Source: Oscillospiraceae bacterium (lineage in GTDB: Bacteria; Bacillota; Clostridia; Oscillospirales; CAG-272). Taken from it: a stretch of DNA of 64,000 nucleotides. The notes under the pieces are model-generated. The model was not told the DNA's origin, searched no databases, and was given only the letters and a program-made list of their open reading frames with translations. Both the position numbers and the translations under genes were made by a program. How positions within the stretch are numbered: position 1 is the first letter of the stretch; each line of letters opens with the position of its first letter. This document shows positions 1-64,000 of the stretch, in pieces. The stretch lies in the NCBI GenBank assembly GCA_015065135.1, contig SVQY01000003.1, forward strand, positions 12,667 through 76,666. Direction: 5' to 3'.

Positions 1-314
1 GGCTGGAATATCTATATGATGAACACAGATCGCTTTTTGCCGGTTTTTCCGCGGCGCCGATGGCAGAGGGGGTCGATGCCGCTTATTGCGAGCGCTTTTT
101 GGCATATCTGATCTATCGACACGCAAGCGGAGCGCATAACGGGCAGGAATTCCGCCTTGCAGTAGGCAGCGCGCTGCTGTTAGAGCGTTTTTTTCGCACG
201 TTATGGTTGTCGAATGGTCTTACGGCCGCGGAAAGCGCGCGGATCGTTTCTGAGGAGATGGAATATTCTGAGGAGAATATTGCGGTGCTGCGCCATGCGT
301 TGCTTTGTCGATAA
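1..314 (+). CDS. hypothetical protein, C-terminal fragment (gene starts upstream of window)
   Basis: The frame of the 60..314 ORF stays open back to nt 3. No recognisable motif. Confidence 0.35.
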   Translation, partial: LEYLYDEHRSLFAGFSAAPMAEGVDAAYCERFLAYLIYRHASGAHNGQEFRLAVGSALLLERFFRTLWLSNGLTAAESARIVSEEMEYSEENIAVLRHALLCR

Positions 315-377
315 AGAAATAAAACACGACACGTTTCGGCACTTTTTGAAAAAAGTAAAGCTTTTTTCAAAAAGCTA

Positions 378-406
378 TTGCCTTGCTTTTTCGGATGTTG
401 TATAAT
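378..406 (+). promoter_or_regulatory. sigma-A-like promoter for the phosphodiesterase gene
   Basis: TTGCCT (378-383), 17-nt spacer, TATAAT (401-406), about 30 nt upstream of the ATG at 436. Confidence 0.5.
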
Positions 407-435
407 ACACATGAAAAATTTCGTGAGGTGAGAGC

Positions 436-1236
436 ATGAGAACGAACAATCCTTATATGAATAGCGGTAAGATCCTGTTTGGCGCCCATCGCGGTGACCG
501 CTTGCACTATCCCGAAAACACGATGCCCGCCTTTCGCGGTGCATTGGCAGTCGGCTGCGATGCCATTGAGACCGATGTGCGCACCACCAAGGATGGGCAC
601 CTGGTCTTGATCCACGACAGAGATGTGGTGCGCACCACCAACGGCAGCGGCTTTGTGGATCAGATGACCCTGGAGGAGATCCGCGCGTTGGATGCAGGCG
701 GCTGGAAGGACCCCTCCTTTGCCGGTGAAAAGATCCCCACGGTGGTGGAATTCCTGGATTTTATCAGTCAGACCGATCTGCTGATCAACTGGGAGCTGAA
801 GGAATACCCCAATGAGCTGGGCGAGGCGCAGGCATACGGCTGCGTGGATAAGCTGGTAGAGCTGATCGACCGTTACGGCCTTGCCGAGCGCAGCATGATG
901 AATTCCTTTTCTCAGAAGGTGCTGGAGTATGTGGACAAAAAATGGCCGGGTAAATTTATGATCCACGGCTATATCGGCTACACCAAAAAGGATGTTTCCG
1001 AGCGCCCTCTGGAAAGCTTTCTGGATTGGACTGCCATTTGGCGCAAGGACGCCGATCACGTCGCCGGCTTTGCCGAGGATTATGCTTACGCGGATGCGCG
1101 AGAGATCCTGACCTGCATTCTGGTGCCGGATACCGAGGAACAGTATAAAAAGGCGCTTGATATGGGCTGTCGTATGTTCACCAGTGATGATCCCACCACC
1201 GGTGTGGAAGTGCTGAAAAAGCTGGGCAAAAGATAA
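436..1236 (+). CDS. glycerophosphodiester phosphodiesterase family protein (GDPD)
   Basis: N-terminal GAHRGD..YPENT..AF..A...G.D.IETDV..TKDG..V.IHD motif, typical of the GlpQ/UgpQ GDPD fold. 266 aa. Confidence 0.85.
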   Translation: MRTNNPYMNSGKILFGAHRGDRLHYPENTMPAFRGALAVGCDAIETDVRTTKDGHLVLIHDRDVVRTTNGSGFVDQMTLEEIRALDAGGWKDPSFAGEKIPTVVEFLDFISQTDLLINWELKEYPNELGEAQAYGCVDKLVELIDRYGLAERSMMNSFSQKVLEYVDKKWPGKFMIHGYIGYTKKDVSERPLESFLDWTAIWRKDADHVAGFAEDYAYADAREILTCILVPDTEEQYKKALDMGCRMFTSDDPTTGVEVLKKLGKR

Positions 1237-1269
1237 AAAAAGACCTGCCGGAGGGCAGGTCTTTTTTTA
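1235..1269. terminator. bidirectional intrinsic terminator (GDPD gene / glnA)
   Basis: Hairpin AGACCTGCC-ggag-GGCAGGTCT flanked by an A-run and a T-run, between convergent genes. Confidence 0.8.
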
Positions 1270-2697
1270 TTACAGATTGTAGTACTTGTCAAATTCGGCG
1301 GGGTGCGGGATCTTGGACATCTCGCTGCACTCGGCGCGCTTTTGCTTGATGAAGTTCTTCAACAGCTCCTCGGGGAATACGCCGCCGACGGTCAGGTAGT
1401 CGTGATCCGCCTCCAGCGCATCCAGTGCCTCGGGGAGAGACGTGGGCAGGCCCTGCAGCTTGGCCTTCTCCTCTTCGGGCAGATGGAAGAGGTTGAAATC
1501 GTAGGGACCCCAGCCTTCAGCGTGAGGATCGATCTTGTTCTTGATACCGTCCAGACCGGCCATCAGAATGGCGGCGTAGCAGAAATAAGGGTTGCAGGTG
1601 GCATCGGGGTTGCGCAGCTCAAAGCGGCGCTTGTCGGGGGATTTTGCGTATGCGGGGATACGGATGACCGCAGAGCGGTTGGAGGTGGCGTAGCCAACGG
1701 TCACGGGCGCCTCAAAGCCGGGCACCAGACGCTTGAAGGAGTTGGTGCTGGGGTTGGTGAGGGCGCAGAGAGAGGCGATGTGCTTCAGCAGACCGCCCAT
1801 GAAGTAATGAGCCTCCTTGGAAAGGTGAGCGTAATCGTCATCACCGCCGGCAAACACGGGCTTACCGTCCTTGAAGAGCAGCATATGCACGTGCATACCG
1901 CTGCCTGCCTCACCGTAGATGGGCTTGGGCATAAAGGTGGCAGACTTGCCGTACTTCAGCGCGGTGTTGTGGATGATATACTTGATCATCATGGTGGCAT
2001 CGGCCATATGGACGACCTCGCCCAGCTGAGGCTCGATCTCGAACTGACCGGAGGCTGCAACCTCGGGGTGATGGTAGTTGATCTCAATGCCCATCTCCTT
2101 CATCAGCATGCACATCTCGGAGCGGCATTCGTAGGAAATATCAAAGGGCTTGGCGATGTGATAGTTCTTCTGCTTGGGCACGACCACGCCCTTGCCCTCA
2201 ACGGCACTGTTCCAGTAGGACTGCTGCGCATCCACGGTTGCGCTGACCTCGCGGCCGCTGACCTCCCAGGCTACGTCGTCAAAGAGGTAGAACTCAAACT
2301 CGGGCAGGATCTTCATGGTGTCGGCCACGCCGCTATCCTTCATATACTGAACGGCGGCACGGATGATGTTGCGGGGGTACTGAGGCAGAGGACGGTTTTC
2401 GGGATAGTCGATGATCATGGCGTTACCGCTCATGGACAGGGTGGGGATAGAGCAGAAGGGATCGATCACGGCCGTGTCGGGATCGGGGATAAAGACCATA
2501 TCGCTCTTTTCCACGACCGCGTAGCCGTAGTTGGAGGCATCAAAGCCGATGCCGCTCTTCAGCGTATCCTCAGAGAAATTCTCTGCGGGGATGGTGACGT
2601 GGCGGTACTGACCGTTGATATCGACCATCTTGAAATCCACCATTTTGATGTTGTTTTCCTCAATAAGCTTCAGGATATCCTTTACACTCTTAGCCAT
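1270..2697 (-). CDS. glnA: glutamine synthetase (type I family)
   Basis: MAKSVKDILKLIEENNIKMVDFKMVDINGQYRHVTIP... and conserved GS catalytic-domain blocks (GSGMHVHM, NPSTNSFKRLVPGFEAP). Start chosen at ATG 2697 behind GGAAAGAGG; the upstream part of the 544-aa ORF is non-coding leader. Confidence 0.9.
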   Translation of the reverse strand: MAKSVKDILKLIEENNIKMVDFKMVDINGQYRHVTIPAENFSEDTLKSGIGFDASNYGYAVVEKSDMVFIPDPDTAVIDPFCSIPTLSMSGNAMIIDYPENRPLPQYPRNIIRAAVQYMKDSGVADTMKILPEFEFYLFDDVAWEVSGREVSATVDAQQSYWNSAVEGKGVVVPKQKNYHIAKPFDISYECRSEMCMLMKEMGIEINYHHPEVAASGQFEIEPQLGEVVHMADATMMIKYIIHNTALKYGKSATFMPKPIYGEAGSGMHVHMLLFKDGKPVFAGGDDDYAHLSKEAHYFMGGLLKHIASLCALTNPSTNSFKRLVPGFEAPVTVGYATSNRSAVIRIPAYAKSPDKRRFELRNPDATCNPYFCYAAILMAGLDGIKNKIDPHAEGWGPYDFNLFHLPEEEKAKLQGLPTSLPEALDALEADHDYLTVGGVFPEELLKNFIKQKRAECSEMSKIPHPAEFDKYYNL

Positions 2698-2773
2698 AAA
2701 AATACCTCTTTCCTGTATTTTTTGTTTCGTTTTTTGTGCCGGGCTTGATCCTCGGCTTGATCTACCAAATTTT

Positions 2774-2802
2774 ATTGTACCATATTTTGACGAAAAAATC
2801 AA
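2774..2802 (-). promoter_or_regulatory. putative glnA promoter
   Basis: On the minus strand: TTGATT, 17 nt, TACAAT with TGg extended -10 (tggTACAAT), about 75 nt upstream of the glnA ATG. Confidence 0.5.
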
Positions 2803-2845
2803 TCGTCTGCCAAAAAAATATGAAAGCAAGATCCGACTCCGCCGG

Positions 2846-2945
2846 TTGACAAAAAATACGATTTGTGATAGGATGGCGGTAGGGAAGCACGCGAGTGCCG
2901 ACACGATCAGAGAAACGCAAAAAACAGTACCGTTTGCGTTTTTTG
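2846..2945 (+). promoter_or_regulatory. promoter plus short terminated leader upstream of the beta-helix gene
   Basis: TTGACA (2846-2851), 17 nt, TAGGAT (2869-2874). Then hairpin ACGCAAA-11 nt-TTTGCGT followed by TTTTT (2915-2944), directly before the RBS of the 2987 CDS. Confidence 0.4.
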
Positions 2946-2986
2946 CGCATTTTTAATACCAAATGCAGAAAAAGGGAGGATCTGTT

Positions 2987-3988
2987 ATGCAGGAAATGAG
3001 CGTGTTGCAGGATTGCTTTGTGGCGAATATCCCGGGCAAGGATATGACCGCCGCCATTGAGGAAAAGCTGAATACCTACGGCGCCTGCTGCCTTGGCAGC
3101 GGCACCTATCTGGTCAGCGGTGTGAGGATGCCGCCGAATGCCACACTTTCGGGTCTGGGCAGATGCACCCGACTGCTGTTGGATCCTGCGCTGGAGGCAG
3201 GCTCTACCGTGAGCATGGATGCCTTTTGCTGCGTGAAGGATCTGTTTCTTTGCGGTGCGGAGCAAAAGATCGAGCTGCCCGAGGAGCCGGGCGCACGCCA
3301 CGGCATCCTTTATCGGGGCACGGCTACCACCAAGGACTGGATGGGGGAGGGCTTAAAGCTCAATGCCATCATTTCCGGCTGCTGGATCAGCGGCTATAAC
3401 GGCGGTGGCATCACCTGCGTGGATACCGGCTACTATATCCGCGCCTCCCTGACCGCCACCAATTGCCACATCTTCAACTGTGGCACGGGCCTGAACATTT
3501 CGCACTTCAGCGAATACCACGCCTTCACCAATATCCAATGCTGCGAGAACGGCTACGGCTGCATCAACAACGGCGGCAACAACAAGTTCGTCAACTGCGC
3601 CTTTGACGGCAACCGCCTGGGCTTTATGATCGACAACCTGCGGATCAAGTCCCCCAATCATTCCCACGGCTCGGTGGTGGGCTGCAGCTTCAATCACACC
3701 GATAATAACAAGGGCATCGGCATTCTGCTGCTGGGTGCCACCAACGGCTATATCTTTTCCGGCTGCCAGATGTTCTACTCCAGGATCGTGATCGAGGCAT
3801 CCGCCGCCATTGCCTTCAATGCGATCAACTTCGGACGCCTGATGGATATTGAGATAAAGGGCGACGAGCTGATCGCCTTCTCGGATTGTGTGTTTGGAGG
3901 CGTACCTGCGCGCATTGCCGTCAGCAATCCTGCGGCGGTCAAATTCAGCGGCTGCTATACCCGTCACGGCAAAGAGATCAGAATATAA
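2987..3988 (+). CDS. right-handed parallel beta-helix repeat protein (pectate-lyase/GH28-like fold)
   Basis: Periodic beta-helix repeats (NCHIFNCGTGLNISH, NIQCCENGYGCINNGGNNKFVNCAFDGN, VVGCSFNH). Start at ATG 2987, 7 nt after AGGGAGGA. Confidence 0.6.
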   Translation: MQEMSVLQDCFVANIPGKDMTAAIEEKLNTYGACCLGSGTYLVSGVRMPPNATLSGLGRCTRLLLDPALEAGSTVSMDAFCCVKDLFLCGAEQKIELPEEPGARHGILYRGTATTKDWMGEGLKLNAIISGCWISGYNGGGITCVDTGYYIRASLTATNCHIFNCGTGLNISHFSEYHAFTNIQCCENGYGCINNGGNNKFVNCAFDGNRLGFMIDNLRIKSPNHSHGSVVGCSFNHTDNNKGIGILLLGATNGYIFSGCQMFYSRIVIEASAAIAFNAINFGRLMDIEIKGDELIAFSDCVFGGVPARIAVSNPAAVKFSGCYTRHGKEIRI

Positions 3989-3989
3989 A

Positions 3990-4033
3990 AATGCACCCGT
4001 GTAGCGAATTCCGCTGCACGGGTGCCGTTTTTT
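3990..4033. terminator. bidirectional intrinsic terminator
   Basis: GCACCCGTG...CACGGGTGC hairpin with a T-run after and an A-run before, between convergent genes. Confidence 0.7.
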
Positions 4034-4872
4034 CAGTACTTTTTGCTCTGTAATGCGATCTCGGTGTTGTAGATCGCCTGGCGAGAGGCTTTGTCGGCGT
4101 TCAGCACGATATAGGTGTAGATGCTATCCAAAATGGCAAGCTGGGCAATGCGGGAGCTCATGGCGAGGATGGAGTGCTTGGTCTCATCGGACTTGGTGAA
4201 AAGGGCAATGTCGGAGGCATCCACGATGGGGGAGCTGCCGTGATTTGTAATGCAGACGGTGGTGGCACCGCAGATCTTGCAAAGGCGCAGCGCATCCACG
4301 ATATCCTTGGAGGAGCCGGAGTGAGAGATGCCGATGGCCACGCTGCCACGTCGCAGATGGGAGGCGACAATGGCCTGCAGGTGGTTGTCACAGCAGCTTT
4401 GCGCCGAGAGTCCCAGCCGCAGGAATTTGTGCGCCGCATCCTGCGCGATGGCGGCAGAGTTGCCAAGCCCGAAGATAACGATGCGATCCGCTCGCATTAC
4501 CGCTTGCGCCACCTTATTCAAAGCATCGGGATCCAGCACTGTTTCGGTGTTTTTGAGGGAGTCGTAGATGTCGTTGATCCGCTTTTGAAAGATCTCATAG
4601 CAGCCGTCCTCGCGGTTGATCTCACCGCCGATGGAGGAGGCAGCGTTCAGCTCGGCGGCAATGCGCAGCTTCAGCTCCTGATAGCCCTCCAGCCCGAGAC
4701 GTCTGGAGAAGCGGACCACGGTGGCGTTACCGCAGTCGCAATGGGCGGCAAACTCCGAGATGGAAAGGCTGATGATCTCACCGGTGTGATCCAGCAGATA
4801 ATTGGCGATCTTTTTCTCGGCGGGGCCCATCAGGTCAAAGGAAAAGCGGATCTTATGCAGAATGGATTCCAT
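4033..4872 (-). CDS. MurR/RpiR family transcriptional regulator (HTH + SIS domain)
   Basis: N-terminal HTH_6-type motif (EKKIANYLLDH...SISEFAAHCDCGNATVVRFSRRLGLEGYQELK). C-terminal SIS sugar-phosphate binding domain (IVIFGLGNSAAIAQDA...ISHSGSSKD). Confidence 0.85.
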   Translation of the reverse strand: MESILHKIRFSFDLMGPAEKKIANYLLDHTGEIISLSISEFAAHCDCGNATVVRFSRRLGLEGYQELKLRIAAELNAASSIGGEINREDGCYEIFQKRINDIYDSLKNTETVLDPDALNKVAQAVMRADRIVIFGLGNSAAIAQDAAHKFLRLGLSAQSCCDNHLQAIVASHLRRGSVAIGISHSGSSKDIVDALRLCKICGATTVCITNHGSSPIVDASDIALFTKSDETKHSILAMSSRIAQLAILDSIYTYIVLNADKASRQAIYNTEIALQSKKY

Positions 4873-5026
4873 TTTACACCTCTTGATGGAAATTATTTTC
4901 GTTTATTGTAGCATTTTTCAAAAAAAATGTCAATAAGTCGAAAAATATTTTCGCTGTTGGTTGCGCGCGACAAAATAATATGTTACAATCGTCTTGTAAA
5001 AACAAAACGCAAAAGGAGAAATTCGT

Positions 5027-6463
5027 ATGCAGATCAAAATGAATGAATTTTTGTTTTCCATGATCCTGACCGAGCTGGAGGATGCTGTGGGTGTGGAAAA
5101 CTGCTCGGTCCGCCAGATCGACAAGGTCACGCACAGCGTGGATTATTACTGGCTTTCCCGTATGTGGGCGGATCGCGGCTGCCGCATGCCCGAGGCGGAC
5201 TTTATCGTTTGCCCCAAGGATGCCACCGAGGTCTCCAAGGTGGTCAAGATCGCCAACTACTACAAGCTGCCCGTTACCACCTGGGGTGCCGGCGGCGGCA
5301 CGCAGGGCGGAGCCATCCCCGTGTGCGGCGGCATTCTGCTGGATACTAAGCGGATGAACAAGATCTATGAGGTCAACACCGACGGTATGTACATCGAGTG
5401 CGGCACCGGTGCCATCTATAAGCACATCGAATGGGCGGCCAACGAGGTGGGCAAGGCGACCATGCACTATCCCTCCTCCCTGACCTGCTCCACCGTGGGC
5501 GGGTTCCTGGCTCATCGCGGCATCGGCGTTTGCTCCACCAAGTACGGAAAGATCGACGACATGGTGCTGCAGATGGAGGTGGTGCTGCCCAACGGTGACA
5601 TCATCACCACCAGCCCCGCGCCTAAGCACGCCGCAGGCCCCGATCTGAATCAGATCTTCATCGGCTCCGAGGGCACTCTCGGCATCATCACCAAGGCGCA
5701 GATGCGCATTTACGATCAGCCCGAGGAGCGCCGCTTCCGCGGCTTCCTGTTCCAGGATATGCACGGAGCCTTCCAGGCCTCCCGCGAGCTGCTGCAGAAG
5801 TTCAAGCCCTCTGTTATGCGCCTGTATGACGAGGCGGAGACCGCCTCGCTGATCAAGAAGATCGTGGGCGTACAGCGCAAGGGCGCCTTTATGAACGTGG
5901 CCATCGAGGGCTGCAAGGAGCTTGTCGCCGTGGAGGAGAAGATCCTGCTGGACACCTTTGCCAAGTACGGTGCGGAGGATCTGGGCAGCGAGTACGGCGA
6001 AAAGTGGTGGAAGGAGAAGATCACCTTCTTCTATCCCGGTCATATGATGGATATCCCCCAGATGTTCGGCACGATGGATACTATCGCGCCCTATAATAAG
6101 ATCGAGGAGATCTATTGGGCGATGAAGAATGCGGTGGAGAGCAATTTCCCCCAGGCCAAGTTCATCGCGCATTTCTCCCACTGGTACGAGTGGGGCGCCA
6201 TGCTCTACGATCGCTTCATCATTGAGGGCAAGGACGTGCCTCAGAATCCCGTGGAGGCGCTCCGTCTCCATCAGGCGGTCTGGACCTGCGGCGTGCGCGC
6301 CGCACTGGCACACGGCGGTGTGGTCAACGATCACCACGGCGTGGGCATCAAGCTGGGCAGACTGATGAAGGAGCAGTACGGTCCTGCTATGCAGGTGTTT
6401 GAGGGGCTCAAAAAGCAACTGGACCCCAACGGCATTATGAATCCCTTTAAGCTGGGACTTTGA
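5027..6463 (+). CDS. FAD-binding oxidoreductase (GlcD / FAD-linked oxidase family)
   Basis: PCMH-type FAD-binding domain (VVKIANYYKLPVTTWGAGGGTQGGAIP) and C-terminal FAD-oxidase domain ending DPNGIMNPFKLGL. 478 aa. Confidence 0.8.
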   Translation: MQIKMNEFLFSMILTELEDAVGVENCSVRQIDKVTHSVDYYWLSRMWADRGCRMPEADFIVCPKDATEVSKVVKIANYYKLPVTTWGAGGGTQGGAIPVCGGILLDTKRMNKIYEVNTDGMYIECGTGAIYKHIEWAANEVGKATMHYPSSLTCSTVGGFLAHRGIGVCSTKYGKIDDMVLQMEVVLPNGDIITTSPAPKHAAGPDLNQIFIGSEGTLGIITKAQMRIYDQPEERRFRGFLFQDMHGAFQASRELLQKFKPSVMRLYDEAETASLIKKIVGVQRKGAFMNVAIEGCKELVAVEEKILLDTFAKYGAEDLGSEYGEKWWKEKITFFYPGHMMDIPQMFGTMDTIAPYNKIEEIYWAMKNAVESNFPQAKFIAHFSHWYEWGAMLYDRFIIEGKDVPQNPVEALRLHQAVWTCGVRAALAHGGVVNDHHGVGIKLGRLMKEQYGPAMQVFEGLKKQLDPNGIMNPFKLGL

Positions 6464-6480
6464 TCGGGAGGTAGCAAGCA

Positions 6481-7566
6481 ATGATGATTTCTGAAAAAGC
6501 CAAGCAGCACGTGGACTCCTGCCGTTTTTGCTGGATGTGCCACCATATTTGTCCCATCGGTAACGCCACCGGTCACGAGAGAAGCACCCCTCGCGCACGC
6601 GCTTTGGGCATTTCGCTGGTCAATCGCGGTGCCATCGAGCTCTGCGAGATCATGGATAATATTTACGAGTGCGCCGGCTGCGGCGCCTGCGTGCACGACT
6701 GCACCACCGGCTGGGATCCCGTTATGTTCACGGGTGAGGTGAGACTGCAGGCGGCGCTGGAGGATGAGCTGCCCGTGTATATCAATAAGATGGTAGACAA
6801 CTGTCTGGACACCGGCAATGCCTATGGCAAGACTGCTATGTGTGAGACCCTGACCGCTGCCATTGCCGCCCACAGCGCCCCCACCGATACGCTGCTGTAT
6901 CTGGGTGTGGATGCCCGCTACATGGCGTGCAAGCAGGCGCTGAAGGCGATCCGCGTGCTGGAAAAGGCAGGTGTCGCCTTTACCGTGCTGGCGGATGAGC
7001 CCGCCTCCGGTGCGCAGCTGGAGTTTCTGATCGGTGCTGCCGAGGAGACCAAGGAGCAGATGGCCGCCGCCGCTAAGGCGATGGATGCCTACAAGACGGT
7101 GGTGATCTACGATCCTGCCGACAGCAAGGTCATCAAGCAGACCTACAAGGAGTACGGCGTGGCACTTGCCGCCAAGCCCGTGACCTATACCGCGTATCTC
7201 GCGGAGCTTGTAAAGAACGGTGCCCTGCAGGCAGAAAAGAAGAATAAGACCGTAGTTTATCAGGATCCCTTCCAGCTCGCCCGCGATCTGGAGGAGACCG
7301 AGGAGGCCAGAGCGGTGATCGCCGCCTTTGCCGAGCTGCACGAGCTGCATCTGAACCGCGCCGAGACGGTCTGGGCAGGCAACATCCTGATGGCGCAGTA
7401 TTTGCCCGACGTGATGAAGAAGGTGGCGGAGCGCCGCATCTTCAATGCCACCAGCATCGGGGAAAAGGCCATCGTGACCGCTTCTGTTTCCGAGTACGTC
7501 TCCTTGAAGGCGGTGGAGCAGAGCGAGGTGGAGATCCTGTCTCTGGAAGATCTCATTCTGGATTAA
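6481..7566 (+). CDS. (Fe-S)-binding protein, GlcF/HdrD-like partner of the flavoenzyme
   Basis: Two ferredoxin-type Cys clusters (CRFCWMCHHICP; CAGCGACVHDC) followed by a CCG-like domain. Sits immediately downstream of the GlcD-like gene. Confidence 0.7.
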   Translation: MMISEKAKQHVDSCRFCWMCHHICPIGNATGHERSTPRARALGISLVNRGAIELCEIMDNIYECAGCGACVHDCTTGWDPVMFTGEVRLQAALEDELPVYINKMVDNCLDTGNAYGKTAMCETLTAAIAAHSAPTDTLLYLGVDARYMACKQALKAIRVLEKAGVAFTVLADEPASGAQLEFLIGAAEETKEQMAAAAKAMDAYKTVVIYDPADSKVIKQTYKEYGVALAAKPVTYTAYLAELVKNGALQAEKKNKTVVYQDPFQLARDLEETEEARAVIAAFAELHELHLNRAETVWAGNILMAQYLPDVMKKVAERRIFNATSIGEKAIVTASVSEYVSLKAVEQSEVEILSLEDLILD

Positions 7567-7581
7567 AGGGGGAGAAAAACG

Positions 7582-8424
7582 ATGTTGGTCAATTTGCAAA
7601 CGATCATTGGTATGGCAGAGGAGGGAAATTACTGTATTCCTGCCTTTAACGTATACAACACCGAAACGGTCATGGGCATCGTGGAGGCAGCCGAGCAGGA
7701 GAAGGCGCCCGTGATCATCCAGATCTACCCCAGACTTCTCAATGAGGAGGTGGGATTTTACATCTGCCCCGCCGTGGTGGCTGCCGCGCAGCGCGCCTCG
7801 GTGCCGATCTGCTTCCATCTGGATCACGGCCCCTCCGAGTGGGAGGTGACCCGTGCGCTCCGCTGGGGCTGCACCGGCATTATGCTGGATGGCTCTGTGC
7901 ATGATTTTGAAAAGAACGTGGAGATGACAAAGCACGTGGTCGAGACCTGTAAGGCCATCGGCATCGGCGTGGAGGGCGAGATCGGTCACGTGGGCAGCGT
8001 CAACGACGATGCCATGGATGAGTTCACCTCCCCCGAGGAGGCGGCCGCCTTTGTGCAGCAGACCGGCGTGACCTGTCTTGCGGTGCTGGTGGGCAACGCT
8101 CACGGGCATTACAAGAAGCCCCCCAAGCTGGATATCGCGCGCATCAAGGCGATCCGCGAGGCTACCGGCGGCATTCCGCTGGTGCTGCACGGCGGCTCCG
8201 GCATCCCCGATGAGCAGGTCAAGGCAGCCATCGCCGCAGGTATCCGCAAGATGAACATCGGCACCGATGTGTGCTGTGCCTTTGCAGAGGGCACCAAGGA
8301 GACCCTGGAGGATCCCAACCGCAGCATCGCCGTGGATGTATTTATGAAAAAGGCTATTGCCCGCGTGAAGGCGCTGGCGGTGGAGAAGATCGCATTGACC
8401 GGCGCTGCCGGAAGGGCGGAGTGA
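7582..8424 (+). CDS. class II ketose-bisphosphate aldolase family protein (IolJ/FBA/tagatose-bisphosphate aldolase-like)
   Basis: PAFNVYN, VIIQ, HLDHG, VEGEIGHVG, HG.SG motifs of class II aldolases. 280 aa. Confidence 0.85.
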   Translation: MLVNLQTIIGMAEEGNYCIPAFNVYNTETVMGIVEAAEQEKAPVIIQIYPRLLNEEVGFYICPAVVAAAQRASVPICFHLDHGPSEWEVTRALRWGCTGIMLDGSVHDFEKNVEMTKHVVETCKAIGIGVEGEIGHVGSVNDDAMDEFTSPEEAAAFVQQTGVTCLAVLVGNAHGHYKKPPKLDIARIKAIREATGGIPLVLHGGSGIPDEQVKAAIAAGIRKMNIGTDVCCAFAEGTKETLEDPNRSIAVDVFMKKAIARVKALAVEKIALTGAAGRAE

Positions 8425-8425
8425 T

Positions 8426-9337
8426 ATGGGGCGCATCGTTGGCATTGGTGCCTGCGTGATGGATACCCTGATGCAGGTGCCCCGCTATCCTGCGGAGGAT
8501 ACCAAGATGCGGGCACTCTCCTGCCGTCAGGCAGGGGGCGGCCCTGCGGCAACGGGGCTTGTCGCTGCCGCCAAGCTGGGTGAGGACACCGCCTTTATCG
8601 GTGTACTTTCGGAAGACGGGGCAGGGGATTTTCTCTGCCGTGATTTTGAAAAATATGGGGTCGCCACCGACCTCATTGACCGCAAAAACGGATACCGTTC
8701 CTTTACTTCTGTGATCTGGCTGGGGCAGGAGAGCGCCAGCCGCACCTGCGTGTTCGACAAGGGAGATCTGCCCGCGCTTCGGCTGGACGATGCCAAGCGC
8801 CGTGCCATCGCCGAGGCGGATATTCTGATGGTGGACGGCAACGAGCTGGACGCGGCGGTGGAGGCCGCCGCCGTGGCAAGAGAGAGCGGCACCCGCGTGC
8901 TGTACGACTGCGGAGGTCTTTACCCGAACGTGGAGCGGCTGTTGGCGCTGACCGACATCATGATCCCCTCCGAGGAGTTTGCCATGGGCCACACCGGGTG
9001 TGACAGCGCCGAGGCTGCGGCAAAAAAGCTTTACGAGACCTATCACCCCACCGTGGTGGTGGTCACGCAGGGCAAGCGCGGCGGACTTCTGTACGACGGC
9101 GAAAAAACGGTCACTTATCCCATTTACCCCGCCAACGTGGTGGATTCCAACGGCTCGGGCGACGTGTTCCACGGTGCCTTTGCCGCAGGACTTTGCAAGG
9201 GCTACGACTTTGAAAAATGCTGCCACTTTGCCAGCGCGGTTTCCGCCATCAAATGCACCGGCGTGGGCGCCAGAGAAAGCGTACCGGATTTTGAAACGGT
9301 GAAAAATTATATGAAGGAGAATGGCTATGAGCTATAA
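8426..9337 (+). CDS. PfkB-family carbohydrate kinase (ribokinase superfamily; IolC-like position)
   Basis: C-terminal DSNGSGDVFHGAFAAG ATP-binding signature and GG dipeptide region near the N-terminus. 303 aa. Confidence 0.8.
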   Translation: MGRIVGIGACVMDTLMQVPRYPAEDTKMRALSCRQAGGGPAATGLVAAAKLGEDTAFIGVLSEDGAGDFLCRDFEKYGVATDLIDRKNGYRSFTSVIWLGQESASRTCVFDKGDLPALRLDDAKRRAIAEADILMVDGNELDAAVEAAAVARESGTRVLYDCGGLYPNVERLLALTDIMIPSEEFAMGHTGCDSAEAAAKKLYETYHPTVVVVTQGKRGGLLYDGEKTVTYPIYPANVVDSNGSGDVFHGAFAAGLCKGYDFEKCCHFASAVSAIKCTGVGARESVPDFETVKNYMKENGYEL

Positions 9338-10127
9338 TTATAAAAAGGCGTACGTGCCTGCCAAGGGCTACACCCCCATTTGCAAGATCGGCGAATGCTC
9401 CTTGAAAAAGCTGGAGTTCGGCATCATTGAGCTGGACGGCGGAGAGAGCCTCGTTTTTGAGACGGCTGACAAGGAGACCGCCTTCATCATGCTGGAGGGT
9501 CATTGCGATGTGAAGACCGAGGGCTATTTCTTTGAAAACGTGGGAAATCGCAATAACGTGTTCGAAAATCGCCGCGCAGAGAGCTTTTATATGCCCCGCG
9601 ATCAAAAGCTGGAGATCGTTGCAAGGGATCACATCAAGATCGCCGTTTGCGCGACCCCCGTTACGGAAAAGACCGAGCCCCAGGTGCTTCGCGAGGACCA
9701 TGTGGTGCTCAAGCTTCTGGGCGAGCAGCCTTATCAGCGTGAGACCAGCTTTATCATTGACGGCAATTCCAACGCAAAGATCCTGACCATCGGAGAGGCC
9801 TACTGCACCAAGGGCAATTGGGCAGGCTTCCCCCCTCATAAGCACGACGAGGACAATATGCCCACCGAGTGCATTGCCGAGGAGATCTATTACTTCCTCT
9901 TTGACCCTAAGCAGGGCTTTGCGGTGCAATGCCTGTATACGGCCGACGGTAGCCTGGACGAGGCGTATCGCGTGAAGAACGACGAGCTGGTGGAGTTTCC
10001 TTACGGTTACCACACCACCGTTTCCACCCCCGGCTATCAGACCTATTTTCTCTGGCTGATGGCAGGAGATCATCAGGGCTTTAACCGCAGCAGCGACCCG
10101 GCACACGCCTGGATCGAGAAAAAATAA
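9327..10127 (+). CDS. iolB: 5-deoxy-glucuronate isomerase family protein (IolB-like cupin)
   Basis: About 266 aa with GFPPHKHDE....EEIYYF cupin core typical of IolB/KduI-type isomerases. ATG 9327 has better RBS spacing than ATG 9321. Confidence 0.7.
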   Translation: MSYNYKKAYVPAKGYTPICKIGECSLKKLEFGIIELDGGESLVFETADKETAFIMLEGHCDVKTEGYFFENVGNRNNVFENRRAESFYMPRDQKLEIVARDHIKIAVCATPVTEKTEPQVLREDHVVLKLLGEQPYQRETSFIIDGNSNAKILTIGEAYCTKGNWAGFPPHKHDEDNMPTECIAEEIYYFLFDPKQGFAVQCLYTADGSLDEAYRVKNDELVEFPYGYHTTVSTPGYQTYFLWLMAGDHQGFNRSSDPAHAWIEKK

Positions 10128-10138
10128 GGAGGCTCGCC

Positions 10139-10786
10139 ATGCTGAAAAAATTGCAGGAGCTGAACCCCACGCTGCGGCTGTACGACGTGACCGATCCCGC
10201 CTTCGCTCCCTATGGGCGCGTGCTGCAAATGGACGTGAGCGAGATCGCCGCCGAGGCGGAAAAGCTGGAAAAGCCCGCAAACGGGTCGACTTATCTGCCA
10301 TCCGTGCCCGCTTTTGAGGCATTGCAGATCGCGGACGAGATCAAGAATGCGGTGTTTGGCACACTGGATACGCAGGTGGGCTATTGCTACGGCTACAGCG
10401 ACACGCTGAACGCTACCGAATGGCATTTTTCCTCCGAGCTGAATGTTGCCGTCACCCCTTTGGTGCTGATCCTCGGACAGCGCGCGGATATCAAGGCCGG
10501 AAAGCTGGATTCTGCCGATATGAAGGCGTTTTACCTGCCCGCCGGCACTGTGGTGGAGGTCTACGCCACCGCCACCCATTTCTGCCCCTGCCAGGTGCAG
10601 GAGAGCGGCTTTGGCTGCGTGGTCGCATTGCCGAAGGGCACCAATACGCCCCTGGAGGAGCCTACTGCAGATCCTCTTTTGTTCCGTCGGAACAAGTGGC
10701 TGCTTGCCCATGAGCAAAACGAGGGACTGATCGCCCGCGGTGCTGTTGCGGGCATATTTGGTGAGAATTACAAAATCAAATTTTAG
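10139..10786 (+). CDS. DUF4867-like protein (ureidoglycolate-lyase-like cupin fold), function unknown
   Basis: Size (215 aa) and N-terminal pattern recalled from DUF4867 proteins found in clostridial sugar operons. Call from memory only. Confidence 0.45.
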   Translation: MLKKLQELNPTLRLYDVTDPAFAPYGRVLQMDVSEIAAEAEKLEKPANGSTYLPSVPAFEALQIADEIKNAVFGTLDTQVGYCYGYSDTLNATEWHFSSELNVAVTPLVLILGQRADIKAGKLDSADMKAFYLPAGTVVEVYATATHFCPCQVQESGFGCVVALPKGTNTPLEEPTADPLLFRRNKWLLAHEQNEGLIARGAVAGIFGENYKIKF

Positions 10787-10795
10787 GAGTATGCT

Positions 10796-12271
10796 ATGAG
10801 ATATCTCTTGGGCATCGACTTTGGCGGCGGCGCCTCCAAGGCCACACTCCTTGGGGAGAACGGAGCCATCCTTTGTGAGCATACGGTGGAGTATCCCACT
10901 CTCTATCCTGCCCCCGGAGCTTGCGAGCAAGCCCCCGAGGATTGGATCGCCGCTTTGTGCGAAAATACGAAAACGGTATTGAAAAAAGCGAACATTTCGC
11001 CTTTTGATATCGCCGCCGTTGCCGTCGATTCCGCCACGCACACCTCTCTTGTTTGCGATGGGGAATACCGTCCTCTGCGACCTGCTATGCATTGGACGGA
11101 CAGCCGTAGCCGTCGCGAGGCGGATGCGCTGCGGGAGCAATACGGGGAGGAGATCTTTGCAAAGACCTTTCACAAGCCGGATACCATCTGGACGCTCCCT
11201 CAGCTGCTGTGGCTGAAGGGGAACGAGCCGGAGGTGTTTTCCCGCATCGCCCATATCTTTTTTGAAAAGGACTATATCCGCTATTTTCTGACCGACGTGT
11301 ACTGCACCGACTATATTGAGGCGGAGGGCAGTATGCTTTTTGACTGTAACAAAATGGCGTGGGATGAAGCGTTGTGTGGCCTGTGCGGTATTACCGCCGC
11401 TATGCTGCCCCCCATTTGCAAGCCCACCGATGTGATCGGCAAGGTCACCGAAGAGGCAGCCGCTGCCACGGGTCTTGCCGCAGGCACCCCTGTGATCTGC
11501 GGTACCACCGATACGGTGATGGAGGTCTTTGCCTCCGGTGCGGTGAGCCCCGGTGACGTGACCGTCAAGCTGGCCACGGCAGGACGTATCTGCGTGATCA
11601 CCGAGGGGGCACGCCCCGATCGCCATCTGGTGAACTATTCCCATATCATTGAGGGGCTCTGGTATCCCGGTACCGCCACCAAATCGGCGGCGGCGTCCTA
11701 CCGCTGGTATCGCGATACCTTTGGAGGGGATTACCGCGAGCTGGACGGGGGCGCAGCCAAGGTGCCGATCGGCGCTGAGGGACTGTTCTTCCACCCCTAT
11801 CTCAACGGTGAGCTGACTCCCTATGCCGATCCTACTCTTTGCGGCAGCTTTGTTGGCGTGCGCGCCACCCATACGAAAGCGCATTTTACCAGAGCGGTAT
11901 TGGAGGGTGTCTCCCTTTCGCTGCTGGATAACAAGCTGTATCTGGATGGGCTGGGCATTCCTTATAAGGAGACTGCCACCCTGATCGGGGGCGGTGCCAA
12001 GGGACCGCTCTGGCGGCAGATCACCGCCGACGTACTGGGGCTGACGCTGCAGATCACCGAAAGCTCGGATTCCTCCCTCGGCTCCGCCATGCTGGCAGGC
12101 ATTGCCGTGGGTGTGTTTGCCGATGCCGAGGCGGCAGTGGCAAAATGTGTCAAAAAAACCGACACCGTGTACCCGAATTTGGAAAATGCCGCTCGTTACA
12201 AAGCGTTGTTTGACACCTACAAGCGCATTCACGATGCCCTTGCTCCCATCTATCGGGAGAATGCCCGATGA
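10796..12271 (+). CDS. FGGY-family carbohydrate kinase (xylulokinase-like)
   Basis: MRYLLGIDFGGGASKATLL N-terminal phosphate-1 motif and C-terminal GGGAKG..W.QI.ADV FGGY signature. 491 aa. Confidence 0.85.
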   Translation: MRYLLGIDFGGGASKATLLGENGAILCEHTVEYPTLYPAPGACEQAPEDWIAALCENTKTVLKKANISPFDIAAVAVDSATHTSLVCDGEYRPLRPAMHWTDSRSRREADALREQYGEEIFAKTFHKPDTIWTLPQLLWLKGNEPEVFSRIAHIFFEKDYIRYFLTDVYCTDYIEAEGSMLFDCNKMAWDEALCGLCGITAAMLPPICKPTDVIGKVTEEAAAATGLAAGTPVICGTTDTVMEVFASGAVSPGDVTVKLATAGRICVITEGARPDRHLVNYSHIIEGLWYPGTATKSAAASYRWYRDTFGGDYRELDGGAAKVPIGAEGLFFHPYLNGELTPYADPTLCGSFVGVRATHTKAHFTRAVLEGVSLSLLDNKLYLDGLGIPYKETATLIGGGAKGPLWRQITADVLGLTLQITESSDSSLGSAMLAGIAVGVFADAEAAVAKCVKKTDTVYPNLENAARYKALFDTYKRIHDALAPIYRENAR

Positions 12272-13638
12272 GAGTGGTCGTATGTGTCAGGCAGGGTCTT
12301 GACGGAGAGCTTGGCGCCTTTGATGCCGCCGCCTATGAGGCGGCGTTGCGCCTGCCCGACGCAGAGGTCCTCCTGCTTTCCATGGGGCCGCCAAGCGTGG
12401 CGGAATTTCTGCAAAAGCTGACCCGTTTGGGGGCTAAACGTGCCATCCTGTTGTCTGACGGCGCTTTTGCGGGGGCGGACACCCTTGCCACCGCGTATAC
12501 TCTTTCCTTGGCGGTCAAAAGGCTGATGCCCGACCTGGTGCTTTGCGGCAGACAGACGTTGGTAGGGGATACCGCACAGACGGGACCCATGCTTGCCGCC
12601 ATGTGCGGATATAAGCTCGTAACCAACGTGATGGCGCTGACCGTGGGCGACAGGGAGGTCTCCTGCCTGACCCGTGACGAGGGGGAGTGCAGGGCGAGCC
12701 TGCCCGCTTTGCTGACGGTGGAGCGTATCCATACCCTGCGCTTGCCTCGCTTGCGCGCCCCTATGGGAGAATTGGAAATATGGGATGCCGCTGCCCTTGG
12801 CGCGGAGGTTTCTCGCTGCGGTCTTGCAGGCTCCCCCACCCGTGTGATAAAGACCTTTGAAAACGAAGGTGGGAAGCGGCAATGCCGCTTTATCCGCCCT
12901 GACGAGTTGCAGAGTGCCATCGCTGCCGGAATGCGAAAAAACAAAGAAAAAACAGCTTTGCCAAAAAGCGCGGAGCGGCTGCAAAACGTTTGCATCGTGG
13001 GTGAAGCGCCCCGTGCCTTTGCGGAGGCGATCAGCGATGATATTACCCTGCTGCAGCGTGCAGAGGTGACCGCCGAAATGATCCGAAAACGCGACCCGTC
13101 TGCCGTCTTTTTCGGCAGCGACTCCGCTTCTAAGCGATTGGCGGCAGAGCTTGCCGCGACCCTGCAGGCAGGGCTTTGCGCCGATTGCACCGCTGCAGAG
13201 GTGAGCGGTGGGGAGCTGTTCCTTTACCGCCCGGCCCTTTCGGGCAGCATCATAGCAAAGATAAAATGCATCACCCGCCCCGCCATGGCCACGGTGCGCA
13301 CCGCAGAGCAGGAGGCAGGGGATGTGATCCTGACCGCGGGCTTTGGCGTGAAGGACGATATGGAAAGGGTGCGCGCCCTTGCCGCACGGCTGAACGCCAC
13401 CCTTTGCACTACCCGAAAAATGGTGGATCACGACCTGTTGCCCTATGAAATGCAGGTGGGACTCACCGGCAAAACGGTGGCTCCTCCCGTTTATATCGCG
13501 GCGGGCGTTTCGGGCGCGGTGCATCACATTGCGGGGATGCAGCGCGCGGGTACCGTGATCGCGATCAACCGAGATAAAGATGCGCCCATTTTTGACTATG
13601 CCGATTACGGCATCGTTGCAAATATTGAAGAAATTTAA
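12268..13638 (+). CDS. fused electron-transfer-flavoprotein beta-like / alpha-like (FixA-FixB type) protein
   Basis: The N-terminal half resembles EtfB (MRVVVCV...LVLCGRQTLVGDTAQTGPMLAAMCGY...GLAGSPTRV). The C-terminal half resembles the EtfA FAD domain (YIAAGVSGAVHHIAGMQRAGTVIAINRDKDAPIF). ATGA overlap with the upstream kinase stop. Confidence 0.75.
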   Translation: MRVVVCVRQGLDGELGAFDAAAYEAALRLPDAEVLLLSMGPPSVAEFLQKLTRLGAKRAILLSDGAFAGADTLATAYTLSLAVKRLMPDLVLCGRQTLVGDTAQTGPMLAAMCGYKLVTNVMALTVGDREVSCLTRDEGECRASLPALLTVERIHTLRLPRLRAPMGELEIWDAAALGAEVSRCGLAGSPTRVIKTFENEGGKRQCRFIRPDELQSAIAAGMRKNKEKTALPKSAERLQNVCIVGEAPRAFAEAISDDITLLQRAEVTAEMIRKRDPSAVFFGSDSASKRLAAELAATLQAGLCADCTAAEVSGGELFLYRPALSGSIIAKIKCITRPAMATVRTAEQEAGDVILTAGFGVKDDMERVRALAARLNATLCTTRKMVDHDLLPYEMQVGLTGKTVAPPVYIAAGVSGAVHHIAGMQRAGTVIAINRDKDAPIFDYADYGIVANIEEI

Positions 13639-13655
13639 GCAAGGAGGCTTTTGAA

Positions 13656-15065
13656 ATGTTGGATTATAAGATCAAAATGGGTCTGGTGGCTATGAGAAGA
13701 AATACCACTGACCGCCCGAGAGGCACCTTTCTGACTTGGTACTCCGCCGAGCAAAGAGGCAAGCGGTTTGTGGATTACATTGAAAAGAATTTTGCGAGCG
13801 AGCACGTTTCCTTTGTGGATAACAAGGGCATCGGCATTCAGGATCTGGTTTTTGACGATGCCACCGCCGCCGAGGTGGTCGAGCGCTTCCGGGCCGAGAA
13901 GGTGGATGCGGTCATGATCATCAACTGCAACTTCGGCAACGAGGAGGCAGCCGCCGATATTGCCAAGGCGCTGGGTAAGCCCGTGCTGCTCTGGGCGCCC
14001 CTTGACGACGAGTATTATGTGGACGGTATGCGCCCCACCGACTCCCAGTGCGGCATCTTCGGCCTTTCCCGTCAGATGCAGCGTTATCGCATTCCGTTCT
14101 CCCACATTCCCTCCTGCGAGGTGGAGTCCGAGGAGTTCAAGGAAGGCTTCCTGCGCTTTGTGCGCGTTGCCTGCATGGTGAAGAATTTCAAGGGTCTGCG
14201 CATCGGCCAGGTGGGTATCCGTCCCGCCCCCTTCTTCTCGGTCATCAGCAACGAGGGCGAGCTGATGGAGCAGTTCGGCATCCGCATCATTCCCATCAAT
14301 TTTGCCATCATCGAGCAGCGTATGAAGGCAGCCCCTGAGCTGTATGCCGACGAGATCGCGGAGTATGAAAAGTTCTTCAAGGAAAAATTTGAGCTGGACG
14401 ACCTCACGCCCAAGTACATCACCCCTATGGCGACCCTTGCCGCCATGTATAAGCACCTGTTTGAGGAGTACCGTCTGGATGTGATCTCCGCTGAGTGCTG
14501 GACAGCGACCCCCATTATGTTTGACGGCCTCGCCCCCTGTGCCGTATACAGCCTGTTGAATGACCTTGGTTATATGATCTCCTGCGAGAGTGATATTCAC
14601 GCCGCCATGACCATGGTGCTGCTTAAGTGCGCTACGCTCGGTGAGGGCAAGCCCCTGTTTGGCGAGTTCACCGTTCGCCATCCGCAAAAGAGAAACGCAG
14701 AGCTGCTCTGGCACTGCGGCCCGTTCCCACTTTCCCAGATGGCGCCCGACACCAAGGCGAGACTGGTCAATCAACGTGTCTGGCTGCGCGGCAAGGACGG
14801 TACCTACACCGTAGCCCGACTGGACCGCGAGGCCGGCGGACAGTATCTGCTGCTGCCTATGGTCTGCCGCACCACCGAGGGTCCCCAGACCCACGGCACC
14901 TATATCTGGGCGGAGTTTGACGACCTTTGCGCCGTGGAGAACCGCTTGATGGAGGGCCCCTACATCCACCACTTCATCGAGATGGAGGGGGATTATACCA
15001 AGGAGCTTGCTGAGTTCTGTAAGTACTATCCCAACCTGAAGATCGACCGCGCGCTGGAGAAATAA
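13656..15065 (+). CDS. L-fucose/L-arabinose isomerase family protein
   Basis: 469 aa. The overall pattern (INCNFGNEE.., LLWHCGPFP) recalls FucI/AraA-superfamily sugar isomerases. Last gene of the operon. Confidence 0.6.
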   Translation: MLDYKIKMGLVAMRRNTTDRPRGTFLTWYSAEQRGKRFVDYIEKNFASEHVSFVDNKGIGIQDLVFDDATAAEVVERFRAEKVDAVMIINCNFGNEEAAADIAKALGKPVLLWAPLDDEYYVDGMRPTDSQCGIFGLSRQMQRYRIPFSHIPSCEVESEEFKEGFLRFVRVACMVKNFKGLRIGQVGIRPAPFFSVISNEGELMEQFGIRIIPINFAIIEQRMKAAPELYADEIAEYEKFFKEKFELDDLTPKYITPMATLAAMYKHLFEEYRLDVISAECWTATPIMFDGLAPCAVYSLLNDLGYMISCESDIHAAMTMVLLKCATLGEGKPLFGEFTVRHPQKRNAELLWHCGPFPLSQMAPDTKARLVNQRVWLRGKDGTYTVARLDREAGGQYLLLPMVCRTTEGPQTHGTYIWAEFDDLCAVENRLMEGPYIHHFIEMEGDYTKELAEFCKYYPNLKIDRALEK

Positions 15066-15074
15066 AAAACACAG

Positions 15075-15103
15075 AAAAAAGCCCCCGTTCGGGGGCTTTT
15101 TTC
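15075..15103 (+). terminator. intrinsic terminator of the sugar operon
   Basis: GCCCCC-gttc-GGGGGC followed by TTTTTT. Confidence 0.85.
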
Positions 15104-15130
15104 TTTACCGTTTGCAGGGATAATGCCGTT

Positions 15131-16129
15131 TCAGCAGCGGAATGCCGCCTTGATAAAGTTGTCGGTGTGATGCTCCATCATCTCACTGACCTTGTCAAAA
15201 TCCTTCATGTCGTAGATCTTGGTCACGCCCCTGAATTGCCAGATGCCCTTGTCCAGTAGCTCCATGCAGCGGCGGCAAAGCTCTGCTTCGTAATCAATGC
15301 GGCGTTCGTGGCAGTTGATGGTGGTGATGGCCTTGAAATTCCAGAGCTTGTAGTTGATGGTGCGGTCCCCGTCGTTGTGATAGCCGCCGATGCCCAGACG
15401 TCCGTGACCCTGCACCAGGTCGCCCGCCAGGCGCAGACCGTCCTCGGTGCCGCTGAATTCCAGCACGGTGGGAATGCCGCCGTTCAGTATTGTAAAGTTG
15501 TTGCCGTCACGGGTCAGGCTGACCTTGCCCATGGTGTCGAAGGTGAGAAAATATTCGATGGGGATCTCGTGCGGCAGGTAGGTCTCGGTGGCGCCGAACC
15601 GTTTTGCATTCTCCAACGCCTCGGGGCGCTTGTCGATGGCAATGATGTTGCCGTAGCCCATTGCCTTGAAAAGGGCGATGGAGCCAAGCCCCATATAGCC
15701 GCAGCCCACCACGGCGACCGTGTCGCCAAGGGTCTTCACGGGCAGCTTCATGGCGGCGGAAAGCAGGCAGGCGAGGGGCTCGGAAATGGCATCCTCATCC
15801 GAAAGACTGTCGGGCACGTGCGCCATTTTGGCGGGGCTTACCGCAATGTATTCCTTGTAGCCGCCACCGCCGAGACCCGTCACGCGGTCACCGACCTTGA
15901 AGCCCTTCACATTGGCGCCCACCTTGGCAACCACACCCACGGTCTCGTGTCCGATGGTATTGCCGCTGCCGTTTTTGCCCTGTGTCCAAGGATAAAATTC
16001 GGAATGGCACATACCGGTCAGGGTGACCTTGACCAGCATTTGGTCGTCGCTGATCTCGGGGATCGGCACCTCTATGATCTCGGTCTTGCGGGGACCGGTC
16101 AGGATCATCTGCTTCATAGTGTTCTGCAT
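15131..16129 (-). CDS. zinc-dependent alcohol/polyol dehydrogenase (MDR family)
   Basis: GMCHSE, GHE.VG, GDRV zinc-ADH motifs and a GxGxxG Rossmann (VVGCGYMGLG). Start at ATG 16129 behind AAAGGAGG; the longer 498-aa ORF is an upstream extension with no coding character. Confidence 0.85.
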   Translation of the reverse strand: MQNTMKQMILTGPRKTEIIEVPIPEISDDQMLVKVTLTGMCHSEFYPWTQGKNGSGNTIGHETVGVVAKVGANVKGFKVGDRVTGLGGGGYKEYIAVSPAKMAHVPDSLSDEDAISEPLACLLSAAMKLPVKTLGDTVAVVGCGYMGLGSIALFKAMGYGNIIAIDKRPEALENAKRFGATETYLPHEIPIEYFLTFDTMGKVSLTRDGNNFTILNGGIPTVLEFSGTEDGLRLAGDLVQGHGRLGIGGYHNDGDRTINYKLWNFKAITTINCHERRIDYEAELCRRCMELLDKGIWQFRGVTKIYDMKDFDKVSEMMEHHTDNFIKAAFRC

Positions 16130-16257
16130 CACGATACCTCCTTTGCTTACTGCCTTCATTTTATCACGGTCCACGGACGGGGGAATAGCACAAATGCGAG
16201 AAAAAGATGGACAAAAACGACTTTTTGTGATAGAATAAGAAAAAAGGAGGTGGTAGC

Positions 16258-16995
16258 ATGGCGTTGCAGAGTGTGGGAATTTCCCCGAGAGCGTTGTCGC
16301 ATTCCCGTGCGCACCGACATCCCTTCTATGAGATCGTGCTGAATTTAGAGGGGGAAGGGACCACCGATATCGGCGGTGAGCGGAGTGCCTTTTTCCCCGG
16401 CAGTGTGCATATCGTGCCGCCCGGAGTGCCGCACACAAAAGAAACGGACGAGACCTTTCGGGATATCTATTTTCATACCGACACCTTGCCCTTTGCTCTG
16501 ACCGGTGCAGTCGCCTTTCAGGACGATGGCGCAGAAAGCCTGCGACAGCTGATGCAGATGATGCTGTTTCGCTATCTGCAGGAGCAGCCGGGAGACCGCG
16601 TGCTGGAGCAGATGTATGAGCTGGCACTTTCTATCATTGCCGAGGCATATCGCGCCGTGCCGATCGATCCGACCGTAGAGCGGCTTTTGCGGCAGTTGGC
16701 GCTCTCCTTCAACGATCCCGAGTTATCGGTGGGTGAGCTGCTGAAGGGAAGCGGTTATCATAAGGACCATATTCGCCGCAAGTTTTTGAGCATCGTTGGT
16801 ATGACTCCCAGCGAATATCTGACACATCTGCGTATTGAGCACGCAAAAAAGCTGTTGGCAGAGCGCTGTGCAAGCGGCCTTTCGGTAGCGACGATCGGAG
16901 AGATGTGCGGCTATTACGATGCGCGCTATTTTGCCCGCATCTTCAAAAAGGCCACCGGTGAGATGCCCACGTCTTACGGAGCAAAAGAACGGTAA
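16258..16995 (+). CDS. AraC family transcriptional regulator (cupin + HTH)
   Basis: C-terminal AraC HTH (PSEYLTHLRIEHAKKLL...IGEMCGYYDARYFARIFKK). Divergent from the dehydrogenase gene. Confidence 0.85.
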   Translation: MALQSVGISPRALSHSRAHRHPFYEIVLNLEGEGTTDIGGERSAFFPGSVHIVPPGVPHTKETDETFRDIYFHTDTLPFALTGAVAFQDDGAESLRQLMQMMLFRYLQEQPGDRVLEQMYELALSIIAEAYRAVPIDPTVERLLRQLALSFNDPELSVGELLKGSGYHKDHIRRKFLSIVGMTPSEYLTHLRIEHAKKLLAERCASGLSVATIGEMCGYYDARYFARIFKKATGEMPTSYGAKER

Positions 16996-17009
16996 AAAAC
17001 GAACACGGT

Positions 17010-18710
17010 ATGCAAAATTTGCGAAAAAACGTGTTTCCCGATACACAAAAACAAAATTTTACGGAGGTGACTCCCTTGCGAAAGGTAATATGTAGTGTGC
17101 TGGTCGTGCTTCTGCTTTTGACAGCTCTGCTGCCCTTGGGTGCAGCAGCTGCCACCAATGAGGCGTTGGAAACGACCGTGTCCTATCCGGCCAAAACCTA
17201 TTTTTATCAGCAGCTCCCGAGCAATGCCAAGCTGATCTATGATGCCCTGGCAGCTGAAGTCAATCTGCCGAGCCTGAAAGCAGGTGAACCGATTTCGGTC
17301 GCGGAGCGTAGCGTAAACATCCCGTCGGGGCTCACGCAAACGCAGTTTGATACGTTATACGGCGATCTGCAGGCCAAGGCCGACGAGCTGGGCGTGATCA
17401 TGGAATCGCTCAGCGATGCGGTGGCAGCGTTTTATCGGGATCGCACGGATATTTTCTGGACGGCGGGCGTCAGCAGTCGGCTGGCTTATTATGAGGATGG
17501 CGAGCCGATGTCGGGGGAGCTTTATATTGAAACCGGTCATACCTATACGGTGAAGCTGCAGGTGATACTGCCGCTGGGAGAGGATTGGGACGGTGACAGT
17601 ATCACCGATCGCGATCTTGAGGCAGATATCGAAGCGTTGGCGGCCGGCATCCGGACGATTGCCAATGCGGCCGATGCACTGGAGAGCCGCAAGGCAAAGG
17701 TGGACTATATCAATGAGCAGCTTTGCTTCTATAATACGTATAACACCCCCGCGGCCGAGGGCAGCTTCGGTTTTCGCTATCCCTGGACAGCGCTTTCCGC
17801 GCTGGATCAGCTGACGGTGGAGAATGACGGCACCGCCGCCGCGCTGCGGCCGGTCTGTGAGGGCTATGCCAAGGCCTTTAAGATGATCTGCGCTGCGCTG
17901 AATATTCCCTGCATCCTGGTCAGCGGAACCGGTGACGGCGAGGGGCATATGTGGAACTATGTGCAAATGGAGGATAATCTCTGGTACGCGGTCGATGTTA
18001 CCTGGAACGATAGCACGGGGCACAACGGCTATCTCCTGGTAGGCAAGGATGTGATGGATCTGAAGCATACCACCGCCAGCAATTTTATGCAGGGCGACCA
18101 TATGACCTTCTATTATCCCGTTTTGCAGGATCTGTCGTACACAGAGCCGCAAAGCGGCCTGATCCTGGAGATCACCGCCGATGGAAGCACCGAGGTGACG
18201 GTGGGTTATACCGCAGCACCGGGCTTTGCTTTGACCATTCGTAACGTGGGCACCGATGCGGAGGAGATCACCTCTGTGAGCGTAAACGAGGATCACTTTA
18301 TCGTTAGTGGCCCCACGACGCTGACCTTGAACGGTGGCGATGCGGATGAGGAGAGCTATCGTGTGTCGCTTGCATCGGGGCTTGCGGCAGGCAGCTACAG
18401 CGCCATCGTCACGGTGACCTACGGCGAGGATAAGACTGCCATCGCTACGGTTTTTGCAACGGTGCTGGCACCGGTCCTTGACGATGACGAAAAAAATGAT
18501 GAAAACGGAGATACAAACGTGAAGGAGCCGATCGGCGATCTTGCCAAGCCTGATGGGGAGGAGGATCCCTTTGAGGATGTCGAAGGCCTTTGGCAGCGGC
18601 TGCTACTGAAGCTGAAGGACCCCACCGTAAAGATCGTTTTGATCGTGATCGCCGCAGTATTGCTTCTGCTGCTGATAGGCATACCGGTCATCAGAGGAAA
18701 AAACAGGTAA
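17010..18710 (+). CDS. secreted, C-terminally membrane-anchored transglutaminase-like (Cys-His-Asp) protein
   Basis: Signal/TM segment VICSVLVVLLLLTALLPLGAAAA. Transglutaminase core CEGYAKAF...GHMWNYV...YAVDVTWND. C-terminal TM IVLIVIAAVLLLLLIGIPVI. The true start may be TTG 17076, which follows GGAGGTGA. Confidence 0.7.
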   Translation: MQNLRKNVFPDTQKQNFTEVTPLRKVICSVLVVLLLLTALLPLGAAAATNEALETTVSYPAKTYFYQQLPSNAKLIYDALAAEVNLPSLKAGEPISVAERSVNIPSGLTQTQFDTLYGDLQAKADELGVIMESLSDAVAAFYRDRTDIFWTAGVSSRLAYYEDGEPMSGELYIETGHTYTVKLQVILPLGEDWDGDSITDRDLEADIEALAAGIRTIANAADALESRKAKVDYINEQLCFYNTYNTPAAEGSFGFRYPWTALSALDQLTVENDGTAAALRPVCEGYAKAFKMICAALNIPCILVSGTGDGEGHMWNYVQMEDNLWYAVDVTWNDSTGHNGYLLVGKDVMDLKHTTASNFMQGDHMTFYYPVLQDLSYTEPQSGLILEITADGSTEVTVGYTAAPGFALTIRNVGTDAEEITSVSVNEDHFIVSGPTTLTLNGGDADEESYRVSLASGLAAGSYSAIVTVTYGEDKTAIATVFATVLAPVLDDDEKNDENGDTNVKEPIGDLAKPDGEEDPFEDVEGLWQRLLLKLKDPTVKIVLIVIAAVLLLLLIGIPVIRGKNR

Positions 18711-18713
18711 AAA

Positions 18714-18747
18714 TGGAAAAAAGTCGCCCCGTTGGGCGACTTTTTCT
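18714..18747 (+). terminator. intrinsic terminator
   Basis: AAGTCGCCC-cgtt-GGGCGACTT followed by a T-run. Confidence 0.8.
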
Positions 18748-18827
18748 TGTTTGGAAGAAAGTTACACGCTATCTGACAGCGTATTCACAAAATGCCCACA
18801 TTTCTTTGATCTTCTGCAAACAAAATT

Positions 18828-19313
18828 GTGTTAAAATGGAGCAAAAATGGGGGTACGTATGTGAAAAACAAAGAATTTTACGGGTTGATAGAGGATATTT
18901 TGGCATCGCCGGATTTCCGAAGCCTGCGGCATTGTCGTCACCACGTGCGCTCCAACGTCTATGACCATTCGCTGAAGGTGGCTTATCTGTGCTATCGGCA
19001 TCACAAGCGCTTTGGCAGTCGCATACCATTGGCGGAGTTTGTGCGGGGAGCATTGTTGCACGATTTTTATCTTTATGACTGGCATGACGATTGGCCACTG
19101 CACCGTTGGCACCTATTTGCTCATGCAGATATTGCGCTGCAAAACGCTGTGCGAGCTTATCCTGCACTTACATATGTGCAACGGGATATGATACGAAATC
19201 ATATGTTTCCTGTCACGCCGCACCGAGTACCAAGAACCGCCTCCGGCTGGTGGCTTTGTTTTTACGATAAGGTGGCGGCGATCAGCGACTATCTTGGTAT
19301 TAAAAAAGTATAG
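18828..19313 (+). CDS. HD-domain phosphohydrolase (small, stand-alone)
   Basis: H..VR..V.DHS..VA......ALLHDFYLYD pattern (H...HD). The start may be GTG 18861. Confidence 0.65.
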   Translation: MLKWSKNGGTYVKNKEFYGLIEDILASPDFRSLRHCRHHVRSNVYDHSLKVAYLCYRHHKRFGSRIPLAEFVRGALLHDFYLYDWHDDWPLHRWHLFAHADIALQNAVRAYPALTYVQRDMIRNHMFPVTPHRVPRTASGWWLCFYDKVAAISDYLGIKKV

Positions 19314-19406
19314 TTTGCCATTTTGTAAATTTTTTGGCTTATGCATTGTGCTTTTCGTTGTAATATGATATAATCAAAAAGATATTTGCACGAAAGGAGG
19401 AGGACT

Positions 19407-20189
19407 GTGAGCGTAGGGGTCAAAATATTCGTATCCATTTTAGCAGGGCTTGGCGCCGGCGTCGGTACCGGATTTGCCGGTATGAGTGCCGCAGCGGTGA
19501 TCTCGCCTATGCTGATCATTTTTCTGAAGCTGCCCGCATACGATGCGATCGGCATCGCCTTGGCCAGCGATGTGCTTGCCAGCGCCATCAGTGCCGCCTC
19601 TTACGGAAAAAACAAAAAGATCGATCTGAATAACGGCTCAATCATGATGTTTGTGGTGATGGTCTTTGCCATCGTCGGTAGTTTTTTCGGCCAGCTGATG
19701 CCGGATAACGAGATGGGCGTGATCTCACTTGTGATGATGCTGATCCTCGGTGTCAAGTTCTTGATCAAACCGATCATGGCACCCAAGGCGGCGCTGGAGC
19801 AGCGCAGCCGCGCTAAGATGATCTTTTTCTCGGTGCTTTGCGGCATTCCGGTTGGCTTCGTCTGTGGCTTTGTCGGCGCGGGAGGCGGTATGATGATGCT
19901 TCTGGTGCTGACCGTGTTCCTCGGATACGGTCTGAAAACGGCTGTTGGCACCAGCGTGTTCATCATGACCTTTACAGCTCTGACCGGAGCGCTGACCCAC
20001 TTCTGGCGTTCCACCAATGAGCCCGACTGGGCTTGTCTCATCACCTGTGTGGTCTCCACATTGGCCTTTGCCTGGCTCTCCTCGCTGATCGCCAACCGCT
20101 CTGATCCCAAGCTGCTCAACCGTATCGTCGGTGTGGTGCTGCTGATCATCGGTGCGACGATGACGGTCTTTAAATTGGTCATTGGTTGA
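19407..20189 (+). CDS. TauE/SafE (TSUP) family anion exporter
   Basis: Polytopic membrane protein with duplicated halves, each carrying the G.G.G..G.GGG-type motif (GLGAGVGTGFAGMS; GFVGAGGGMMM). GTG 19407 follows AGGAGGAGG. Confidence 0.7.
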   Translation: MSVGVKIFVSILAGLGAGVGTGFAGMSAAAVISPMLIIFLKLPAYDAIGIALASDVLASAISAASYGKNKKIDLNNGSIMMFVVMVFAIVGSFFGQLMPDNEMGVISLVMMLILGVKFLIKPIMAPKAALEQRSRAKMIFFSVLCGIPVGFVCGFVGAGGGMMMLLVLTVFLGYGLKTAVGTSVFIMTFTALTGALTHFWRSTNEPDWACLITCVVSTLAFAWLSSLIANRSDPKLLNRIVGVVLLIIGATMTVFKLVIG

Positions 20190-20195
20190 TACATA

Positions 20196-20226
20196 AAGTG
20201 GCGTGCAATGCACGCCACTTTTTTGA
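20196..20226 (+). terminator. intrinsic terminator
   Basis: AGTGGCGTGC-aat-GCACGCCACT followed by TTTTTT. Confidence 0.85.
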
Positions 20227-20283
20227 TTGACGAAAGCGGCGGAATGTGATATACTTAACCTATCAAGACAATGGAGGCACAGT

Positions 20284-21561
20284 ATGATCGTCAGCTTTCC
20301 TTACGGTAAGACCCATTTGAATTATGATTTTTCGGGCGAGCGCTTCCAAGGAACATTGGTGTCCGGCTTGCACGACTACGTTCCTACAGAGCAGGGAGTC
20401 GCTTTGATCAAAAGCGCTATGGCCGCTCCCATTGGCTCACCTCGGCTTGCCGAGCTGGCAAAGGGCAAAAAACGGATCGTGATCATCGCCAGCGATCATA
20501 CCCGCCCTGTCCCCAGCAAGGTCATCATTCCGCCGATGCTGGAGGAGATCCGCAGCGTCAGCCCGGAGGCGGAGATCACATTGCTGATCGCCACCGGCTG
20601 TCACCGCAACACGAAGCGTGAGGAGCTGGTAGAAAAATTCGGCGAGGAGATCGTGGCTCGCGAGCGGATCGTGGTGCACGATTGCGCCGATGACCGGAAC
20701 CTTGTTCAGATCGGTATTCTGCCCTCGGGCGGCGAGCTTTGGATCAACCGCCTGGCATACGAGGCGGATCTGCTGCTGGCAGAGGGCTTTATCGAGCCGC
20801 ATTTCTTTGCCGGCTTTTCGGGTGGGCGCAAGAGCGTGCTGCCGGGCGTTGCCGCCAGAGCCAGCGTGTTGGCCAATCATTGCTCCGAGTTTATCGCTCA
20901 CGAGCGTGCCAGAACAGGTATTCTGGAGGGCAATCCCGTACACCGTGATATGCTTTTTGCCGCCAAGGCCGCAAAGCTTGCCTACATCGTCAACGTAGTG
21001 ATCAACGAGAAAAAGGAGGCCATTTATGCGGTGGCGGGAGACGTGGAGGAGGCACATCTTGCCGGATGCGCCTTCTTATCAAAGCTCTGCCGTGTCAGCC
21101 CCAAGCCTGCCGACGTAGTCATCACCACCAACGGCGGCTATCCGCTGGATCAGAATATCTATCAGGCGGTCAAGGGCATGACGGCTGCTGAGGCTACGGT
21201 CAATGAGGGCGGTGTGATCATTATGCTGGCCAGATCCAATGATGGGCACGGTGGTGAGCAGTTCTACAAGCAGCTTGCAAGCGAGCCGGATATTGCCAAA
21301 ACGATGCAGACCTTTTTGCGGCGTGGTCGCAATGAGACGGTGCCGGATCAATGGCAGACTCAGATCTTTTTGCGGATATTGCAGCGAGCGCAGGTGATCT
21401 ACGTATCGGAGGCCCCCGATGCGTTGATCCGTGAAATGCATATGACCCCCGCCAAGGATATTGGCGAGGCACTTGCCATTGCCAAGCAGATGCTGGGCAA
21501 GACGGACCCTACCGTTACCGCCATCCCCGACGGCGTTGCCGTAATGGTGGTGGATGCATAA
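20284..21561 (+). CDS. larA: nickel-pincer-dependent lactate racemase family protein (LarA)
   Basis: 425 aa. MIVSFPYGK...IIASDHTRP...ATGCHR...EPHFFAGFSGGRKSV..PG motifs match LarA/DUF2088. Start at ATG 20284 behind GGAGG. Confidence 0.8.
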   Translation: MIVSFPYGKTHLNYDFSGERFQGTLVSGLHDYVPTEQGVALIKSAMAAPIGSPRLAELAKGKKRIVIIASDHTRPVPSKVIIPPMLEEIRSVSPEAEITLLIATGCHRNTKREELVEKFGEEIVARERIVVHDCADDRNLVQIGILPSGGELWINRLAYEADLLLAEGFIEPHFFAGFSGGRKSVLPGVAARASVLANHCSEFIAHERARTGILEGNPVHRDMLFAAKAAKLAYIVNVVINEKKEAIYAVAGDVEEAHLAGCAFLSKLCRVSPKPADVVITTNGGYPLDQNIYQAVKGMTAAEATVNEGGVIIMLARSNDGHGGEQFYKQLASEPDIAKTMQTFLRRGRNETVPDQWQTQIFLRILQRAQVIYVSEAPDALIREMHMTPAKDIGEALAIAKQMLGKTDPTVTAIPDGVAVMVVDA

Positions 21562-21562
21562 C

Positions 21563-21599
21563 AAAAAATGCGGAAACGTATCACGTTTCCGCGTTTTTT
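21563..21599. terminator. bidirectional intrinsic terminator
   Basis: GCGGAAACG-tatca-CGTTTCCGC flanked by an A-run and a T-run, between convergent genes. Confidence 0.8.
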
Positions 21600-21601
21600 G
21601 G

Positions 21602-22171
21602 TTATCGGAAGAAGCACGCACCGGCAGCTCCCGAGAGCAGGATCAGCAGTATGAGGGAGGGGCCTTTTTTTCGCAAAAGCCGGTAGAGCAGCGAGAAAAG
21701 CACCAGCGCGGCCAGAAGCAGCGCACTTTTCCAGTCGAAGGCAAAAGTGCTGTGGATCGTCTCGATGCCGGTCAGCTTGGATAGCATCATACCGATGCCG
21801 GTGGCCAGGATCAGGCCGACGATGCAGGGATGTACACCGTTCATGACCGCCTTGACGCCTTCGCGCTTCATCAGACTTGCAGCAGCGGCAGCAATGATCA
21901 GAATGATGATAAAGGAAGGCAATACGATCCCCAACGTGGCAAAAAAAGCGCCCCAGATGCCCCCTTGCGAGGAGCCGATAAAGGTAGCAATGTTGACGGC
22001 GATAGGGCCGGGAGTGGATTCCGAAACGGCGATGAAATTCAGTAGCTCGGCCTCGGTCATCCAGCCGTTTGATGTTACACTTTCGCAGATCAGCGAGATC
22101 ATACTGAGGCCGCCGCCAACAGAGACGGCACCGATCTTGAGAAAGGTGAGAAAAAGCTTCAGATAGATCAT
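21602..22171 (-). CDS. chromate transporter (short CHR family, second half-gene)
   Basis: FLKIGAVSVGGGLSMI... and ESTPGPIAVN motifs. 189 aa. Overlaps the upstream paralogue by 4 nt. Confidence 0.8.
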   Translation of the reverse strand: MIYLKLFLTFLKIGAVSVGGGLSMISLICESVTSNGWMTEAELLNFIAVSESTPGPIAVNIATFIGSSQGGIWGAFFATLGIVLPSFIIILIIAAAAASLMKREGVKAVMNGVHPCIVGLILATGIGMMLSKLTGIETIHSTFAFDWKSALLLAALVLFSLLYRLLRKKGPSLILLILLSGAAGACFFR

Positions 22172-22740
22172 TCCCGTCCCCTCCCTTCGCGCAGCCTGCC
22201 AATGGCGTAAACGGTCAGTCCAAGTGCGCCGCTGATCAGGATCAGAAATATAGAGGAGAAGTTAATGGCAAACAGATCGATCGCCAGCATGGCACATATC
22301 GTTAGTGCCATAACGGTCATAGAAAACGGGGTTTTCTTTAATTTTATCAGCATTTTTATGCCCGCTGACAGAATGAGGAATATTACGCAGACCTGGATGC
22401 CGCGGAAGGCCGCTGCCACCCAACCGATCGCCAGAAAGCGGTCGAAGAACAGAGAGATCACATAGATGATCGAAAAGGAGGGAATACAGACGCCCAGCGT
22501 GGCAAGAAGCGCGCCCGGCAGCTTGCCGGTCTTGTAGCCGACGTAGGTAGCGATATTGATAGCGATGGGGCCCGGAGTGGATTCCGCAATAGCGACCATG
22601 TTCACGAATTCCTCTTGCTCCATCCACCTTTTCTTTTCAACAAGCTCGTTTTCCAGCAGGGCGATCATGGCATATCCGCCGCCAAAGGTGAAAAGGCCGA
22701 TCTTCAGCATGGTCCAGAATAGGCGCATTGTGTTTTTCAC
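22168..22740 (-). CDS. chromate transporter (short CHR family, first half-gene)
   Basis: MLKIGLFTFGGGYAMI and ESTPGPIAIN motifs. Paired short-CHR arrangement like B. subtilis ywrAB. GTG 22740 follows AAAGGAGAA. Confidence 0.8.
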   Translation of the reverse strand: MKNTMRLFWTMLKIGLFTFGGGYAMIALLENELVEKKRWMEQEEFVNMVAIAESTPGPIAINIATYVGYKTGKLPGALLATLGVCIPSFSIIYVISLFFDRFLAIGWVAAAFRGIQVCVIFLILSAGIKMLIKLKKTPFSMTVMALTICAMLAIDLFAINFSSIFLILISGALGLTVYAIGRLREGRGRE

Positions 22741-22897
22741 CGCGATTCTCCTTTCGCAAAAAGATATTTTTATTATATCACGATCGCGCATTTTCGTCAA
22801 CTTTTTGCGTATGCGGCGAGCGTAAGACCTCTAAAGCATGAAATGGCCATAGGCATTTCGGGCTTTGCGCGAAAGAATAAATAGCTTGATAAAAAAC

Positions 22898-22926
22898 TTG
22901 ATTATGAGAGAGTATTATGCTACAAT
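22898..22926 (+). promoter_or_regulatory. putative promoter of the two-gene RyR/HD/SLOG-like operon
   Basis: TTGATT (22898-22903), 17 nt, TACAAT (22921-22926) with TGc extended -10. RBS AAGAGGAG lies 6 nt before ATG 22965. Confidence 0.55.
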
Positions 22927-22964
22927 GAAATCAGTTTCACAATAAATATTAAGAGGAGCCTCAT

Positions 22965-25205
22965 ATGTATCTGATATTGTCTCTTTTGTGCATGATCCTG
23001 CTGTGCGGCATATTGATCGGCTTTCTGGTCGCCTTCTGGCGTCGGGATCGCAGTGGCAAGATCGCGTTTGTCCGCGATTTTAAAAAAGGCAGCTGCGCCA
23101 TCATTTATTTGGCAGCGATCCCGATCTACTGCATTGGTCATTTGCACGCGGGTCAGAAATTTTTGGATGCGTTTTTTCTCGCGATCAATAAGGTCGCGAA
23201 TCTGGTAGCGCTGCGTTACGATAGCTCTACCGTGCGTGGCCTTATGGAGCAGGAGCGGCTTTTTGCTGTGGTGCTGTATTTCTGCTTCTTTATGGTGGCA
23301 GCCAATGCGGTAATGTTCACCGTTTCCTTCCTGCATCAAAGGATCTGGGCGCTTTGGCAGCGCCGCTTGTGGAGCAAGGAGCGCGGCGAAAAGCTGCTGA
23401 TCATTGGCAATAACGACGGTAGCTGCCGGATCTATGCCTCCGAGCGCCGGCGGATGAAGGCGATCCTGGCACCGCTCACCAAAGAGGAGCAGAGTGATCT
23501 GTTTATGAAGGGCATCCGTTTTCTGACGGCCGGAAAGAAGCAGAACGTGTGTCTGCAGCTTCTGGATCAGTGCCTGGACCCGCAGCAGAACAGCTCCTGC
23601 ATCATTGTGATCAATACCGAGGATGATGAAGAGAATCTGGCCCTTGGCTATCGGATCGTAAAGCATACCGAAAATGCGATAAAAAGCCGCCGTCCGGAGG
23701 AGGTCGCAGAGCTGCTTGCTCGCGTGCGCGTGTATGCCTTCGGTCATCCGGATCACGAGGAGCTTTATCACGAGCTGGAAAAGGAATCCAAGGGCATTGT
23801 GCGCCACATCAACAAGTATCGCCGTATCGCGATGGACTTTGTGGAGCAATATCCGCTCACGCAATTTATGACCGAGAAGCAGCTGGACACCGAGAACTTT
23901 GTAGTCCGCGACGGTGTTGGCATCAATATGCTGATGATCGGCTTTGGTAAGACCAACCGCCAGATCTTTATGACATCGCTTGCCAATAATCAGTTTTTGA
24001 GGATGGCGAATGGCGAGCGCGTGCTGCAGCAGGTCAACTATCACATTTTTGACAAGGAGCGGCCGGAGAACAACAAAAATCTCAATCACAGCTATGCGCG
24101 GTTCAAAAACGAGCTCGGCGATATCATCAAGGCAGAGGCCGCGCTCCCGAAGGAGCAGCAGCGCTATCTGCCGTTCCCTGAAATGCCTGCTTTGGAGCAC
24201 TCCCATCCGCTGGACATCAACGATCCGGATTTTTATAAAACGGTACGCGGGATCCTGACCGCCGAAGGCGCCTACAACTATATCGTGATCGCCTTTGGCA
24301 CCGATATGGAGAACGTGGATATGGCCAACAAGCTGATCGAAAAGAAGGACGAATGGGGAGCGCATCAGACCAGATTGTTCGTAAAAGTACGTAACGGTAG
24401 CAGATTTTTCCCCATTTTCAAGAGAAACGATTGTTTTATGATCGGCGACGAGGCGCGGGTGGTCTATAGCATCGGTCATATTGATGACAATGAGCTGATC
24501 AAAATGGCGATGAAGCGCAACCGCACCTATGCCATTGAAAAGAACCGTGTCAAGGCTACCAAGGCTCAGGCCGCAGGAGAGCCGATGTCTCCGCTTACAA
24601 AGGAAGAAGTCGCGGAGATCTGTGCGCTGGCGGATTACGAATGGTATAATGAAAAAACGCCCTTTGAAAGAGAATCCAACCTGTATGCGTGCCTCAGTCT
24701 GCGCTCCAAGCTACATATGATGGGATTGGATGCGGTGCCCGGAGACATTCAAACGAGTGGTGCGCTGCAGGATAATGATGCCTATTGGAGCGTGTATGCC
24801 GCAGGCGATCTCCCGGCTCTCTTGCCCGGTCTGACGGTGGACGGCAAGGCTGTTGTGGATCCTTATGTGGCACATCCCGAATCCCGGCGCACCACGATGG
24901 CGATCCAGGAGCATTATCGTTGGAACGCATTTATGATCAGTAAGGGCTTTGTTCCTGCCGACAAGAATACCATCCTGACCGCACCGAAAAACGGAAAGGA
25001 TTATCATATCCGCCGTCACGGCAATCTGACCACCTTTGAGGGCTTGGTGGATTTCCGCCGCCTGCTGGCTGCACGGGACGGAGATGACGAGATGAACCAC
25101 GACGTGATCAAATATGACTATCAACTGCTGGACGATGCCTATTGGCTGCTGAGCAAGCACGGATTTGCAGTGGTAAGGAGGGAAAAGAATGCAGTCACTG
25201 ACTGA
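22965..25205 (+). CDS. membrane protein: 3 N-terminal TM helices + two Rossmann-like (TrkA_N/KTN-like) segments + C-terminal RyR-like domain; function unknown
   Basis: Hydrophobic helices at aa 1-25, 43-60 and 99-122. KLLIIGNNDGS and NMLMIGFGKTNRQI beta-strand/Gly-loop starts. C-terminus FERESNLYACLSLRSKLHMMGL then AIQEHYRWNAFMISKGF...HGNLTTFEGL, resembling bacterial RyR (PF02026-type) modules. 746 aa. Confidence 0.55.
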   Translation: MYLILSLLCMILLCGILIGFLVAFWRRDRSGKIAFVRDFKKGSCAIIYLAAIPIYCIGHLHAGQKFLDAFFLAINKVANLVALRYDSSTVRGLMEQERLFAVVLYFCFFMVAANAVMFTVSFLHQRIWALWQRRLWSKERGEKLLIIGNNDGSCRIYASERRRMKAILAPLTKEEQSDLFMKGIRFLTAGKKQNVCLQLLDQCLDPQQNSSCIIVINTEDDEENLALGYRIVKHTENAIKSRRPEEVAELLARVRVYAFGHPDHEELYHELEKESKGIVRHINKYRRIAMDFVEQYPLTQFMTEKQLDTENFVVRDGVGINMLMIGFGKTNRQIFMTSLANNQFLRMANGERVLQQVNYHIFDKERPENNKNLNHSYARFKNELGDIIKAEAALPKEQQRYLPFPEMPALEHSHPLDINDPDFYKTVRGILTAEGAYNYIVIAFGTDMENVDMANKLIEKKDEWGAHQTRLFVKVRNGSRFFPIFKRNDCFMIGDEARVVYSIGHIDDNELIKMAMKRNRTYAIEKNRVKATKAQAAGEPMSPLTKEEVAEICALADYEWYNEKTPFERESNLYACLSLRSKLHMMGLDAVPGDIQTSGALQDNDAYWSVYAAGDLPALLPGLTVDGKAVVDPYVAHPESRRTTMAIQEHYRWNAFMISKGFVPADKNTILTAPKNGKDYHIRRHGNLTTFEGLVDFRRLLAARDGDDEMNHDVIKYDYQLLDDAYWLLSKHGFAVVRREKNAVTD

Positions 25206-27477
25206 GCTTTGTAAGCGCTTTTTCGTTGATTTTGCTTCGAAAAAAACGGACGGGACCGATATGGCTTGCTTCCGCCGTGCCGTGGAGCAATTCTGCGAAA
25301 GCGGCAAAAAGGAGGATGCCTTTTCCGTTTATTTTTGCTACAACGAGGTCTTTCACCTGCTGGGCGAGGGGTATGAAAATACCAAAAAGCTGCTGGAGCT
25401 GCTGGCGGATCACGAATACCACGCAGGCGAGCTGCTGAAAAAGCATCGGGATCATTATTCCCACTCTGCGTATGTGTTCGTGCTCGGCCTTGCGATCTAT
25501 GCGGGGGATGCGACCTATCGTCGCGCTTTTTGTCGCCATTATGGCTTTGACGAGGCCGACAAGGAGGAGTTCCTGTATCTGTGGGGCATGACCGCGCTTT
25601 TCCACGACATTGGCTATCCGTTTCAGCTGGCCTACGAGCAGGTCCAATCTTATACCGAGAACGTGTGGGGCCCCAAGCATCCGGATTCCCCCTATGTGAC
25701 CTTTGGCAATCTGACCGCCTTCTGGCGTATCGACCCGGAAAACGCTATGTATATCCGATCGGCTCTGCACACCGATGCTAAGTTTGAAAGCATCAACGAT
25801 CTGCTGGCATACGGTATGGATCGCAAACTGGGCTACTCGCAGGAGCTGATGCGCCCCTTGCTGGAAAAGCGCGTCAAGCAGCAGACCGAGTATATGGATC
25901 ACGGCTATTTCAGCGCGGTTCTGTTGGCCAAGCAGATGTTTGAAAAGAGCTACCGGGATTTTACCAAAAATATTTTGGATGTGCTGACGGCGATCCTGCT
26001 GCACAACAGTCTGAACAAATACGACCTGCCAAAACAGCAATTTCCCAACGCGCATCCGATCGATCTGGAGGAGCATCCGTTGGCGCATCTGCTGATGCTG
26101 TGCGATGAGCTGCAGTGCTGGGATCGCGAGGCCTTCGGTATGGTCAGTAAACGGGACCTGCAGCCGTGGAAGGCAGCCTTTGAGATCAAGGATAACGCTA
26201 TCGAGGCAAGGTTCTGGTTTGAGCGGTATAAGCTGGATGAGAGAGATGAAGCAGATGCACGCAGCGTGACCTATATCAAAGACGGTAAGCTGGCCGAGGA
26301 CCTTGCCTCCTGGCTTTCCCGCTCACCGAGGATCATTACCGATACCGCCGAGCAGAAGAAGGATAAGAAGGTCAACAGCTTTGCTTCCTCGGATAAATTC
26401 ATCAATCTTTGCGATTTTGCCAAGGCGATCCACAAGAGCTATACCGAGAGCTGTCAGCAGGAGAAGATCCAACATCTGGATGAGGCCTTTGGCGAGCTTT
26501 CGCTGGAGATGAAGATCTCCAACATCGAGCAGGCAAAATCCTATGCGCAAAAGCTGGAGCTGATCAATTGCTTTTATAGCGACAAGGATCTGGACTATCC
26601 CATCGTATATGATTTTGGGGAAAACAGGGACGAGGAAACGCTGAAAAAGCGAGACGATGCAGGATTTTTGTGCCGTGAGGAGCACGTGCGCTGGGTGCGC
26701 GAAAAGCTGGCGATGGGCTGGCGTTATGGCCGCTCCTATATTACCCGCAACGAGGACGGCACGCTTTTCTATGACAGAAAAAAACGCAACGAGCTGCGCG
26801 AGCATATGGATATCGTGCCCTATGAGCAGCTGAGCGAGGAGGAACGGCTGAAGGATGTGGCCGTTGTGCGCCATATGGTAGAGGTGCTGCGTGAACAGGG
26901 AAATATCCGCATTTATCGATACCGTTATGGGCGTAAGCCGAATCTGGAGATCGCCGGCGTCGGCCACCGCAATATCCATACGGACCTGGAACGGATCAAG
27001 GAGCAGGTGAAAAGGATCCTGACAGAATATCAAAAGAATTACCGTGTCATCGTGCGTACCTGCTATGCGGCAGGCGCGGATCAGTTGATCGCCGAATGCG
27101 CCAATGAGCTTGGCATTACGACCAAGGCGGTGCTGCCGATGGAATACGAGGAGTATATTGAAGCGGTGCACAAGGATGCAGAGAAGGTAGGGTATCGTTT
27201 TGACGACAAAGATGAGCTGCGTATGAGACACCTGCTGGCGCAGACTGCCGTTTGCAAGACGGTGGAGGATGCACGTCACACCTGGATGGAGGCCGGCAAA
27301 TATGTGATCGGAAAATGCGATAAGCTGATCGCGATCTGGGATGGATTGGAGACCAAGCTCTATAGCAGCGACGGCGACCCCATCAACCGCGGTGGCACCT
27401 ATCATTGCATTCATATGGCAAGACAACGCGGCCTTGAGGATGGCAAGGATATCCACATCATTTCTTGTGACAGATAA
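25189..27477 (+). CDS. multidomain protein: HD-type phosphohydrolase-like N-domain + RyR domain + YpsA/SLOG-like C-domain; function unknown
   Basis: HD pattern: HYSHSAYV...LFHDIGYPF...MDHGYFSA...LLHNSL...LLMLCDELQCWDR. RyR: EEHVRWVREKLAMGWRYG....HMDIVPYEQLSEEERLKD. C-terminus: AGVGHRNI...YAAGADQLIAECA...VLP...IAIWDG....GGT, like DUF1273/YpsA SLOG Rossmannoids. AAGGAGG lies 8 nt before the ATG, inside the end of gene A (17-nt overlap). 762 aa. Confidence 0.55.
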   Translation: MQSLTELCKRFFVDFASKKTDGTDMACFRRAVEQFCESGKKEDAFSVYFCYNEVFHLLGEGYENTKKLLELLADHEYHAGELLKKHRDHYSHSAYVFVLGLAIYAGDATYRRAFCRHYGFDEADKEEFLYLWGMTALFHDIGYPFQLAYEQVQSYTENVWGPKHPDSPYVTFGNLTAFWRIDPENAMYIRSALHTDAKFESINDLLAYGMDRKLGYSQELMRPLLEKRVKQQTEYMDHGYFSAVLLAKQMFEKSYRDFTKNILDVLTAILLHNSLNKYDLPKQQFPNAHPIDLEEHPLAHLLMLCDELQCWDREAFGMVSKRDLQPWKAAFEIKDNAIEARFWFERYKLDERDEADARSVTYIKDGKLAEDLASWLSRSPRIITDTAEQKKDKKVNSFASSDKFINLCDFAKAIHKSYTESCQQEKIQHLDEAFGELSLEMKISNIEQAKSYAQKLELINCFYSDKDLDYPIVYDFGENRDEETLKKRDDAGFLCREEHVRWVREKLAMGWRYGRSYITRNEDGTLFYDRKKRNELREHMDIVPYEQLSEEERLKDVAVVRHMVEVLREQGNIRIYRYRYGRKPNLEIAGVGHRNIHTDLERIKEQVKRILTEYQKNYRVIVRTCYAAGADQLIAECANELGITTKAVLPMEYEEYIEAVHKDAEKVGYRFDDKDELRMRHLLAQTAVCKTVEDARHTWMEAGKYVIGKCDKLIAIWDGLETKLYSSDGDPINRGGTYHCIHMARQRGLEDGKDIHIISCDR

Positions 27478-27485
27478 ACCCAAAA

Positions 27486-27518
27486 GCAGCCGCCGGCAAT
27501 CACGCCGGCGGCTGCTTT
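27486..27518 (+). terminator. intrinsic terminator of the two-gene operon
   Basis: 12-bp GC-rich stem GCAGCCGCCGGC-aatcac-GCCGGCGGCTGC followed by TTT. Confidence 0.7.
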
Positions 27519-27568
27519 GGTGGAGGGTGTGGGGCGGCGGACACCGTCCATCACCTATTCACTACGCA

Positions 27569-27594
27569 AAAAGGCACCCGTTAGGGTGCCTTTT
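27569..27594 (-). terminator. intrinsic terminator downstream of tRNA-Ser (hairpin is symmetric, could act both ways)
   Basis: AAAAGGCACCC-gtta-GGGTGCCTTTT. Confidence 0.7.
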
Positions 27595-27696
27595 GCCCGG
27601 AGGAGAGGGTGGAAATAAATTTGAACTCTGCCCTCGCGGTATGAGGTTTGGCATATCGCTGCACGCCCCCGATATTTGGGAGCGGCAGCTTGCCAC

Positions 27697-27785
27697 TGGC
27701 GGAGGGTGTGGGATTCGAACCCACGTGGGGTTGCCCCCAAACGGTTTTCAAGACCGCCTCGTTATGACCACTTCGATAACCCTCC
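27697..27785 (-). tRNA. tRNA-Ser (anticodon UGA), encoded CCA
   Basis: Minus strand reads GGAGGGTTATCGAAGTGGTC...GGTCTTGAAAACC (loop CT-TGA-AA)...long variable arm TTGGGGGCAACCCCACG...GGGTTCGAATCCCACACCCTCCGCCA. 89 nt, class II cloverleaf. Confidence 0.9.
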
Positions 27786-27849
27786 GTGAAATGGGGAGAA
27801 AGGGGGGCTTTTCCGGGAGTCGCAGCTGCGACTCCCGGAAAAAGCGGAT

Positions 27850-29451
27850 TCAGCTTTCTTCGGATTCGGCGGTAGTCTTTGCCACATCGGTAGGAGCGTT
27901 TCCGTTCCGGATCTCTGCCTTGACGGCATCAAAGGTGTCCAGGATCTCTTGAGTGGGTTTGGGGGTTACCAGACTGATCACAATTACAAAGAGCAGGGAT
28001 ACGATGAATGCGGGCAGCAGCTCATAGATGTTCCAGATGCCGCCGAGCGGACGGATGGCATACTTCCAAACAAAGACCACAATGCCGCCGGACAGCATGC
28101 CGGCGAGCGCGCCCCATTTGTTGGTGCGCTTCCAGAACAGTGCGCAAAGCACCAGCGGACCAAAGGTGGCGCCGAAGCCGGCCCACGCAAAGGAAACGAT
28201 GCGGAACACAGAGCTATTGGGGTCCCAAGCGAAGAATACGGCAATGATTGCGATCACAAGCACGGTGCCGCGGGCAACCCACATTTGTGCCTTGTTGGAC
28301 ATATTCTTCCACGCAAAGCGCTTCACAAGGTTCTCGGAAACAGAGGAGGATGCAGCGAGCAGCTGCGAGTCGGCCGTGGACATAATAGAGGCCAGAATAC
28401 CGGCGATGATCATACCGGCAATAATGGCGGCAAAGGTGTCCAGAGAGCCAATGGCATCTGCCATATAAACAATGATGCGCTCGGGGTCAAAGCCTTCCTG
28501 CAGGATCATACCGTTGTTGCTGACAAAGGAGAAACCGATCACACCGATCAGAATGGCGATCGCCATAGAGAAGACGACCCATACGGTTGCTACACGGCGA
28601 GATACCTTCAGTTTTCCGCTATCCTCAATGGCCATAAAGCGTAGCAGGATATGGGGCATACCGAAGTAGCCGAGACCCCACGCAAGGGTAGAAACGATGG
28701 GTAAAAAGCCGAAGCTGCCGTCTGTACCGGTGAGGCTGAAATATTGCTTGAAATTGGTAAAGCCCTGCATGCTGCTGATGTTGTTGGCAATGTTCTGCGT
28801 GCCGCCGGCGCTCTCTACGCCGAAGCAGATGATCACAAACAGTGCAAAGGTCATGACCACAGATTGGATCAGGTCGGTGGTGGAAGCAGCAAGGAAGCCA
28901 CCCAGTATCGTGTAGGCCACCAGCACGATGGCACCGATGATCATAGCAGTGTGATAATTGACACCAAAGATCGATTCGAACAGCTTACCTACGGCAGAGA
29001 AGCCGGAGGCGGTGTAGGGAACGAAGAAGACGACGATGATCACGGCGGCGATGGCGGTCAGCATACCAGCCTTGTCACCGAAGCGGTCCGAGAAAAAGTC
29101 GGGAATGGTGTTCGATTTGGTGCGTGCCGAGTAATGGCGGATGCGCTTGGCGACGATCAACCAGTTGAGGTAAGTGCCTATAGCCAAGCCGATTGCAGTC
29201 CATACTGCTTCAGCAAAGCCTGTGGTGGCGCCTACAAAGGCGGTGGTCAGAGCAAGGCCCGGCAGACCCATCAAAAGCCAGGAGGACATATCCGATGCTT
29301 CGGCACTCATGGCGGTCACGTAAGGACCGAGCTTTCTGCCACCGAGATAGAAGTCATCGGTGCTTTTGTTTCTGCGGGAGCATTTGATGCCGACCCATAT
29401 GATGTAAGCCATATAGGCGATAATTGCTACCCAAATCATGGACAATTTCAT
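27850..29451 (-). CDS. putP: sodium:proline symporter (SSS family)
   Basis: DFYLGGRKLGP..TAMSAEASDMSSWLLMGLPG N-terminal signature of PutP. About 13 TM segments, 533 aa. Promoter TTGACT-17-TATAAT upstream on the minus strand. Confidence 0.85.
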   Translation of the reverse strand: MKLSMIWVAIIAYMAYIIWVGIKCSRRNKSTDDFYLGGRKLGPYVTAMSAEASDMSSWLLMGLPGLALTTAFVGATTGFAEAVWTAIGLAIGTYLNWLIVAKRIRHYSARTKSNTIPDFFSDRFGDKAGMLTAIAAVIIVVFFVPYTASGFSAVGKLFESIFGVNYHTAMIIGAIVLVAYTILGGFLAASTTDLIQSVVMTFALFVIICFGVESAGGTQNIANNISSMQGFTNFKQYFSLTGTDGSFGFLPIVSTLAWGLGYFGMPHILLRFMAIEDSGKLKVSRRVATVWVVFSMAIAILIGVIGFSFVSNNGMILQEGFDPERIIVYMADAIGSLDTFAAIIAGMIIAGILASIMSTADSQLLAASSSVSENLVKRFAWKNMSNKAQMWVARGTVLVIAIIAVFFAWDPNSSVFRIVSFAWAGFGATFGPLVLCALFWKRTNKWGALAGMLSGGIVVFVWKYAIRPLGGIWNIYELLPAFIVSLLFVIVISLVTPKPTQEILDTFDAVKAEIRNGNAPTDVAKTTAESEES

Positions 29452-29674
29452 TGTTTTTCCTTCTTTCTATTATGCGCGCATGCGCAAAGATGGAGATATT
29501 ATAGCATATAATATAGCCAAAGTCAAGATTGGAACGGGAGAAAAAACGGATGATTTGTAAAAAATAAAACTTTTTTTCTTCTTGCTATTGCATTTTGAAA
29601 TTGTTTGTGGTATAATACCTGCATATTATGTGTCACTATGCGAAGATTGCCTTCGCAGATCTTTATGGAGGTAT

Positions 29675-29929
29675 ATGATGAATCCGTTGATTTTGACTCT
29701 GGGCATCGTTCTGATCGTTCTGGCAGTATTCCTGGTCGTTGCAGTTCTGCTGCAAAGCGGCAAGGATAAGAAGCTTTCCGGTTCTATCGCCGGTGGCGCC
29801 GATACTTACTTCGGTAAGACCAAGGCCAGATCCTGGGATAAGATCCTGTCCATTGCAACCACTGTGATTGCCATTCTTTTTGTGGCGCTCGTGGTCGTGT
29901 TGTACGTGTTGATTGCAAGACTGTTCTGA
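29675..29929 (+). CDS. secG: preprotein translocase subunit SecG
   Basis: 84 aa, two TM helices, LLQSGKDKKLSGSIAGG motif. ATG follows GGAGG. Promoter TTGCAT-17-TATAAT (TGg) upstream. Confidence 0.8.
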   Translation: MMNPLILTLGIVLIVLAVFLVVAVLLQSGKDKKLSGSIAGGADTYFGKTKARSWDKILSIATTVIAILFVALVVVLYVLIARLF

Positions 29930-29998
29930 TGAACGAAAAGCAGTAGCTGCAAGTGTGTTATCCACTTGCGGCTCTCTTTTTTGCCAAAAGGAGAAAAT

Positions 29999-30979
29999 AT
30001 GGAGCTTTTTGTACCAACATTATCCAGAATGGGGTATCTGTTTGCCCTCATTGTGATCGGATATGTTCTAATGAAGCTGCGGGTGGTGCCGGATAACGCC
30101 GCAGGTGTGCTCTCTAAGCTGGAGAACAATGTATTCATTCCGGCGCTGGTCATGGGCACCTTTATGACCAAGTTTACAGTTGATACCATACAGACTGCCG
30201 GTGTCTTTTTGCTCGGCGGTGTGATCACCATTGCCATTACCGCTCCGTTGGCGATCCTGCTCAGCAGAGGCTGCAGCAAGGATGCCTACGTGCGAAAGAT
30301 CTGTATATACGGTCTTGCCTTTTCCAATTTCGGCTTTATGGGCAACGCGGTGGTGGAAAAGCTGTTTCCTGAAGTGTTTTTGAACTATCTGATCTTCACA
30401 CTACCGTTTTGGGCGTTGATCTATACCTGGGGCGTACCGGCGCTGCTCATTCCCGCAGGAGAAGGGAAGCGGACCGCGTGGCAACGCGTGAAGCCGTTTT
30501 TGAACCCGATGTTCGTGGGTATGATCCTGGGCGTGATCCTTGGTTTGTTACCGTTTTCCGGGCACGGGTATGAGAATTTTGGATTTTTCGGTAGCCTTGT
30601 AAAGGATCTGGGCAGCTGTATGTCGCCCGTGGCAATGATCCTGACCGGTATGACCATTGCCAAGATCGACATTGCCAAAACACTGAAAAATATGCCCATC
30701 TACCTGACCTCGGTCTTGCGGCTGGTCATCATCCCGTTGGTTGCGATCGGTATTTTTGCGCTTGCGCTGCACCTGTTTCCGTCGCTTCCCAAAGAGGTGA
30801 TCCTTTGTGCGCTGTGCGCGCTTGCAATGCCGTTGGGGCTCAGCACCATCGTGGTGCCCGCGGGGTACGGCATGGATACCACCGTGGCCTCCGGCATGGC
30901 GCTGGTATCCCATCTCCTTTCCTGCATCACCATTCCCTTGATCTTTTTGCTGGCACAGAGCATCGGCATTTTGCCGTGA
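29999..30979 (+). CDS. AEC (auxin efflux carrier / malate permease-like) family transporter
   Basis: 326 aa polytopic membrane protein with N-terminus MELFVPTLSRMGYLFALIVIGYVLMK, typical of the AEC family. ATG 29999 follows AAAGGAGAA. Confidence 0.7.
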   Translation: MELFVPTLSRMGYLFALIVIGYVLMKLRVVPDNAAGVLSKLENNVFIPALVMGTFMTKFTVDTIQTAGVFLLGGVITIAITAPLAILLSRGCSKDAYVRKICIYGLAFSNFGFMGNAVVEKLFPEVFLNYLIFTLPFWALIYTWGVPALLIPAGEGKRTAWQRVKPFLNPMFVGMILGVILGLLPFSGHGYENFGFFGSLVKDLGSCMSPVAMILTGMTIAKIDIAKTLKNMPIYLTSVLRLVIIPLVAIGIFALALHLFPSLPKEVILCALCALAMPLGLSTIVVPAGYGMDTTVASGMALVSHLLSCITIPLIFLLAQSIGILP

Positions 30980-31142
30980 TCTGTCCTACGCCTAACGGGC
31001 GACCGCTGCACGCGGCCGCCCGTATTTTTGTAATCTTCCAAAATCCGTGAATTCCACAAAAAATAAAAATCGCATTTTGCCACTTTTTTCTTGACATTTC
31101 GCTGTAAATATACTATGATTAGTGTATGGAAACCTATAATAA

Positions 31143-31934
31143 ATGAACGATAAGGTGGTAAAATGCGATATGCTGAAATTCAATGACGTACAACTGGAAT
31201 ATGTGAATATGGGCCTTTTCGACAGCGATAAGGAATGGATCCATCCGACCGTGACCGTGAATACCTACGAGATCATCTACGTGGTGGAGGGAGAGATCCA
31301 CATCCGCGAGGGCGAGCAGCGTTACGATCTGGTCAAGGGGGATATGCTGCTGCTGGAGCCCGGCATTGAGCATGGCGGCACGGCCGTCAGTCTGGGGCGC
31401 ACCTCCTTTTATTGGCTACACTATCATTGCACCCACCACGAGGCATTGGAGCTGCCCAAGCGCTCTGCGCCGGATGAGGTCACGGCGCTTCGTACGATGA
31501 ATGAGCTGATGCATCTGCAGCAGGCGAACCCCACGGTAGCAGAGCTGGCGCTGGCGCGCTTTTTGCTGGAGTGCGGCAGGGTGGCGGAATATGGCAACAA
31601 GCGCCTGGCCGAGATCGTGGAATATATCCGCGCCAATAGCAGGGAGCCGCTTTCCGTGGTGGATGTGGCTGCCCGTTACGGGTACAGCGCAGACCATCTT
31701 TCGCGTATGTTCAAAAAGGAATTCGGCTACGATGCCAAAACGGCCATTGTTAAAAAGCGTCTGGAGTACATTGAATCCCGTTTGCTCAATTCCGAGTACT
31801 CGATCAAGGAGATCGCGGCGCAGTGTGGCTTTGAGGACGAGAATTCCTTTGTCAAGTTTTTTAAATATCACACCAAGACCACGCCGACGCTGTTCCGCAA
31901 CAGGTACTTCCACGTACATTTGAACAGTAAATAA
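31143..31934 (+). CDS. AraC family transcriptional regulator
   Basis: N-terminal cupin and C-terminal AraC HTH (IKEIAAQCGFEDENSFVKFFKYHTKTTPTLFR). Promoter TTGACA-17-TATGAT upstream. Confidence 0.85.
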   Translation: MNDKVVKCDMLKFNDVQLEYVNMGLFDSDKEWIHPTVTVNTYEIIYVVEGEIHIREGEQRYDLVKGDMLLLEPGIEHGGTAVSLGRTSFYWLHYHCTHHEALELPKRSAPDEVTALRTMNELMHLQQANPTVAELALARFLLECGRVAEYGNKRLAEIVEYIRANSREPLSVVDVAARYGYSADHLSRMFKKEFGYDAKTAIVKKRLEYIESRLLNSEYSIKEIAAQCGFEDENSFVKFFKYHTKTTPTLFRNRYFHVHLNSK

Positions 31935-31937
31935 GAA

Positions 31938-32720
31938 ATGAAGCTGACGGTCCTGACTGAAAATACCGTATGCGACACCGCTCTTACCCCGGAGCACGGT
32001 GTAAGCTTTTATATTGAAACCGCGGCGCACCGCATTCTTTTTGATATGGGGCAAAGCGCACTGTTTGCCACGCACGCCACTCGTATGGGGGTCGATCTTT
32101 CTGCGGTGGATATTGCCGTTCTTTCCCACGGTCATTATGATCACGGCGGCGGTCTTGCACACTTTTTGCAGATCAACAAAACGGCACCCGTTTATCTGAG
32201 CGAGCATGCCTTTGAGCCGCATTATCGCAAGGACGGTACCGATATTGGTCTTTCGGCTGCGCTGGCACGGGAGCCGCGATTGGTGCGGGTCGGAGAGCAT
32301 CTGAAGATCGACGATGAGCTGGAGCTGTTCGCCTGCAACTGCCGGGAGCGCCCCTTTGGCACCGATACGGCGGGGCTTTGTATGGCGGGGATGGAGCCGG
32401 AGGATTTCCGGCATGAGCAATATCTGCTCATCAAAGAGCATGACAAACGCATTCTGATCAGCGGTTGCTCGCACAAGGGTATTCTGAACATTGTCGAGTG
32501 GTTTTCGCCCGATGTACTGATCGGTGGTCTGCATCTGAACAAGCACGCTACCATCGGTGCGGAAAGCGAAGCGCTGGCGCGCATCGCCGGGCAGCTGATG
32601 CAAAAGGACACGGTATATTACACCTGCCATTGCACGGGCATACCGCAGTACGATTTTTTGCGGGAACGGATGGGAGAGCGTATCTGTTATCTTTCCTGCG
32701 GCACAACGGTGCAGATATAA
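31938..32720 (+). CDS. MBL-fold metallo-hydrolase
   Basis: LSHGHYDHGGG metal-binding motif. 260 aa. Confidence 0.8.
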   Translation: MKLTVLTENTVCDTALTPEHGVSFYIETAAHRILFDMGQSALFATHATRMGVDLSAVDIAVLSHGHYDHGGGLAHFLQINKTAPVYLSEHAFEPHYRKDGTDIGLSAALAREPRLVRVGEHLKIDDELELFACNCRERPFGTDTAGLCMAGMEPEDFRHEQYLLIKEHDKRILISGCSHKGILNIVEWFSPDVLIGGLHLNKHATIGAESEALARIAGQLMQKDTVYYTCHCTGIPQYDFLRERMGERICYLSCGTTVQI

Positions 32721-32757
32721 AAAAAGAGAGCGATGCCGAGCATCGCTCTCTTTTTTA
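32721..32757. terminator. bidirectional intrinsic terminator
   Basis: AGAGAGCGATG-ccgag-CATCGCTCTCT flanked by an A-run and a T-run, between convergent genes. Confidence 0.85.
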
Positions 32758-33594
32758 TATGTTTGCCTTGCGGAATTCCTTGGGGGCGCGGCCGAGACTC
32801 TGTCGGAAAACGTGGTCGAAGGAGCGAATGCTCTGAAAGCCGCTTTCAAAGGCGATCTCGGCAAGAGGGAGCTCGGTATCGCGCAGCAGCTGCAGGGCAT
32901 GGTTGGTGCGGTACTGATTGACCATCGTTTTGAAGTTGATGCCGAAGATGTTGTTGAACACGCGCGAAAGGTATTGATAGTTGTAGCCCTTGGCATCGGC
33001 TACGTCGTGGAGTGAGATATCGCTTCTGAAGTTTTCTTCAATATAAGTCACGACCTCAATGGCGGTGATGTCGCCGCTGCCCATGTCGATCAGTGTGGCG
33101 CGCTCCAGCAGCTCGCTGCCCAGAATGTAAAGCAGCCCCTTCAGGCGCATGCGCTTTTGTGTGGGGACCTGTAGCTGCAGGCCGCTACGCTTGCCAAAGA
33201 GGGAATCGATCCCCTCCAGAAACAACTGCGTCACGTTCTCGTTGGGGTGGAATACCGGCTCTGTGATCCGTTTCTTATTGAAAATTTTTGCCATTGTCAG
33301 AATGAGCAGCTCACTAAAGGTCACGCAGCGTACGGCGGCATCGGGGCAAACGCGAAAGGCGTGGATCTGAAAGGGGAGGATGAAGATGGCGTCGCCTTGC
33401 TGCAGCGTGTAGTCGATTTCGCCTACCGTACATACACATTCGCCCTTCTGCACCACAATGACCTCGTAGTTTTTGTGAAAGTGGAGCGAATTGAACTCCC
33501 AGGAATTGTAGTCATAAAGATAGGTGGAAAGCTCGGATCTGCTGGTGTTTTCGCTTTGATGATAAAAGCTTTTCTTGATCATAAGCGCCTCCAA
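32755..33594 (-). CDS. AraC family transcriptional regulator
   Basis: Cupin N-domain (FHKNYEVIVVQKGE) and C-terminal AraC HTH (LAEIAFESGFQSIRSFDHVFRQSLGRAPKEFR). Divergent from the large surface-protein gene. Confidence 0.85.
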   Translation of the reverse strand: MEALMIKKSFYHQSENTSRSELSTYLYDYNSWEFNSLHFHKNYEVIVVQKGECVCTVGEIDYTLQQGDAIFILPFQIHAFRVCPDAAVRCVTFSELLILTMAKIFNKKRITEPVFHPNENVTQLFLEGIDSLFGKRSGLQLQVPTQKRMRLKGLLYILGSELLERATLIDMGSGDITAIEVVTYIEENFRSDISLHDVADAKGYNYQYLSRVFNNIFGINFKTMVNQYRTNHALQLLRDTELPLAEIAFESGFQSIRSFDHVFRQSLGRAPKEFRKANI

Positions 33595-33715
33595 AAAGTA
33601 AACTTCTTGCTATAAATCATACAACAAATGTTTTGTGTTGTCAAGCGAAGTATGATAAATTTAAAGCAGAGGGGTGTTCATACGATCATCTGCCCCATCG
33701 GAAAGGAGCATAACA

Positions 33716-36700
33716 ATGAAAAAAGTTCTTGCTATTTCGCTGTCGCTTTGCATGCTGCTGCCGCTTTTTGCGCTGCTGCCCGTATTTGCGGCAACCCCTG
33801 CCGAAGGCTTTGATTTCACCGGCGGCGATAAGTGGTACTACATGGACGGCACCTTGCCGGATGCCCCCCGCACCGTTGAGGCGTGGATCTGGGTAGACCC
33901 TGCAAATGCCACCAAGACCAGAACCATCATCAGTAACTATAACGGTTTTACCAGTATTCCTTACTGGCACCTGGCTGTGAAGTATACCGAGGCCGATGGA
34001 CTGTATCCTTATTTTGAGTGGAACGAGCTTTCCAACAATTCTACCAGCGTAAGAAAATTCAATTTTACCAAAACAAAGATCGAGCCCAGCGTTTGGACGC
34101 ACATCACGGTGGTGATCGACGCAGAAAACAACTGCTGCCATTGCTATAAGGACGGCGCATACGTGCAGAGCAACAATGCCGGCATCCAGCTTGGCGATAT
34201 CACGCGCAACGTGACCGAGCTGCCTTTGGTGATCGGCAACGACTGCCGCCCCGATCTGCCCGATGCCCGCGTGTTCGGCGGCAAGATCGCAAGCATCTCT
34301 ATTTTTAACGACGTGCGTACCGCGGCTGAGATCCAAAGCGACTTTGCAAACGGCGCGAACTATAACGATGCCAATGCCATCGCTCATTGGGAGCTGCCCG
34401 CAAACGGCGGCGCGGTGACCGACAAGAGCGGCAAGTCTGCGGGTCTGACGCTGAGCAAATATTGGCTGACCGAGGCAGAGATGCAGGCCATCCGCGGCAA
34501 CGATTTTAACCCCGCTTACTCCTTTGCCATTGTGGGTGATATCCAGTATATGACCGAGTGGCAGGCAGAGAATGGCGGCACCGCTCACGTGGCCAATCTG
34601 CACAAGTGGATCGCTGACAACATTGCAAGCAAGAACATCAAGTTCATGGCGGGCATGGGTGACGTGACCAACAACAATACTGCTGCCGAGTGGCAGATCG
34701 CCTATGAGGCCATCAAGCAGCTCAACGGCAAGATCCCCTATTCCGTTATCAACGGTAACCACGATCTTTATACCGGCGACGGTAAGGTCGGCCCCAACGG
34801 CATCAACAGCTATTTTGGCGCGGATGAAGCGTATATGAGCCAGTTTGCCGGTGAAAACGGCGGCCTTTACGAAGAGGGATCGGCGCGCAATACCTACACC
34901 AAGTTTACCGTTGGCAGCACCAAGTGGCTGTTCATCAATCTGGACTATTCCCCCACAGACGACATTCTGGCATGGGCCAACCGCGTGGTGGCGGATCACC
35001 CCGACCACAAGGTGGTCATGACCACTCACGGTTATATGCATATGGACGGCACGCCTCTTTCTCACGAGGATTCGAGCAGCATGAGCTACAACAGCGGCGA
35101 GGAGATGTGGACCAAGTTCGTCTCCCTGCACGAGAACATCGTGATGGTGCTGTCGGGTCATATGGAGTGCAACCTGCTGCAGATGAAGCAGGCCAAGGGC
35201 GTGCACGGCAACACCGTGACCCAGTTCCTCATCGACCAGCAGACGATCGATTTGGCTTTGATGAATAAGGGCCAGCTGCCCCTCGGCCTTGTGGCAATGT
35301 TCTACTTTGACGAGGACGGCGAGAACGTCTCCGTGGAATGGTATTCCACCACCTACGACAAATATTTCCAGACCCGTAATCAGTTTTCCTTCAACATGAA
35401 CGCCGAGAGCGAGGAGCAGATCTTCCCCTGGGACGGTCTTGCCGTTGCCCCCAAGGGTGCCGGCACCGAGAGCAATCCTTACATTGTGGAAAACGGCGGT
35501 AACCTGCTCTGGATGGCAAATCAAATCCAGCAGATCGACCTTTCCGCAGGCGGCACGCCCTCCTTTGAAAACGCCTATTTCAAGCAGGTCTGCGATATTG
35601 ATCTCGACGGTCTTGTGATCAAGTCTATCGGTTACTATCATACCAGCCAGGGCAACATCAACAAGGTTGCTGCCTTTGCGGGTCATTACGACGGCGGCGG
35701 ATACAGCATCAAGAACGGCCGCGTGATCCCCAGCGGCACGAGCCATGAATCCAACATCAACTGGTGTGACGGCCTGTTCGGTTGTATCTACGGTGCTACC
35801 ATCGAGAACGTGACCCTGGATAACGTGACCATTTGGAGCCGCGGCGTGACCGGCGGCATCGTGGGTCGCGCGACCGCGCCCAGAAATACAAGTCCCTCCT
35901 CTGATTTCAATGTGATCTCCAACTGTCATATCAAATCGAACTGCCGCATCGTTTCCACCTGGCAGCTTGATCAGCGATATAAGCCCGGTTACGATGGTGC
36001 AGAGAACAAGCTCCTTCCCGAGGGCGCACTTGACTACAATACCCGTTATCGCGCCGGCATCGTGGGCGGTATCTGCGGCATGGCCTACGCCACCATCATC
36101 AAGGGCTGCACCAATGCGGTGGAGTTCACGCTGGATAACACCCACACGCTGGCAGGCGGTATCGCAGGCACCGCGGGCTATAATACGGTCATTGAGAGCT
36201 GCGCCTTCACGGGCGGTATGACCCTGACCGGCACCGAGCCTATGGTCGGCACCACCGTGATCGATGCCACCTTTGGCGGCATCGTGGGTCTGCTGTCGCC
36301 TAACATGGAGACCAACACCATGGGTGACAAGGATAATTTCATTGGCTCCTTGACTGTCCGCAACTGCTATAACAGCGGTTACTTCATCTATACCGGTGCG
36401 GATATGCCCGACGGCATGGAAATGCACTGGGGCGGCATTCTCGGTCACGCCACCAAGCTGGCAACGCTTGACGCCAACCGCACCTATCTGATCGAGAATT
36501 GCTATAACGTCTATGAGAAAGCAGTCGAGCCTGCGTTGGCAGACAATGCCAATTACTGGATCGGCGGCATCGTGGGTAAGGCAAACGTGGGTGATTACCA
36601 CTTCTGGGAAAGCCTCAACGTCAAGAATTGTGCCTCTGTCGCCGTGGCTGCAAGGGGCGGTGACGCAGCTGCTTCCACCAACGAATACCGTATGCCCGGA

Positions 36701-37804
36701 ACCGCCTCCTTCTACGGCAAGCTTGCCGTGCTGCCCGTGAACGTGAGCACCGCCTCTGCAAACGAGATCGAGGAGCTTTATGAGATCGCGCAGAGCAATG
36801 CGCGTCTGGAGGAGCTGATCAAGGATCACACCTCCGTGGGCACGACCTGGCATCACGGTAACGGCGCTCCCGATCTGGAGGCAGCCATCGGCGATCTGTA
36901 TCTGGATCTGAACGCAGGAGACGTTTACAAGTACGTTATCTCCGATAACGCCCTTGCTTGGGAGCTGATCGGCAATATCAAGGGTGAGGACGGTAAGGAC
37001 GGCGCCGCAGGCACGATCGACAGCGTGCTCAGCATCGGCGCCAACGGCAACTGGTTTATCAACGGCGAGGATACCGGCGTGAAGGCGCAGGGCGACAAGG
37101 GCGATAAGGGTGACAAGGGAGACCAAGGCGCTCCCGGTGCCGATGCCGTAGCCCCCACCGTAGAGATCAGGGACGGCTACTGGTACATCAACGGCGTGAA
37201 CACCAATGTGAAGGCCGAGGGTGTCGACGGTGAGGACGGCGCGGATGCCGTAGCTCCTACCGTGGAGATCAGAGACGGCTACTGGTACATCAACGGTGTG
37301 AACACCAATGTCAAGGCAGAGGGCGTTGACGGTGAGGACGGCGCCGATGCTGTAGCTCCCACCGTGGAGATCAGAGACGGCTACTGGTACATCAACGGTG
37401 TGAACACCAATGTCAAGGCAGAGGGTATTGACGGCGAGGACGGTGCAGACGGCACAGACGGCGCCCCCGGCGCTCCCGGTGCAGATGGCGCAGACGGTGA
37501 ACCCGGTGAGAAGGGCGAGGCAGGTGCCAACGGTACCAACGGCGCCGATGGCAAGACTCCCGAGCTGCGTATCAACGACGGTCAGTGGGAGGTCTCCTAT
37601 GACGGCGGCAGCACCTGGACTGCGCTTGGCAGCGTTGCCGATAGCAATAACGGCGAGCTGAACAGCAATGGCAGCAGCAACGGCTCCGCTACCGAGAGCA
37701 AGGGCGGCAACGGCCTTGCCGTTACGGCCATCGTGCTCTCCGTTGTGCTGGCAGCAGCCAACGTAGCGCTGGTCGTGGTCATGACCAAAAAGAAGAAAGC
37801 ATAA
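33716..37804 (+). CDS. very large cell-surface protein: signal peptide, LamG-like domain, calcineurin-like metallophosphoesterase, GLUG-motif region, collagen-like GXY tracts with three 34-aa repeats, C-terminal TM anchor
   Basis: MKKVLAISLSLCMLLPLFALLPVFA signal. TVEAWIWVDP...LamG-like. FAIVGDIQY / GMGDVTNNN / NGNHD phosphoesterase motifs. Repeated GGIVG/GGIAG (GLUG-like). GDKGDKGDKGDQGAPGADA and GEDGADGTDGAPGAPGADGADGEPGEKGEAGANGTNGADG collagen-like tracts. C-terminal LAVTAIVLSVVLAAANVALVVVMTKKKKA. Start at ATG 33716 behind AAAGGAG. Confidence 0.75.
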   Translation: MKKVLAISLSLCMLLPLFALLPVFAATPAEGFDFTGGDKWYYMDGTLPDAPRTVEAWIWVDPANATKTRTIISNYNGFTSIPYWHLAVKYTEADGLYPYFEWNELSNNSTSVRKFNFTKTKIEPSVWTHITVVIDAENNCCHCYKDGAYVQSNNAGIQLGDITRNVTELPLVIGNDCRPDLPDARVFGGKIASISIFNDVRTAAEIQSDFANGANYNDANAIAHWELPANGGAVTDKSGKSAGLTLSKYWLTEAEMQAIRGNDFNPAYSFAIVGDIQYMTEWQAENGGTAHVANLHKWIADNIASKNIKFMAGMGDVTNNNTAAEWQIAYEAIKQLNGKIPYSVINGNHDLYTGDGKVGPNGINSYFGADEAYMSQFAGENGGLYEEGSARNTYTKFTVGSTKWLFINLDYSPTDDILAWANRVVADHPDHKVVMTTHGYMHMDGTPLSHEDSSSMSYNSGEEMWTKFVSLHENIVMVLSGHMECNLLQMKQAKGVHGNTVTQFLIDQQTIDLALMNKGQLPLGLVAMFYFDEDGENVSVEWYSTTYDKYFQTRNQFSFNMNAESEEQIFPWDGLAVAPKGAGTESNPYIVENGGNLLWMANQIQQIDLSAGGTPSFENAYFKQVCDIDLDGLVIKSIGYYHTSQGNINKVAAFAGHYDGGGYSIKNGRVIPSGTSHESNINWCDGLFGCIYGATIENVTLDNVTIWSRGVTGGIVGRATAPRNTSPSSDFNVISNCHIKSNCRIVSTWQLDQRYKPGYDGAENKLLPEGALDYNTRYRAGIVGGICGMAYATIIKGCTNAVEFTLDNTHTLAGGIAGTAGYNTVIESCAFTGGMTLTGTEPMVGTTVIDATFGGIVGLLSPNMETNTMGDKDNFIGSLTVRNCYNSGYFIYTGADMPDGMEMHWGGILGHATKLATLDANRTYLIENCYNVYEKAVEPALADNANYWIGGIVGKANVGDYHFWESLNVKNCASVAVAARGGDAAASTNEYRMPGTASFYGKLAVLPVNVSTASANEIEELYEIAQSNARLEELIKDHTSVGTTWHHGNGAPDLEAAIGDLYLDLNAGDVYKYVISDNALAWELIGNIKGEDGKDGAAGTIDSVLSIGANGNWFINGEDTGVKAQGDKGDKGDKGDQGAPGADAVAPTVEIRDGYWYINGVNTNVKAEGVDGEDGADAVAPTVEIRDGYWYINGVNTNVKAEGVDGEDGADAVAPTVEIRDGYWYINGVNTNVKAEGIDGEDGADGTDGAPGAPGADGADGEPGEKGEAGANGTNGADGKTPELRINDGQWEVSYDGGSTWTALGSVADSNNGELNSNGSSNGSATESKGGNGLAVTAIVLSVVLAAANVALVVVMTKKKKA
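37136..37441 (+). repeat. three tandem 102-bp coding repeats (34-aa unit GADAVAPTVEIRDGYWYINGVNTNVKAEGVDGED)
   Basis: Units start at 37136, 37238 and 37340. The amino-acid sequence is almost identical while the DNA differs at several synonymous sites. Confidence 0.9.
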
Positions 37805-37814
37805 CACATAAAAA

Positions 37815-37848
37815 AGTGCCGAAACGGTATCCGTTTCGGCACTTTTTG
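37815..37848 (+). terminator. intrinsic terminator of the surface-protein gene
   Basis: AGTGCCGAAACGG-tat-CCGTTTCGGCACT followed by TTTT. Confidence 0.85.
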
Positions 37849-38068
37849 GCATTTCGCCCTTCAAAATTTGTCGGGATGCTTGCTTCCGCGGTGCCGTTGA
37901 CGAATCCCCGCTCTTTAACGATGCGTTGACCGCCGCGGAGATCGCGTGGCTTTTCGCCTATTACGTGCGATAAGTGCAAATTCAAAAAAATTGCAAAAAC
38001 CTCTTTTCATAAAGCATATTTTATGATAAAATATAGGATATTCAGCCCAAAGAGGTATTTGTGATCCC

Positions 38069-38106
38069 AAAGGGGCTGTCGCCGTTACGGCGATAGCCCC
38101 TTTCTT
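38069..38106 (+). promoter_or_regulatory. terminator-like hairpin inside the nfnAB leader (possible attenuator)
   Basis: 13-bp stem GGGGCTGTCGCCG-tta-CGGCGATAGCCCC followed by TTTCTT. It ends 16 nt before the nfnA ATG. Candidate promoter TTTTCA-17-TAAAAT (TGa extended -10) at 38004-38032. Confidence 0.45.
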
Positions 38107-38122
38107 GAAAAGAGGAAAAGCT

Positions 38123-38965
38123 ATGTTTGAAATCGTCAGAAGAGAAAGACTGAATCCCACGGTGACCCTGATGGAGATCCTTGCCCCCCGCGTAGCGCGC
38201 AAGGCGGAGCCGGGGCAGTTCATCATCCTGCGCACCGATGAGGAGGGTGAGCGAATTCCGTTAACGGTTGCGGATTTTGACCGCGAAAAGGGCACTGTGA
38301 CCGTGATCTTTCAGGTGGTGGGCGGCACCACCGAGAAGCTGAACCACAAGCAGGTGGGGGACTGCCTGCAGGATTTTGTGGGCCCCCTTGGCAGAGCCAC
38401 GCATACGGAGGGGCTGCGCAAGGTCGCCGTGGTGGGCGGCGGTGTCGGCTGCGCCATCGCGTTCCCCGTTGCCAAAAAGCTGCACGAGCTGGGCTGTGAG
38501 GTCCATGCCATCGTGGGCTTCCGCAACAAGGATCTGGTCATTCTGGAAAAGGAGTTTGAGGCAAACAGCAGCCGCCTCATCCGCATGAGCGACGACGGCT
38601 CCTTTGGCGAAAAGGGCCTGGTAACAGATGCCCTGAGGGCGCTGATCGAGAGCGGCGAGCAGTACGACGAGGTCATCACCATCGGTCCTCTGATCATGAT
38701 GAAGTTCGTCTGCCAGCTGGCAACGCAGTACGGCATCAAAAGTGTGGCATCCATGAACCCCGTGATGATCGACGGCACCGGTATGTGCGGCGGCTGTCGA
38801 CTGACGGTGGGGGGCAAGACGGTGTTTGCCTGCGTGGACGGCCCTGAGTTTGACGGCGCACAGATCGATTTTGATGAGGCCATCTCCAGGAGCTCGGTCT
38901 ATCGCGATTTTGAACGGCACAGCTATGAGGAGACCTGCAATCTGTTTGCAAAAGAGGTAAAATAA
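38123..38965 (+). CDS. nfnA: sulfide/dihydroorotate dehydrogenase-like FAD/NAD-binding protein (NfnA-type ferredoxin-NADP+ reductase subunit)
   Basis: MFEIV..ERLNP....MEI.AP..A.KA.PGQFIILR..E.GERIPLT..D, plus a C-terminal 2Fe-2S Cys cluster (GTGMCGGCR...ACVDGPEF). 280 aa. Pairs with the GltD-like gene. Confidence 0.8.
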   Translation: MFEIVRRERLNPTVTLMEILAPRVARKAEPGQFIILRTDEEGERIPLTVADFDREKGTVTVIFQVVGGTTEKLNHKQVGDCLQDFVGPLGRATHTEGLRKVAVVGGGVGCAIAFPVAKKLHELGCEVHAIVGFRNKDLVILEKEFEANSSRLIRMSDDGSFGEKGLVTDALRALIESGEQYDEVITIGPLIMMKFVCQLATQYGIKSVASMNPVMIDGTGMCGGCRLTVGGKTVFACVDGPEFDGAQIDFDEAISRSSVYRDFERHSYEETCNLFAKEVK

Positions 38966-38966
38966 A

Positions 38967-40382
38967 ATGGCAAATATGTCCTTGAAAAAGAACCCCATGC
39001 CCGCCCAGGCACCCGAGGTACGCAACCGCAATTTTGATGAGGTGGCATTGGGCTATACCGCCGAGCAGGCGGTGGATGAGGCAAAGCGCTGCCTTGCCTG
39101 CAAGCACAAGCCCTGCGTTGGGGGCTGCCCCGTAAAGATCCATATCCCTGCCTTTATCGCCAAGGTGGCCGAGGGGGATTTTGCGGGCGCTTACGAGATC
39201 ATTGCCGAGGCCTCCGCCTTGCCTGCAGTCTGCGGTCGCGTTTGCCCCCAGGAGAACCAATGCGAGGGCGTTTGCGTGCGCGGCATCAAGGGTGAGCCCG
39301 TTGCCATCGGACGTCTGGAGCGCTTTGTGGCCGACTGGCATAACGCCCATGCGGACATCAAAAACGCGACCCGTCCCGCCCCTAACGGTCACAAGGTCGC
39401 TGTGATCGGCTCCGGCCCCTCGGGGCTGACCTGTGCCGGCGATCTTGCCAAAAAGGGCTATACGGTCACGGTTTTTGAGGCATTGCACCTGGCGGGCGGC
39501 GTGCTGGTCTACGGCATTCCCGAGTTTCGCTTGCCCAAGGCGATCGTGCAACGGGAGATCGAGGGCTTGAAGGCGCTGGGCGTGGAGATCGAGACCAACA
39601 CCGTTGTGGGCAAGACGGTCTCGGTGGAGGAGCTGATGACGGAATACGGCTTTGAGGCAGTGTTCATCGGCTCGGGCGCAGGCCTGCCCAAATTTATGGG
39701 CATTCCCGGGGAAAACCTGAAGGGCGTTTATTCGGCCAACGAGTTTCTGACCCGTATCAATCTGATGAAGGCCTATCGCGACGGCAGCGCCACTCCCATC
39801 CAGCACGCGCAGCGCGTGGCGGTGGTGGGCGGCGGCAATGTGGCCATGGATGCCGCCAGATGCGCCAAGCGACTTGGCGCGGAGGTCTATATCGTTTACC
39901 GCCGCGGCATGGAGGAGCTTCCCGCCCGTCACGAGGAGGTGGAGCACGCTATGGAGGAGGGCATCGTCTTCAAGACCTTGACCAATCCCACCGAAATTCT
40001 CGGCTATAGCAATGCGGAGGATCGCCGTGATCCGAAAAACGGCTGTGTCGTGGGTATGAAATGCGTGGAAATGGAGCTGGGCGAGCCGGATGCATCGGGT
40101 CGCCGCAGACCTGTTGTCAAGGAGGGAAGCGAGTTTACCCTGGATGTGGACTGCGTGATCATGGCGCTGGGCACCTCGCCAAATCCCTTGATCAAATCCA
40201 CCACCGAGGGGCTGGAGACTGCCAAGTGGGGCGGCATCATTGCCGACGAGCAGGGCAGGACCTCCAAAAAGGGCGTATACGCGGGCGGTGATGCCGTCAC
40301 CGGTGCCGCTACCGTGATCCTGGCTATGGGCGCGGGCAAAGCCGCCGCTGCCGCCATTGACGAGGATCTGCAGGAGAAGTAA
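38967..40382 (+). CDS. nfnB: NADPH-dependent glutamate synthase small-subunit-like oxidoreductase (NfnB type)
   Basis: RC..C....C...CPV.I.IP..I, CGRVCPQE.QCE Fe-S motifs, two Rossmann GxGxxG (VIGSGPSGL; VVGGGNVAMD), GD..TG. 471 aa. Confidence 0.8.
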   Translation: MANMSLKKNPMPAQAPEVRNRNFDEVALGYTAEQAVDEAKRCLACKHKPCVGGCPVKIHIPAFIAKVAEGDFAGAYEIIAEASALPAVCGRVCPQENQCEGVCVRGIKGEPVAIGRLERFVADWHNAHADIKNATRPAPNGHKVAVIGSGPSGLTCAGDLAKKGYTVTVFEALHLAGGVLVYGIPEFRLPKAIVQREIEGLKALGVEIETNTVVGKTVSVEELMTEYGFEAVFIGSGAGLPKFMGIPGENLKGVYSANEFLTRINLMKAYRDGSATPIQHAQRVAVVGGGNVAMDAARCAKRLGAEVYIVYRRGMEELPARHEEVEHAMEEGIVFKTLTNPTEILGYSNAEDRRDPKNGCVVGMKCVEMELGEPDASGRRRPVVKEGSEFTLDVDCVIMALGTSPNPLIKSTTEGLETAKWGGIIADEQGRTSKKGVYAGGDAVTGAATVILAMGAGKAAAAAIDEDLQEK

Positions 40383-40390
40383 TACGAGAA

Positions 40391-40436
40391 GAAGGAGACC
40401 CCCTTTTACAAAAGGTGGTCTCCTTCTCTTTGTTTT
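40391..40436 (+). terminator. intrinsic terminator after nfnB
   Basis: GAAGGAGACC...GGTCTCCTTC hairpin followed by TCTTTGTTTT. Confidence 0.7.
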
Positions 40437-40561
40437 CGCCCTTGCGAAAACAAATTCACAACCGCTACCGAAAACCTTTGAAGAAAATATATTTTTCTTG
40501 ACATGGCAGAAGTCATCGTGTTACAATAAAGGCGAAAACTCATACCGTCAGGGGGGATTTT

Positions 40562-41878
40562 ATGGAAATCAAGCTATATCCGATGGGCGGAGATATGACC
40601 GCCGCGATCCAGAAGGCCATTGACGATTGCTTTTTGGCGGGTGGCGGCAAGATCACCCTTGCCGAGGGGATCTATCCCGTCGGCGGCTTGCGATTGCGCT
40701 CGGGCTGCACCCTCTATCTTTGCAGCGGGGCCGTACTGAAGGGCAGCCGCGTGCCTGCGGATTATGCCATTCTGGAAAGAGATACGTTGGAGCCGATACC
40801 GGCGTCCTATCGTACCGACGCCCTTTGGGGGCCTGCCCGTACCCGCAAGACACACGATCACATCCTGAAGGTGGGCAGCAGCTGGAATAATGCCATGATC
40901 CGCATTCTGGATGCCACCGACGTGGCGGTGATCGGCGAGCCCGGCTCTGTGATCGACGGATCGAATTGCTATGACGAAACGGGGGAGGAGCATTTCCGCG
41001 GCCCCCACGGCATCAGCTGTCACTTTTGCAGCCGTCTGACCTTTGGCGGCTACACGATCCGCAACACGGGCAACTGGGCACACCTGTGCTTTGCCTCCCG
41101 CGATATTTCCTTTTCCGATTTGACTATCGAGGGTGGCCACGACGGCGTTCACGTATTCTCCTGCGATCACGTAACCATCCGCGATTGCCGTATGCACACG
41201 GGGGATGACTGCGTGGCGGGCTTTGATAATATAGATGTGACCGTACAGCGCTGCGAGCTGAACACTGCCTGCTCTGCTTTCCGCTTCGGGGGCACCGACG
41301 TGCTGATCGAGGATTGCCATATGTACGGCCCTGCAAAATATTTCTTCCGTGCCAGCCTTTCCCTGGAGGATAAGATCTCGGGCAATCCCGCCCCCACCGG
41401 CGGACGAAATACCATGCTTGCCATGTTCACCTATTACGCTGATTTCACCCTGAACGTGCGCCATGCGCCGAGAAATATCCGTATGCGCAACTGTACCTTG
41501 GAGAACGCTATGCGCTTTGTGCTGTACGATTTTTCGGGCGCGCAGGTGTGGCAGATGGGCAAGCCCTTGGAGGAGATCACCTTTGAAAACGTGACGGCGA
41601 AAAACGTGGATATGCCGATGGATCTGTACGGCGATGCGCAAAAAAAGCATACCGTATCCTTAAAAAACTGCAAGATCGCCTTCACGGGCGAGGTGCCCTG
41701 CGCCATTCGAGCCGCGCATTTCGAGCGGCTTGCTTTGGACACGGTGGATTTTATCAACGTGAACGGCCCGCTGGTGCGCTCCTATGGGGATAGCGGCGAA
41801 ATCGCTGCCAAAGGCGTTACGGGCGTGAACGGGCTGCTGACCGAAACCGACGAGCCCTATCTGTCCAAAAGCATATAA
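40562..41878 (+). CDS. right-handed beta-helix glycoside hydrolase-like protein (GH28/pectate-lyase-3-like)
   Basis: N-terminal AIQKAIDDC...GGGKITL.EGIYPVGGLRLRSGCTLYL (pectate_lyase_3-like) and repeated beta-helix rungs (IRNTGNWAHL, IEGGHDGVHV, IRDCRMHTGDDCVAG). Promoter TTGACA-18-TACAAT upstream. Confidence 0.6.
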   Translation: MEIKLYPMGGDMTAAIQKAIDDCFLAGGGKITLAEGIYPVGGLRLRSGCTLYLCSGAVLKGSRVPADYAILERDTLEPIPASYRTDALWGPARTRKTHDHILKVGSSWNNAMIRILDATDVAVIGEPGSVIDGSNCYDETGEEHFRGPHGISCHFCSRLTFGGYTIRNTGNWAHLCFASRDISFSDLTIEGGHDGVHVFSCDHVTIRDCRMHTGDDCVAGFDNIDVTVQRCELNTACSAFRFGGTDVLIEDCHMYGPAKYFFRASLSLEDKISGNPAPTGGRNTMLAMFTYYADFTLNVRHAPRNIRMRNCTLENAMRFVLYDFSGAQVWQMGKPLEEITFENVTAKNVDMPMDLYGDAQKKHTVSLKNCKIAFTGEVPCAIRAAHFERLALDTVDFINVNGPLVRSYGDSGEIAAKGVTGVNGLLTETDEPYLSKSI

Positions 41879-41883
41879 CAAAA

Positions 41884-41911
41884 AGCCGACCGCAGCGCGG
41901 TCGGCTTTTTG
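41884..41911. terminator. bidirectional intrinsic terminator
   Basis: AGCCGACCGC-agc-GCGGTCGGCT flanked by an A-run and a T-run. Confidence 0.85.
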
Positions 41912-41912
41912 G

Positions 41913-42983
41913 TTAAAACTTGTATTTTTTGCGATTTTCCGCCAGGATGCGGTCCCGCTCCATGGCGCGGATGCGGCGCATGCCCTCCACCGTGGCGTTC
42001 CAGGTGCGCAACGGCACCTCGGCACCGTAGGTGTTGGATTCGCTGCCCATATAGCCCCAGGCAAGAATGGTGCGCGCACCGGCGTCGTAGGCTGCCTCGC
42101 AGGCCTCCACGATCTCCTCCTCGCGTCCTCTCGGGGTCTTGTAGGTCTGGATCCAGACGTTGTGCTCCTTTTTGTACTGTGTGGCGATCTCCACGCATTT
42201 TTTACTGCCCTTGTAAACGTACTCATAGGGAGAAACGCCCTCGTGACCCAGCCAATAGGGGTCAGCGCCCACGTTATCCAGATGCGGCAGGCTACACATA
42301 CCGTCCAGAGAGCTCAGATCCAAGCCGTGATTGGGGTTCAGCATAACGCACATGACGTTTTTCAGCCCGAGGGATGCTGCATAATCGCTCATCTCGCCAA
42401 AATAGTCCAGCAGAACATCGGTGCGGAAGCGGCTGACATCCTCGTCAAATTCCTTCTCGACCATAAAGGTGGGGAAGGGGCGGTTATAGCGCTCCTCGAA
42501 CAGCTTTTGGCAACGGGGGCAGCAGCAGCAATAGAAGAGCTTCTTTCGGTCGTCGGCGCTCCGCTTGTAGGGGTAGTGGGGCTCATCCCAGAAGATGGTC
42601 TTGGCGCCAAGCTCGGCCACCGTGTCGATCCAATCCCGCACGAATTTGCGGTAATCGGGGGAGTTGAGGCAGACCTGGGTGGGGTGCATTTCACCGTTGC
42701 TGTAGTACATATGCGCATCCGGATGGAAGGCAAGAAAATGCGAGCAATCTCCGGGGGCACCGCCAAGTCCCCAGTTGTCCACCCAGACCTCCAGGCCCGC
42801 ATCCTCGGTGATGGCGAAAATATCCTTCATCACCCGCTTGTGCCGCGTCCAGTCGGTGTGGGAGAGCATATGTACGACGATGTCCATATCCGCCCTGGCG
42901 ATCTCCGCCATATCGGTGCGGACGTGGGTGGGCATACGGTTGCCGTGATAGGCAACGCCGGTCAGCAATGATCTTTTCGGCAT
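41913..42983 (-). CDS. hypothetical protein, possibly a TIM-barrel glycosidase-like enzyme with a CCCCPRC cysteine cluster
   Basis: 356 aa with strong RBS AAAGGAGGA before ATG 42983. Alternating beta/alpha pattern and WDEPHYP, FYCCCCPRCQ motifs. No family recognised with confidence. Confidence 0.35.
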   Translation of the reverse strand: MPKRSLLTGVAYHGNRMPTHVRTDMAEIARADMDIVVHMLSHTDWTRHKRVMKDIFAITEDAGLEVWVDNWGLGGAPGDCSHFLAFHPDAHMYYSNGEMHPTQVCLNSPDYRKFVRDWIDTVAELGAKTIFWDEPHYPYKRSADDRKKLFYCCCCPRCQKLFEERYNRPFPTFMVEKEFDEDVSRFRTDVLLDYFGEMSDYAASLGLKNVMCVMLNPNHGLDLSSLDGMCSLPHLDNVGADPYWLGHEGVSPYEYVYKGSKKCVEIATQYKKEHNVWIQTYKTPRGREEEIVEACEAAYDAGARTILAWGYMGSESNTYGAEVPLRTWNATVEGMRRIRAMERDRILAENRKKYKF

Positions 42984-43167
42984 AGAGGAATCCTCCTTTT
43001 GCAAGCTGCATATTCGCTATTTTTATTATACTGCTTTTCTCATACTGTGTCAAGGAAACCTTTCAATGACTTTCGGTGCAAATATTTTTTTGCCCCCTCT
43101 TGCAAAATTTTCTGATATGCGGTAAAATATATAAGTTAAGTCAAAATTCAGTATAAAGGAATATATC

Positions 43168-44763
43168 ATGGACGAAAGAACGAGAAAAGAGATCGAGCGG
43201 CGCCGCACCTTTGCGATCATTTCGCACCCCGACGCCGGTAAGACCACCCTCACCGAAAAGCTCCTGCTTTACGGCGGTGCCATTCAGTCCGCAGGCTCGG
43301 TCAAGGGCAAGCAGAGCGACAAGCACGCTGTTTCCGACTGGATGGAGCTGGAAAAGCAGCGCGGCATTTCCGTCACCTCCTCGGTGATGCAGTTCCGCTA
43401 TAACGACTATTGCATCAATATTCTGGACACTCCCGGACATCAGGACTTTTCGGAGGACACCTACCGCACCCTGATGGCAGCGGACAGCGCGGTGATGGTC
43501 ATTGACGCCGCAAAGGGCATCGAGCCGCAGACCAGAAAGCTGTTCCGTGTCTGCGCCAAGCGCGGCATTCCGATCTTTACCTTTATCAACAAGCTGGACC
43601 GGGAGGCAAGAGATCCCTTTGACCTTTTGGACGAGCTGGAGCGCGAGTTCGGTATCGGCACCTATCCCATGAACTGGCCCATCAGCTGCGGTGTCACCTT
43701 CAAGGGCGTATACGACCGCCGCGCCAAGGCCATCCATACCTTTGACAACTTCCACGGTGGTCGCAATAAGCTCAACGTCATCGAGTGCGACATCAATGAT
43801 ACCGAAAAGCTGGATTCGCTCATCGGCGAGAACCTGCGCGAGGAGCTTTGCGAGCAGGTGGAGCTGCTGGACGGTGCCAGCTTTGACTTCGATCTGGATG
43901 CCATTTCCCGCGGCAAGCTCTCTCCCGTCTATTTTGGCTCCGCGCTGAACAACTTTGGCGTAGAGGATTTCCTGGAGGGATTTCTGGAGATGACCTCCGC
44001 CCCGCTCTCGCGTGTGTCGGGGGAGGAAACGGTCAGCCCCTTTGACGAGGGCTTTTCCGCCTTTGTGTTCAAGATTCAGGCGAACATGAACAAGGCACAC
44101 CGTGACCGTATCGCGTTTTTGCGTATCGTGTCGGGAAAATTTGAACGCGGTACCGAATATTTTCACATGCAGGGCAAGCGCCCCGTCAAGCTCTCTCAGC
44201 CCCAGCAGATGATGGCACAGGAGCGCGAGGGCGTGGAGGAGGCCTTTGCCGGCGATATCATCGGCGTGTTCGATCCCGGCATTTTCAACATTGGTGACAC
44301 GGTCTGCGCCAAGAACAAAAAGGTGACCTTTGAGGGCATCCCCACCTTCGCTCCCGAGCATTTTGCCATGGTAGAGCAGATCGACTCCATGAAGCGCAAG
44401 CAGTTTGCCAAGGGCATGGATCAGATCGCCAAGGAGGGCGCCATCCGCATCTTCTTTGAGCCGGAGGGCGGCTTTGAGCGGGTGACCGTAGGCGTCATCG
44501 GTACGCTGCAGTACGATGTGCTGAAATTTCGTATGGAGTCCGAGTACGGTGTAAAATACCTGCATCGCGACCTTCCGTTCCAGTTCATCCAGCGCGTGGC
44601 AAACGAGGATATCAATATCGGTGCTCTGAACCTGGCCTCCGACACCAAGGTGGTCAAGGACGTGTTTGACCGTTACTATCTGCTCTTTACCGGTCAGTGG
44701 AGCATGAAGTGGGCGACCGACAACAACCCCGGACTTGTTCTGGAGGATTTCGACCATATTTAA
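43168..44763 (+). CDS. prfC: peptide chain release factor 3
   Basis: RRTFAIISHPDAGKTTLTEKLLL.GGAI..AG.VK......SDWME.E..RGISV.SSV..F......INILDTPGH.DFSEDTYR: translational GTPase with RF3-specific N-terminus. 531 aa. Confidence 0.9.
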   Translation: MDERTRKEIERRRTFAIISHPDAGKTTLTEKLLLYGGAIQSAGSVKGKQSDKHAVSDWMELEKQRGISVTSSVMQFRYNDYCINILDTPGHQDFSEDTYRTLMAADSAVMVIDAAKGIEPQTRKLFRVCAKRGIPIFTFINKLDREARDPFDLLDELEREFGIGTYPMNWPISCGVTFKGVYDRRAKAIHTFDNFHGGRNKLNVIECDINDTEKLDSLIGENLREELCEQVELLDGASFDFDLDAISRGKLSPVYFGSALNNFGVEDFLEGFLEMTSAPLSRVSGEETVSPFDEGFSAFVFKIQANMNKAHRDRIAFLRIVSGKFERGTEYFHMQGKRPVKLSQPQQMMAQEREGVEEAFAGDIIGVFDPGIFNIGDTVCAKNKKVTFEGIPTFAPEHFAMVEQIDSMKRKQFAKGMDQIAKEGAIRIFFEPEGGFERVTVGVIGTLQYDVLKFRMESEYGVKYLHRDLPFQFIQRVANEDINIGALNLASDTKVVKDVFDRYYLLFTGQWSMKWATDNNPGLVLEDFDHI

Positions 44764-44769
44764 CGCGCA

Positions 44770-44800
44770 GGCGCCGTTTGTTGACAAACGGCGCCTTTCG
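44770..44800 (+). terminator. intrinsic terminator after prfC (overlaps the promoter of the next gene)
   Basis: GGCGCCGTTTG-ttgac-AAACGGCGCC followed by TTTCGTGTT. The loop/3-prime arm contains TTGACA (44781-44786), then 17 nt, then TATAAT (44804-44809). Confidence 0.6.
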
Positions 44801-44834
44801 TGTTATAATAGCTTTAGTATGCGCAGGAAAGGAG

Positions 44835-46310
44835 ATGGCAACAATGTACGTTTGCAAGGCGTGTGGCGTGAATCTGCCCGAGGACGCCTCCTTTTGCCCC
44901 AATTGCGGCGTAGAGTTGAATGCTGAAAACAGAGGGGAAGCGCCCAAGGCCCTTGATCCGGTAGCGCATCCCACCCTTTCGACTGAGGCAGTGGACGAGC
45001 TGATCGACGGCAAGCCTGCCGATCCGGCGCCGGAAGATAAGAAAAAAGCGCCCAAAAAGGTGCGCTCCAAGCCCCAGGCGGCGCATTTTCTGCTGATCCT
45101 GCCGGTTCTGATCCTGGTCTCTCTTGTGGTGGTGGTGATCATTGCCTTTACCACCGAGCCAAAAAGTGACGTAGAGGAAAAGATCGAGCTGTTTCAAGAG
45201 GGTCTTGCCCCAATGCCCTTTGTAGACGAAAGCGGAACGGTTTTGTGGGGATATATCGATCGTGGCGGCGAGCAGGTGATCGAGCCTCGCTTTGAGAAGG
45301 CCAAGAGCTTTGGCAGTAACGGCCTTGCAGCCGTTTGCATAGACAAAAAATGGGGATATATCAACAAAAACGGTGAAGTGGTGATCATGCCTGCCTTTGA
45401 GGCAGCTGATGAATTTGGCGAAAACGATTACGCACCGGTCAAAATGAACGGCTCCTGGGGATATATCAATCGGAGCGGTGAGTTTGTGATCAACCCACAG
45501 TTTGATGAAGTGGAGCCCTTTGCCGAAAATGGCATGGCGCTGGTGCAGATCGGCGGCAAGTACGGCTATATCAACCGAAAGGGCGTTTATGTGATCGAGC
45601 CGCGCTACGAGGATGCCAGAAGCTTTGGCCTCAGCGGCTATGCAGCGGTGTTCGTGTTCCAGAAATGGGGTATGATCGATAAAAACGGCAATTATGTGAT
45701 CAATCCGCAGTTTGATACGATGCTGCCCTTTGCCAATAACGATCTGGCGCTGGTGGAGCAGGACGGTGCTTACGGCTACGTCAACCGCAAGGGCGCCTAC
45801 GCAATGCGACCCATCTACGAGGAGGCCTATTCCTTTGGCGAGAACGGTCTGGCATTGGTCAAGCTGGACGGCAAATACGGTTACATCAACAGTAATTGTG
45901 AATTTGTGATCCCACCCACCTACGATAAGGCGCTGCCCTTTGACAGCGACAGCGGTCTTGCCGCTGTCTGTGAGGATGCAGGCACCGGGCTTTGGGGCTA
46001 TGTGGATTATAACGGCGATTACGAGATCGAGCCGACACTTCTTGCAGCCGGCAGCTTCAGCAAAAATATCGCTGCTGTGCGTGACGAGGAAGGCTTCTTT
46101 TACATCAAAAAGAATGGAGAGGCGCTGCTGCGTCCCGAGGGCGGATGCCTTGGCATCGGGAGCTTTACCGATGACGGCTATGCCATGATGGCGCTGATGG
46201 ACGGCAATGGCGATCTTTGCTATCGCATCATCAATCACAAGGGAGAGACGGTGATTGAGATCACCAAGGCACAGGCTCTGCATCTCGAAATGTCAACGAT
46301 GTCTCCGTAA
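44835..46310 (+). CDS. WG-repeat (KWG) protein with N-terminal zinc-ribbon and one TM helix
   Basis: YVCKACGVNLPEDASFCPNCG zinc ribbon. TM FLLILPVLILVSLVVVVIIAF. About 12 repeats of the WGYI[DN]..GE.VI.P.F......F type. The true start may be ATG 44844. Confidence 0.75.
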   Translation: MATMYVCKACGVNLPEDASFCPNCGVELNAENRGEAPKALDPVAHPTLSTEAVDELIDGKPADPAPEDKKKAPKKVRSKPQAAHFLLILPVLILVSLVVVVIIAFTTEPKSDVEEKIELFQEGLAPMPFVDESGTVLWGYIDRGGEQVIEPRFEKAKSFGSNGLAAVCIDKKWGYINKNGEVVIMPAFEAADEFGENDYAPVKMNGSWGYINRSGEFVINPQFDEVEPFAENGMALVQIGGKYGYINRKGVYVIEPRYEDARSFGLSGYAAVFVFQKWGMIDKNGNYVINPQFDTMLPFANNDLALVEQDGAYGYVNRKGAYAMRPIYEEAYSFGENGLALVKLDGKYGYINSNCEFVIPPTYDKALPFDSDSGLAAVCEDAGTGLWGYVDYNGDYEIEPTLLAAGSFSKNIAAVRDEEGFFYIKKNGEALLRPEGGCLGIGSFTDDGYAMMALMDGNGDLCYRIINHKGETVIEITKAQALHLEMSTMSP

Positions 46311-46346
46311 AAAAGAACCGCAGGATATCCTGCGGTTCTTTTTTAC
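46311..46346. terminator. bidirectional intrinsic terminator
   Basis: AGAACCGCAGG-atat-CCTGCGGTTCT flanked by an A-run and a T-run. Confidence 0.85.
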
Positions 46347-47230
46347 TCTGCGAGCGAGATCAGATGCCGTCCGATCTGTACGGTATAGCGCAGCCAATCG
46401 GGGCCTGCGGCACCGGGTACGCGCTGCGGATTGATCTCGTAGGTCAGATGGCCGGCGTAGTCTACATCGCGTAGCGCCTGCATCACATCGGTCCAGTTGA
46501 TGTCACCAAAATAGGGCAGCAGATGCTCATCCTTGCCAAGCGCACTGTGATTATCGTTGATGTGCAGGGCAAACAGATGCTTGTCTGCGGCGCGGATGGC
46601 TGCGGCTGGATCCATGCCCGAAATGTTGGCGTGACCGGTATCGATACAGATGCCCACGTCGGGATCGTTGATGGTCTCGACCAGCTCGATCAGCTCATAG
46701 ATGTCACCACCGCAATAGCGGCGATGGCGGCGGCCGAAGTCGATCATGTTTTCCACCGCGATGCGCATACCCACCTTTTTGGCAGCCTCGATGTAGGGGG
46801 CAAGATAGGCAAGGCAGGCCTTTTGGTTTTCCTTTGCTGAATAGATACTGCTATGTGCCAGATTAAAGGGATGCATCACCATACAATCCGCCTGCAGCAT
46901 CTTGGCTGCCTCTACGCAACGCAGGGTGCAGATATGGCGCAGCTCACGGTGCGGATAGTCGGGATCATCCCACTCGGTGCCGCCCATCGTGTTACCGTGG
47001 GTCTGATAGACCGGCAGTCCGTTTGCTTCTGCCGCAGCGCCAAAGGCTTCGATGGTAGCCTTCCAGTCGTCCTTCGTCATCGGCCCGCCGGGGTGGCACA
47101 TGGGCCAGATGTTGATATCCACCGAGTCGTAGCCGGCTACCTTCAGGGCGCCGAGGCTCTCATCAGGCGTATAAGCGCGCCCGGTGGCAGGATCGTGATC
47201 GTATAACCAGTTGGAGGTGGAAAGCTTCAT
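46343..47230 (-). CDS. sugar phosphate isomerase/epimerase (xylose-isomerase-like TIM barrel)
   Basis: AP_endonuc_2-type pattern (MRIAVENM...GICIDTGHANISG...LHINDN). 295 aa. Confidence 0.75.
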   Translation of the reverse strand: MKLSTSNWLYDHDPATGRAYTPDESLGALKVAGYDSVDINIWPMCHPGGPMTKDDWKATIEAFGAAAEANGLPVYQTHGNTMGGTEWDDPDYPHRELRHICTLRCVEAAKMLQADCMVMHPFNLAHSSIYSAKENQKACLAYLAPYIEAAKKVGMRIAVENMIDFGRRHRRYCGGDIYELIELVETINDPDVGICIDTGHANISGMDPAAAIRAADKHLFALHINDNHSALGKDEHLLPYFGDINWTDVMQALRDVDYAGHLTYEINPQRVPGAAGPDWLRYTVQIGRHLISLAE

Positions 47231-47370
47231 ACTGTTTTCTCCCTTGTCTGAGGTTTTTCTTTATTATAGCATTCTCAAGTCGAAAATGCAATGGGAAAAG
47301 GAAATTCAAACCTATTGACTTTTCGCCGAAAATAAGGTACAATAAAGGCAAGTTAGTGAGGTGATTTGAA

Positions 47371-47703
47371 ATGGCAGAAAACAAAAACAGACCCGAGGAA
47401 ACGGAAGAGGAGCTCAACGTTTGCTACCTGATGGACGAGGAGGGCGTGGAGCACAAGTTTGAGGTGATCGACTCCTGTGAGTATAAGGGAGCTACCTATT
47501 ACGCAATGATCCCTGCGCTGGAGACCGAGATGGATCAGGAATTTTGCGAATATGTGATCCTCAAGGAGGTCGTGGATCAGAATGGCGAGGTCACGCTGGA
47601 TTCTATCGACGATAACGAGGAGGAGTTCAACGCAGTCGCCAACATTTTTGAGGATCGCTTTGACGAGGAGATCGACTACGACGCCGCTCCTGAAAAGAAG
47701 TAA
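47371..47703 (+). CDS. DUF1292 domain-containing protein
   Basis: Small acidic protein. L.DE.G.E..FEV.D..EY.G..YY...P pattern typical of DUF1292. 110 aa. Confidence 0.7.
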   Translation: MAENKNRPEETEEELNVCYLMDEEGVEHKFEVIDSCEYKGATYYAMIPALETEMDQEFCEYVILKEVVDQNGEVTLDSIDDNEEEFNAVANIFEDRFDEEIDYDAAPEKK

Positions 47704-47976
47704 GAAAAACGCCTGCTGAGTGCGTGATCGCCGCGTTCGTGGAGCCTACACGCATAAATTGGGGCCCGGAGAGAGTCCGGCCGTGGTTTGCAGACCTCCC
47801 TTTCCACCTTGATCGACTTGTCTCAGGTGGGGCTAAAGGACGTTGGGAGCAGTAAAGCGGCCGGCAGGGCACCGCCTTGTTCAAACAGGGTTCTCTTTTC
47901 GCGGAGTACCAGAAACGGCTTGGCGGGTTATGACTTTGATTTGAAACATGACAATGCCCTCGTGGGGCATCTGTAA

Positions 47977-48012
47977 GCTCCGCGTGAGAGTGTTTTCGCG
48001 CGGAGTTTTTTT
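47977..48012 (+). terminator. intrinsic terminator at the end of a roughly 300-nt non-coding leader, just before the SPFH gene RBS
   Basis: CTCCGCG-loop-CGCGGAG followed by TTTTTTT (48006-48012). RBS AAAGGAGAA and ATG 48037 follow. Confidence 0.7.
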
Positions 48013-48036
48013 AATATCTGAAAAGGAGAAAGAACA

Positions 48037-49308
48037 ATGGGTATTGTAAAGGCAGTATTCAACGCTGTCGGCGGCGGTCTTGCCGATAGCTGGCAGGAGG
48101 TGCTTGAGGCCGACAGCATGGGTGAGCAGATCGTTTTCACCAAGGGTGTTAAGGTCAGAGCAAAGGATAAAAGAAATAATAACAAGCGTGGCACGGCGGA
48201 TACCATTTCCAACGGCTCGATCATCCATGTATACGACAATCAGTTCATGCTGCTGGTGGATGGTGGTAAGGTAGTGGATTTTACTGCTGAGCCCGGTTAT
48301 TATAAGGTGGATAATTCTGCGATGCCCTCGCTGTTTGCAGGGCAGTTCGGCGATAGCCTGAAGGAGACCTTCAGCCGCGTTAAGTATGGTGGCGTTCCTT
48401 CTGCCTCGCAGAAGGCCTTCTTCATCAATCTACAGGAGATCAAGGGCATCAAATTCGGCACCCGCACGCCGGTAAATTACTTTGATAATTTTTATAACTC
48501 CGAGCTGTTTCTGCGCGCCTTTGGTCACTATTCCATTAAGGTGACCGATCCGTTGAAGTTTTATGCTGAGGTGGTGCCGAGAAATGCTGAGCGTGTGGAT
48601 TTCAACGAGATAAACGAGCAGTATCTCTCTGAGTTCCTGGAGGCGCTGCAGGCGGCGCTCAATAAGATGTCAGTGGACGGCATTCGCATTTCTCACGTGC
48701 CGAGCAAATCCCGCGAGCTGTCGCAGTATATGGCCACCGAGCTTGATGAGAGCTTCCGCAATATGCGCGGCTTTGAGATCCAGTCGGTGGGTCTTGCCAG
48801 CGTTTCTTATGACGAGGAATCCAAGAAGCTGATCAATATGCGCAATCAGGGCGCCATGCTGGGCGATGCCGCCGTGCGCGAGGGTTATGTACAGGGCGCG
48901 ATGGCACGCGGCTTTGAGGCGGCGGGCAGCAATTCCGCCGGCGCTGCCCAGACCTTTATGGGTATGGGAATGGGTATGAATGCCGCAGGCGGTTTTGGCG
49001 CCTTTTCTGAAACGAATCGCGCGCAGATGCAGCAGCAGGCTGCTGCGGCAGCCGCACCTGCGGCATCTGCGGGTGGCTGGACCTGTGCCTGCGGCACCGT
49101 CAACACCGGCAAATTCTGCGCCGAGTGCGGTAGCAAGAAGCCGGAGGCGGCAGGTGGTTGGACTTGTAGCTGCGGCGCTGTCAATACCGGTAAATTCTGC
49201 AGCGAATGCGGCAGCAAAAAGCCGGAGAGTGATGGTTGGTTCTGCACCGAGTGCGGTACCAAAAACACCGGCAGATTCTGTGCCAACTGCGGCAAGAAAA
49301 AGGACTAA
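48037..49308 (+). CDS. SPFH/band-7-like protein (YdjI-like, virion-core-protein-like family) with three C-terminal zinc-ribbon repeats
   Basis: MGIVKAVFNAVGGGLADSWQE N-terminus and overall pattern recall B. subtilis YdjI. C-terminus GGWTCACGTVNTGKFCAECGSKKPE in three copies. Confidence 0.65.
   Translation: MGIVKAVFNAVGGGLADSWQEVLEADSMGEQIVFTKGVKVRAKDKRNNNKRGTADTISNGSIIHVYDNQFMLLVDGGKVVDFTAEPGYYKVDNSAMPSLFAGQFGDSLKETFSRVKYGGVPSASQKAFFINLQEIKGIKFGTRTPVNYFDNFYNSELFLRAFGHYSIKVTDPLKFYAEVVPRNAERVDFNEINEQYLSEFLEALQAALNKMSVDGIRISHVPSKSRELSQYMATELDESFRNMRGFEIQSVGLASVSYDEESKKLINMRNQGAMLGDAAVREGYVQGAMARGFEAAGSNSAGAAQTFMGMGMGMNAAGGFGAFSETNRAQMQQQAAAAAAPAASAGGWTCACGTVNTGKFCAECGSKKPEAAGGWTCSCGAVNTGKFCSECGSKKPESDGWFCTECGTKNTGRFCANCGKKKD
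49072..49305 (+). repeat. three tandem coding repeats of a CxxG..N..KFCxxCG zinc-ribbon unit (about 27 aa each)
   Basis: GGWTCACGTVNTGKFCAECGSKKPEAA / GGWTCSCGAVNTGKFCSECGSKKPESD / GWFCTECGTKNTGRFCANCGKKKD. Confidence 0.85.
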
Positions 49309-49321
49309 AGGACTGTAAGAT

Positions 49322-50413
49322 ATGGAGACGAAAGCGGCCATTACCTATCAATGCCCCAACTGCTCGGCAGGGCTTAGCTTTGACCCAGGTAAGGGAAAAT
49401 TTGCCTGCGAATTCTGTCGGTCGGAGTTCACCGAGCAGGAGCTGGCCGAAACCGAATCTGCCAAGGCGGCAGAGGATGCAGCCAGCGAAGCAGCCGAGAA
49501 GGCAGCGGAGGCGAGTGAGATCCCCGATGAGGAATACAGCGCACAGCTGGGACAGTACGAATGCTCCTCCTGCGGCGCAGGGGTAGTCTGCGATGATAAC
49601 ACCGCCGCTACCGAGTGCCCGTATTGTCATAGCCCCGTGATCCTGGTGGGCAGACTGGCAGGGCAGATGCGCCCCCACAAGGTGATCCCGTTTCAGTTTG
49701 ACAAGGAGGGCGCCAAGGCGGCGTTCCGTAAATTTGCCAAGCGCAAATGGTTCCTGCCAAAGGATTTCACCGAGGAGGCGCAGGTGGAACGCATTACCGG
49801 CATCTACTATCCCTTTTGGGTCACCGATGCGGATACCACCGCTACTATGACTGCCCGTGCGACCCGGGTGCGCGTTTGGCGCTCGGGAGATTATCGCTAT
49901 ACCGAGACCTCCAATTTCCGCATTCACCGTAAGGGCGATATCCATTTTGAGGATATCGTGACTCCTGCGCTGCGTGAGGAGGATCGTGAGATGCTGGACG
50001 GTATTCTGCCATACCCCTCCGACTCTCTGCAGGAGTTTTCCATGCCGTATCTTTCCGGCTTTCTTGCCAAAAAGAGGGATATCGAAAAGGAGACGGTGCG
50101 CGAGGCGGTCAAGGGACGTATGATCGATTACAGCCGCACGCTTTTGCGCAATACCATTCATGGCTACAATACTGTGCAGGCAAATATGCCGCATCTTGTG
50201 ACCAATCGCATCCATTGGGACTATACGTTGATGCCGATCTGGCTGCTGAACTATATCCGTCGCGGTAAAACCTATACTTATGCAATGAACGGCTACACCG
50301 GCAAGGTGTACGGCAGAGTGCCGGTCAGCGGCAAGAAGCTGGCCATTCTCGGCGCTGTGGTGGGTGCTGTCACCGGTCTTCTGGCAGGGCTGATCACGGC
50401 CCTTGTGATGTAA
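49322..50413 (+). CDS. zinc-ribbon protein with C-terminal TM helix (YdjG-like)
   Basis: CPNCSAGLSFDPGKGKFACEFCRSEF and YECSSCGAGVVCDDNTAATECPYCHSPV double zinc ribbons. C-terminal LAILGAVVGAVTGLLAGLITALV. Confidence 0.6.
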   Translation: METKAAITYQCPNCSAGLSFDPGKGKFACEFCRSEFTEQELAETESAKAAEDAASEAAEKAAEASEIPDEEYSAQLGQYECSSCGAGVVCDDNTAATECPYCHSPVILVGRLAGQMRPHKVIPFQFDKEGAKAAFRKFAKRKWFLPKDFTEEAQVERITGIYYPFWVTDADTTATMTARATRVRVWRSGDYRYTETSNFRIHRKGDIHFEDIVTPALREEDREMLDGILPYPSDSLQEFSMPYLSGFLAKKRDIEKETVREAVKGRMIDYSRTLLRNTIHGYNTVQANMPHLVTNRIHWDYTLMPIWLLNYIRRGKTYTYAMNGYTGKVYGRVPVSGKKLAILGAVVGAVTGLLAGLITALVM

Positions 50414-50429
50414 AAAAGGGGGAGACGGT

Positions 50430-51170
50430 ATGAAAAAAACACTGTTTTTCTGCTTTGCGATGCTGCTTTGTATCGTACTGATCCTGCCCCTTGCTGCTGA
50501 GGCTGCCGTTGTGCCGATGGAGATCACGGTGCAGGATAAGGCAGACCTTCTCACCTTGGAGGAGGAGCAGGCCATTGCCGATCTGCAGGGCAGGTCTCCT
50601 CGTGATGTCAGGCTTTTTCTGGTCACCGCTACCCGTCAGCTTACCGAGCGTGAGGTAGCGGCGCTGTGCGGTGCCGATCAGGGTGAGCACGCGGCGGTTC
50701 TGGTCATTGATCGGAATGCGTCAGGTGTTTGCTATTACGAGATGTTTCTTTTTAATCGCGCCGACAAGATGATGACCATTTCCGAATCCAATGCGATTCT
50801 CGATGATCCGCAGGTCTATGGTGATCTGAAAAACGATCGTTTGGCAGAGGGCGCCACGCGATTTTTTTCGCTTGTAAGCGATGAGATCGACGAGTGGTAC
50901 CGTCAACGGCCTCTTTGGATCGCAGGCGTTGGCATTGGTGTTGGGCTTTTGATCGGTGGCATCACCGTGCTTTGCGTTTTTCTCAGCTATCGCAAAAAGC
51001 GCCATGGCGAGAGTTATCCGCTCAGTCGATATGCCAATTTGCAGCTGACAGAAAGCGTGGACCATTTTGTAGGCAGCTTTGTCACGCGTGTGCGTATACA
51101 GAGCAATTCCGGCAGCAGCGGTGGAGGCGGCGGAGGCGGTTTCTCCGGCGGTAGCCGCGGCAGAAGATAA
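50430..51170 (+). CDS. TPM-domain-like membrane protein (YdjH/YgcG-like)
   Basis: Signal peptide, V.D.A.LLT..EE..I TPM-type start, a TM helix (LWIAGVGIGVGLLIGGITVLCVFL) and a Gly-rich tail SSGGGGGGGFSGGSRGRR. Confidence 0.6.
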   Translation: MKKTLFFCFAMLLCIVLILPLAAEAAVVPMEITVQDKADLLTLEEEQAIADLQGRSPRDVRLFLVTATRQLTEREVAALCGADQGEHAAVLVIDRNASGVCYYEMFLFNRADKMMTISESNAILDDPQVYGDLKNDRLAEGATRFFSLVSDEIDEWYRQRPLWIAGVGIGVGLLIGGITVLCVFLSYRKKRHGESYPLSRYANLQLTESVDHFVGSFVTRVRIQSNSGSSGGGGGGGFSGGSRGRR

Positions 51171-51201
51171 AAAAATGGGAGCATTTGCTCCCATTTTTTT
51201 A
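51169..51201. terminator. bidirectional intrinsic terminator
   Basis: ATGGGAGCA-ttt-GCTCCCAT flanked by an A-run and a T-run. Confidence 0.8.
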
Positions 51202-51987
51202 TACCGTTTTGTGTTTTTTGCGATATTCGCTGGGTGTGACACCCATCAGCCGATGGAAGCGACGGGAGAAATTGGCGTAGTCACCAAAGCCGGCGTACTC
51301 GTAGATCCGGCAGATCGGAATGTCGGTAAAGGCCAGCAGATTTTTCGCGTGAGAAAAGCGGATATTGTCCAAATATACCTTGAAAGGCGTGCCGGTCTCG
51401 GCAGCGAAAAGCTCAGAAAAATAGGTGGCAGAAAGACCGATATGGGCGGCGGTATCCGCCAACGTGATGCCGTCACGGAAATGCTCGGTGATATATAGCA
51501 GGGCGTGCTGAATATAGGGCAGTACCGTGTCGCTCGCGGCACGGGGATGCTCCGCAAGCCGTTGCAGGGCGCAGTCCAGCAGGGTGCGGGCATAATGAGG
51601 ATTGCTTTCCTGCACCCGTATCAGCTCGGCGAAAAATGTGACCATCAGCTCGTATTCCTGCGGCTCCAATAGGAAAAGGGGGGAGGACAGAGCGCCCGAC
51701 AGAACGGTGGAAAATGCATTGCCGTTATAGTCGCATTGGAACATCACGTTGATCAGCTCAGCATCCGCATCCTGCACGGCGTGCGTGTTGGCGGGAGTCA
51801 ACAAAAACAGGGAGCCCTGCCGCATGGGGTAGGTGTTGCCGTCGATCACGCAGGTACCGCTACCGGAAAGCACCAGCTCGATCTCAAAAAATTCGTGTAT
51901 GTGCGCCCCCGCCCCTCCGGAAAAGCGCTTGCGGGAGGCTGAGAGCAGGCCGTCGCCGATCTGCTGCTGTTTTTTCAGTATGATCAT
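51199..51987 (-). CDS. AraC family transcriptional regulator
   Basis: Cupin N-domain (HEFFEIELVLSGSGT) and AraC HTH (IYEYAGFGDYANFSRRFHRLMGVTPSEYR). Divergent from the GH38 gene. Confidence 0.85.
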   Translation of the reverse strand: MIILKKQQQIGDGLLSASRKRFSGGAGAHIHEFFEIELVLSGSGTCVIDGNTYPMRQGSLFLLTPANTHAVQDADAELINVMFQCDYNGNAFSTVLSGALSSPLFLLEPQEYELMVTFFAELIRVQESNPHYARTLLDCALQRLAEHPRAASDTVLPYIQHALLYITEHFRDGITLADTAAHIGLSATYFSELFAAETGTPFKVYLDNIRFSHAKNLLAFTDIPICRIYEYAGFGDYANFSRRFHRLMGVTPSEYRKKHKTV

Positions 51988-52124
51988 GATGATAACTTCC
52001 TTTTTTTATTATTGTATCATGCCGTCCGAAGAAATGCAATATTTTGCAAAAAAAGTGCTATAGATTCTTTGCGAAATATTTGATATGATAATAGTGAAAA
52101 AATCGGAAAGGGGAGCGGAAATAT

Positions 52125-54509
52125 ATGAAAAAAGTATATCTGATCGGAAATGCGCATCTGGATCCCGTCTGGCTCTGGCAGTGGCAGGAGGGCTTTGCCG
52201 AAATAAAAGCAACCTTTCGTAGTGCCTTGGACCGCATGAAGGAATATGAGGATTTTAAATTCACCTCTGCTTGCGGTGCCTACTATATGTGGATCGAGCA
52301 GAGCGACCCCGAGATGTTCCGCGAGATACGGGAGCGCGTGCGGGAGGGACGCTGGTGTATCACGGGTGGCTGGCTGCTGCAGCCGGATTGCAATATTCCG
52401 TGTGGCGAGTCTTTTGCGAGGCACGCCCTCATCACTCAGCGCTATTTTCAGGAAAAATTCGGCAAAATGGCAGAGACGGGATATAACGTGGACTCCTTTG
52501 GACACAACGGTAGCTTGCCGATGATCCTGCGGCAGAGCCGTATGAAGAATTACGTATTTATGCGCCCCTCCCCCGAAGAAAAGTCGCTGCCTGCACATCT
52601 GTTTTTGTGGGAGAGTGCAGACGGCAGCCGCGTGAAGACCTACCGTATTCCTCACCGCTACAATATTGATGGTGTGCGCAACAATCGTGGGGTAGATCAA
52701 TTCGGCAGGATCGCCGAGCTGGCCGATGCCGAGCAATGTGACCAGATGGCCTTCTACGGGGTAGGCAATCATGGCGGCGGCCCCACCGTGACATTGCTGG
52801 ATCGTATGCACAAGGAGCTGGACGAGCGGTTCGTGTATGCGGATCCCGATACGTATTTTGCCGCACAGGATACGAAAAACGCTCCCGTGGTGCGAGATGA
52901 TCTCCAGTATCACGCCAAGGGCTGCTACAGTGCCTGCGCCGAGATCAAGCAGGGTAACCGTGCGGCAGAGCGGTCGTTGCTTACCGCCGAACGGATGGCG
53001 GTGCTTTCCGCCAAGCTCACGGGTATGGTTTATCCCGCCAAGGATCTGCAATATGCCTGGGAACGGGTACTGTTTAACCAGTTTCACGACATTCTCGGCG
53101 GCTGCTCGATCCGCGAGGCGTACGAGGATGCCGCTAAGGTGCACGGCGAGGCCATGGCGATCGCGGATCGTGTGACCAATTTTGCTTGCCAGCAGATCTC
53201 CTGGCAGATCGACACCCTTGCAGGGCACGCACCGGGCTATGTCAGCACGGAGGATGCCGAAGTCATTGGCTATCCGGTGGTGGTGTTCAATCCTCACGCC
53301 TTTCCCGTTCGGGCATCGGTGCATCTGCGCAAGGTATATTCCCGCGTGACCGATGCGACGGGAAAGGCAATTCCACGGCAAACGGTGCGGGATTCCAAGA
53401 CCAATCATCGGGATAAATATGCCACCCTCTTTACCGCAAGCCTACCCGCCTTTGGGTATGCGGTATACCGCGTATTCCGCGAAACCGAGGGGGCGGCGTT
53501 TGAAAACCCGTTGACAGTTACCGACCGTTTGATGGAAAATGCCCGTATACGGGTCGCGTTTTCTGAGAATGGTGAGCTTTGCTCTCTCTTTGATAAGACG
53601 AGGAATGTCGAGCTGCTTTCCGCCCCCACCGAGCTGGCGCTTTATGATGACGAGAAACATGACACATGGGCACACGGGGAGCAATTCTTCAAGGATCGCG
53701 TGCCTTGCGACATGCGGGGCAGCGCCCATATGATCGAGCAGGGTCCCGTGCGCGCAGGCATCCGCACCGTGCAGAGCTTTGGAGGCAGTCACATCATCCG
53801 CGACTATTATCTGTCAGCCGACAGCGACACGGTGGAGGTGCGGGTCAAGATCGATTTCAGAGAAAAATTCCGTGTGCTGAAATTCTGTTTTCCGCTTGCG
53901 GGTAAGGGGCATCGGGCATATGGCAAGATCCCCTTCGGCAGCATCGAGCGCCCCACTGACGGCGGTGAGCAGGTCTGCGGTGACTGGATCGCCCTGCAGG
54001 GCAGTTGCGGCGGCATCGGTATTGCCAATGATTGCAAGCATAGCTTTGAGGCACAGAGCAACGCTCTTTCTCTCACGGTGCTGCGCAGTGCTATGTATGC
54101 CGACCATTTCGGTCAGGAGCATCGCGATGAATTCTGCGAATTTATGGAGCAGGGAGAGCATCGCTTTGCTTACAGCATCTTCCCGCTCCGCTCTCTTGCG
54201 GATGCGGAAAAACGCGCGAAGGAGCTGCAGCAGCCCCCGATCGCTGTGACCGAGACCTTCCATAAGGGGCAGCTTCCTACCGCATTTACGGGTGCGCGGC
54301 TGTCGGCAGAGAATGTTGCCGTGACCGCCATCAAGGAGCATGCCGATGGCAATGGCATCATTTTGCGCTGCTATGAAACGGCAGGGAAGCATACTGACGT
54401 GACGCTGCGACTGTTCGACACCGAGCATCGCTTCCGTATCACTCATAACACCGTAAAGACCTTCCTCTTCAGAGACGGTCTTGTGACCGAGACGGACTTT
54501 ATCGAATAA
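52125..54509 (+). CDS. alpha-mannosidase (glycoside hydrolase family 38)
   Basis: MKKVYLIGNAHLDPVWLWQWQEG..E...TF.SAL..M N-terminal GH38 signature, DSFGH, NQFHDILGG. 794 aa. Confidence 0.85.
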   Translation: MKKVYLIGNAHLDPVWLWQWQEGFAEIKATFRSALDRMKEYEDFKFTSACGAYYMWIEQSDPEMFREIRERVREGRWCITGGWLLQPDCNIPCGESFARHALITQRYFQEKFGKMAETGYNVDSFGHNGSLPMILRQSRMKNYVFMRPSPEEKSLPAHLFLWESADGSRVKTYRIPHRYNIDGVRNNRGVDQFGRIAELADAEQCDQMAFYGVGNHGGGPTVTLLDRMHKELDERFVYADPDTYFAAQDTKNAPVVRDDLQYHAKGCYSACAEIKQGNRAAERSLLTAERMAVLSAKLTGMVYPAKDLQYAWERVLFNQFHDILGGCSIREAYEDAAKVHGEAMAIADRVTNFACQQISWQIDTLAGHAPGYVSTEDAEVIGYPVVVFNPHAFPVRASVHLRKVYSRVTDATGKAIPRQTVRDSKTNHRDKYATLFTASLPAFGYAVYRVFRETEGAAFENPLTVTDRLMENARIRVAFSENGELCSLFDKTRNVELLSAPTELALYDDEKHDTWAHGEQFFKDRVPCDMRGSAHMIEQGPVRAGIRTVQSFGGSHIIRDYYLSADSDTVEVRVKIDFREKFRVLKFCFPLAGKGHRAYGKIPFGSIERPTDGGEQVCGDWIALQGSCGGIGIANDCKHSFEAQSNALSLTVLRSAMYADHFGQEHRDEFCEFMEQGEHRFAYSIFPLRSLADAEKRAKELQQPPIAVTETFHKGQLPTAFTGARLSAENVAVTAIKEHADGNGIILRCYETAGKHTDVTLRLFDTEHRFRITHNTVKTFLFRDGLVTETDFIE

Positions 54510-54510
54510 T

Positions 54511-54546
54511 CAAAAAGCGCTTCGCAATTTTGCGAAGCGCTTTTTG
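54511..54546. terminator. bidirectional intrinsic terminator between convergent GH38 genes
   Basis: AAGCGCTTCGCA-atttt-GCGAAGCGCTT flanked by an A-run and a T-run. Confidence 0.85.
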
Positions 54547-54557
54547 GTTTTGGTATT

Positions 54558-57032
54558 TTATATGAGCAGCATATCCTGCTCGGTGAGGCGCTCGCCGTTC
54601 CAGAGCAGGGTCTTGACCTCGTATTTGCCGAAGGTAAGGGAGGCGGCTTTGTTGCAGAGGGTAACGGTGCAGCTCTTGTCTTCGCGGCTGTTATTCAGCA
54701 GGCGAAGGATGAAATTTTTGCTACCGTATTGCTTTTTTATGGTTACAAGCACCACGTTGCGGTCGGAAATATCCAGGGAGAAGGGTGCTTGAGGCTTATT
54801 TGCACCGGGCAGCCCCGCCTCGGCAGGGAAGACGTTGCAGGCGTAAGGAGGCGTGTTGAATTCCGTCGCCAGCCGCTCCAATGCCGCCACGGGTGCGGCG
54901 GTCAGACGGAAGGCGAAATTCCGCTCTCCCATATCGGCTTTTTTGACGAACTTGTCGGTCGGGATGATGGGTCTGTCCAGAATGGGATGGCCGCAGTAGG
55001 TAATACCGCGCAGCAGCGACATGGAAAGCACGCCGTCCTTGAAGATAGAACCGTAGGTGCCGCGGTTCAGCAGCGCCAGGGCGGTGTCCCCATCCTCGGT
55101 CAGTGCCACAAAGCGCTGCGCCACGTTTTCTCGCCCGTCAAGAAAGAGGGACTCGGTGCCGAAGGCGGTCTGTCCCAAACATCCCTTTGCCTCAGTAGGC
55201 AATGCCAGGCGGAGCATACGGTTGGCATCATTCATAAACACGTCCACCTTCACGTCTACGTCAAAGGAGTGCTTGTAGATGTCGTACTCCACGCGCAGTT
55301 TGGTGTTCTCGCACGAGAAAAATGCCTCGGCGGCGGTGTAGATGGGGCCATCCTCGATGATCTGAAAGGATTTCATGCCCGCAAAGGGGCCGTTCGGCTC
55401 TGCCATTAGGGTGAATGGAACAGGTTCGGTGCCGATGGCCCTTTCCTGCTCCTTGGACATGGCCCACGGGTCGGGATTATCCTTGTAGAAAACAGGCAAA
55501 AACAGACCCCGTTTACCGAGATATGGCTTTTTTGCGGCATATTCCTTGCCGTCGATGCGGTAGGAGCGCATCAGTCCCGTTTTACTGTCGATCTCCACGT
55601 GCTTTTGCACCTTGCGACCCTCAACGGTCACGGTGCTGTCCACCACGATGTCGTCGTTGACACGCGATATGGCAGGCTCGGTGGGGGCGTGATCCGCATA
55701 CAGGGAAAAACGGGTCACGTCCATGGGTGCGAGAGGCGCACGGAAGATAAATCGCTTGCGCCAGTCCAGATTAAGGCAGCTCTCCTCCTTGATCTGCTGC
55801 AGGGGCAGCTCCTGCCCCTTGGCGTCAAACAGCCGCAGACGGGAGTGGATATCCTCCCTCCAGTTTTGATCCGCCATCATCATCTCGCAGATCACCTCGG
55901 TCTCCAGCTCGTAGGGCTGGGGATTGTAGACGAGGATGGGATATTCTCCTTCCTTGGCGCGAGGCTCTGCGGCGCAAAGCGCAAAATACGCTCTGGCGCG
56001 CAGGCGGTTGAGGATCAGCAGGGCATGATCGGCATACTGCAGACCGTTCTGCTCGCCTGCGCGAATGCAGGTGCCGGGCAGCACGTCGTGAAATTCCATA
56101 TTCAAAAGGTCAGTGGTCGCCTCATCCAGCTCCTGCTCGGGATATTCCATGAGGCCGCGCAGAGAGGCCATGGAGCAGAGCTTTTCTACCATGTAGAGGT
56201 TGTTCTCCACCTCTGCGTGCTTTTGCTTGACCTGTGCCATGGAGGTGTAGCAGCCGGGCTGCACCAGTCGCAGCGCCTTGTTATGCACCGCCTTGGGATC
56301 CAGCTTGGCAAAAAACTGCTCGGGGGTGGAGTGGATGATGGTGAACTCATCTGCCAGCTCCTTTTTCAGTGCCTCGATGTCGGCAAGATCCCGACGGGAG
56401 GGACCGCCGCCGTGGTTGCCCACGCCCCACAGCACGAAAATGGTATCCTCGGGGCGGTTTTGGATGCGGTGCTTGATATCCTTTGCAGCGGTGCCCAGAT
56501 GTGTGAGATAGGTGCTACGTACGCCTACCTTCACGCGGCTGCCGTCTACGCCCTCCCACCAGAATTGGCTGGACGGAATGGGCTCGGAGCCGGGGCGGGT
56601 GATGATGTAGCTGTCCTGTCCGCATTTGCTCAGGATCTGAGGCAGACCGGAGGAGTGACCGAAGGAGTCAAAGTTGATGGCGGTGGTTGGCTTTACGCCA
56701 AAGTTTTCTTCAAAATAGCGGTGCCCCATCAGGATCTGGCGTACCATGCTCTCGCCCGAGGGCATGTTGCAGTCGGGCTGGAGATACCAGCCGCCCATAA
56801 TGTGCCACTTGCCCTCTCGTACCAGCTTTTTGATGCGTGTGAACAGGGCGGGGGCATATTCCGCAATATATTTATAAAGGGTGACCTCATTGTGGCAGAA
56901 GATGTAGTCAAACTCCTCTGCAAGGTCGACGGCGGAGCGGAAGGTGGAAAGTGCCGCTGCGGCACCCTCCTCCCATTCCCATTGCCAGATGGGGTCGATA
57001 TGCGCGTTACAGATCAGATGGACTTCTTTCAC
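54558..57032 (-). CDS. alpha-mannosidase (glycoside hydrolase family 38), second paralogue
   Basis: VHLICNAHIDPIWQWEWEEG...TFRSAV, DSFGH, MEFHDVLPG motifs. GTG 57032 lies 8 nt after AAAGGAG. Promoter TTGCAA-17-TACAAT upstream. Confidence 0.85.
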   Translation of the reverse strand: MKEVHLICNAHIDPIWQWEWEEGAAAALSTFRSAVDLAEEFDYIFCHNEVTLYKYIAEYAPALFTRIKKLVREGKWHIMGGWYLQPDCNMPSGESMVRQILMGHRYFEENFGVKPTTAINFDSFGHSSGLPQILSKCGQDSYIITRPGSEPIPSSQFWWEGVDGSRVKVGVRSTYLTHLGTAAKDIKHRIQNRPEDTIFVLWGVGNHGGGPSRRDLADIEALKKELADEFTIIHSTPEQFFAKLDPKAVHNKALRLVQPGCYTSMAQVKQKHAEVENNLYMVEKLCSMASLRGLMEYPEQELDEATTDLLNMEFHDVLPGTCIRAGEQNGLQYADHALLILNRLRARAYFALCAAEPRAKEGEYPILVYNPQPYELETEVICEMMMADQNWREDIHSRLRLFDAKGQELPLQQIKEESCLNLDWRKRFIFRAPLAPMDVTRFSLYADHAPTEPAISRVNDDIVVDSTVTVEGRKVQKHVEIDSKTGLMRSYRIDGKEYAAKKPYLGKRGLFLPVFYKDNPDPWAMSKEQERAIGTEPVPFTLMAEPNGPFAGMKSFQIIEDGPIYTAAEAFFSCENTKLRVEYDIYKHSFDVDVKVDVFMNDANRMLRLALPTEAKGCLGQTAFGTESLFLDGRENVAQRFVALTEDGDTALALLNRGTYGSIFKDGVLSMSLLRGITYCGHPILDRPIIPTDKFVKKADMGERNFAFRLTAAPVAALERLATEFNTPPYACNVFPAEAGLPGANKPQAPFSLDISDRNVVLVTIKKQYGSKNFILRLLNNSREDKSCTVTLCNKAASLTFGKYEVKTLLWNGERLTEQDMLLI

Positions 57033-57104
57033 GGTGCGAGCTCCTTTCGGATGGGTTGCTTTTATTGTATCATGATGCACTCTGCTTTGCAAGTGGATTT
57101 TGAA

Positions 57105-57139
57105 AAAAGCAAAAAGGACAGCGAGCTGTCCTTTTTTGC
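57105..57139 (-). terminator. intrinsic terminator after the HAD gene
   Basis: AAGGACAGC-ga-GCTGTCCTT hairpin with flanking T- and A-runs. Confidence 0.75.
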
Positions 57140-57931
57140 TTAAAGCTCTTTTTCCAATTCCGCGACGATGGCGGCGATGGCACTCTGCTCGTAATGCACG
57201 GTCTGTCTTTTTGCCGCCGCCTTGACGTGGGGTAGGGCGTTTTCCACCGCGTAGCTGATGTCTCCCATTTCCAGCATAGAAATGTCGTTTTCAAAGTCAC
57301 CTGCGGTCACCAGCAGCCGCGCGCCCAGCATCTTCTTCAATCGCAGCGCGGCAGGGCCCTTGCGATCCTCCATGCAAATGATCTCAATGCCTGCCGCCCA
57401 GCTGCGTGCGATCTCAAAGCAGGGAGGCGCTATGCGTCTCAGCTTGTACAGCAGTGCCTCGGTCTCCTCCGGTGTTTGCGCACAGCAAAGCACGTTGTAA
57501 AGGGGCATTTCACAGGCATCCCGCAGCTCCTTGATGGTGCGCACCGTGCCTTCGCGTTCCTCCCGATGGCAGGTCAGCGAATGGGTGGTCCTGTCGTGCA
57601 TGACCACCCTTCGCACCGTGGGCTCGGTATCCCAGAGCTGCTCGGCAATGTCCAGCGCCAGCATATCCTGCCTGCCGCCTGAATGCAGCACCTCGCCGGT
57701 GTTCTGATCCAGGATGCGCGCGCCGTTATAGCCCACCAACGGGGCATTGACGCGAAAGCCCTCTTGATGATTTTTCAAAAAGAGCGGATTTCTGCCGCTG
57801 ATGATGGTGAACAGTCCGCCGTTTTGCTGAAAGTACTCGATCGCCCTGCAGTTGTCGGGGGTCACCACGCCGCCGACGCCCATGGTCTGGTCAAAGTCGG
57901 AGCAAAGTAAGATACCGTCAAATTTTCCCAT
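57140..57931 (-). CDS. Cof-type HAD-IIB family hydrolase (sugar phosphatase-like)
   Basis: ILLCSDFDQTM (DxD motif I) and TAGDFENDISMLE (motif IV). About 263 aa from ATG 57931. Confidence 0.75.
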   Translation of the reverse strand: MGKFDGILLCSDFDQTMGVGGVVTPDNCRAIEYFQQNGGLFTIISGRNPLFLKNHQEGFRVNAPLVGYNGARILDQNTGEVLHSGGRQDMLALDIAEQLWDTEPTVRRVVMHDRTTHSLTCHREEREGTVRTIKELRDACEMPLYNVLCCAQTPEETEALLYKLRRIAPPCFEIARSWAAGIEIICMEDRKGPAALRLKKMLGARLLVTAGDFENDISMLEMGDISYAVENALPHVKAAAKRQTVHYEQSAIAAIVAELEKEL

Positions 57932-58012
57932 GATCGTTTCCGTTTCTGTGGTTCTTGATATGCTCAGTATAACAAAAAGGGCGGTCGTTGTCAACCGCCC
58001 TTGGGCTTTTTA

Positions 58013-60703
58013 TCAGTTGTTATGCTCAATGCCGCGCTTCTTATCGATCAGGCGGTGCACCAGCTTGACGATTTCAACCAGCGGGATGATGGCAAAGCCG
58101 AGCGCCATGGCGATAAAGTATTCCTTCGCGTCAATAGCGGTCATGCTGAAGGCCTTGGCGATGGGATCGATCAGAACTACCACCGAGGTCAGTGCCAGAG
58201 AGAGCAGGCCTGCACCCCAGAGCCACTTGTTCTGGCCCTTCATCGTGAAGATGGAGCCGCGCAGGGAGCGCATGTTGAAGGAGTGGAACACCTCACACAT
58301 AGCCAGCGTCAGGAATGCCATCGTGGTACCGTGTACGCTTTCCATGTGGATGTCGAAGTTGCCGGCCTCCAGATAGTGACCGACAAAATAGGAGATCAGG
58401 GTGATGGCGGTCACCAGTACGCCCTGGTAGACCACGGCGGCGCCAAGGCCGCCGGCAAAGACGCCCTCCTTGCTGTCACGGGGCTTGCGCTTCATTACGT
58501 TTGCCTCGGGCTTCTCCATACCCAGTGCCAGCGCAGGGAAGCAGTCGGTGATCAGGTTGATCCACAGCAGCTGCACGGGCTGGAAGATGGTGAAGCCGAT
58601 CAGGGTAGCGGCGAAGATGGCCAGCACCTCAGAGAGGTTGGATGCCAGCAGGAACTGGATGGCCTTGCGGATGTTGTCGTAGATGCGGCGTCCCTCGCCT
58701 GCGGCGGAGACGATGGTGGCAAAGTTATCATCGGCCAGGATCATATCGGCCACATTCTTGGTCACGTCGGTGCCGGTGATGCCCATACCCACGCCGATGT
58801 CGGCGTTCTTGATGGAGGGCGCGTCGTTGACGCCGTCACCGGTCATTGCGGTGACCTTGCCCTTTTTGCGCCAGGCATTGACGATACGGGTCTTATGCTC
58901 GGGCTGCACGCGTGCGTAGACCGAGTACTGCTCAACGGCGGTCTCAAACTCCTCGTCGGAGATGTTGTCCAGCTCAGCGCCGGTGATCGCCTGCGAGGCG
59001 TTCTCGATAATACCCAGCTGCATGGCGATGGCCACAGCAGTATCCTTGTGGTCACCGGTGATCATAATGGGACGGATGCCGGCGGAGCGGCACTGGTCGA
59101 TAGCGGGCTTGACCTCGGGACGGACGGGGTCGATCATACCGGTCAGACCCACGAAGCACAGATCACACTCTACGGCCTCGGCCTCGTAAGCGGCAGGCTC
59201 GGCGGAAAGCGCCTTTTTGGCGGCTGCCAGCACGCGGAGCGCCTGATCGGCCATCTTCTTGTTGGCGGCCAGGATCTCGGCGCGGATCTCCTCGGTCATA
59301 GGCACCTCAGCACCCTGCCAAAGGGCGGTGGTGCAGCGCTTCAGGATCTCATCGGGAGCGCCCTTGGTGAACTGCACAAGATTGCCGTTCACGTTGTGAA
59401 CGGTGGTCATCATCTTACGCATCGAGTCAAAGGGAACCTCTCCGATACGGACGTACTCCAGCTTCTGATCATTCTTATCAAGCCCCAGTGTCTCGGCATA
59501 GTTGACCAGCGCGCACTCAGTGGGCTCGCCCACGGCAGTCTTGGCCTCGCGGTCGAATTCTGCATCGGAGCACATAGACATTGCGGTGGCCAGCAGCTTC
59601 TCGTCATCGGCAAAATGATCCACAACGGTCATCTTGTTCTGGGTCAGGGTACCGGTCTTATCCGAGCAGATGATCTGGGTGCAGCCCAGAGTCTCTACGG
59701 CGGTCAGCTTACGGATGATGGCGTTGCGCTTGGACATATTGGTCACACCAATAGAAAGCACGATAGTCACAACGGTGGAAAGACCCTCGGGGATGGCGGC
59801 TACCGCCAGAGAGATGGCAACCATAAAGAAGTTCATTGCTACGGCGAAGCTGAAGCCGTCGCCAACCACCAGCGAACGGATCAGATTGATGCCGAACACG
59901 ACCACGCAGATGCCGATGACCAGATAGGTCAATACCTTTGAGAGGCCGGCCAGCTTCTGCTGCAGAGGGGTCTTGCCCTCCTGTGCCTGAGAGAGTGCAT
60001 CGGCGATCTTGCCCATCTCGGTATCCATGCCGGTGCCGGTCACAACGGCCTTGCCGCGGCCGTAGACCACGGTAGAGCCCATAAAGACCATATTCTTGCG
60101 GTCGCCAAGGGCTACGTCACCGTTAGCATTGGCGGTCATAGTGCCTTCCTGCTTGGTAACCGGCACCGATTCGCCGGTCAGCGCGGCCTCTTCGATCTTC
60201 ATCGAGGCACATTCAATGATACGGGCATCGGCGGGCACGGCATCGCCTGCCTCCAGCACGATAATGTCACCGACCACCAGATCCTCACTGTGTACGGTGA
60301 TCTGCTTGCCGTCACGGATGACCTTGGAGGTAGCGGCTGCGATCTGCTGCAGCGCCTCAATGGCTTTTTCGGCTTTGCTTTCCTGGAACACGCCAAGAAT
60401 CGCATTGATCAGGACCACGGCGAGAATGATCACCACGTCAAAGGGGAACTCCCAGTGACCCTGCTGAACGCCGTTGTAGATCTCCATACCTGCGGCGATG
60501 GCGGCGGCCACCAGCAGAATAATGGTCATGGGCTCGGCCAGCTGCTTCAGAAAGCGGTGGATCAGCGACTCCTTTTTACCCTCTGCCAGCTTGTTTTTGC
60601 CGTTCTTCTCCAGGCGAGCGGCGGCTTCCTGCTCGGAAAGACCCTGCTCGGAGCTGTCCAGCTCCTTTAGAACGACGTTGCTTTCTTCCAGATAGTGTTT
60701 CAT
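58013..60703 (-). CDS. cation-transporting P-type ATPase (P2A, Ca2+/Mn2+-type)
   Basis: ICSDKTGTLTQNKM phosphorylation motif, TGES, MITGDH, GDGVNDAPS, 10 TM pattern, N-terminal Cation_ATPase_N (GLSEQEAAARLEKNGKN). 896 aa. Confidence 0.9.
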   Translation of the reverse strand: MKHYLEESNVVLKELDSSEQGLSEQEAAARLEKNGKNKLAEGKKESLIHRFLKQLAEPMTIILLVAAAIAAGMEIYNGVQQGHWEFPFDVVIILAVVLINAILGVFQESKAEKAIEALQQIAAATSKVIRDGKQITVHSEDLVVGDIIVLEAGDAVPADARIIECASMKIEEAALTGESVPVTKQEGTMTANANGDVALGDRKNMVFMGSTVVYGRGKAVVTGTGMDTEMGKIADALSQAQEGKTPLQQKLAGLSKVLTYLVIGICVVVFGINLIRSLVVGDGFSFAVAMNFFMVAISLAVAAIPEGLSTVVTIVLSIGVTNMSKRNAIIRKLTAVETLGCTQIICSDKTGTLTQNKMTVVDHFADDEKLLATAMSMCSDAEFDREAKTAVGEPTECALVNYAETLGLDKNDQKLEYVRIGEVPFDSMRKMMTTVHNVNGNLVQFTKGAPDEILKRCTTALWQGAEVPMTEEIRAEILAANKKMADQALRVLAAAKKALSAEPAAYEAEAVECDLCFVGLTGMIDPVRPEVKPAIDQCRSAGIRPIMITGDHKDTAVAIAMQLGIIENASQAITGAELDNISDEEFETAVEQYSVYARVQPEHKTRIVNAWRKKGKVTAMTGDGVNDAPSIKNADIGVGMGITGTDVTKNVADMILADDNFATIVSAAGEGRRIYDNIRKAIQFLLASNLSEVLAIFAATLIGFTIFQPVQLLWINLITDCFPALALGMEKPEANVMKRKPRDSKEGVFAGGLGAAVVYQGVLVTAITLISYFVGHYLEAGNFDIHMESVHGTTMAFLTLAMCEVFHSFNMRSLRGSIFTMKGQNKWLWGAGLLSLALTSVVVLIDPIAKAFSMTAIDAKEYFIAMALGFAIIPLVEIVKLVHRLIDKKRGIEHNN

Positions 60704-60754
60704 GTTACTCCTCTCTGCCCCTTTGGGGCACCGTGGTTTGTTTTACGATTTGGC

Positions 60755-60875
60755 GAAAAAAGAGACCCATGCAGAGCATAACCCTACATGAGTCTCGTTA
60801 ATCAAGGTAAGCCAGACCGAGGATCGGCCAGTGATGTTGACTTACCCGCGCTAAGGCGTAACTACTCCCTCACGG
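60755..60875 (-). promoter_or_regulatory. yybP-ykoY (Mn2+) riboswitch with terminator expression platform, in the leader of the P-type ATPase
   Basis: Minus strand reads GUGAGGGAGUAG...GUCAACAU...hairpin GGCCGA-ucc-UCGGUC...UUGAUUAACGAGACUCAU. This matches the conserved GGGGAGUAG (L1) and UA(G/A)CAAGAC 3-prime elements of the family. GAGACTCATG...CATGGGTCTC + TTTTTT (60755-60796) forms a terminator that competes with P1. Confidence 0.7.
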
Positions 60876-60888
60876 ATATTGTGGGAAA

Positions 60889-60918
60889 ATTATACCATAA
60901 ATATATATTGCTTGTCAA
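60889..60918 (-). promoter_or_regulatory. promoter of the riboswitch-ATPase transcript
   Basis: Minus strand: TTGACA (60913-60918), 18 nt, TGgTATAAT (60889-60897). Confidence 0.6.
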
Positions 60919-60996
60919 GCGGCGTTTCCGGCGATTTTGTGCAGTATTTGGTTAATTTTTTGTGGAAAAATAACGAAAATCGCGGGATTTCTCGGT

Positions 60997-62244
60997 CTAC
61001 GGCTCTTTTTCATCCCATTTTCGGCTTTTTCCGGTTCCGATGTCGGGGTTTTGATAGCAGCCCAGCTGGATGCTGGCTCTGCCGTGCTTGCCTCGGATAT
61101 CTGCCATCGCCTTTTCTACCGTTTCTTGCTTATCGTTCCTGTTGTCGGCAACCGAGAACATATCCAGCTGCTCCTCGGTGTCTCCGGGGGAGACCAGACC
61201 GGCGGCGGTCACGGTCAGCGCGCGGATGCTGGCGCCAAAGCCCACCGAGGCCGCGATCAGATCCATGGCGTGGGCCACGATGTCCTGCTGGAGCCAGGTG
61301 GCACGGCGCAGCGTGCATTGTCGCTGTACGGTGCGGAAGTTGGGGTCCTTGATCTGTACCTGCACCACGGTGCATTTGCGATCCGCCTCGCGCAGTCTGG
61401 CGGCCACCAGATCCGCCATGGCCATCACGCCTGCGCGGATCTCATCCGCCCCCGCAATGTCGCGGCGGAAGGTCATGCCGTTCCCTACCGATTTGGGGGC
61501 GGGGCGATCCCAATAGCTATGCACCGGCTCCTCGTCAAGGCCGGCTGCATAACGCCAGAGCGTATCGCCTGCCTCACCAAGGCGGTCGGCCACCACATGG
61601 CGCTCGGTACCTGCCAGATCGCCGATGGTCTGAATGCCCATCCGGCTCAGCACCTCGGTGGTGCGCCTGCCGGCAAACAGCAGGGCAGAGACCGGGAGAG
61701 GGAAGGCGATCTCCTTGTAATTGGTGCGATCGATCACGGTGGTGGCGTCCGGCTTTTTGTAGTCGCTGCCCAGCTTGGCAAAAACGCGACAGAAGCTGAC
61801 ACCCACCGAGATGGTAATGCCGATCTCCCGCTTCACACGCTCGCGGATCTCGTCGGCCAGCTCACGGGGCGACTTTTTGAAGAGCCGCAGGCTTCCGGTG
61901 ACGTCCAGAAAGGATTCGTCGATACCGAAGGGGTCTACCAGATCGGTGTAGTCCAGATAGATGGCGTTCACTCTTTTAGAGATCTTGCCGTACATATTGT
62001 GGTGAGGGAGGACACAGACGAGGCCGGGACATTTCTGCTTGGCCTGCCAAATGGTCTCGGCGGTCTGGATGCCGTATTTTTTTGCTCTTTCGTTCTTAGC
62101 CAGAATGATGCCGTGGCGGCTTTCGGGGTCACCGGTCACCACCATTGGTACGTCGGCCAGCGCAGGGTCGAGCAGGGTCTCTACCGATGCAAAAAATCCG
62201 TTGCAATCGCAGTGTAAAATGACCCGTTCCCGGGCTTTTTCCAT
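60997..62244 (-). CDS. dinB: DNA polymerase IV (Y-family translesion polymerase)
   Basis: ILHCDCNGFFASVE...P..V.G....R.G.I.....A...GI, SIDE.FLDVT and little-finger region. 415 aa. Confidence 0.9.
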   Translation of the reverse strand: MEKARERVILHCDCNGFFASVETLLDPALADVPMVVTGDPESRHGIILAKNERAKKYGIQTAETIWQAKQKCPGLVCVLPHHNMYGKISKRVNAIYLDYTDLVDPFGIDESFLDVTGSLRLFKKSPRELADEIRERVKREIGITISVGVSFCRVFAKLGSDYKKPDATTVIDRTNYKEIAFPLPVSALLFAGRRTTEVLSRMGIQTIGDLAGTERHVVADRLGEAGDTLWRYAAGLDEEPVHSYWDRPAPKSVGNGMTFRRDIAGADEIRAGVMAMADLVAARLREADRKCTVVQVQIKDPNFRTVQRQCTLRRATWLQQDIVAHAMDLIAASVGFGASIRALTVTAAGLVSPGDTEEQLDMFSVADNRNDKQETVEKAMADIRGKHGRASIQLGCYQNPDIGTGKSRKWDEKEP

Positions 62245-62283
62245 TTTCGTGTCCTCCTTTCCGATAAAATAAGGTGTCAGAGA

Positions 62284-63021
62284 TCAGTCAAGTGCTGCCA
62301 GAAAGGCTGCCTCTGCAGGAATGCCGATGCCAACGCCAAAGGGCTCGCCGTTTGGATGATAGCGGCGCAGCGAAAGGCGCTTTCCACCCACAAAGCCTGC
62401 CATACGGGGGGCAAGATGCACGCTGCCCCAAAATTCCTTGAATATCACCGTATCGCCCTGCAGATCGTACAGCGCCGCGGCCTCCTCACCGCACTCCACA
62501 AAGCCACCGCCGCCCTGCTCATACAGAGAAAGAAAGGTCTCGGTGGGGGTGCAAAGGGGGAGCAGCGCGTGGTAAACGCGTGCATCCAAATACTCGGTTG
62601 CCGAAATATGGCGGCAATGCTCGTCGCCCGGCGTGGCTTCCTCCTCCCAGCTCTGGATGGGAGAGATGGGCGTAAAGCCCGCTTTTTCATAAAACGCAAA
62701 GAGAGAGGGCGTCATCGGGCGCAAAAAAACAGGATAGCGCGCCGCCTCTGCGGCGAGCAGCTGCTTTGCCAGCCCCTTGCCGCGGTGATCGGGGTGCGTG
62801 GCCACACCGTAAAGATAGTGGGACTCCACCTCGCCCTCCTCGGTCAGCATAGGGTAGGGGATCGAAAACAGCATCGAGATCGGCTCGCCATTTTCGCAAA
62901 CCGTGCGGATGCACGTGGGGTAATAACGATCAAACAGTGCCTCTGTAAAGGCATCGGTCTCGCCCGGAAAGGCAAGACGGTAAAGCGCCATACAGGCGCG
63001 CTTCATCCGGTCCATAAGCAT
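62284..63021 (-). CDS. GNAT family N-acetyltransferase
   Basis: YLYGVATHPDHRGKGLAKQLL acetyl-CoA binding motif A. 245 aa. Confidence 0.75.
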   Translation of the reverse strand: MLMDRMKRACMALYRLAFPGETDAFTEALFDRYYPTCIRTVCENGEPISMLFSIPYPMLTEEGEVESHYLYGVATHPDHRGKGLAKQLLAAEAARYPVFLRPMTPSLFAFYEKAGFTPISPIQSWEEEATPGDEHCRHISATEYLDARVYHALLPLCTPTETFLSLYEQGGGGFVECGEEAAALYDLQGDTVIFKEFWGSVHLAPRMAGFVGGKRLSLRRYHPNGEPFGVGIGIPAEAAFLAALD

Positions 63022-63126
63022 TCCTCACTTTCTTTTTTTAGTATATCCGATTTTTGCTTCGCCGTCAAGTCCGCCCAATGGGCAAAAAGCACCCGTTGCA
63101 CCAAAAAGTGGCGCAACGGGGTGATA

Positions 63127-64000
63127 TTATGAGGATTTTGAAGCGTCCGTCAGGGCGCGGGTGCGGCGGACATCCTTGCGCAAGCGGTTCAGCGAGGCAA
63201 AGGACTTGTTCAGCACGTCACGCATCTCGGGATCCAGACCTGCATAGGAAGCCAGGATCTTTTTCAGACTTTGCAGCTTGTTTCCGGTAATACCGGAGAT
63301 GGTATCCTGCTCGGCAGCCTCCAGCACGGTGAACAATGCCTCGCTGAACGCGCGCTTGCGCTCTTGGCTCAGCTCCTTCACAAAGCGATCCAGGATCTCC
63401 TCGGTATCCTCTCCGAATGCGGTACGTTCGGTGGCATAGATGAAATCATTTCCCAACACCTGCCAGGAAAAGGCATCGTGCTGCATAATACCTACCGTGT
63501 CGCTTTTTACGATCTTATAATTGCTGTCGTGCTCCAGCAGCACGGCCACGATAGAGGACTGTGGCAGATAGGTGTGGATGCGGTCTCGCATTTCCAGATA
63601 GTCGGGGGAGGAGATGGTGTCATCACAAAAGCCGGGACCATCGTTGTTATAGACTGCGCGGATGCGGTGGCGATGCTCGGGGCCGCTATGTACTGCCGAG
63701 AACATCGCCAGATTTCCACCCTTTGAATGGCCGCCCACAAAAATGCGGCGCAGCGGATGTGCGGCGGCTACGGCGCGCAGATATTCCTTGGCGCGCAGCT
63801 GGGCGGGCACCGGGCACTCATAGCTCATGCGCAGGTCCTCCTTCCAGCCCACCAGCGTATCATCGGTGCCTTCGAAGGAAACGAACAGATTTTGGCCGGG
63901 CAAAAGGATGGTCAGTGCGGCAAATTGCATACCGTCCTCGAAATTCAGCTCCTTTTGAGCCGCTAAGAGACGCAGTGGCGCAAAGCGCGGAGAGGCGATG
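63127..64000 (-). CDS. DUF2974 / Mbeg1-like alpha/beta-hydrolase (lipase-like), N-terminus outside window
   Basis: VSFEGTDDTLVGWKEDL and nucleophile elbow VGGHSKGGNLA. The reading frame stays open upstream of the 63930 Met to the window end. Confidence 0.65.
   Translation of the reverse strand, partial: IASPRFAPLRLLAAQKELNFEDGMQFAALTILLPGQNLFVSFEGTDDTLVGWKEDLRMSYECPVPAQLRAKEYLRAVAAAHPLRRIFVGGHSKGGNLAMFSAVHSGPEHRHRIRAVYNNDGPGFCDDTISSPDYLEMRDRIHTYLPQSSIVAVLLEHDSNYKIVKSDTVGIMQHDAFSWQVLGNDFIYATERTAFGEDTEEILDRFVKELSQERKRAFSEALFTVLEAAEQDTISGITGNKLQSLKKILASYAGLDPEMRDVLNKSFASLNRLRKDVRRTRALTDASKSS

Follow-up and report, generated by a model that had tools for sequence, protein, structure and literature searches.

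A nine-gene operon for sugar or polyol breakdown in an Oscillospiraceae bacterium combines an IolB/PfkB/aldolase trio with an Etf-linked flavoenzyme

Closest described systems and layout of the locus

Alkyl-DHAP synthase (ADPS) is an ether-lipid enzyme that binds a ketone phosphate, and the E. coli aldolase YdjI reportedly (from work by Huddleston et al. in 2019) prefers carboxylate-terminated ketose 1-phosphates. To our knowledge, the polyol phosphates known so far are oxidised straight to ketoses by NAD-dependent enzymes. The E. coli ygc cluster groups an FGGY kinase (YgcE), a flavoenzyme (YgcU) and an Etf (YgcQR), as does the operon described here, and in clostridia XylA-II, CAC2611 and XylB form an experimentally validated xylose module (PMC2873477). 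The sulfonate-binding triad of the sulfofructose kinase YihV is K27-N109-R138 (PMC8006165), SqiA-type aldolases are without the trans Arg (PMC10665668), and the metal ligands of PDB 9GYY have been described for the SftX/SqvB family (PMC11968277).

The window, by which we mean the whole stretch of 64,000 nucleotides analysed, was searched for open reading frames and protein profiles, and contains nine closely spaced plus-strand genes (5027-15065) with a divergent RpiR gene alongside (Table 1), confirming the ten genes and closing terminator listed in a first-pass annotation of this DNA. The operon genes are separated, in order, by 17, 15, 1, -17, 11, 9, -4 and 17 nt, and every gene has an ATG start and a GGAG-like ribosome-binding site upstream. 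The terminator stem of 14 bp is flanked on both sides by A-runs and T-runs, and a promoter-like TTGACA-17-TACAAT is found at 4933-4905 of the minus strand. The domains of the RpiR/SIS regulator would fit a sugar-phosphate effector. No transporter gene lies within the window's operon. The convergent Zn-ADH gene shares the operon's terminator, and elsewhere the window holds a TauE/SafE exporter gene (19386-20189) and a LarA gene 5 kb downstream of the operon.

Table 1. Predicted genes and signals of the operon and its regulator
Feature	Position	Strand	Basis
RpiR/MurR-family regulator (HTH_6 + SIS)	4033-4872	-	Pfam HTH_6 70.7 bits, SIS 74.6 bits
ADPS/YgcU-type FAD-dependent dehydrogenase	5027-6463	+	Pfam PF01565 + PF02913 (FAD_binding_4/FAD-oxidase_C)
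Fe-S subunit, 2x[4Fe-4S] N-terminal domain and CCG-like C-terminal half	6481-7566	+	Cysteine motifs, weak NCBIfam matches
Class II (metal-dependent) ketose-phosphate aldolase, YdjI/KbaY-like	7582-8424	+	PF01116 293 bits
PfkB-family sugar kinase, YihV-like	8426-9337	+	PfkB 157.8 bits
IolB-family cupin (aldose-ketose isomerase)	9321-10127	+	TIGR04378 220.7 bits, cut-off 205
DUF4867 cupin metalloprotein (SftX/SqvB family), accessory	10139-10786	+	PF16161 228 bits
FGGY kinase, xylulokinase-like paralogue	10796-12271	+	TIGR01312 XylB 375.4 bits, cut-off 380.25
Single-chain EtfB-EtfA fusion, 456 aa	12268-13638	+	PF01012 (two stretches) + PF00766, residues 352-425
AraA/FucI-fold aldose-ketose isomerase, accessory	13656-15065	+	AlphaFold model + Foldseek; relatives match PF02952
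Bidirectional intrinsic terminator, operon end and convergent Zn-ADH gene	15073-15104		14-pair stem

Conservation in related loci

Relatives of the IolB-like protein were found in 226 scanned genome stretches (tblastn, E <= 1e-3), the best 80 loci being 81-88% identical and all in Oscillospirales MAGs. Among the 38 related loci that were fully covered (at least 6.5 kb on each side), seven genes form the core: the flavoenzyme, Fe-S protein, fused Etf, FGGY kinase and IolB, each present in all 38, and the aldolase and PfkB kinase, each present in 37. This bears out the earlier view of the locus as one operon with a built-in Etf-linked flavoenzyme step. The FucI-like isomerase (32 of 38) and DUF4867 (22 of 38) are an accessory, dispensable part of the operon in related loci, and the RpiR regulator was found in 18 of 38. 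The gene set also recurs in a variant cluster of shuffled order, where identity of the FucI-like protein drops to 43-48%; as the set recurs around the IolB-like protein even when shuffled, the arrangement is not due to chance. The flavoenzyme has the highest median identity of the cluster (92%), and IolB is 81-88% identical between species, variant cluster included.

The surroundings of the core differ between loci. An AraC-type regulator lies upstream in place of RpiR in 24 of about 85 related loci, 8 loci have NagA (233.7 bits, above the cut-off of 225.65) and a NagB-like gene within the operon, an aldose 1-epimerase is present in 28, and an AEC-family (organic anion type) transporter is found inside the operon in 18. 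In most relatives the operon begins with the FucI-like gene, and directly downstream of the variant cluster are the 2-hydroxy-acid enzymes Ldh_2 and LarA. No cultured carrier of the operon was identified. A literature search found no paper describing the operon and no characterised pathway that matches the enzyme set, in agreement with the first pass, which did not recognise a characterised route in it.

Enzymes of the operon

The flavoenzyme was initially labelled GlcD-like, yet its best PDB match is alkyl-DHAP synthase 2UUU (142 bits), with lower scores on D-lactate dehydrogenase (119 bits) and glycolate oxidase (103 bits). Its R265, Y394 and H436/H437 align with the Arg, Tyr and His-His (HHH loop) of ADPS; PDB 4BC7 (R to H) and 4BCA (Y to F) carry mutations at the positions aligned with R265 and Y394. 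The 'GEHG' motif of D-2-hydroxyacid dehydrogenases contains a Glu that the flavoenzyme does not have. Judged by these scores and residues it is an alkyl-DHAP-synthase/YgcU-type enzyme whose predicted active site is not GlcD-like. Its Fe-S partner shows two invariant 4Fe-4S motifs (C14xxC17xxC20xxxC24P and C64xxC67xxC70xxxC74) and no invariant cysteine after residue 74, CCG-like half included, so the earlier designation 'Fe-S/CCG' needs correcting for its second half; the NCBIfam matches, to TfrB, LdhH and GlpC, are weak. A model of the complex of both proteins, built on 6-row alignments made for it, scored 0.73 (best of three controls 0.00), a mark that 58 of 80 solved complexes attain, against 2 of 110 mismatched pairs; the pass may reflect solved GlcD-type complexes already known to the predictor. 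The runs share at least 83% of contacts, with partner pLDDT of at least 91, and place Fe-S residues 13-78 against the FAD domain of the flavoenzyme, which the first 4Fe-4S motif meets at the interface; the model thus supports binding of the two proteins. The C-terminal part of the fused Etf shares 33% identity with E. coli YgcQ and its N-terminal part 30% with YgcR, and the flavoenzyme is 29% identical to YgcU over its full length (E 1e-55), whereas identity between the FGGY kinase and YgcE is only 24%, so the parallel with ygc is one of architecture, not orthology.

The IolB protein, which matches PDB 2QJV (IolB-like protein) at 130 bits, is encoded by the sole KduI/IolB gene of the genome. 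Instead of the IolC-like kinase expected from the first pass, the PfkB kinase is nearest to YihV (PDB 7AG6, 133.7 bits; ribokinase 89 bits), and on NCBIfam it reaches 110 bits for IolC_N and 142 bits for ribokinase (cut-off 300 for both). It retains one of the three sulfonate-binding residues of YihV: K27 is unchanged, while V109 and N139 stand in for N109 and R138. The E. coli protein nearest to the aldolase is YdjI (42% HMMER-scored, 37% by tblastn), followed by KbaY (36%) and GatY (33%). KbaY, GatY and the FBA of this genome retain the 'DPR' Arg that binds the distal phosphate. The window protein and all aligned orthologues have A-[VI]-D at this place and conserve a Q-x-Y49-[PS]-R51-L loop instead. 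As the kinase is nearest to YihV, and the aldolase nearest to YdjI and without the DPR Arg, both enzymes look suited to a ketose 1-phosphate with something other than the standard 6-phosphate at its far end.

The FGGY kinase has E. coli XylB as its best PDB match (214 bits) and is 33% identical to the genome's canonical XylB (contig C52, 568 bits), which like a canonical XylA is encoded elsewhere in the genome. The FucI-like protein of the window has no Pfam match of its own, with PF02952 matched by 32 of 38 family representatives; its AlphaFold model (pLDDT 95.8) resembles L-arabinose isomerase (Foldseek TM 0.83) and L-fucose isomerase (TM 0.76), and E311, D313, H353, H438 and H439 are invariant or nearly so in the family alignment. 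Its sole NCBIfam match is SftI, at 101 bits (cut-off 700). DUF4867 matches PDB 9GYY at 175 bits, and its E94, H96, E100 and H147 align with the four metal ligands. The combination of these three genes has a known counterpart: it mirrors the clostridial XylA-II/CAC2611/XylB arrangement.

Candidate pathways

We tentatively favour, at somewhat less than an even chance, a dedicated catabolism of some polyol or rare sugar that runs from a kinase through flavoenzyme oxidation, an isomerase and a second kinase to an aldolase; its substrate, step order and direction of electron flow are inferred, and the substrate is a guess, while the sequences themselves show which genes are present, how well they are conserved, to which families and subfamilies they belong and which residues they keep. 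The FGGY kinase would phosphorylate a terminal hydroxyl of the substrate and the flavoenzyme would oxidise the phosphorylated intermediate, the 'kinase, then flavoenzyme' logic of GlpK/GlpD and EryA/EryB, and its docked 2x[4Fe-4S] subunit would take up the electrons and hand them to the single-chain Etf. The IolB-type cupin would then shift the new carbonyl from aldose to ketose, an aldopentose 5-phosphate having the carbon skeleton of 5-deoxyglucuronate, the known substrate of IolB, with OPO3 replacing COO-. The YihV/IolC-like kinase would phosphorylate C1 beside the keto group, and the YdjI/IolJ-like aldolase would release DHAP and a short anionic aldehyde. An optional feeder, made up of the FucI-like isomerase and DUF4867 with the addition of aldose 1-epimerase in relatives, may convert the cognate free aldose to a ketose for the FGGY kinase, and in some relatives an N-acetyl amino sugar may enter via NagA and the NagB-like gene; judging by these feeder genes, the common intermediate may be a ketose omega-phosphate. 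Against this pathway, direct NAD-dependent oxidation to the ketose would leave IolB superfluous, and a phosphate far end would need the Y49-P-R51 loop as a stand-in for the missing Arg.

The IolB score above the TIGR04378 equivalog cut-off favours a carboxylate over a phosphate, and the AEC transporter and the Ldh_2/LarA genes after the variant cluster point towards acids. They fit a second reading, which we consider unlikely, in which a uronate or deoxy-uronate passes through IolB, PfkB kinase and aldolase to DHAP and a C3 aldehyde-acid by exactly the chemistry of IolB/IolC/IolJ on 5-deoxyglucuronate, while the flavoenzyme/Fe-S/Etf module oxidises a hydroxy-acid by-product or precursor and the FucI-like protein, DUF4867 and FGGY kinase deal with a co-released neutral sugar. 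The resemblance of the aldolase to YdjI, of the kinase to one for an anionic-tailed ketose, and LarA in the window are in its favour, but the flavoenzyme type argues against a hydroxy-acid substrate, the FGGY kinase of the invariant core is left without a necessary role, and hexuronates are already served by the genome's canonical UxaC. Moreover, genome profile searches found no enzyme making 5-deoxyglucuronate, and no aldehyde dehydrogenase or reductase that would handle the C3 acid is conserved in the cluster across related loci. An inositol origin, with an unrecognised oxygen-independent upper pathway from myo-inositol or an isomer to 5-deoxyglucuronate in which the flavoenzyme/Etf module and other genes replace IolG/IolE/IolD, seems very improbable to us: the IolB score, the Iol order of the trio and the genome's 27 Gfo/Idh/MocA and 15 AP_endonuc_2 matches agree with it, yet the best matches in the assembly (84% complete) fall below the curated cut-offs for IolD (208.7 bits against 715), IolE (49.8 against 290), IolG (164 against 355) and IolA (115 against 448.5), which argues that the operon does not serve inositol catabolism and extends the absence of IolG/E/D noted at first pass to the whole assembly. 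The IolC_N score is likewise low, the cluster has no candidate ring-opening hydrolase, and the accessory aldose 1-epimerase, FucI-like and NagA/NagB genes suggest open-chain or pyranose sugars.

Sulfoglycolysis of sulfoquinovose by a hybrid sulfo-EMP type route, with the FucI-like protein as SQ isomerase, DUF4867 as SftX, PfkB as sulfofructose kinase, the aldolase as SqiA and the C3 sulfonate oxidised by the flavoenzyme, has similarly little to recommend it. The YihV and SftI matches, the metal ligands retained in DUF4867, the trans Arg missing as in SqiA-type aldolases and the TauE/SafE gene fit, but only K27 of the YihV triad is kept, the SftI score is far below cut-off, and sulfoquinovosidase, sulfolactaldehyde reductase/dehydrogenase and a sulfonate exporter are not conserved in 85 related loci; no known sulfoglycolytic route needs the core IolB, FGGY kinase and flavoenzyme, and DUF4867 and the FucI-like gene are the dispensable ones. 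That the operon is a co-regulated bundle of independent modules (XylA-II-type pentose, tagatose/ketose-bisphosphate-type, and lactate- or glycolate-type dehydrogenase with Etf) rather than one pathway is also improbable, though less remote. Every trio resembles a self-standing known module, two genes are dispensable, and farther FucI-like homologues occur in unrelated contexts, such as a transketolase with a LacI regulator; however, 37-38 of 38 loci keep the seven core genes as a group despite shuffling and anchor identity down to 43%, xylose has its own separate XylA and XylB, the aldolase is without the Arg that a bisphosphate substrate would call for, and the flavoenzyme motifs are neither LctD- nor GlcD-like.

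Taken as a whole, the first-pass interpretation is partly supported. Whether or not the phosphorylation-first route that we favour is correct, this is a genuine nine-gene breakdown operon for a sugar or polyol, and hundreds of uncultured Clostridia from gut and rumen retain it as a unit.

Operon layout, inositol genes and conservation

The first-pass annotation had placed a divergent RpiR/SIS regulator gene and nine operon genes (encoding, in order, a flavoenzyme, Fe-S protein, aldolase, PfkB kinase, IolB, DUF4867 protein, FGGY kinase, fused Etf and FucI-like protein) in this part of the window, and the ORF list with the Pfam and NCBIfam scans confirmed all ten positions. The genes are as tightly packed as it had described, with 17, 15, 1, −17, 11, 9, −4 and 17 nt between consecutive operon genes, and every one has an ATG start with a GGAG-like ribosome-binding site upstream. 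The terminator it had reported marks the 3' limit of the operon, is bidirectional and has a 14-bp stem. A convergent Zn-dependent alcohol dehydrogenase gene uses the same terminator, its product weakly matches threonine, galactitol-1-phosphate and idonate dehydrogenases, and it had no tblastn match beside the operon in the 80 genome loci of relatives (L003-L082). Just upstream lies a 341-aa open-reading frame with no Pfam or NCBIfam match, followed by a strong terminator, and in relatives this frame does not accompany the operon.

Coordinates of the operon, its neighbours and related features in loci of relatives (L numbers)
Feature	Locus	Coordinates	Strand	Basis
341-aa open-reading frame	window	2963-3988		
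Strong terminator	window	3993-4025		
RpiR/SIS regulator gene	window	4033-4872	minus	ORF list, Pfam/NCBIfam
Nine operon genes	window	5027-15065	plus	ORF list, Pfam/NCBIfam
Flavoenzyme (FAD_binding_4/FAD-oxidase_C)	window	5027-6463	plus	
Fe-S protein	window	6481-7566	plus	
Fused Etf	window	12268-13638	plus	
Bidirectional terminator	window	15073-15104		
Zn-dependent alcohol dehydrogenase gene	window	15131-16180	minus	
TauE/SafE-family exporter gene	window	19386-20189		
LarA gene	window	20227-21561		
NagA and NagB-like genes	L014	10299-12340		
NagA and NagB-like genes	L075	1-2033		
GalA-like GH2 gene	L074	1981-4305		
GalA-like GH2 gene	L058	227-2563		
Variant cluster	L075	2048-10272		
LarA and Ldh_2-family genes	L005	6590-9003		

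The upper inositol enzymes had been reported missing beside the operon, and their absence extends to the assembly of the window's genome (2.37 Mb, 88 contigs, 84% complete), in which nothing comes near the curated cut-offs: the best HMM matches anywhere in this 84%-complete assembly are 164 bits for IolG (cut-off 355), 49.8 bits for IolE (cut-off 290) and 208.7 bits for IolD (cut-off 715). IolA (TIGR01722), the malonate-semialdehyde dehydrogenase for disposal of the C3 product, likewise finds a best genome-wide match of 115.2 bits (cut-off 448.5). The genome holds one KduI/IolB gene, the operon's own, whose product scores 220.7 bits against the 5-deoxyglucuronate isomerase (IolB) equivalog TIGR04378, above the cut-off of 205, and the PfkB kinase scores 110.1 bits, below the cut-off of 300, against the IolC equivalog TIGR04382 (5-dehydro-2-deoxygluconokinase). 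On these profile scores we read the operon as one that is not for inositol catabolism, and a literature search found no paper describing it. On contigs of the genome (2.4 Mb) beyond the window, the IolG model (Gfo/Idh/MocA type) has 27 matches and the IolE model (AP_endonuc_2 type) has 15; there are also four paralogous class II aldolases, and the organism appears specialised on many unusual sugars.

Relatives of the IolB-like protein were found in 226 scanned genome stretches (tblastn, E <= 1e-3), the 80 best of these 226 loci are 81-88% identical and all belong to MAGs of uncultured Oscillospirales (with labels such as Acutalibacteraceae, Oscillospiraceae and Faecousia) that come from the guts of humans, ruminants and other animals. 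Among the 38 related loci having at least 6.5 kb on either side, the flavoenzyme, Fe-S protein, IolB, FGGY kinase and Etf genes are each present in all 38, the aldolase and PfkB kinase genes each in 37, the accessory FucI-like and DUF4867 genes in 32 and 22, respectively, and the RpiR gene in 18. Median identity across loci is 92% for the flavoenzyme, 84% for IolB and 57-76% for the other genes, with Etf, despite its presence in 38/38, among the least conserved (59%, compared with 57% for DUF4867). The flavoenzyme is 83-96% identical across families. Sampling the order evenly gave orthologues of it in 4 of 150 genomes, belonging to 2 of 30 families; the operon is patchily distributed and has the look of an accessory trait. 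The FucI-like gene usually heads the operon in relatives, its last place in the window being rare, and metagenome contigs with a FucI-like protein of only 43-48% identity carry the same gene set in a different order; more distant FucI-like homologues (34-40% identical) stand in unrelated contexts, have generic cluster names and gave no clue to the substrate.

Further genes accompany the operon in some of the ~85 related loci: an aldose 1-epimerase (28 loci), an AraC regulator (24), an AEC-family transporter (18), a PMI-like cupin (5) and a GalA-like GH2 glycosidase (3). For example, in L074 the GH2 gene (695 bits, cut-off 900) lies between the PfkB and IolB genes, and it adjoins the operon in two further loci including L058, a possible hint that a beta-glycoside is the source of the substrate. 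Eight of the ~85 loci have a NagA and a NagB-like gene within the operon, this NagA is above its equivalog cut-off, the deaminase is divergent and NagB/AgaI-like, and DUF4867 is missing from most of the carriers. Genes of this kind suggest a way for an N-acetyl amino sugar to enter the same pathway in these relatives. A variant cluster, found in L005, L028, L035, L055 and L075, lacks the FucI-like and DUF4867 genes and has Ldh_2 and LarA genes after it, its IolB is 84-88% identical to the window copy, and its flavoenzyme (~60%), Fe-S protein (~34%), Etf (~36%) and FGGY kinase (~50%) are more diverged; IolB alone is strongly constrained there while its redox and kinase partners diverge. One animal-gut metatranscriptome assembly held contigs of 221-382 nt, derived from relatives and ~86-98% alike, over parts of five operon genes (flavoenzyme, PfkB, IolB, FGGY and FucI-like), which as contigs only, with DNA carry-over possible, give a weak hint of operon transcription.

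The redox module, kinases, aldolase and isomerase

The label GlcD-like, given to the flavoenzyme in the first-pass annotation, does not hold, as the protein scores 185.8 bits against the GlcD model TIGR00387, far under the cut-off of 567.9. Its best solved relative is alkyl-DHAP synthase (ADPS, 142 bits), with D-lactate dehydrogenase (119 bits), glycolate oxidase (103 bits) and LctD (98.5 bits) weaker. R265 and Y394 align with the ADPS mutant positions of 4BC7 (R to H) and 4BCA (Y to F), and H436/H437 with the last two histidines of the ADPS HHH loop, the flavoenzyme having Asp in place of the loop's first His; all four residues are invariant in six orthologues. We take R419, Y578 and H616/H617 to be the active-site residues of ADPS, and as judged from the alignment the Arg, Tyr and His-His of the ADPS/YgcU type are kept, ADPS activity itself not being implied. 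Where mouse LDHD has G-E-H-G the flavoenzyme has D435-H436-H437-G and so misses the Glu of the D-2-hydroxyacid dehydrogenase GEHG motif, which is a metal ligand. E. coli YgcU is 29% identical to the flavoenzyme over the full length, and the YgcU cluster is among its nearest neighbours in the protein atlas. ADPS binds a ketone phosphate, and we know of no role for the ADPS/YgcU subfamily in bacterial sugar metabolism.

The partner of the flavoenzyme had been described as an Fe-S/CCG protein, of which the Fe-S part stands, two N-terminal CxxCxxCxxxC motifs being invariant in six orthologues, and the CCG part does not: across the same orthologues no Cys beyond residue 74 is invariant, so that CCG-motif cysteines as in GlcF, GlpC and HdrD are missing, and the CCG-like half may no longer bind a cluster but be a remnant with a structural or substrate-binding role. 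A model of the complex between flavoenzyme and Fe-S protein scored 0.73 (best of three controls, 0.00), passing a mark that solved complexes reach in 58 of 80 cases and mismatched pairs in 2 of 110, with contact agreement of at least 83% between runs, partner pLDDT of at least 91 and the ferredoxin domain sitting on the FAD domain. The model supports binding of the two proteins, though its pass may reflect likeness to solved structures because the alignments were shallow and GlcD-type complexes are in the PDB. In the Etf, a single chain of 456 aa, an EtfB-like part precedes an EtfA-like one and the middle part is shortened.

The PfkB kinase is closest to the E. coli sulfofructose kinase YihV (133.7 bits vs. 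89 for ribokinase) and is 25% identical to YdjH. Sulfonate recognition in YihV depends on the triad K27-N109-R138 (PMC8006165), of which the PfkB kinase keeps only K27 in a HMMER alignment to 7AG6, N109 being replaced by V109 and R138 by N139. The aldolase (PF01116, 293 bits) has an intact metal-binding and DHAP-binding core, and its closest E. coli protein is YdjI (37-42% identity), then KbaY and GatY. In FBP aldolases a trans-subunit Arg in a DPR motif binds the distal (6-)phosphate (R280 in H. pylori), and SqiA has Ala there (PMC10665668). A MAFFT alignment of the E. coli proteins, the genome's three other class II aldolases and six orthologues shows this Arg in KbaY, GatY and the genome's probable glycolytic FBA (contig C11), and A-[VI]-D instead in the window aldolase and the six orthologues, which also have a Q-x-Y-[PS]-R-L loop in common. 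Because the kinase is YihV-like with the triad largely lost and the aldolase misses the DPR Arg, the pair looks made for a ketose 1-phosphate with something other than a standard hexose 6-phosphate at the far end, as is also the case for IolC/IolJ, YihV/SqiA and YdjH/YdjI.

The FucI-like protein has no Pfam match of its own; its name is nevertheless correct, because 32 of 38 family representatives match PF02952 and structural superposition matches its AlphaFold model (pLDDT 95.8) to L-arabinose isomerase (TM 0.83) and to L-fucose isomerase (TM 0.76). In the window's DUF4867 protein (PF16161, 228 bits; 175 bits to 9GYY), E94, H96, E100 and H147 align with the 9GYY metal ligands E97, H99, E103 and H150. 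DUF4867 is the SftX/SqvB family; its largest sequence-similarity-network cluster adjoins genes of the FucI and FGGY families and is without an assigned function (PMC11968277). In C. acetobutylicum, CAC2610 (XylA-II, FucI family) is a validated xylose isomerase encoded in an operon with CAC2611 and beside the xylB gene CAC2612 (PMC2873477); we infer that CAC2611 is a DUF4867 protein, which that paper does not state, and in C. saccharobutylicum xylB, annotated DUF4867 and "fucose isomerase" genes share one operon. This clostridial module resembles the operon in clustering a FucI-family isomerase with a XylB-type FGGY kinase, and the likeness of the FucI-like protein to XylA-II lies in fold, PF02952 family and neighbouring DUF4867 and FGGY genes. 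The FGGY kinase scores 375.4 bits against the XylB equivalog TIGR01312, just below the cut-off of 380.25, and 142 vs. 590 bits for GlpK. Plain D-xylose is an unlikely substrate, because a canonical XylB (568 bits) is encoded beside XylA (684 bits) on contig C52 of the genome and the operon kinase is 33% identical to that XylB. Together with the XylA-II parallel, this points to the FucI-like/DUF4867/FGGY trio as a putative XylA-II-like feeder for some other aldose, dispensable in relatives.

A candidate pathway and its alternatives

The FGGY kinase, an ADPS/YgcU-type flavoenzyme and Etf occur together in the full cluster, the variant cluster and the E. coli ygc cluster; since this link is invariant and ADPS binds a ketone phosphate, the kinase would act before the flavoenzyme, as in GlpK/GlpD and EryA/EryB. 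The ygc cluster of E. coli K-12 (ygcN-O-P-Q-R-S-U-W, yqcE, ygcE) is uncharacterised, and no paper naming two of its genes was found in a literature search. It shares with the operon an ADPS-like FAD protein (YgcU), an FGGY kinase (YgcE) and Etf subunits (YgcQ/YgcR), but its Etf consists of separate EtfA and EtfB, it has the FixC/FixX-like YgcN/O, it lacks IolB, PfkB kinase, aldolase, FucI-like and DUF4867 genes, and the operon's FGGY kinase is only 24% identical to YgcE. In GlpK with GlpABC and EryA with EryB an FGGY kinase precedes an FAD dehydrogenase acting on a polyol phosphate, and the operon similarly sets an FGGY kinase beside a flavin dehydrogenase whose Fe-S subunit is weakly similar to GlpC; unlike the Glp system, its flavoenzyme has the VAO/ADPS fold rather than the DAO/GlpA type, its electrons would pass to Etf and not to quinone, and its kinase is XylB-like, not GlpK-like. 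The lactate dehydrogenase/Etf complex LctBCD of Acetobacterium woodii also joins a VAO-family flavoenzyme to Etf in an anaerobe, but LctD, a detectable relative, is a far weaker match than ADPS, and the operon differs in a flavoenzyme without the 2-hydroxy-acid Glu, an extra Fe-S subunit and a shortened single-chain Etf.

In the myo-inositol pathway of B. subtilis, IolB, IolC and IolJ belong to the same three adjoining families (KduI/IolB cupin, PfkB kinase, PF01116 aldolase), and by analogy the chemistry is probably alike, with conversion of an aldehyde to a ketone, phosphorylation beside the ketone and release of DHAP. The known substrate of IolB, 5-deoxyglucuronate, shares its carbon skeleton with an aldopentose 5-phosphate and carries COO- where the latter has OPO3; the substrate of IolC and the products of IolJ correspond in the same way. 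We therefore propose, tentatively, a pathway in which a polyol or rare sugar would be phosphorylated by the FGGY kinase and oxidised by the flavoenzyme, with electrons passing to the Fe-S protein and on to Etf, after which IolB would isomerise the product, the PfkB kinase would phosphorylate it at position 1 and the aldolase would finally cleave it into DHAP and a short anionic aldehyde. Both feeders, the FucI-like protein with the FGGY kinase and NagA with the NagB-like protein, would supply a ketose omega-phosphate. Substrate and step order are read here from gene content, conservation and residue patterns, which are what is directly observed.

The main rival is that a uronate-type acid is degraded by a true Iol-like route. 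The IolB score above the equivalog cut-off, the AEC transporter and the Ldh_2/LarA neighbours favour it, yet it offers no explanation for the core FGGY kinase or the non-GlcD active site, and we consider it rather unlikely. The Iol pathway itself lacks the FGGY kinase and the flavoenzyme/Fe-S/Etf module, to both of which the operon's IolB/PfkB/aldolase trio is locked, the operon's PfkB kinase is nearer YihV and fails the IolC model, and no IolG/E/D/A reaches its cut-off in the 84%-complete assembly; inositol use through an unknown upper pathway is accordingly very improbable. With IolB, FGGY kinase and redox genes together at every one of the 38 loci, a bundle of unrelated modules is a doubtful explanation. 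The sulfo-EMP and the sulfo-EMP2 pathway (YihS or SqvD, YihV or SqiK, YihT or SqiA, SftX) share with the operon the logic of isomerase, 1-kinase and aldolase, a ketose with an anionic far end, DUF4867 and an aldolase which, as SqiA, is without the trans Arg. However, one of three sulfonate-triad residues is present, the FucI-like protein is far below the cut-off for the sulfoquinovose isomerase SftI/SqvD (NF048012, 101 bits, cut-off 700), sulfoquinovosidase and sulfolactaldehyde reductase or dehydrogenase are absent from the window operon and the recurrent genes of the ~85 related loci, and we give sulfoglycolysis very little chance. YdjH/YdjI, a PfkB kinase and class II aldolase for carboxylate-terminated higher ketoses, offer another parallel, YdjI and the operon aldolase both being without the DPR Arg, but work with Zn-dependent dehydrogenases where the operon has a flavoenzyme with Etf.

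Two further substrates were set aside. The GalA-like GH2 gene within the operon of one locus and the KbaY likeness had prompted a galactose/tagatose idea, which is unsupported: the genome has a GalT, at 634.5 bits just below its cut-off of 650.15, the aldolase is without the distal-phosphate Arg, and the core flavoenzyme and IolB would have no role. Glucuronate was rejected given a canonical UxaC in the genome. It is conceivable, albeit improbable, that the flavoenzyme performs not plain alcohol oxidation but covalent flavin chemistry of the ADPS kind on a ketose phosphate, for which the Fe-S subunit and mini-Etf would be the redox partners; for example, a C-O substituent beside the keto group would be cleaved or exchanged.

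Neighbouring lactate genes and significance

Downstream in the window a TauE/SafE-family exporter gene is followed by a LarA gene, whose product is above the cut-off of the nickel-dependent lactate racemase equivalog (616 vs. 460 bits). LarA and an Ldh_2-family dehydrogenase are encoded directly downstream of the variant cluster in L005 and also in L035, and a functional link of the window's exporter and LarA genes to the operon is therefore possible.

Because orthologues of the flavoenzyme occur in so few genomes (4/150) and families (2/30) of the order, the operon looks like a niche-defining nutrient route. If the flavoenzyme did use ADPS-like chemistry, the operon would encode an anaerobic sugar-processing reaction of a new type, and the long-orphan ygc cluster would gain a function. 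Identification of the substrate would provide functions for DUF4867-linked isomerase/kinase modules, this IolB subfamily and the single-chain Etf, would probably explain the E. coli ygc genes, and would reveal a dietary or host-derived specialty compound of abundant uncultured gut bacteria, from which their culturing could benefit.

Follow-up and report, generated by a model that had tools for sequence, protein, structure and literature searches.

The window, the whole stretch of 64,000 nucleotides that was analysed, contains two long open reading frames on the forward strand, here called genes A and B. Gene A (22965..25205, 746 aa) is predicted to encode a membrane protein that carries RCK-like domains in tandem, and gene B (25189..27477, 762 aa) a soluble protein with HD-like, RyR and SLOG regions; all features below lie on the forward strand unless stated otherwise. 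The 17-nt overlap of the two frames, reported in an earlier note made from the sequence, was present. A Shine-Dalgarno sequence, AAGAGGAG (22951..22958), was read from the sequence upstream of gene A and ends 6 nt before its ATG at 22965. That of gene B, AAGGAGG (25175..25181), precedes its ATG at 25189 by 7 nt and, as the note had claimed, falls within the 3' end of gene A, whose stop codon occupies 25203-25205. Judged from this layout, the two genes share a transcript and their translation is coupled. The gene call for gene A was identical on the JGI and ENA contigs.

The signals bounding the pair were of unequal quality. The proposed promoter, TTGATT-17-TACAAT (22898..22926), was found 39 nt 5' of the gene A start with 9/12 matches and with a TG preceding the -10 hexamer (extended -10). 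Because a scan returned 7 such sites compared with 6.4 expected in shuffles, it is the position of this site alone that argues for a promoter. Downstream of gene B, a terminator-like hairpin (27483..27518) has a 15-bp stem, a 6-nt loop and a GC core, GCAGCCGCCGGC; its folding energy was -35.7 kcal/mol (z -5.45) and 0/200 shuffles were equally stable. The GC-rich terminator of 12 bp that had been proposed here stood as a strong hairpin with a longer stem, but the U-tract that follows (UUUGG) is weak, and the hairpin was absent from the list produced by a terminator scan.

On the flanks, two Chromate_transp genes lie upstream on the reverse strand and a tRNA-Ser(tga) gene (27697..27785, reverse strand) lies on the other side with its 3' end facing the A-B pair, as had been described. 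The adjoining genes in the window are of housekeeping type, with transporters among them, and the pair and its flanks have the same GC content. Adjoining gene B is an att-like scar (27518..27533), a 16-nt near-copy (15/16) of the tRNA-Ser 3' end; two copies of this 16-mer occur in the window, compared with 0.11 expected by chance. In related genomes with an SSF neighbour 81-86% identical, the flanking synteny was kept and the tRNA-Ser followed the SSF gene (L110-L114). After the tRNA, A-B was replaced in these genomes by TrkH/TrkA, by integrase-bearing elements or by STAS/SpoIIE genes, and tyrosine integrases adjoined the tRNA-Ser in L111 and L112. Whether the pair sits in a variable island, a check that the note had called for, was thus answered in the affirmative: it occupies a slot at a tRNA-Ser integration hotspot that is hypervariable among close relatives.

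Gene A belongs to a family of 563 homologue clusters, none of which carries a Pfam domain, and its AF2 model was of high quality (pLDDT 92, pTM 0.88). Residues 1-138 (22965..23378) form the three hydrophobic helices previously noted, with hydropathy highest around residues 14, 52 and 111, together with amphipathic helices in the model. Residues 139-505 (23379..24479) form two Rossmann-type RCK/TrkA-like domains, and both of the glycine loops that had been pointed out, LLIIGNNDGS and MLMIGFGKTN, are present. Foldseek searches of the PDB matched GsuK (4gx0/4gx5, E about 3e-4, best 2.8e-4), the TrkA ring (4j9v/4g65, 3.9e-4), MthK and KtrA, all with a probability of 1.00. The TrkA_N-type assignment was accordingly upheld by the fold; Pfam TrkA_N itself matched neither the window protein nor any of 53 homologues. 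Gene A is a membrane protein with three transmembrane helices and a tandem RCK-type nucleotide-binding ring. Its layout resembles GsuK, in which N-terminal transmembrane helices are likewise followed by two tandem RCK-type Rossmann domains. A GsuK/MthK-type K+ channel was considered and rejected, as no K+ selectivity filter (TVGYG-type string) was found in the gene A translation and no Ion_trans_2 match was obtained with Pfam for the window protein or the 53 homologues. Gene A differs from GsuK, MthK, TrkA and KtrA in lacking such a filter, in an extra C-terminal region of 240 residues, and in its genomic links, which are with gene B and TIR genes rather than with TrkH or KtrB.

The additional region (residues 506-746, 24480..25202) is helical and includes an EHYRW...RRHGNL motif at residues 649-687, within which E649, H650, R652, W653, R683 and H685 are invariant. 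It had been described as RyR-like, a claim that the searches did not sustain: Pfam RyR matched 0/53 gene A homologues, a gene A profile found nothing among PDB sequences, Foldseek gave no RyR match in the PDB or BFVD, and hhalign against the gene B RyR region was insignificant (probability 1%). The EHxRW...RRH motif is collinear with the domain that Pfam RyR recognises in c12, a shorter but homologous family (5/5 members matched). A likeness of the gene A C-terminus to RyR is unconfirmed and appears at the level of the motif only.

Gene B has more than 2130 homologue clusters, with relatives in at least 473 species genomes. Its AF2 model had a pLDDT of 85 and a pTM of 0.82, and a hydropathy scan found no hydrophobic segment. 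All of the motifs listed in the earlier note were present and were invariant or nearly so across 50 to 74 homologues. The first of three regions (residues 1-320, 25189..26148) is an HD-like putative phosphohydrolase domain, all-alpha in the model, with the motifs RDHYSHS, FHDIGYP, DH, HN and CDELQxWDR. Residues H89, H92, H139, D140, D237, H238, H272, N273 and D306 were kept in 74/74 members, down to 32% identity. Pfam HD gave E 0.21 for the window protein and matched 9/50 homologues (best 6.5e-4), while PADLOC Cas3-HD matched 4/50. In hhalign, motifs I and II (RxxHSxxV, HDIGxP) aligned with E. coli Dgt at E 0.002-0.004 and a probability of 8-14%; a profile of the region found no match among PDB sequences. 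The invariant H..HD..D-type motif set fits the HD superfamily that had been proposed, but the profile evidence is weak and no single test was significant. An HD-like metal-dependent phosphohydrolase or nuclease is weakly suggested.

The second region, a helical segment with an RyR domain (residues 396-575, 26374..26913), is firmly identified from sequence comparison. The Pfam RyR (PF02026) match covers residues 495-569 (nt 26671-26895); for the window protein it scored 23.3 bits (E 7.6e-5), just below the gathering threshold of 27.4, and 50/50 homologues matched (best 3.9e-12). The homologues are annotated with PF02026 in the source database too, and the family profile matched the RyR1/2/3 repeats (E 6e-15) and the bacterial structures 3nrt/6uag (E 1e-7) in the PDB, which bears out the RyR assignment made earlier. 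Across 910 clusters at 50% identity the core architecture was [HD-like]-[RyR], and among 111 long representatives RyR was found in 98 and SLOG in 23.

The premise that bacterial RyR domains are without an assigned function is outdated. In phages, proteins with an RyR domain have been shown to cleave 2'/3'cADPR or to bind it at nanomolar affinity (PMC13232231, May 2026 preprint). The ligand residues are H75, W78, H100 and D117, and RyDEP is an RyR-domain glycosidase with an H75/D117 dyad (PMC13232231). The RyR domain of gene B belongs to the same Pfam family as RyDEP and keeps these four ligand/catalytic positions, with H499 and W502 present in 74/74 members and H539 and D556 in 71/74. The spacings of H499-W502 and H539-D556 (3 and 17 residues) equal those of H75-W78 and H100-D117; between W502 and H539, gene B has a 15-residue insertion relative to RyDEP. 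The RyDEP proteins assayed are anti-defence factors encoded by phages, whereas gene B is a cellular protein of three domains and probably serves in sensing or processing on the host side. In that study, six of eight RyR homologues bound the signals; although the sequences are highly conserved, cleavage was confined to DyoEdafos RyDEP (PMC13232231). Non-catalytic sponges and animal RyRs likewise conserve the RyDEP glycosidase residues, and ligand binding by gene B is for this reason something we infer rather than something shown.

The third region (residues 580-762, 26926..27474) carries the motifs GHR, GADQ, WDG and GGT. In Foldseek searches of the PDB, its best match was YpsA (DUF1273; 2nx2, E 1.9e-5, TM 0.66), then ShosA (8zva) and DprA, with LOG, the Moco carrier protein and the ThsA SLOG domain further down. 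GHR, GxD and GGT are conserved in the family, and Pfam YpsA, YAcAr and DprA gave weak or marginal matches in a few homologues. The YpsA/SLOG-like C-terminus proposed earlier was thereby borne out as a fold, with marginal sequence-profile support; on the predicted model the SLOG Rossmannoid is a firm assignment. YpsA, DprA and ShosA, which are single-domain or fused in other ways, act in cell division, transformation or the Shosta system and share only 12-16% sequence identity with this region.

To place the pair in context, neighbours were counted for the best 80 of at least 473 gene B loci, at species level and with a simple home-made ORF caller. Gene A was the commonest neighbour (30/80 loci, versus 16 for the next family) and neighboured gene B in 17 of the 47 loci (about 36%) that had 5 kb or more on each side. 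In 18 homologous loci, 19 counting this genome, the two were directly adjacent on one strand, in either order and separated by -17 to +89 nt. Other pairs lay 2-5 kb apart or on opposite strands, and gene B occurred without gene A in 50/80 loci. Among adequately flanked gene A loci from metagenomes, gene B was found in only 2 of about 16, so that most gene A loci are without gene B. The conserved neighbourhood that the note had asked about was therefore frequent but not obligate, each gene often standing alone.

A TIR-domain ORF was found within 10 kb of gene B in 24/80 loci. In about 15 of these 24 the distance was under 300 bp, and the TIR ORF often followed gene B on the same strand after 8-60 nt. 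Two-gene arrangements of [HD-RyR(-SLOG)] and TIR were seen in L009, L012, L067, L070, L081, L083 and L084. Longer clusters took the form A-B-TIR-c9-c2(-c4) in L031, L041 and, with a c12 gene inserted, L064, or A-B-TIR-c7-c2 in L097. Homologues of gene A without gene B also have TIR neighbours, and family c11 (SLOG with DUF4231/SLATT-like) adjoins gene B in 5 loci. In 32/80 loci, no gene A, TIR or recurrent partner was present within 10 kb of gene B. The strong TIR linkage of gene A and gene B relatives was unforeseen in the earlier note. No TIR-like ORF was found across the 64-kb window; the pair has no signal-making partner there and is an orphan pair. A complete Thoeris locus was ruled out for the window, as the 64 kb hold no TIR (ThsB-type) gene.

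PADLOC returned nothing below E 0.003 for gene A, gene B or 50 homologues, with no match to a Thoeris model, and NCBIfam returned nothing for either gene. The view that the combination matches no named system held, in that PADLOC, NCBIfam and the literature were searched without a description of it being found. Among the known systems closest in design is ThsA of type I Thoeris (SIR2-SLOG, with the TIR partner ThsB), which shares with gene B a soluble, effector-type build and a C-terminal SLOG fold; its SLOG structures 7uxs, 8btp and 6lhx were among the Foldseek matches. ThsA and the gene B family alike have an N-terminal enzymatic domain and often lie directly beside a TIR-domain gene. Gene B differs in having an HD-like instead of a SIR2 domain, an extra RyR domain between enzyme and SLOG, a SLOG fold structurally closest to YpsA rather than ThsA, and, in this window, no TIR gene. 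The SLOG domain is the 3'cADPR receptor of ThsA (preprint 10.64898/2025.12.03.692087). In that preprint the classes of Thoeris effector, whether predicted or validated, include SLATT (type VII), 'ion channel' (type X) and 'SLOG and 4TM', which share the concept of a TIR gene with a membrane or SLOG-bearing effector; its accessible text and tables mention no RyR, HD-RyR or HD-RyR-SLOG effector.

With relatives so often beside TIR genes, the pair resembles a Thoeris-like anti-phage effector of a kind not described before. We give about an even chance to genes A and B being orphan effectors of a TIR/ADPR-signal, Thoeris-like conflict system from which the signal-making gene is absent. By analogy, the RyR and SLOG domains would enable gene B to bind a TIR-made, ADPR-derived signal. 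A cADPR-type signal bound at the RyR domain, the SLOG domain or both would switch on the HD domain, which may then degrade nucleotides or nucleic acid and so stop phage growth. Gene A would be either a ligand-gated membrane effector or a membrane anchor and partner of gene B. The original proposal of a ligand-sensing phosphohydrolase with a membrane partner is in part retained, there being two domains of nucleotide-ligand type in gene B and a membrane protein in gene A, but the HD evidence is weak and the pairing is not obligate.

A second explanation, which we consider unlikely, is that gene B is a signal-clearing off-switch, encoded by the host or by a mobile element. Its RyR domain would, like RyDEP, cleave cADPR-type signals to ADPR, the HD domain would hydrolyse the pyrophosphate or phosphoester product, and the SLOG domain would bind or process a nucleotide, with gene A acting separately as an effector or a regulator. 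Both equivalents of the RyDEP dyad are kept in gene B, the [HD-like]-[RyR] core with SLOG in the minority fits a two-step catabolic enzyme, many gene B copies stand alone, and a scaffold deposited as phage carries an HD-RyR gene. Against this, gene B occupies a ThsA-like place directly beside TIR genes in many two-gene arrangements, and an anti-signal enzyme would be unexpected in the operon of the signal maker. Binding was seen for six of the eight RyR homologues and cleavage for none but DyoEdafos RyDEP (PMC13232231), and a literature search found no described host-encoded enzyme that degrades Thoeris signals.

The pairing data bear on a third, still less probable explanation, that A and B are independent single-gene effectors of RyR or RCK type which gather in the same variable islands. 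If so, their overlap in the window would not reflect a two-component mechanism. The many loci with one gene alone agree with this, as do the variable order and orientation and the pairs that are distant or on opposite strands. It is opposed by gene A being by far the commonest neighbour of gene B, rare as both families are, by the 19 same-strand adjacent loci, whose gaps are the usual signature of functional coupling, and by the overlap here, with the gene B ribosome-binding site inside gene A.

Lastly, a role in ion or nucleotide homeostasis may be considered, with gene A as an RCK-gated cation channel or transporter subunit and gene B as an HD phosphodiesterase acting on a physiological second messenger, for example c-di-AMP or a metabolite derived from NAD, with no part in phage conflict. 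Hydrolysis of c-di-AMP is carried out by HD-domain enzymes such as PgpH, and the same nucleotide is a ligand of RCK domains. Although gene A has the GsuK/TrkA/MthK fold, TrkH and TrkA occupy exactly the same slot in one related genome, transporters adjoin the pair and its GC content is unremarkable, we regard such a housekeeping function as improbable: the slot is hypervariable and holds integrase elements in sister strains, gene B neighbourhoods otherwise have almost no shared synteny across species, the distribution of gene B is patchy over several phyla with two paralogues in one MAG, TIR enrichment is strong, and gene A has no K+ selectivity filter.

Returning to the reading of A and B as orphan Thoeris-like effectors, a wider proposal can be put forward only tentatively, and we hold it to be unlikely: cellular RyR domains would be bacterial receptors for TIR-made signals of the cADPR family, and the HD-RyR(-SLOG) and TM-RCK-RyR(-like) families would be two large unrecognised Thoeris-type effector classes. 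The first comprises about 900 clusters at 50% identity; the membrane class would consist of gene A and shorter paralogues. If true, a cADPR-type messenger would control the membrane class, as a channel-like protein of prokaryotes, via an RyR module. This would be the bacterial equivalent of the way in which cADPR controls ryanodine receptors in animals, and possibly its evolutionary origin.

Thoeris-type TIR signalling is widespread and many of its effector classes remain to be assigned, while binding or cleavage of cADPR isomers by RyR domains was shown in 2026 for phage proteins only. The locus points to large host-encoded families in which RyR is fused to an HD-like enzyme or tied to an RCK membrane protein, beside TIR genes. 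The gene A and gene B families are concentrated in uncultured gut Clostridia, a group whose defence repertoires are poorly known. If confirmed, these families would supply new effector or regulator classes and a ready test of cellular RyR sensing, and would be relevant to the long debate over how cADPR is connected with the ryanodine-receptor channel.

Two long open reading frames (ORFs) are encoded on the same strand, gene A at 22965..25205 (+, 746 aa) and gene B at 25189..27477 (+, 762 aa), and these overlap by 17 nt as described in the earlier note. The ribosome-binding site assigned to gene B (AAGGAGG, 25175-25181) was confirmed within the 3′ end of gene A, 7 nt 5′ of the B ATG, and gene A has its own Shine-Dalgarno sequence, AAGAGGAG, at 22951-22958. 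JGI and ENA contigs with an identical B protein carry public gene calls that match the A and B coordinates. The proposed promoter, TTGATT-17-TACAAT with an extended-10 TG, is present at 22898-22926; however, promoter-like sites were no more common in the window than in shuffled sequence (7 observed, 6.4 expected), leaving position as the sole support for this site. For the terminator placed 3′ of gene B, a very stable hairpin was found at 27483-27518 (dG -35.7 kcal/mol, z -5.45), although its U-tract is weak. The neighbours were as claimed, with two Chromate_transp genes upstream on the other strand and tRNA-Ser(tga) downstream at 27697-27785.

No hydrophobic segment was predicted in gene B, and its AlphaFold2 model, built with 50 homologues, gave a pLDDT of 85 and a pTM of 0.82. 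The SLOG fold proposed for the C-terminus (residues ~580-762) was borne out by structural comparison with the PDB, where the top match was YpsA (2nx2, E 1.9e-5, TM 0.66), followed by ShosA, DprA, LOG, Moco-carrier proteins and the SLOG domains of ThsA. The proposed RyR domain was likewise supported, since PF02026 matched all 50 homologues (best 3.9e-12). The window protein alone scored 23.3 bits against Pfam RyR, just below the threshold of 27.4, and this was the sole match when the A and B proteins were scanned against Pfam, NCBIfam and PADLOC. Single-sequence PDB searches of both proteins were uninformative; the gene B family profile matched RyR repeats in the PDB (E 6e-15) as well as 3nrt/6uag, a bacterial RyR protein (1e-7).

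The N-terminal HD domain claimed for gene B stood as regards its motifs, and residues 1-320 are all-alpha; matches to HD profiles were consistent but weak. The motifs are RDHYSHS, FHDIGYP, DH, HN and CDELQxWDR, and none of the candidate metal ligands varies among 74 family members, the most distant at 32% identity. Pfam HD weakly matched 9 of the 50 homologues (best 6.5e-4), and the PADLOC Cas3-HD models matched four. Using hhalign, RDHYSHSvYV...LFHDIGYP of gene B aligned with RTRLTHSMEV...LMHDIGNP of E. coli Dgt (E 0.002-0.004). The comparison with the E. coli Cas3 HD domain was insignificant, though the H...HDIG motifs align, and no PDB sequence was matched by a profile built over residues 20-345 with 11 diverse sequences. 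The N-terminal domain is likely, rather than proven, to be an HD domain.

With the window gene B sequence alone as the query, the family of this N-terminal domain proved large, comprising 910 clusters at 50% identity (E<=1e-3). Its core architecture is HD-like-RyR: 98 of the 111 long representatives contain RyR, and the Pfam RyR matches of distant members (545-585 aa) lay at E 1e-11 to 1e-18. About one fifth of the long representatives (23/111) carry SLOG in addition. In none of 149 representatives was the HD-like domain fused to TIR or to gene A. In five representatives of 930-980 aa (P0443, P0453, P0455, P0463 and P0470), the HD-like domain is preceded by an extra N-terminal region of ~300 residues; those of the 930-980-aa proteins that were scanned gave no Pfam match and no match to the RyR or SLOG profiles. 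One MAG, CAMWLA01, carries two diverged B paralogues, 53% and 34% identical to the window protein, on the contigs L006 and L072.

The gene A model had a pLDDT of 92 and a pTM of 0.88. The three N-terminal hydrophobic segments reported earlier are present, and the two Rossmann domains that follow this TM region match the tandem RCK rings of GsuK, TrkA, MthK and KtrA (E ~3e-4, probability 1.0). The translation contains no K+ selectivity filter, and Pfam matched none of 53 homologues. The RyR-like C-terminus attributed to gene A failed all direct tests (Pfam on homologues, PDB profile, Foldseek, hhalign): alignment with the gene B RyR domain by hhalign was insignificant, and a Foldseek search of the model against viral structures, in which phage RyR proteins were sought, gave a best E of 0.12. 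The C-terminus has an invariant EHxRW...RRH motif, which is collinear with the RyR domain of c12, a neighbour-gene family of shorter relatives (570-630 aa) homologous to gene A across the TM and Rossmann parts (hhalign 98.5%). The RyR domain at the c12 C-terminus is genuine (5/5 Pfam matches, best 28.9 bits); hence, the wider family includes proteins of TM-RCK-RyR architecture, also beside gene B, where c12 was found in five of the loci fetched around B relatives (L018 12380-14215; L026 12250-14118; L061 1961-3811; L064 9659-11374; L076 8064-9950). In gene A itself, divergence has put the last module beyond detection.

The neighbourhoods of B relatives were analysed in the best 80 of at least 473 species-level loci, retrieved via two peptide patterns. 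Neighbour statistics were obtained with our own longest-ORF caller and BLAST clustering, and many contigs were short. The best 80 loci were mostly from Christensenellales and other Clostridia, and also from Erysipelotrichales/Coproplasma and Anaeroplasmataceae. B relatives also occurred in single MAGs labelled Eggerthellaceae, Ornithospirochaeta and Phocaeicola; the taxon labels of MAGs in general may contain binning errors. TIR genes were detected with an HMM built from the neighbours, the members of which match Pfam TIR_2 and ThsB_TIR (E down to 4e-19). Of these best 80 loci, 24 had a TIR-domain ORF at most 10 kb from B, and ~15 had one within 300 bp, often on the same strand and 8-60 nt downstream. 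A simple two-gene arrangement of HD-RyR(-SLOG) and TIR was seen in L009, L012, L067, L070, L081 and L083. TIR neighbours were also seen for gene A homologues at loci lacking B.

In loci with the A-then-B order of the window, a TIR gene commonly comes after B, and beyond it lie genes for a large helical protein, for a P-loop protein of the ParA/MinD type and, in most cases, for one more large protein (L031, L041, L097, and L064 with an inserted c12). Such a four-gene cassette was observed beside B and/or A in ~14-16 of the best 80 loci (L007, L023, L031, L041, L044, L046, L053, L059, L064, L069, L097 and others), encoding the TIR protein, a helical protein of 700-900 aa, a P-loop protein of ~320 aa (KGGSGRTS) and a protein of ~800-990 aa. 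None of the three non-TIR families matched Pfam at the curated threshold, and their sole PADLOC match was a weak one of the P-loop protein to PDC-M28B (E 2e-4). The cassette may be an undescribed multi-gene system. In a variant of the cassette (L022 14584-21472, L052, L058, L098), the TIR gene at the head is replaced by a radical-SAM/SPASM-type enzyme that matches the PADLOC pVip models (E 4e-12). Conflict systems typically show such an exchange of the first module. Proteins joining SLOG to a DUF4231/SLATT-like membrane region adjoin B in five loci (L016 7998-9785; L023 6355-8136; L036 12337-14112; L051 12265-14163; L080 3773-5413). These are ~590 aa, with an N-terminal SLOG-like domain resembling the C-terminus of B and a C-terminal multi-TM region matching DUF4231, a SLATT-related family. 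At 32 of the best 80 B loci, neither A nor TIR nor any of the recurrent partners was present within 10 kb.

The phage and plasmid collections yielded one unverified phage scaffold with HD-RyR and TIR, the other matches being at the level of SLOG only. This scaffold (L084, MT836912.1, 'Bacteriophage sp.', human faeces, 8.3 kb) encodes a protein of 511 aa that is hydrophobic over a stretch of its C-terminus, HD-RyR without SLOG (774 aa), a TIR-domain protein (703 aa) and then an ORF that by eye looks like a phage head-morphogenesis protein. The scaffold may represent defence cargo at a prophage end. The SLOG domain alone matched hypothetical proteins that Agrobacterium plasmids encode next to a 'caspase family protein' (H5-H8, e.g. 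NZ_CP039902.1 61292-61732) and a 'DUF4326 and YspA-like SLOG' protein of Myxococcus phage Mx1 (H3, 55971-56279).

Phage RyR-domain proteins (PF02026) bind 2′cADPR and 3′cADPR, the TIR-made signals of Thoeris, via H75, W78, H100 and D117; one cleaves both as a glycosidase and others are sponges (PMC13232231, May 2026 preprint). The corresponding residues of gene B, H499/W502 and H539/D556, have the same spacings and are conserved in 71-74 of 74 members. SLOG is the 3′cADPR receptor of ThsA according to a Thoeris survey (preprint 10.64898/2025.12.03.692087). The most economical reading, to which we give about an even chance, is that A and B are Thoeris-like effectors of a TIR/ADPR-signal system, orphaned here. 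Gene B would sense an ADPR-derived ligand through RyR and/or SLOG, and the signal-bound domain would activate or otherwise control the HD-like enzyme and its action on a putative substrate. Gene A would be a membrane effector or partner of B with an RCK nucleotide-binding ring, possibly with pore activity and direct contact with B, and the pair would serve in defence. The window copy is an orphan A-B pair, lacking the TIR cassette that follows B at other loci; no TIR-like ORF was detected within the 64-kb window. Gene B could instead clear the signal, by RyR glycosidase and HD hydrolase activities, and not be a killer. The conserved dyad and the HD-RyR core architecture fit such a role, but the operonic position beside TIR genes does not, and we consider it unlikely.

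As to the co-conservation of A and B proposed earlier, A is by far the commonest neighbour of B, occurring at 30 of the best 80 loci and beside B in 17 of the 47 loci having at least 5 kb on both flanks; however, B was present in only 2 of the 23 metagenome loci found with A. The two genes are therefore linked strongly but not obligately. In 18 homologous loci, nine in each gene order, they lie side by side on one strand, the gaps ranging from -1 to +89 nt, and the window adds a further A-then-B case with its 17-nt overlap; the remaining loci show divergent or convergent orientation, or a separation of a few kb. This recurrent tight adjacency in both orders makes it quite improbable that A and B are merely independent residents of variable islands.

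On the tRNA side, the neighbour is a sodium/proline-type symporter (SSF gene, 27850-29451). Around its homologues, 81-86% identical and from Ruminococcaceae/Oscillospiraceae-type MAGs, the gene order AraC - Mem_trans - SecG - SSF - tRNA-Ser(tga) is retained. As to the variable-island placement that the earlier note proposed to check, the contents after tRNA-Ser differ in each close relative (loci L110-L115). L110 has TrkH and TrkA there, followed by the same LarA-TauE flank as in the window. L111 has DNA methylases alongside a tyrosine integrase, L112 an integrase accompanied by the toxin PemK and further element genes, and L114 and L115 have STAS/SpoIIE genes. Directly after the A-B hairpin, a 16-nt near-copy (15/16) of the tRNA-Ser(tga) 3′ end was found at 27518-27533, 163 nt from the tRNA, where the corresponding copy is at 27697-27712. 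The window holds two copies of this fragment against 0.11 expected, and the near-copy resembles the att scars that integrases leave behind. The variable contents and the scar together indicate that the A-B pair and the chromate-transporter genes occupy a hypervariable integration hotspot. The window contains no third tRNA-Ser 3′ fragment bracketing the pair as an island, and the pair has no GC-content anomaly. The pair might instead have a housekeeping function in the homeostasis of ions or a second messenger, which the RCK fold of gene A would suit, as would the TrkH/TrkA pair that a relative carries in this slot. Such a function is very unlikely, given that the slot is hypervariable, synteny is not conserved, the phyletic spread is patchy and TIR genes are enriched. 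A second hairpin, GGCACCC-GTTA-GGGTGCC (27573-27590), lies between the att-like scar and tRNA-Ser, flanked by A-runs and, across the stem, by T-runs. It resembles a bidirectional terminator and would end the minus-strand SSF/tRNA-Ser transcript.

As the earlier note held, no named system is matched by this combination, both A and B being without a PADLOC or NCBIfam match. Among the 29 predicted effector types of the Thoeris survey are SLATT, "ion channel", "SLOG and 4TM" and hydrolases; neither RyR nor HD-RyR-SLOG is mentioned in its text or in the tables covered here (10.64898/2025.12.03.692087). The preprint on the phage RyR proteins (PMC13232231) covers viral proteins only and, that preprint aside, the literature search found no paper joining bacterial RyR to SLOG or TIR. 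Since the defining TIR partner is absent from the window locus, the A-B pair is a member of no named system. The pair would fall among the TIR/ADPR-signal conflict systems, of which the combination itself is a new candidate.
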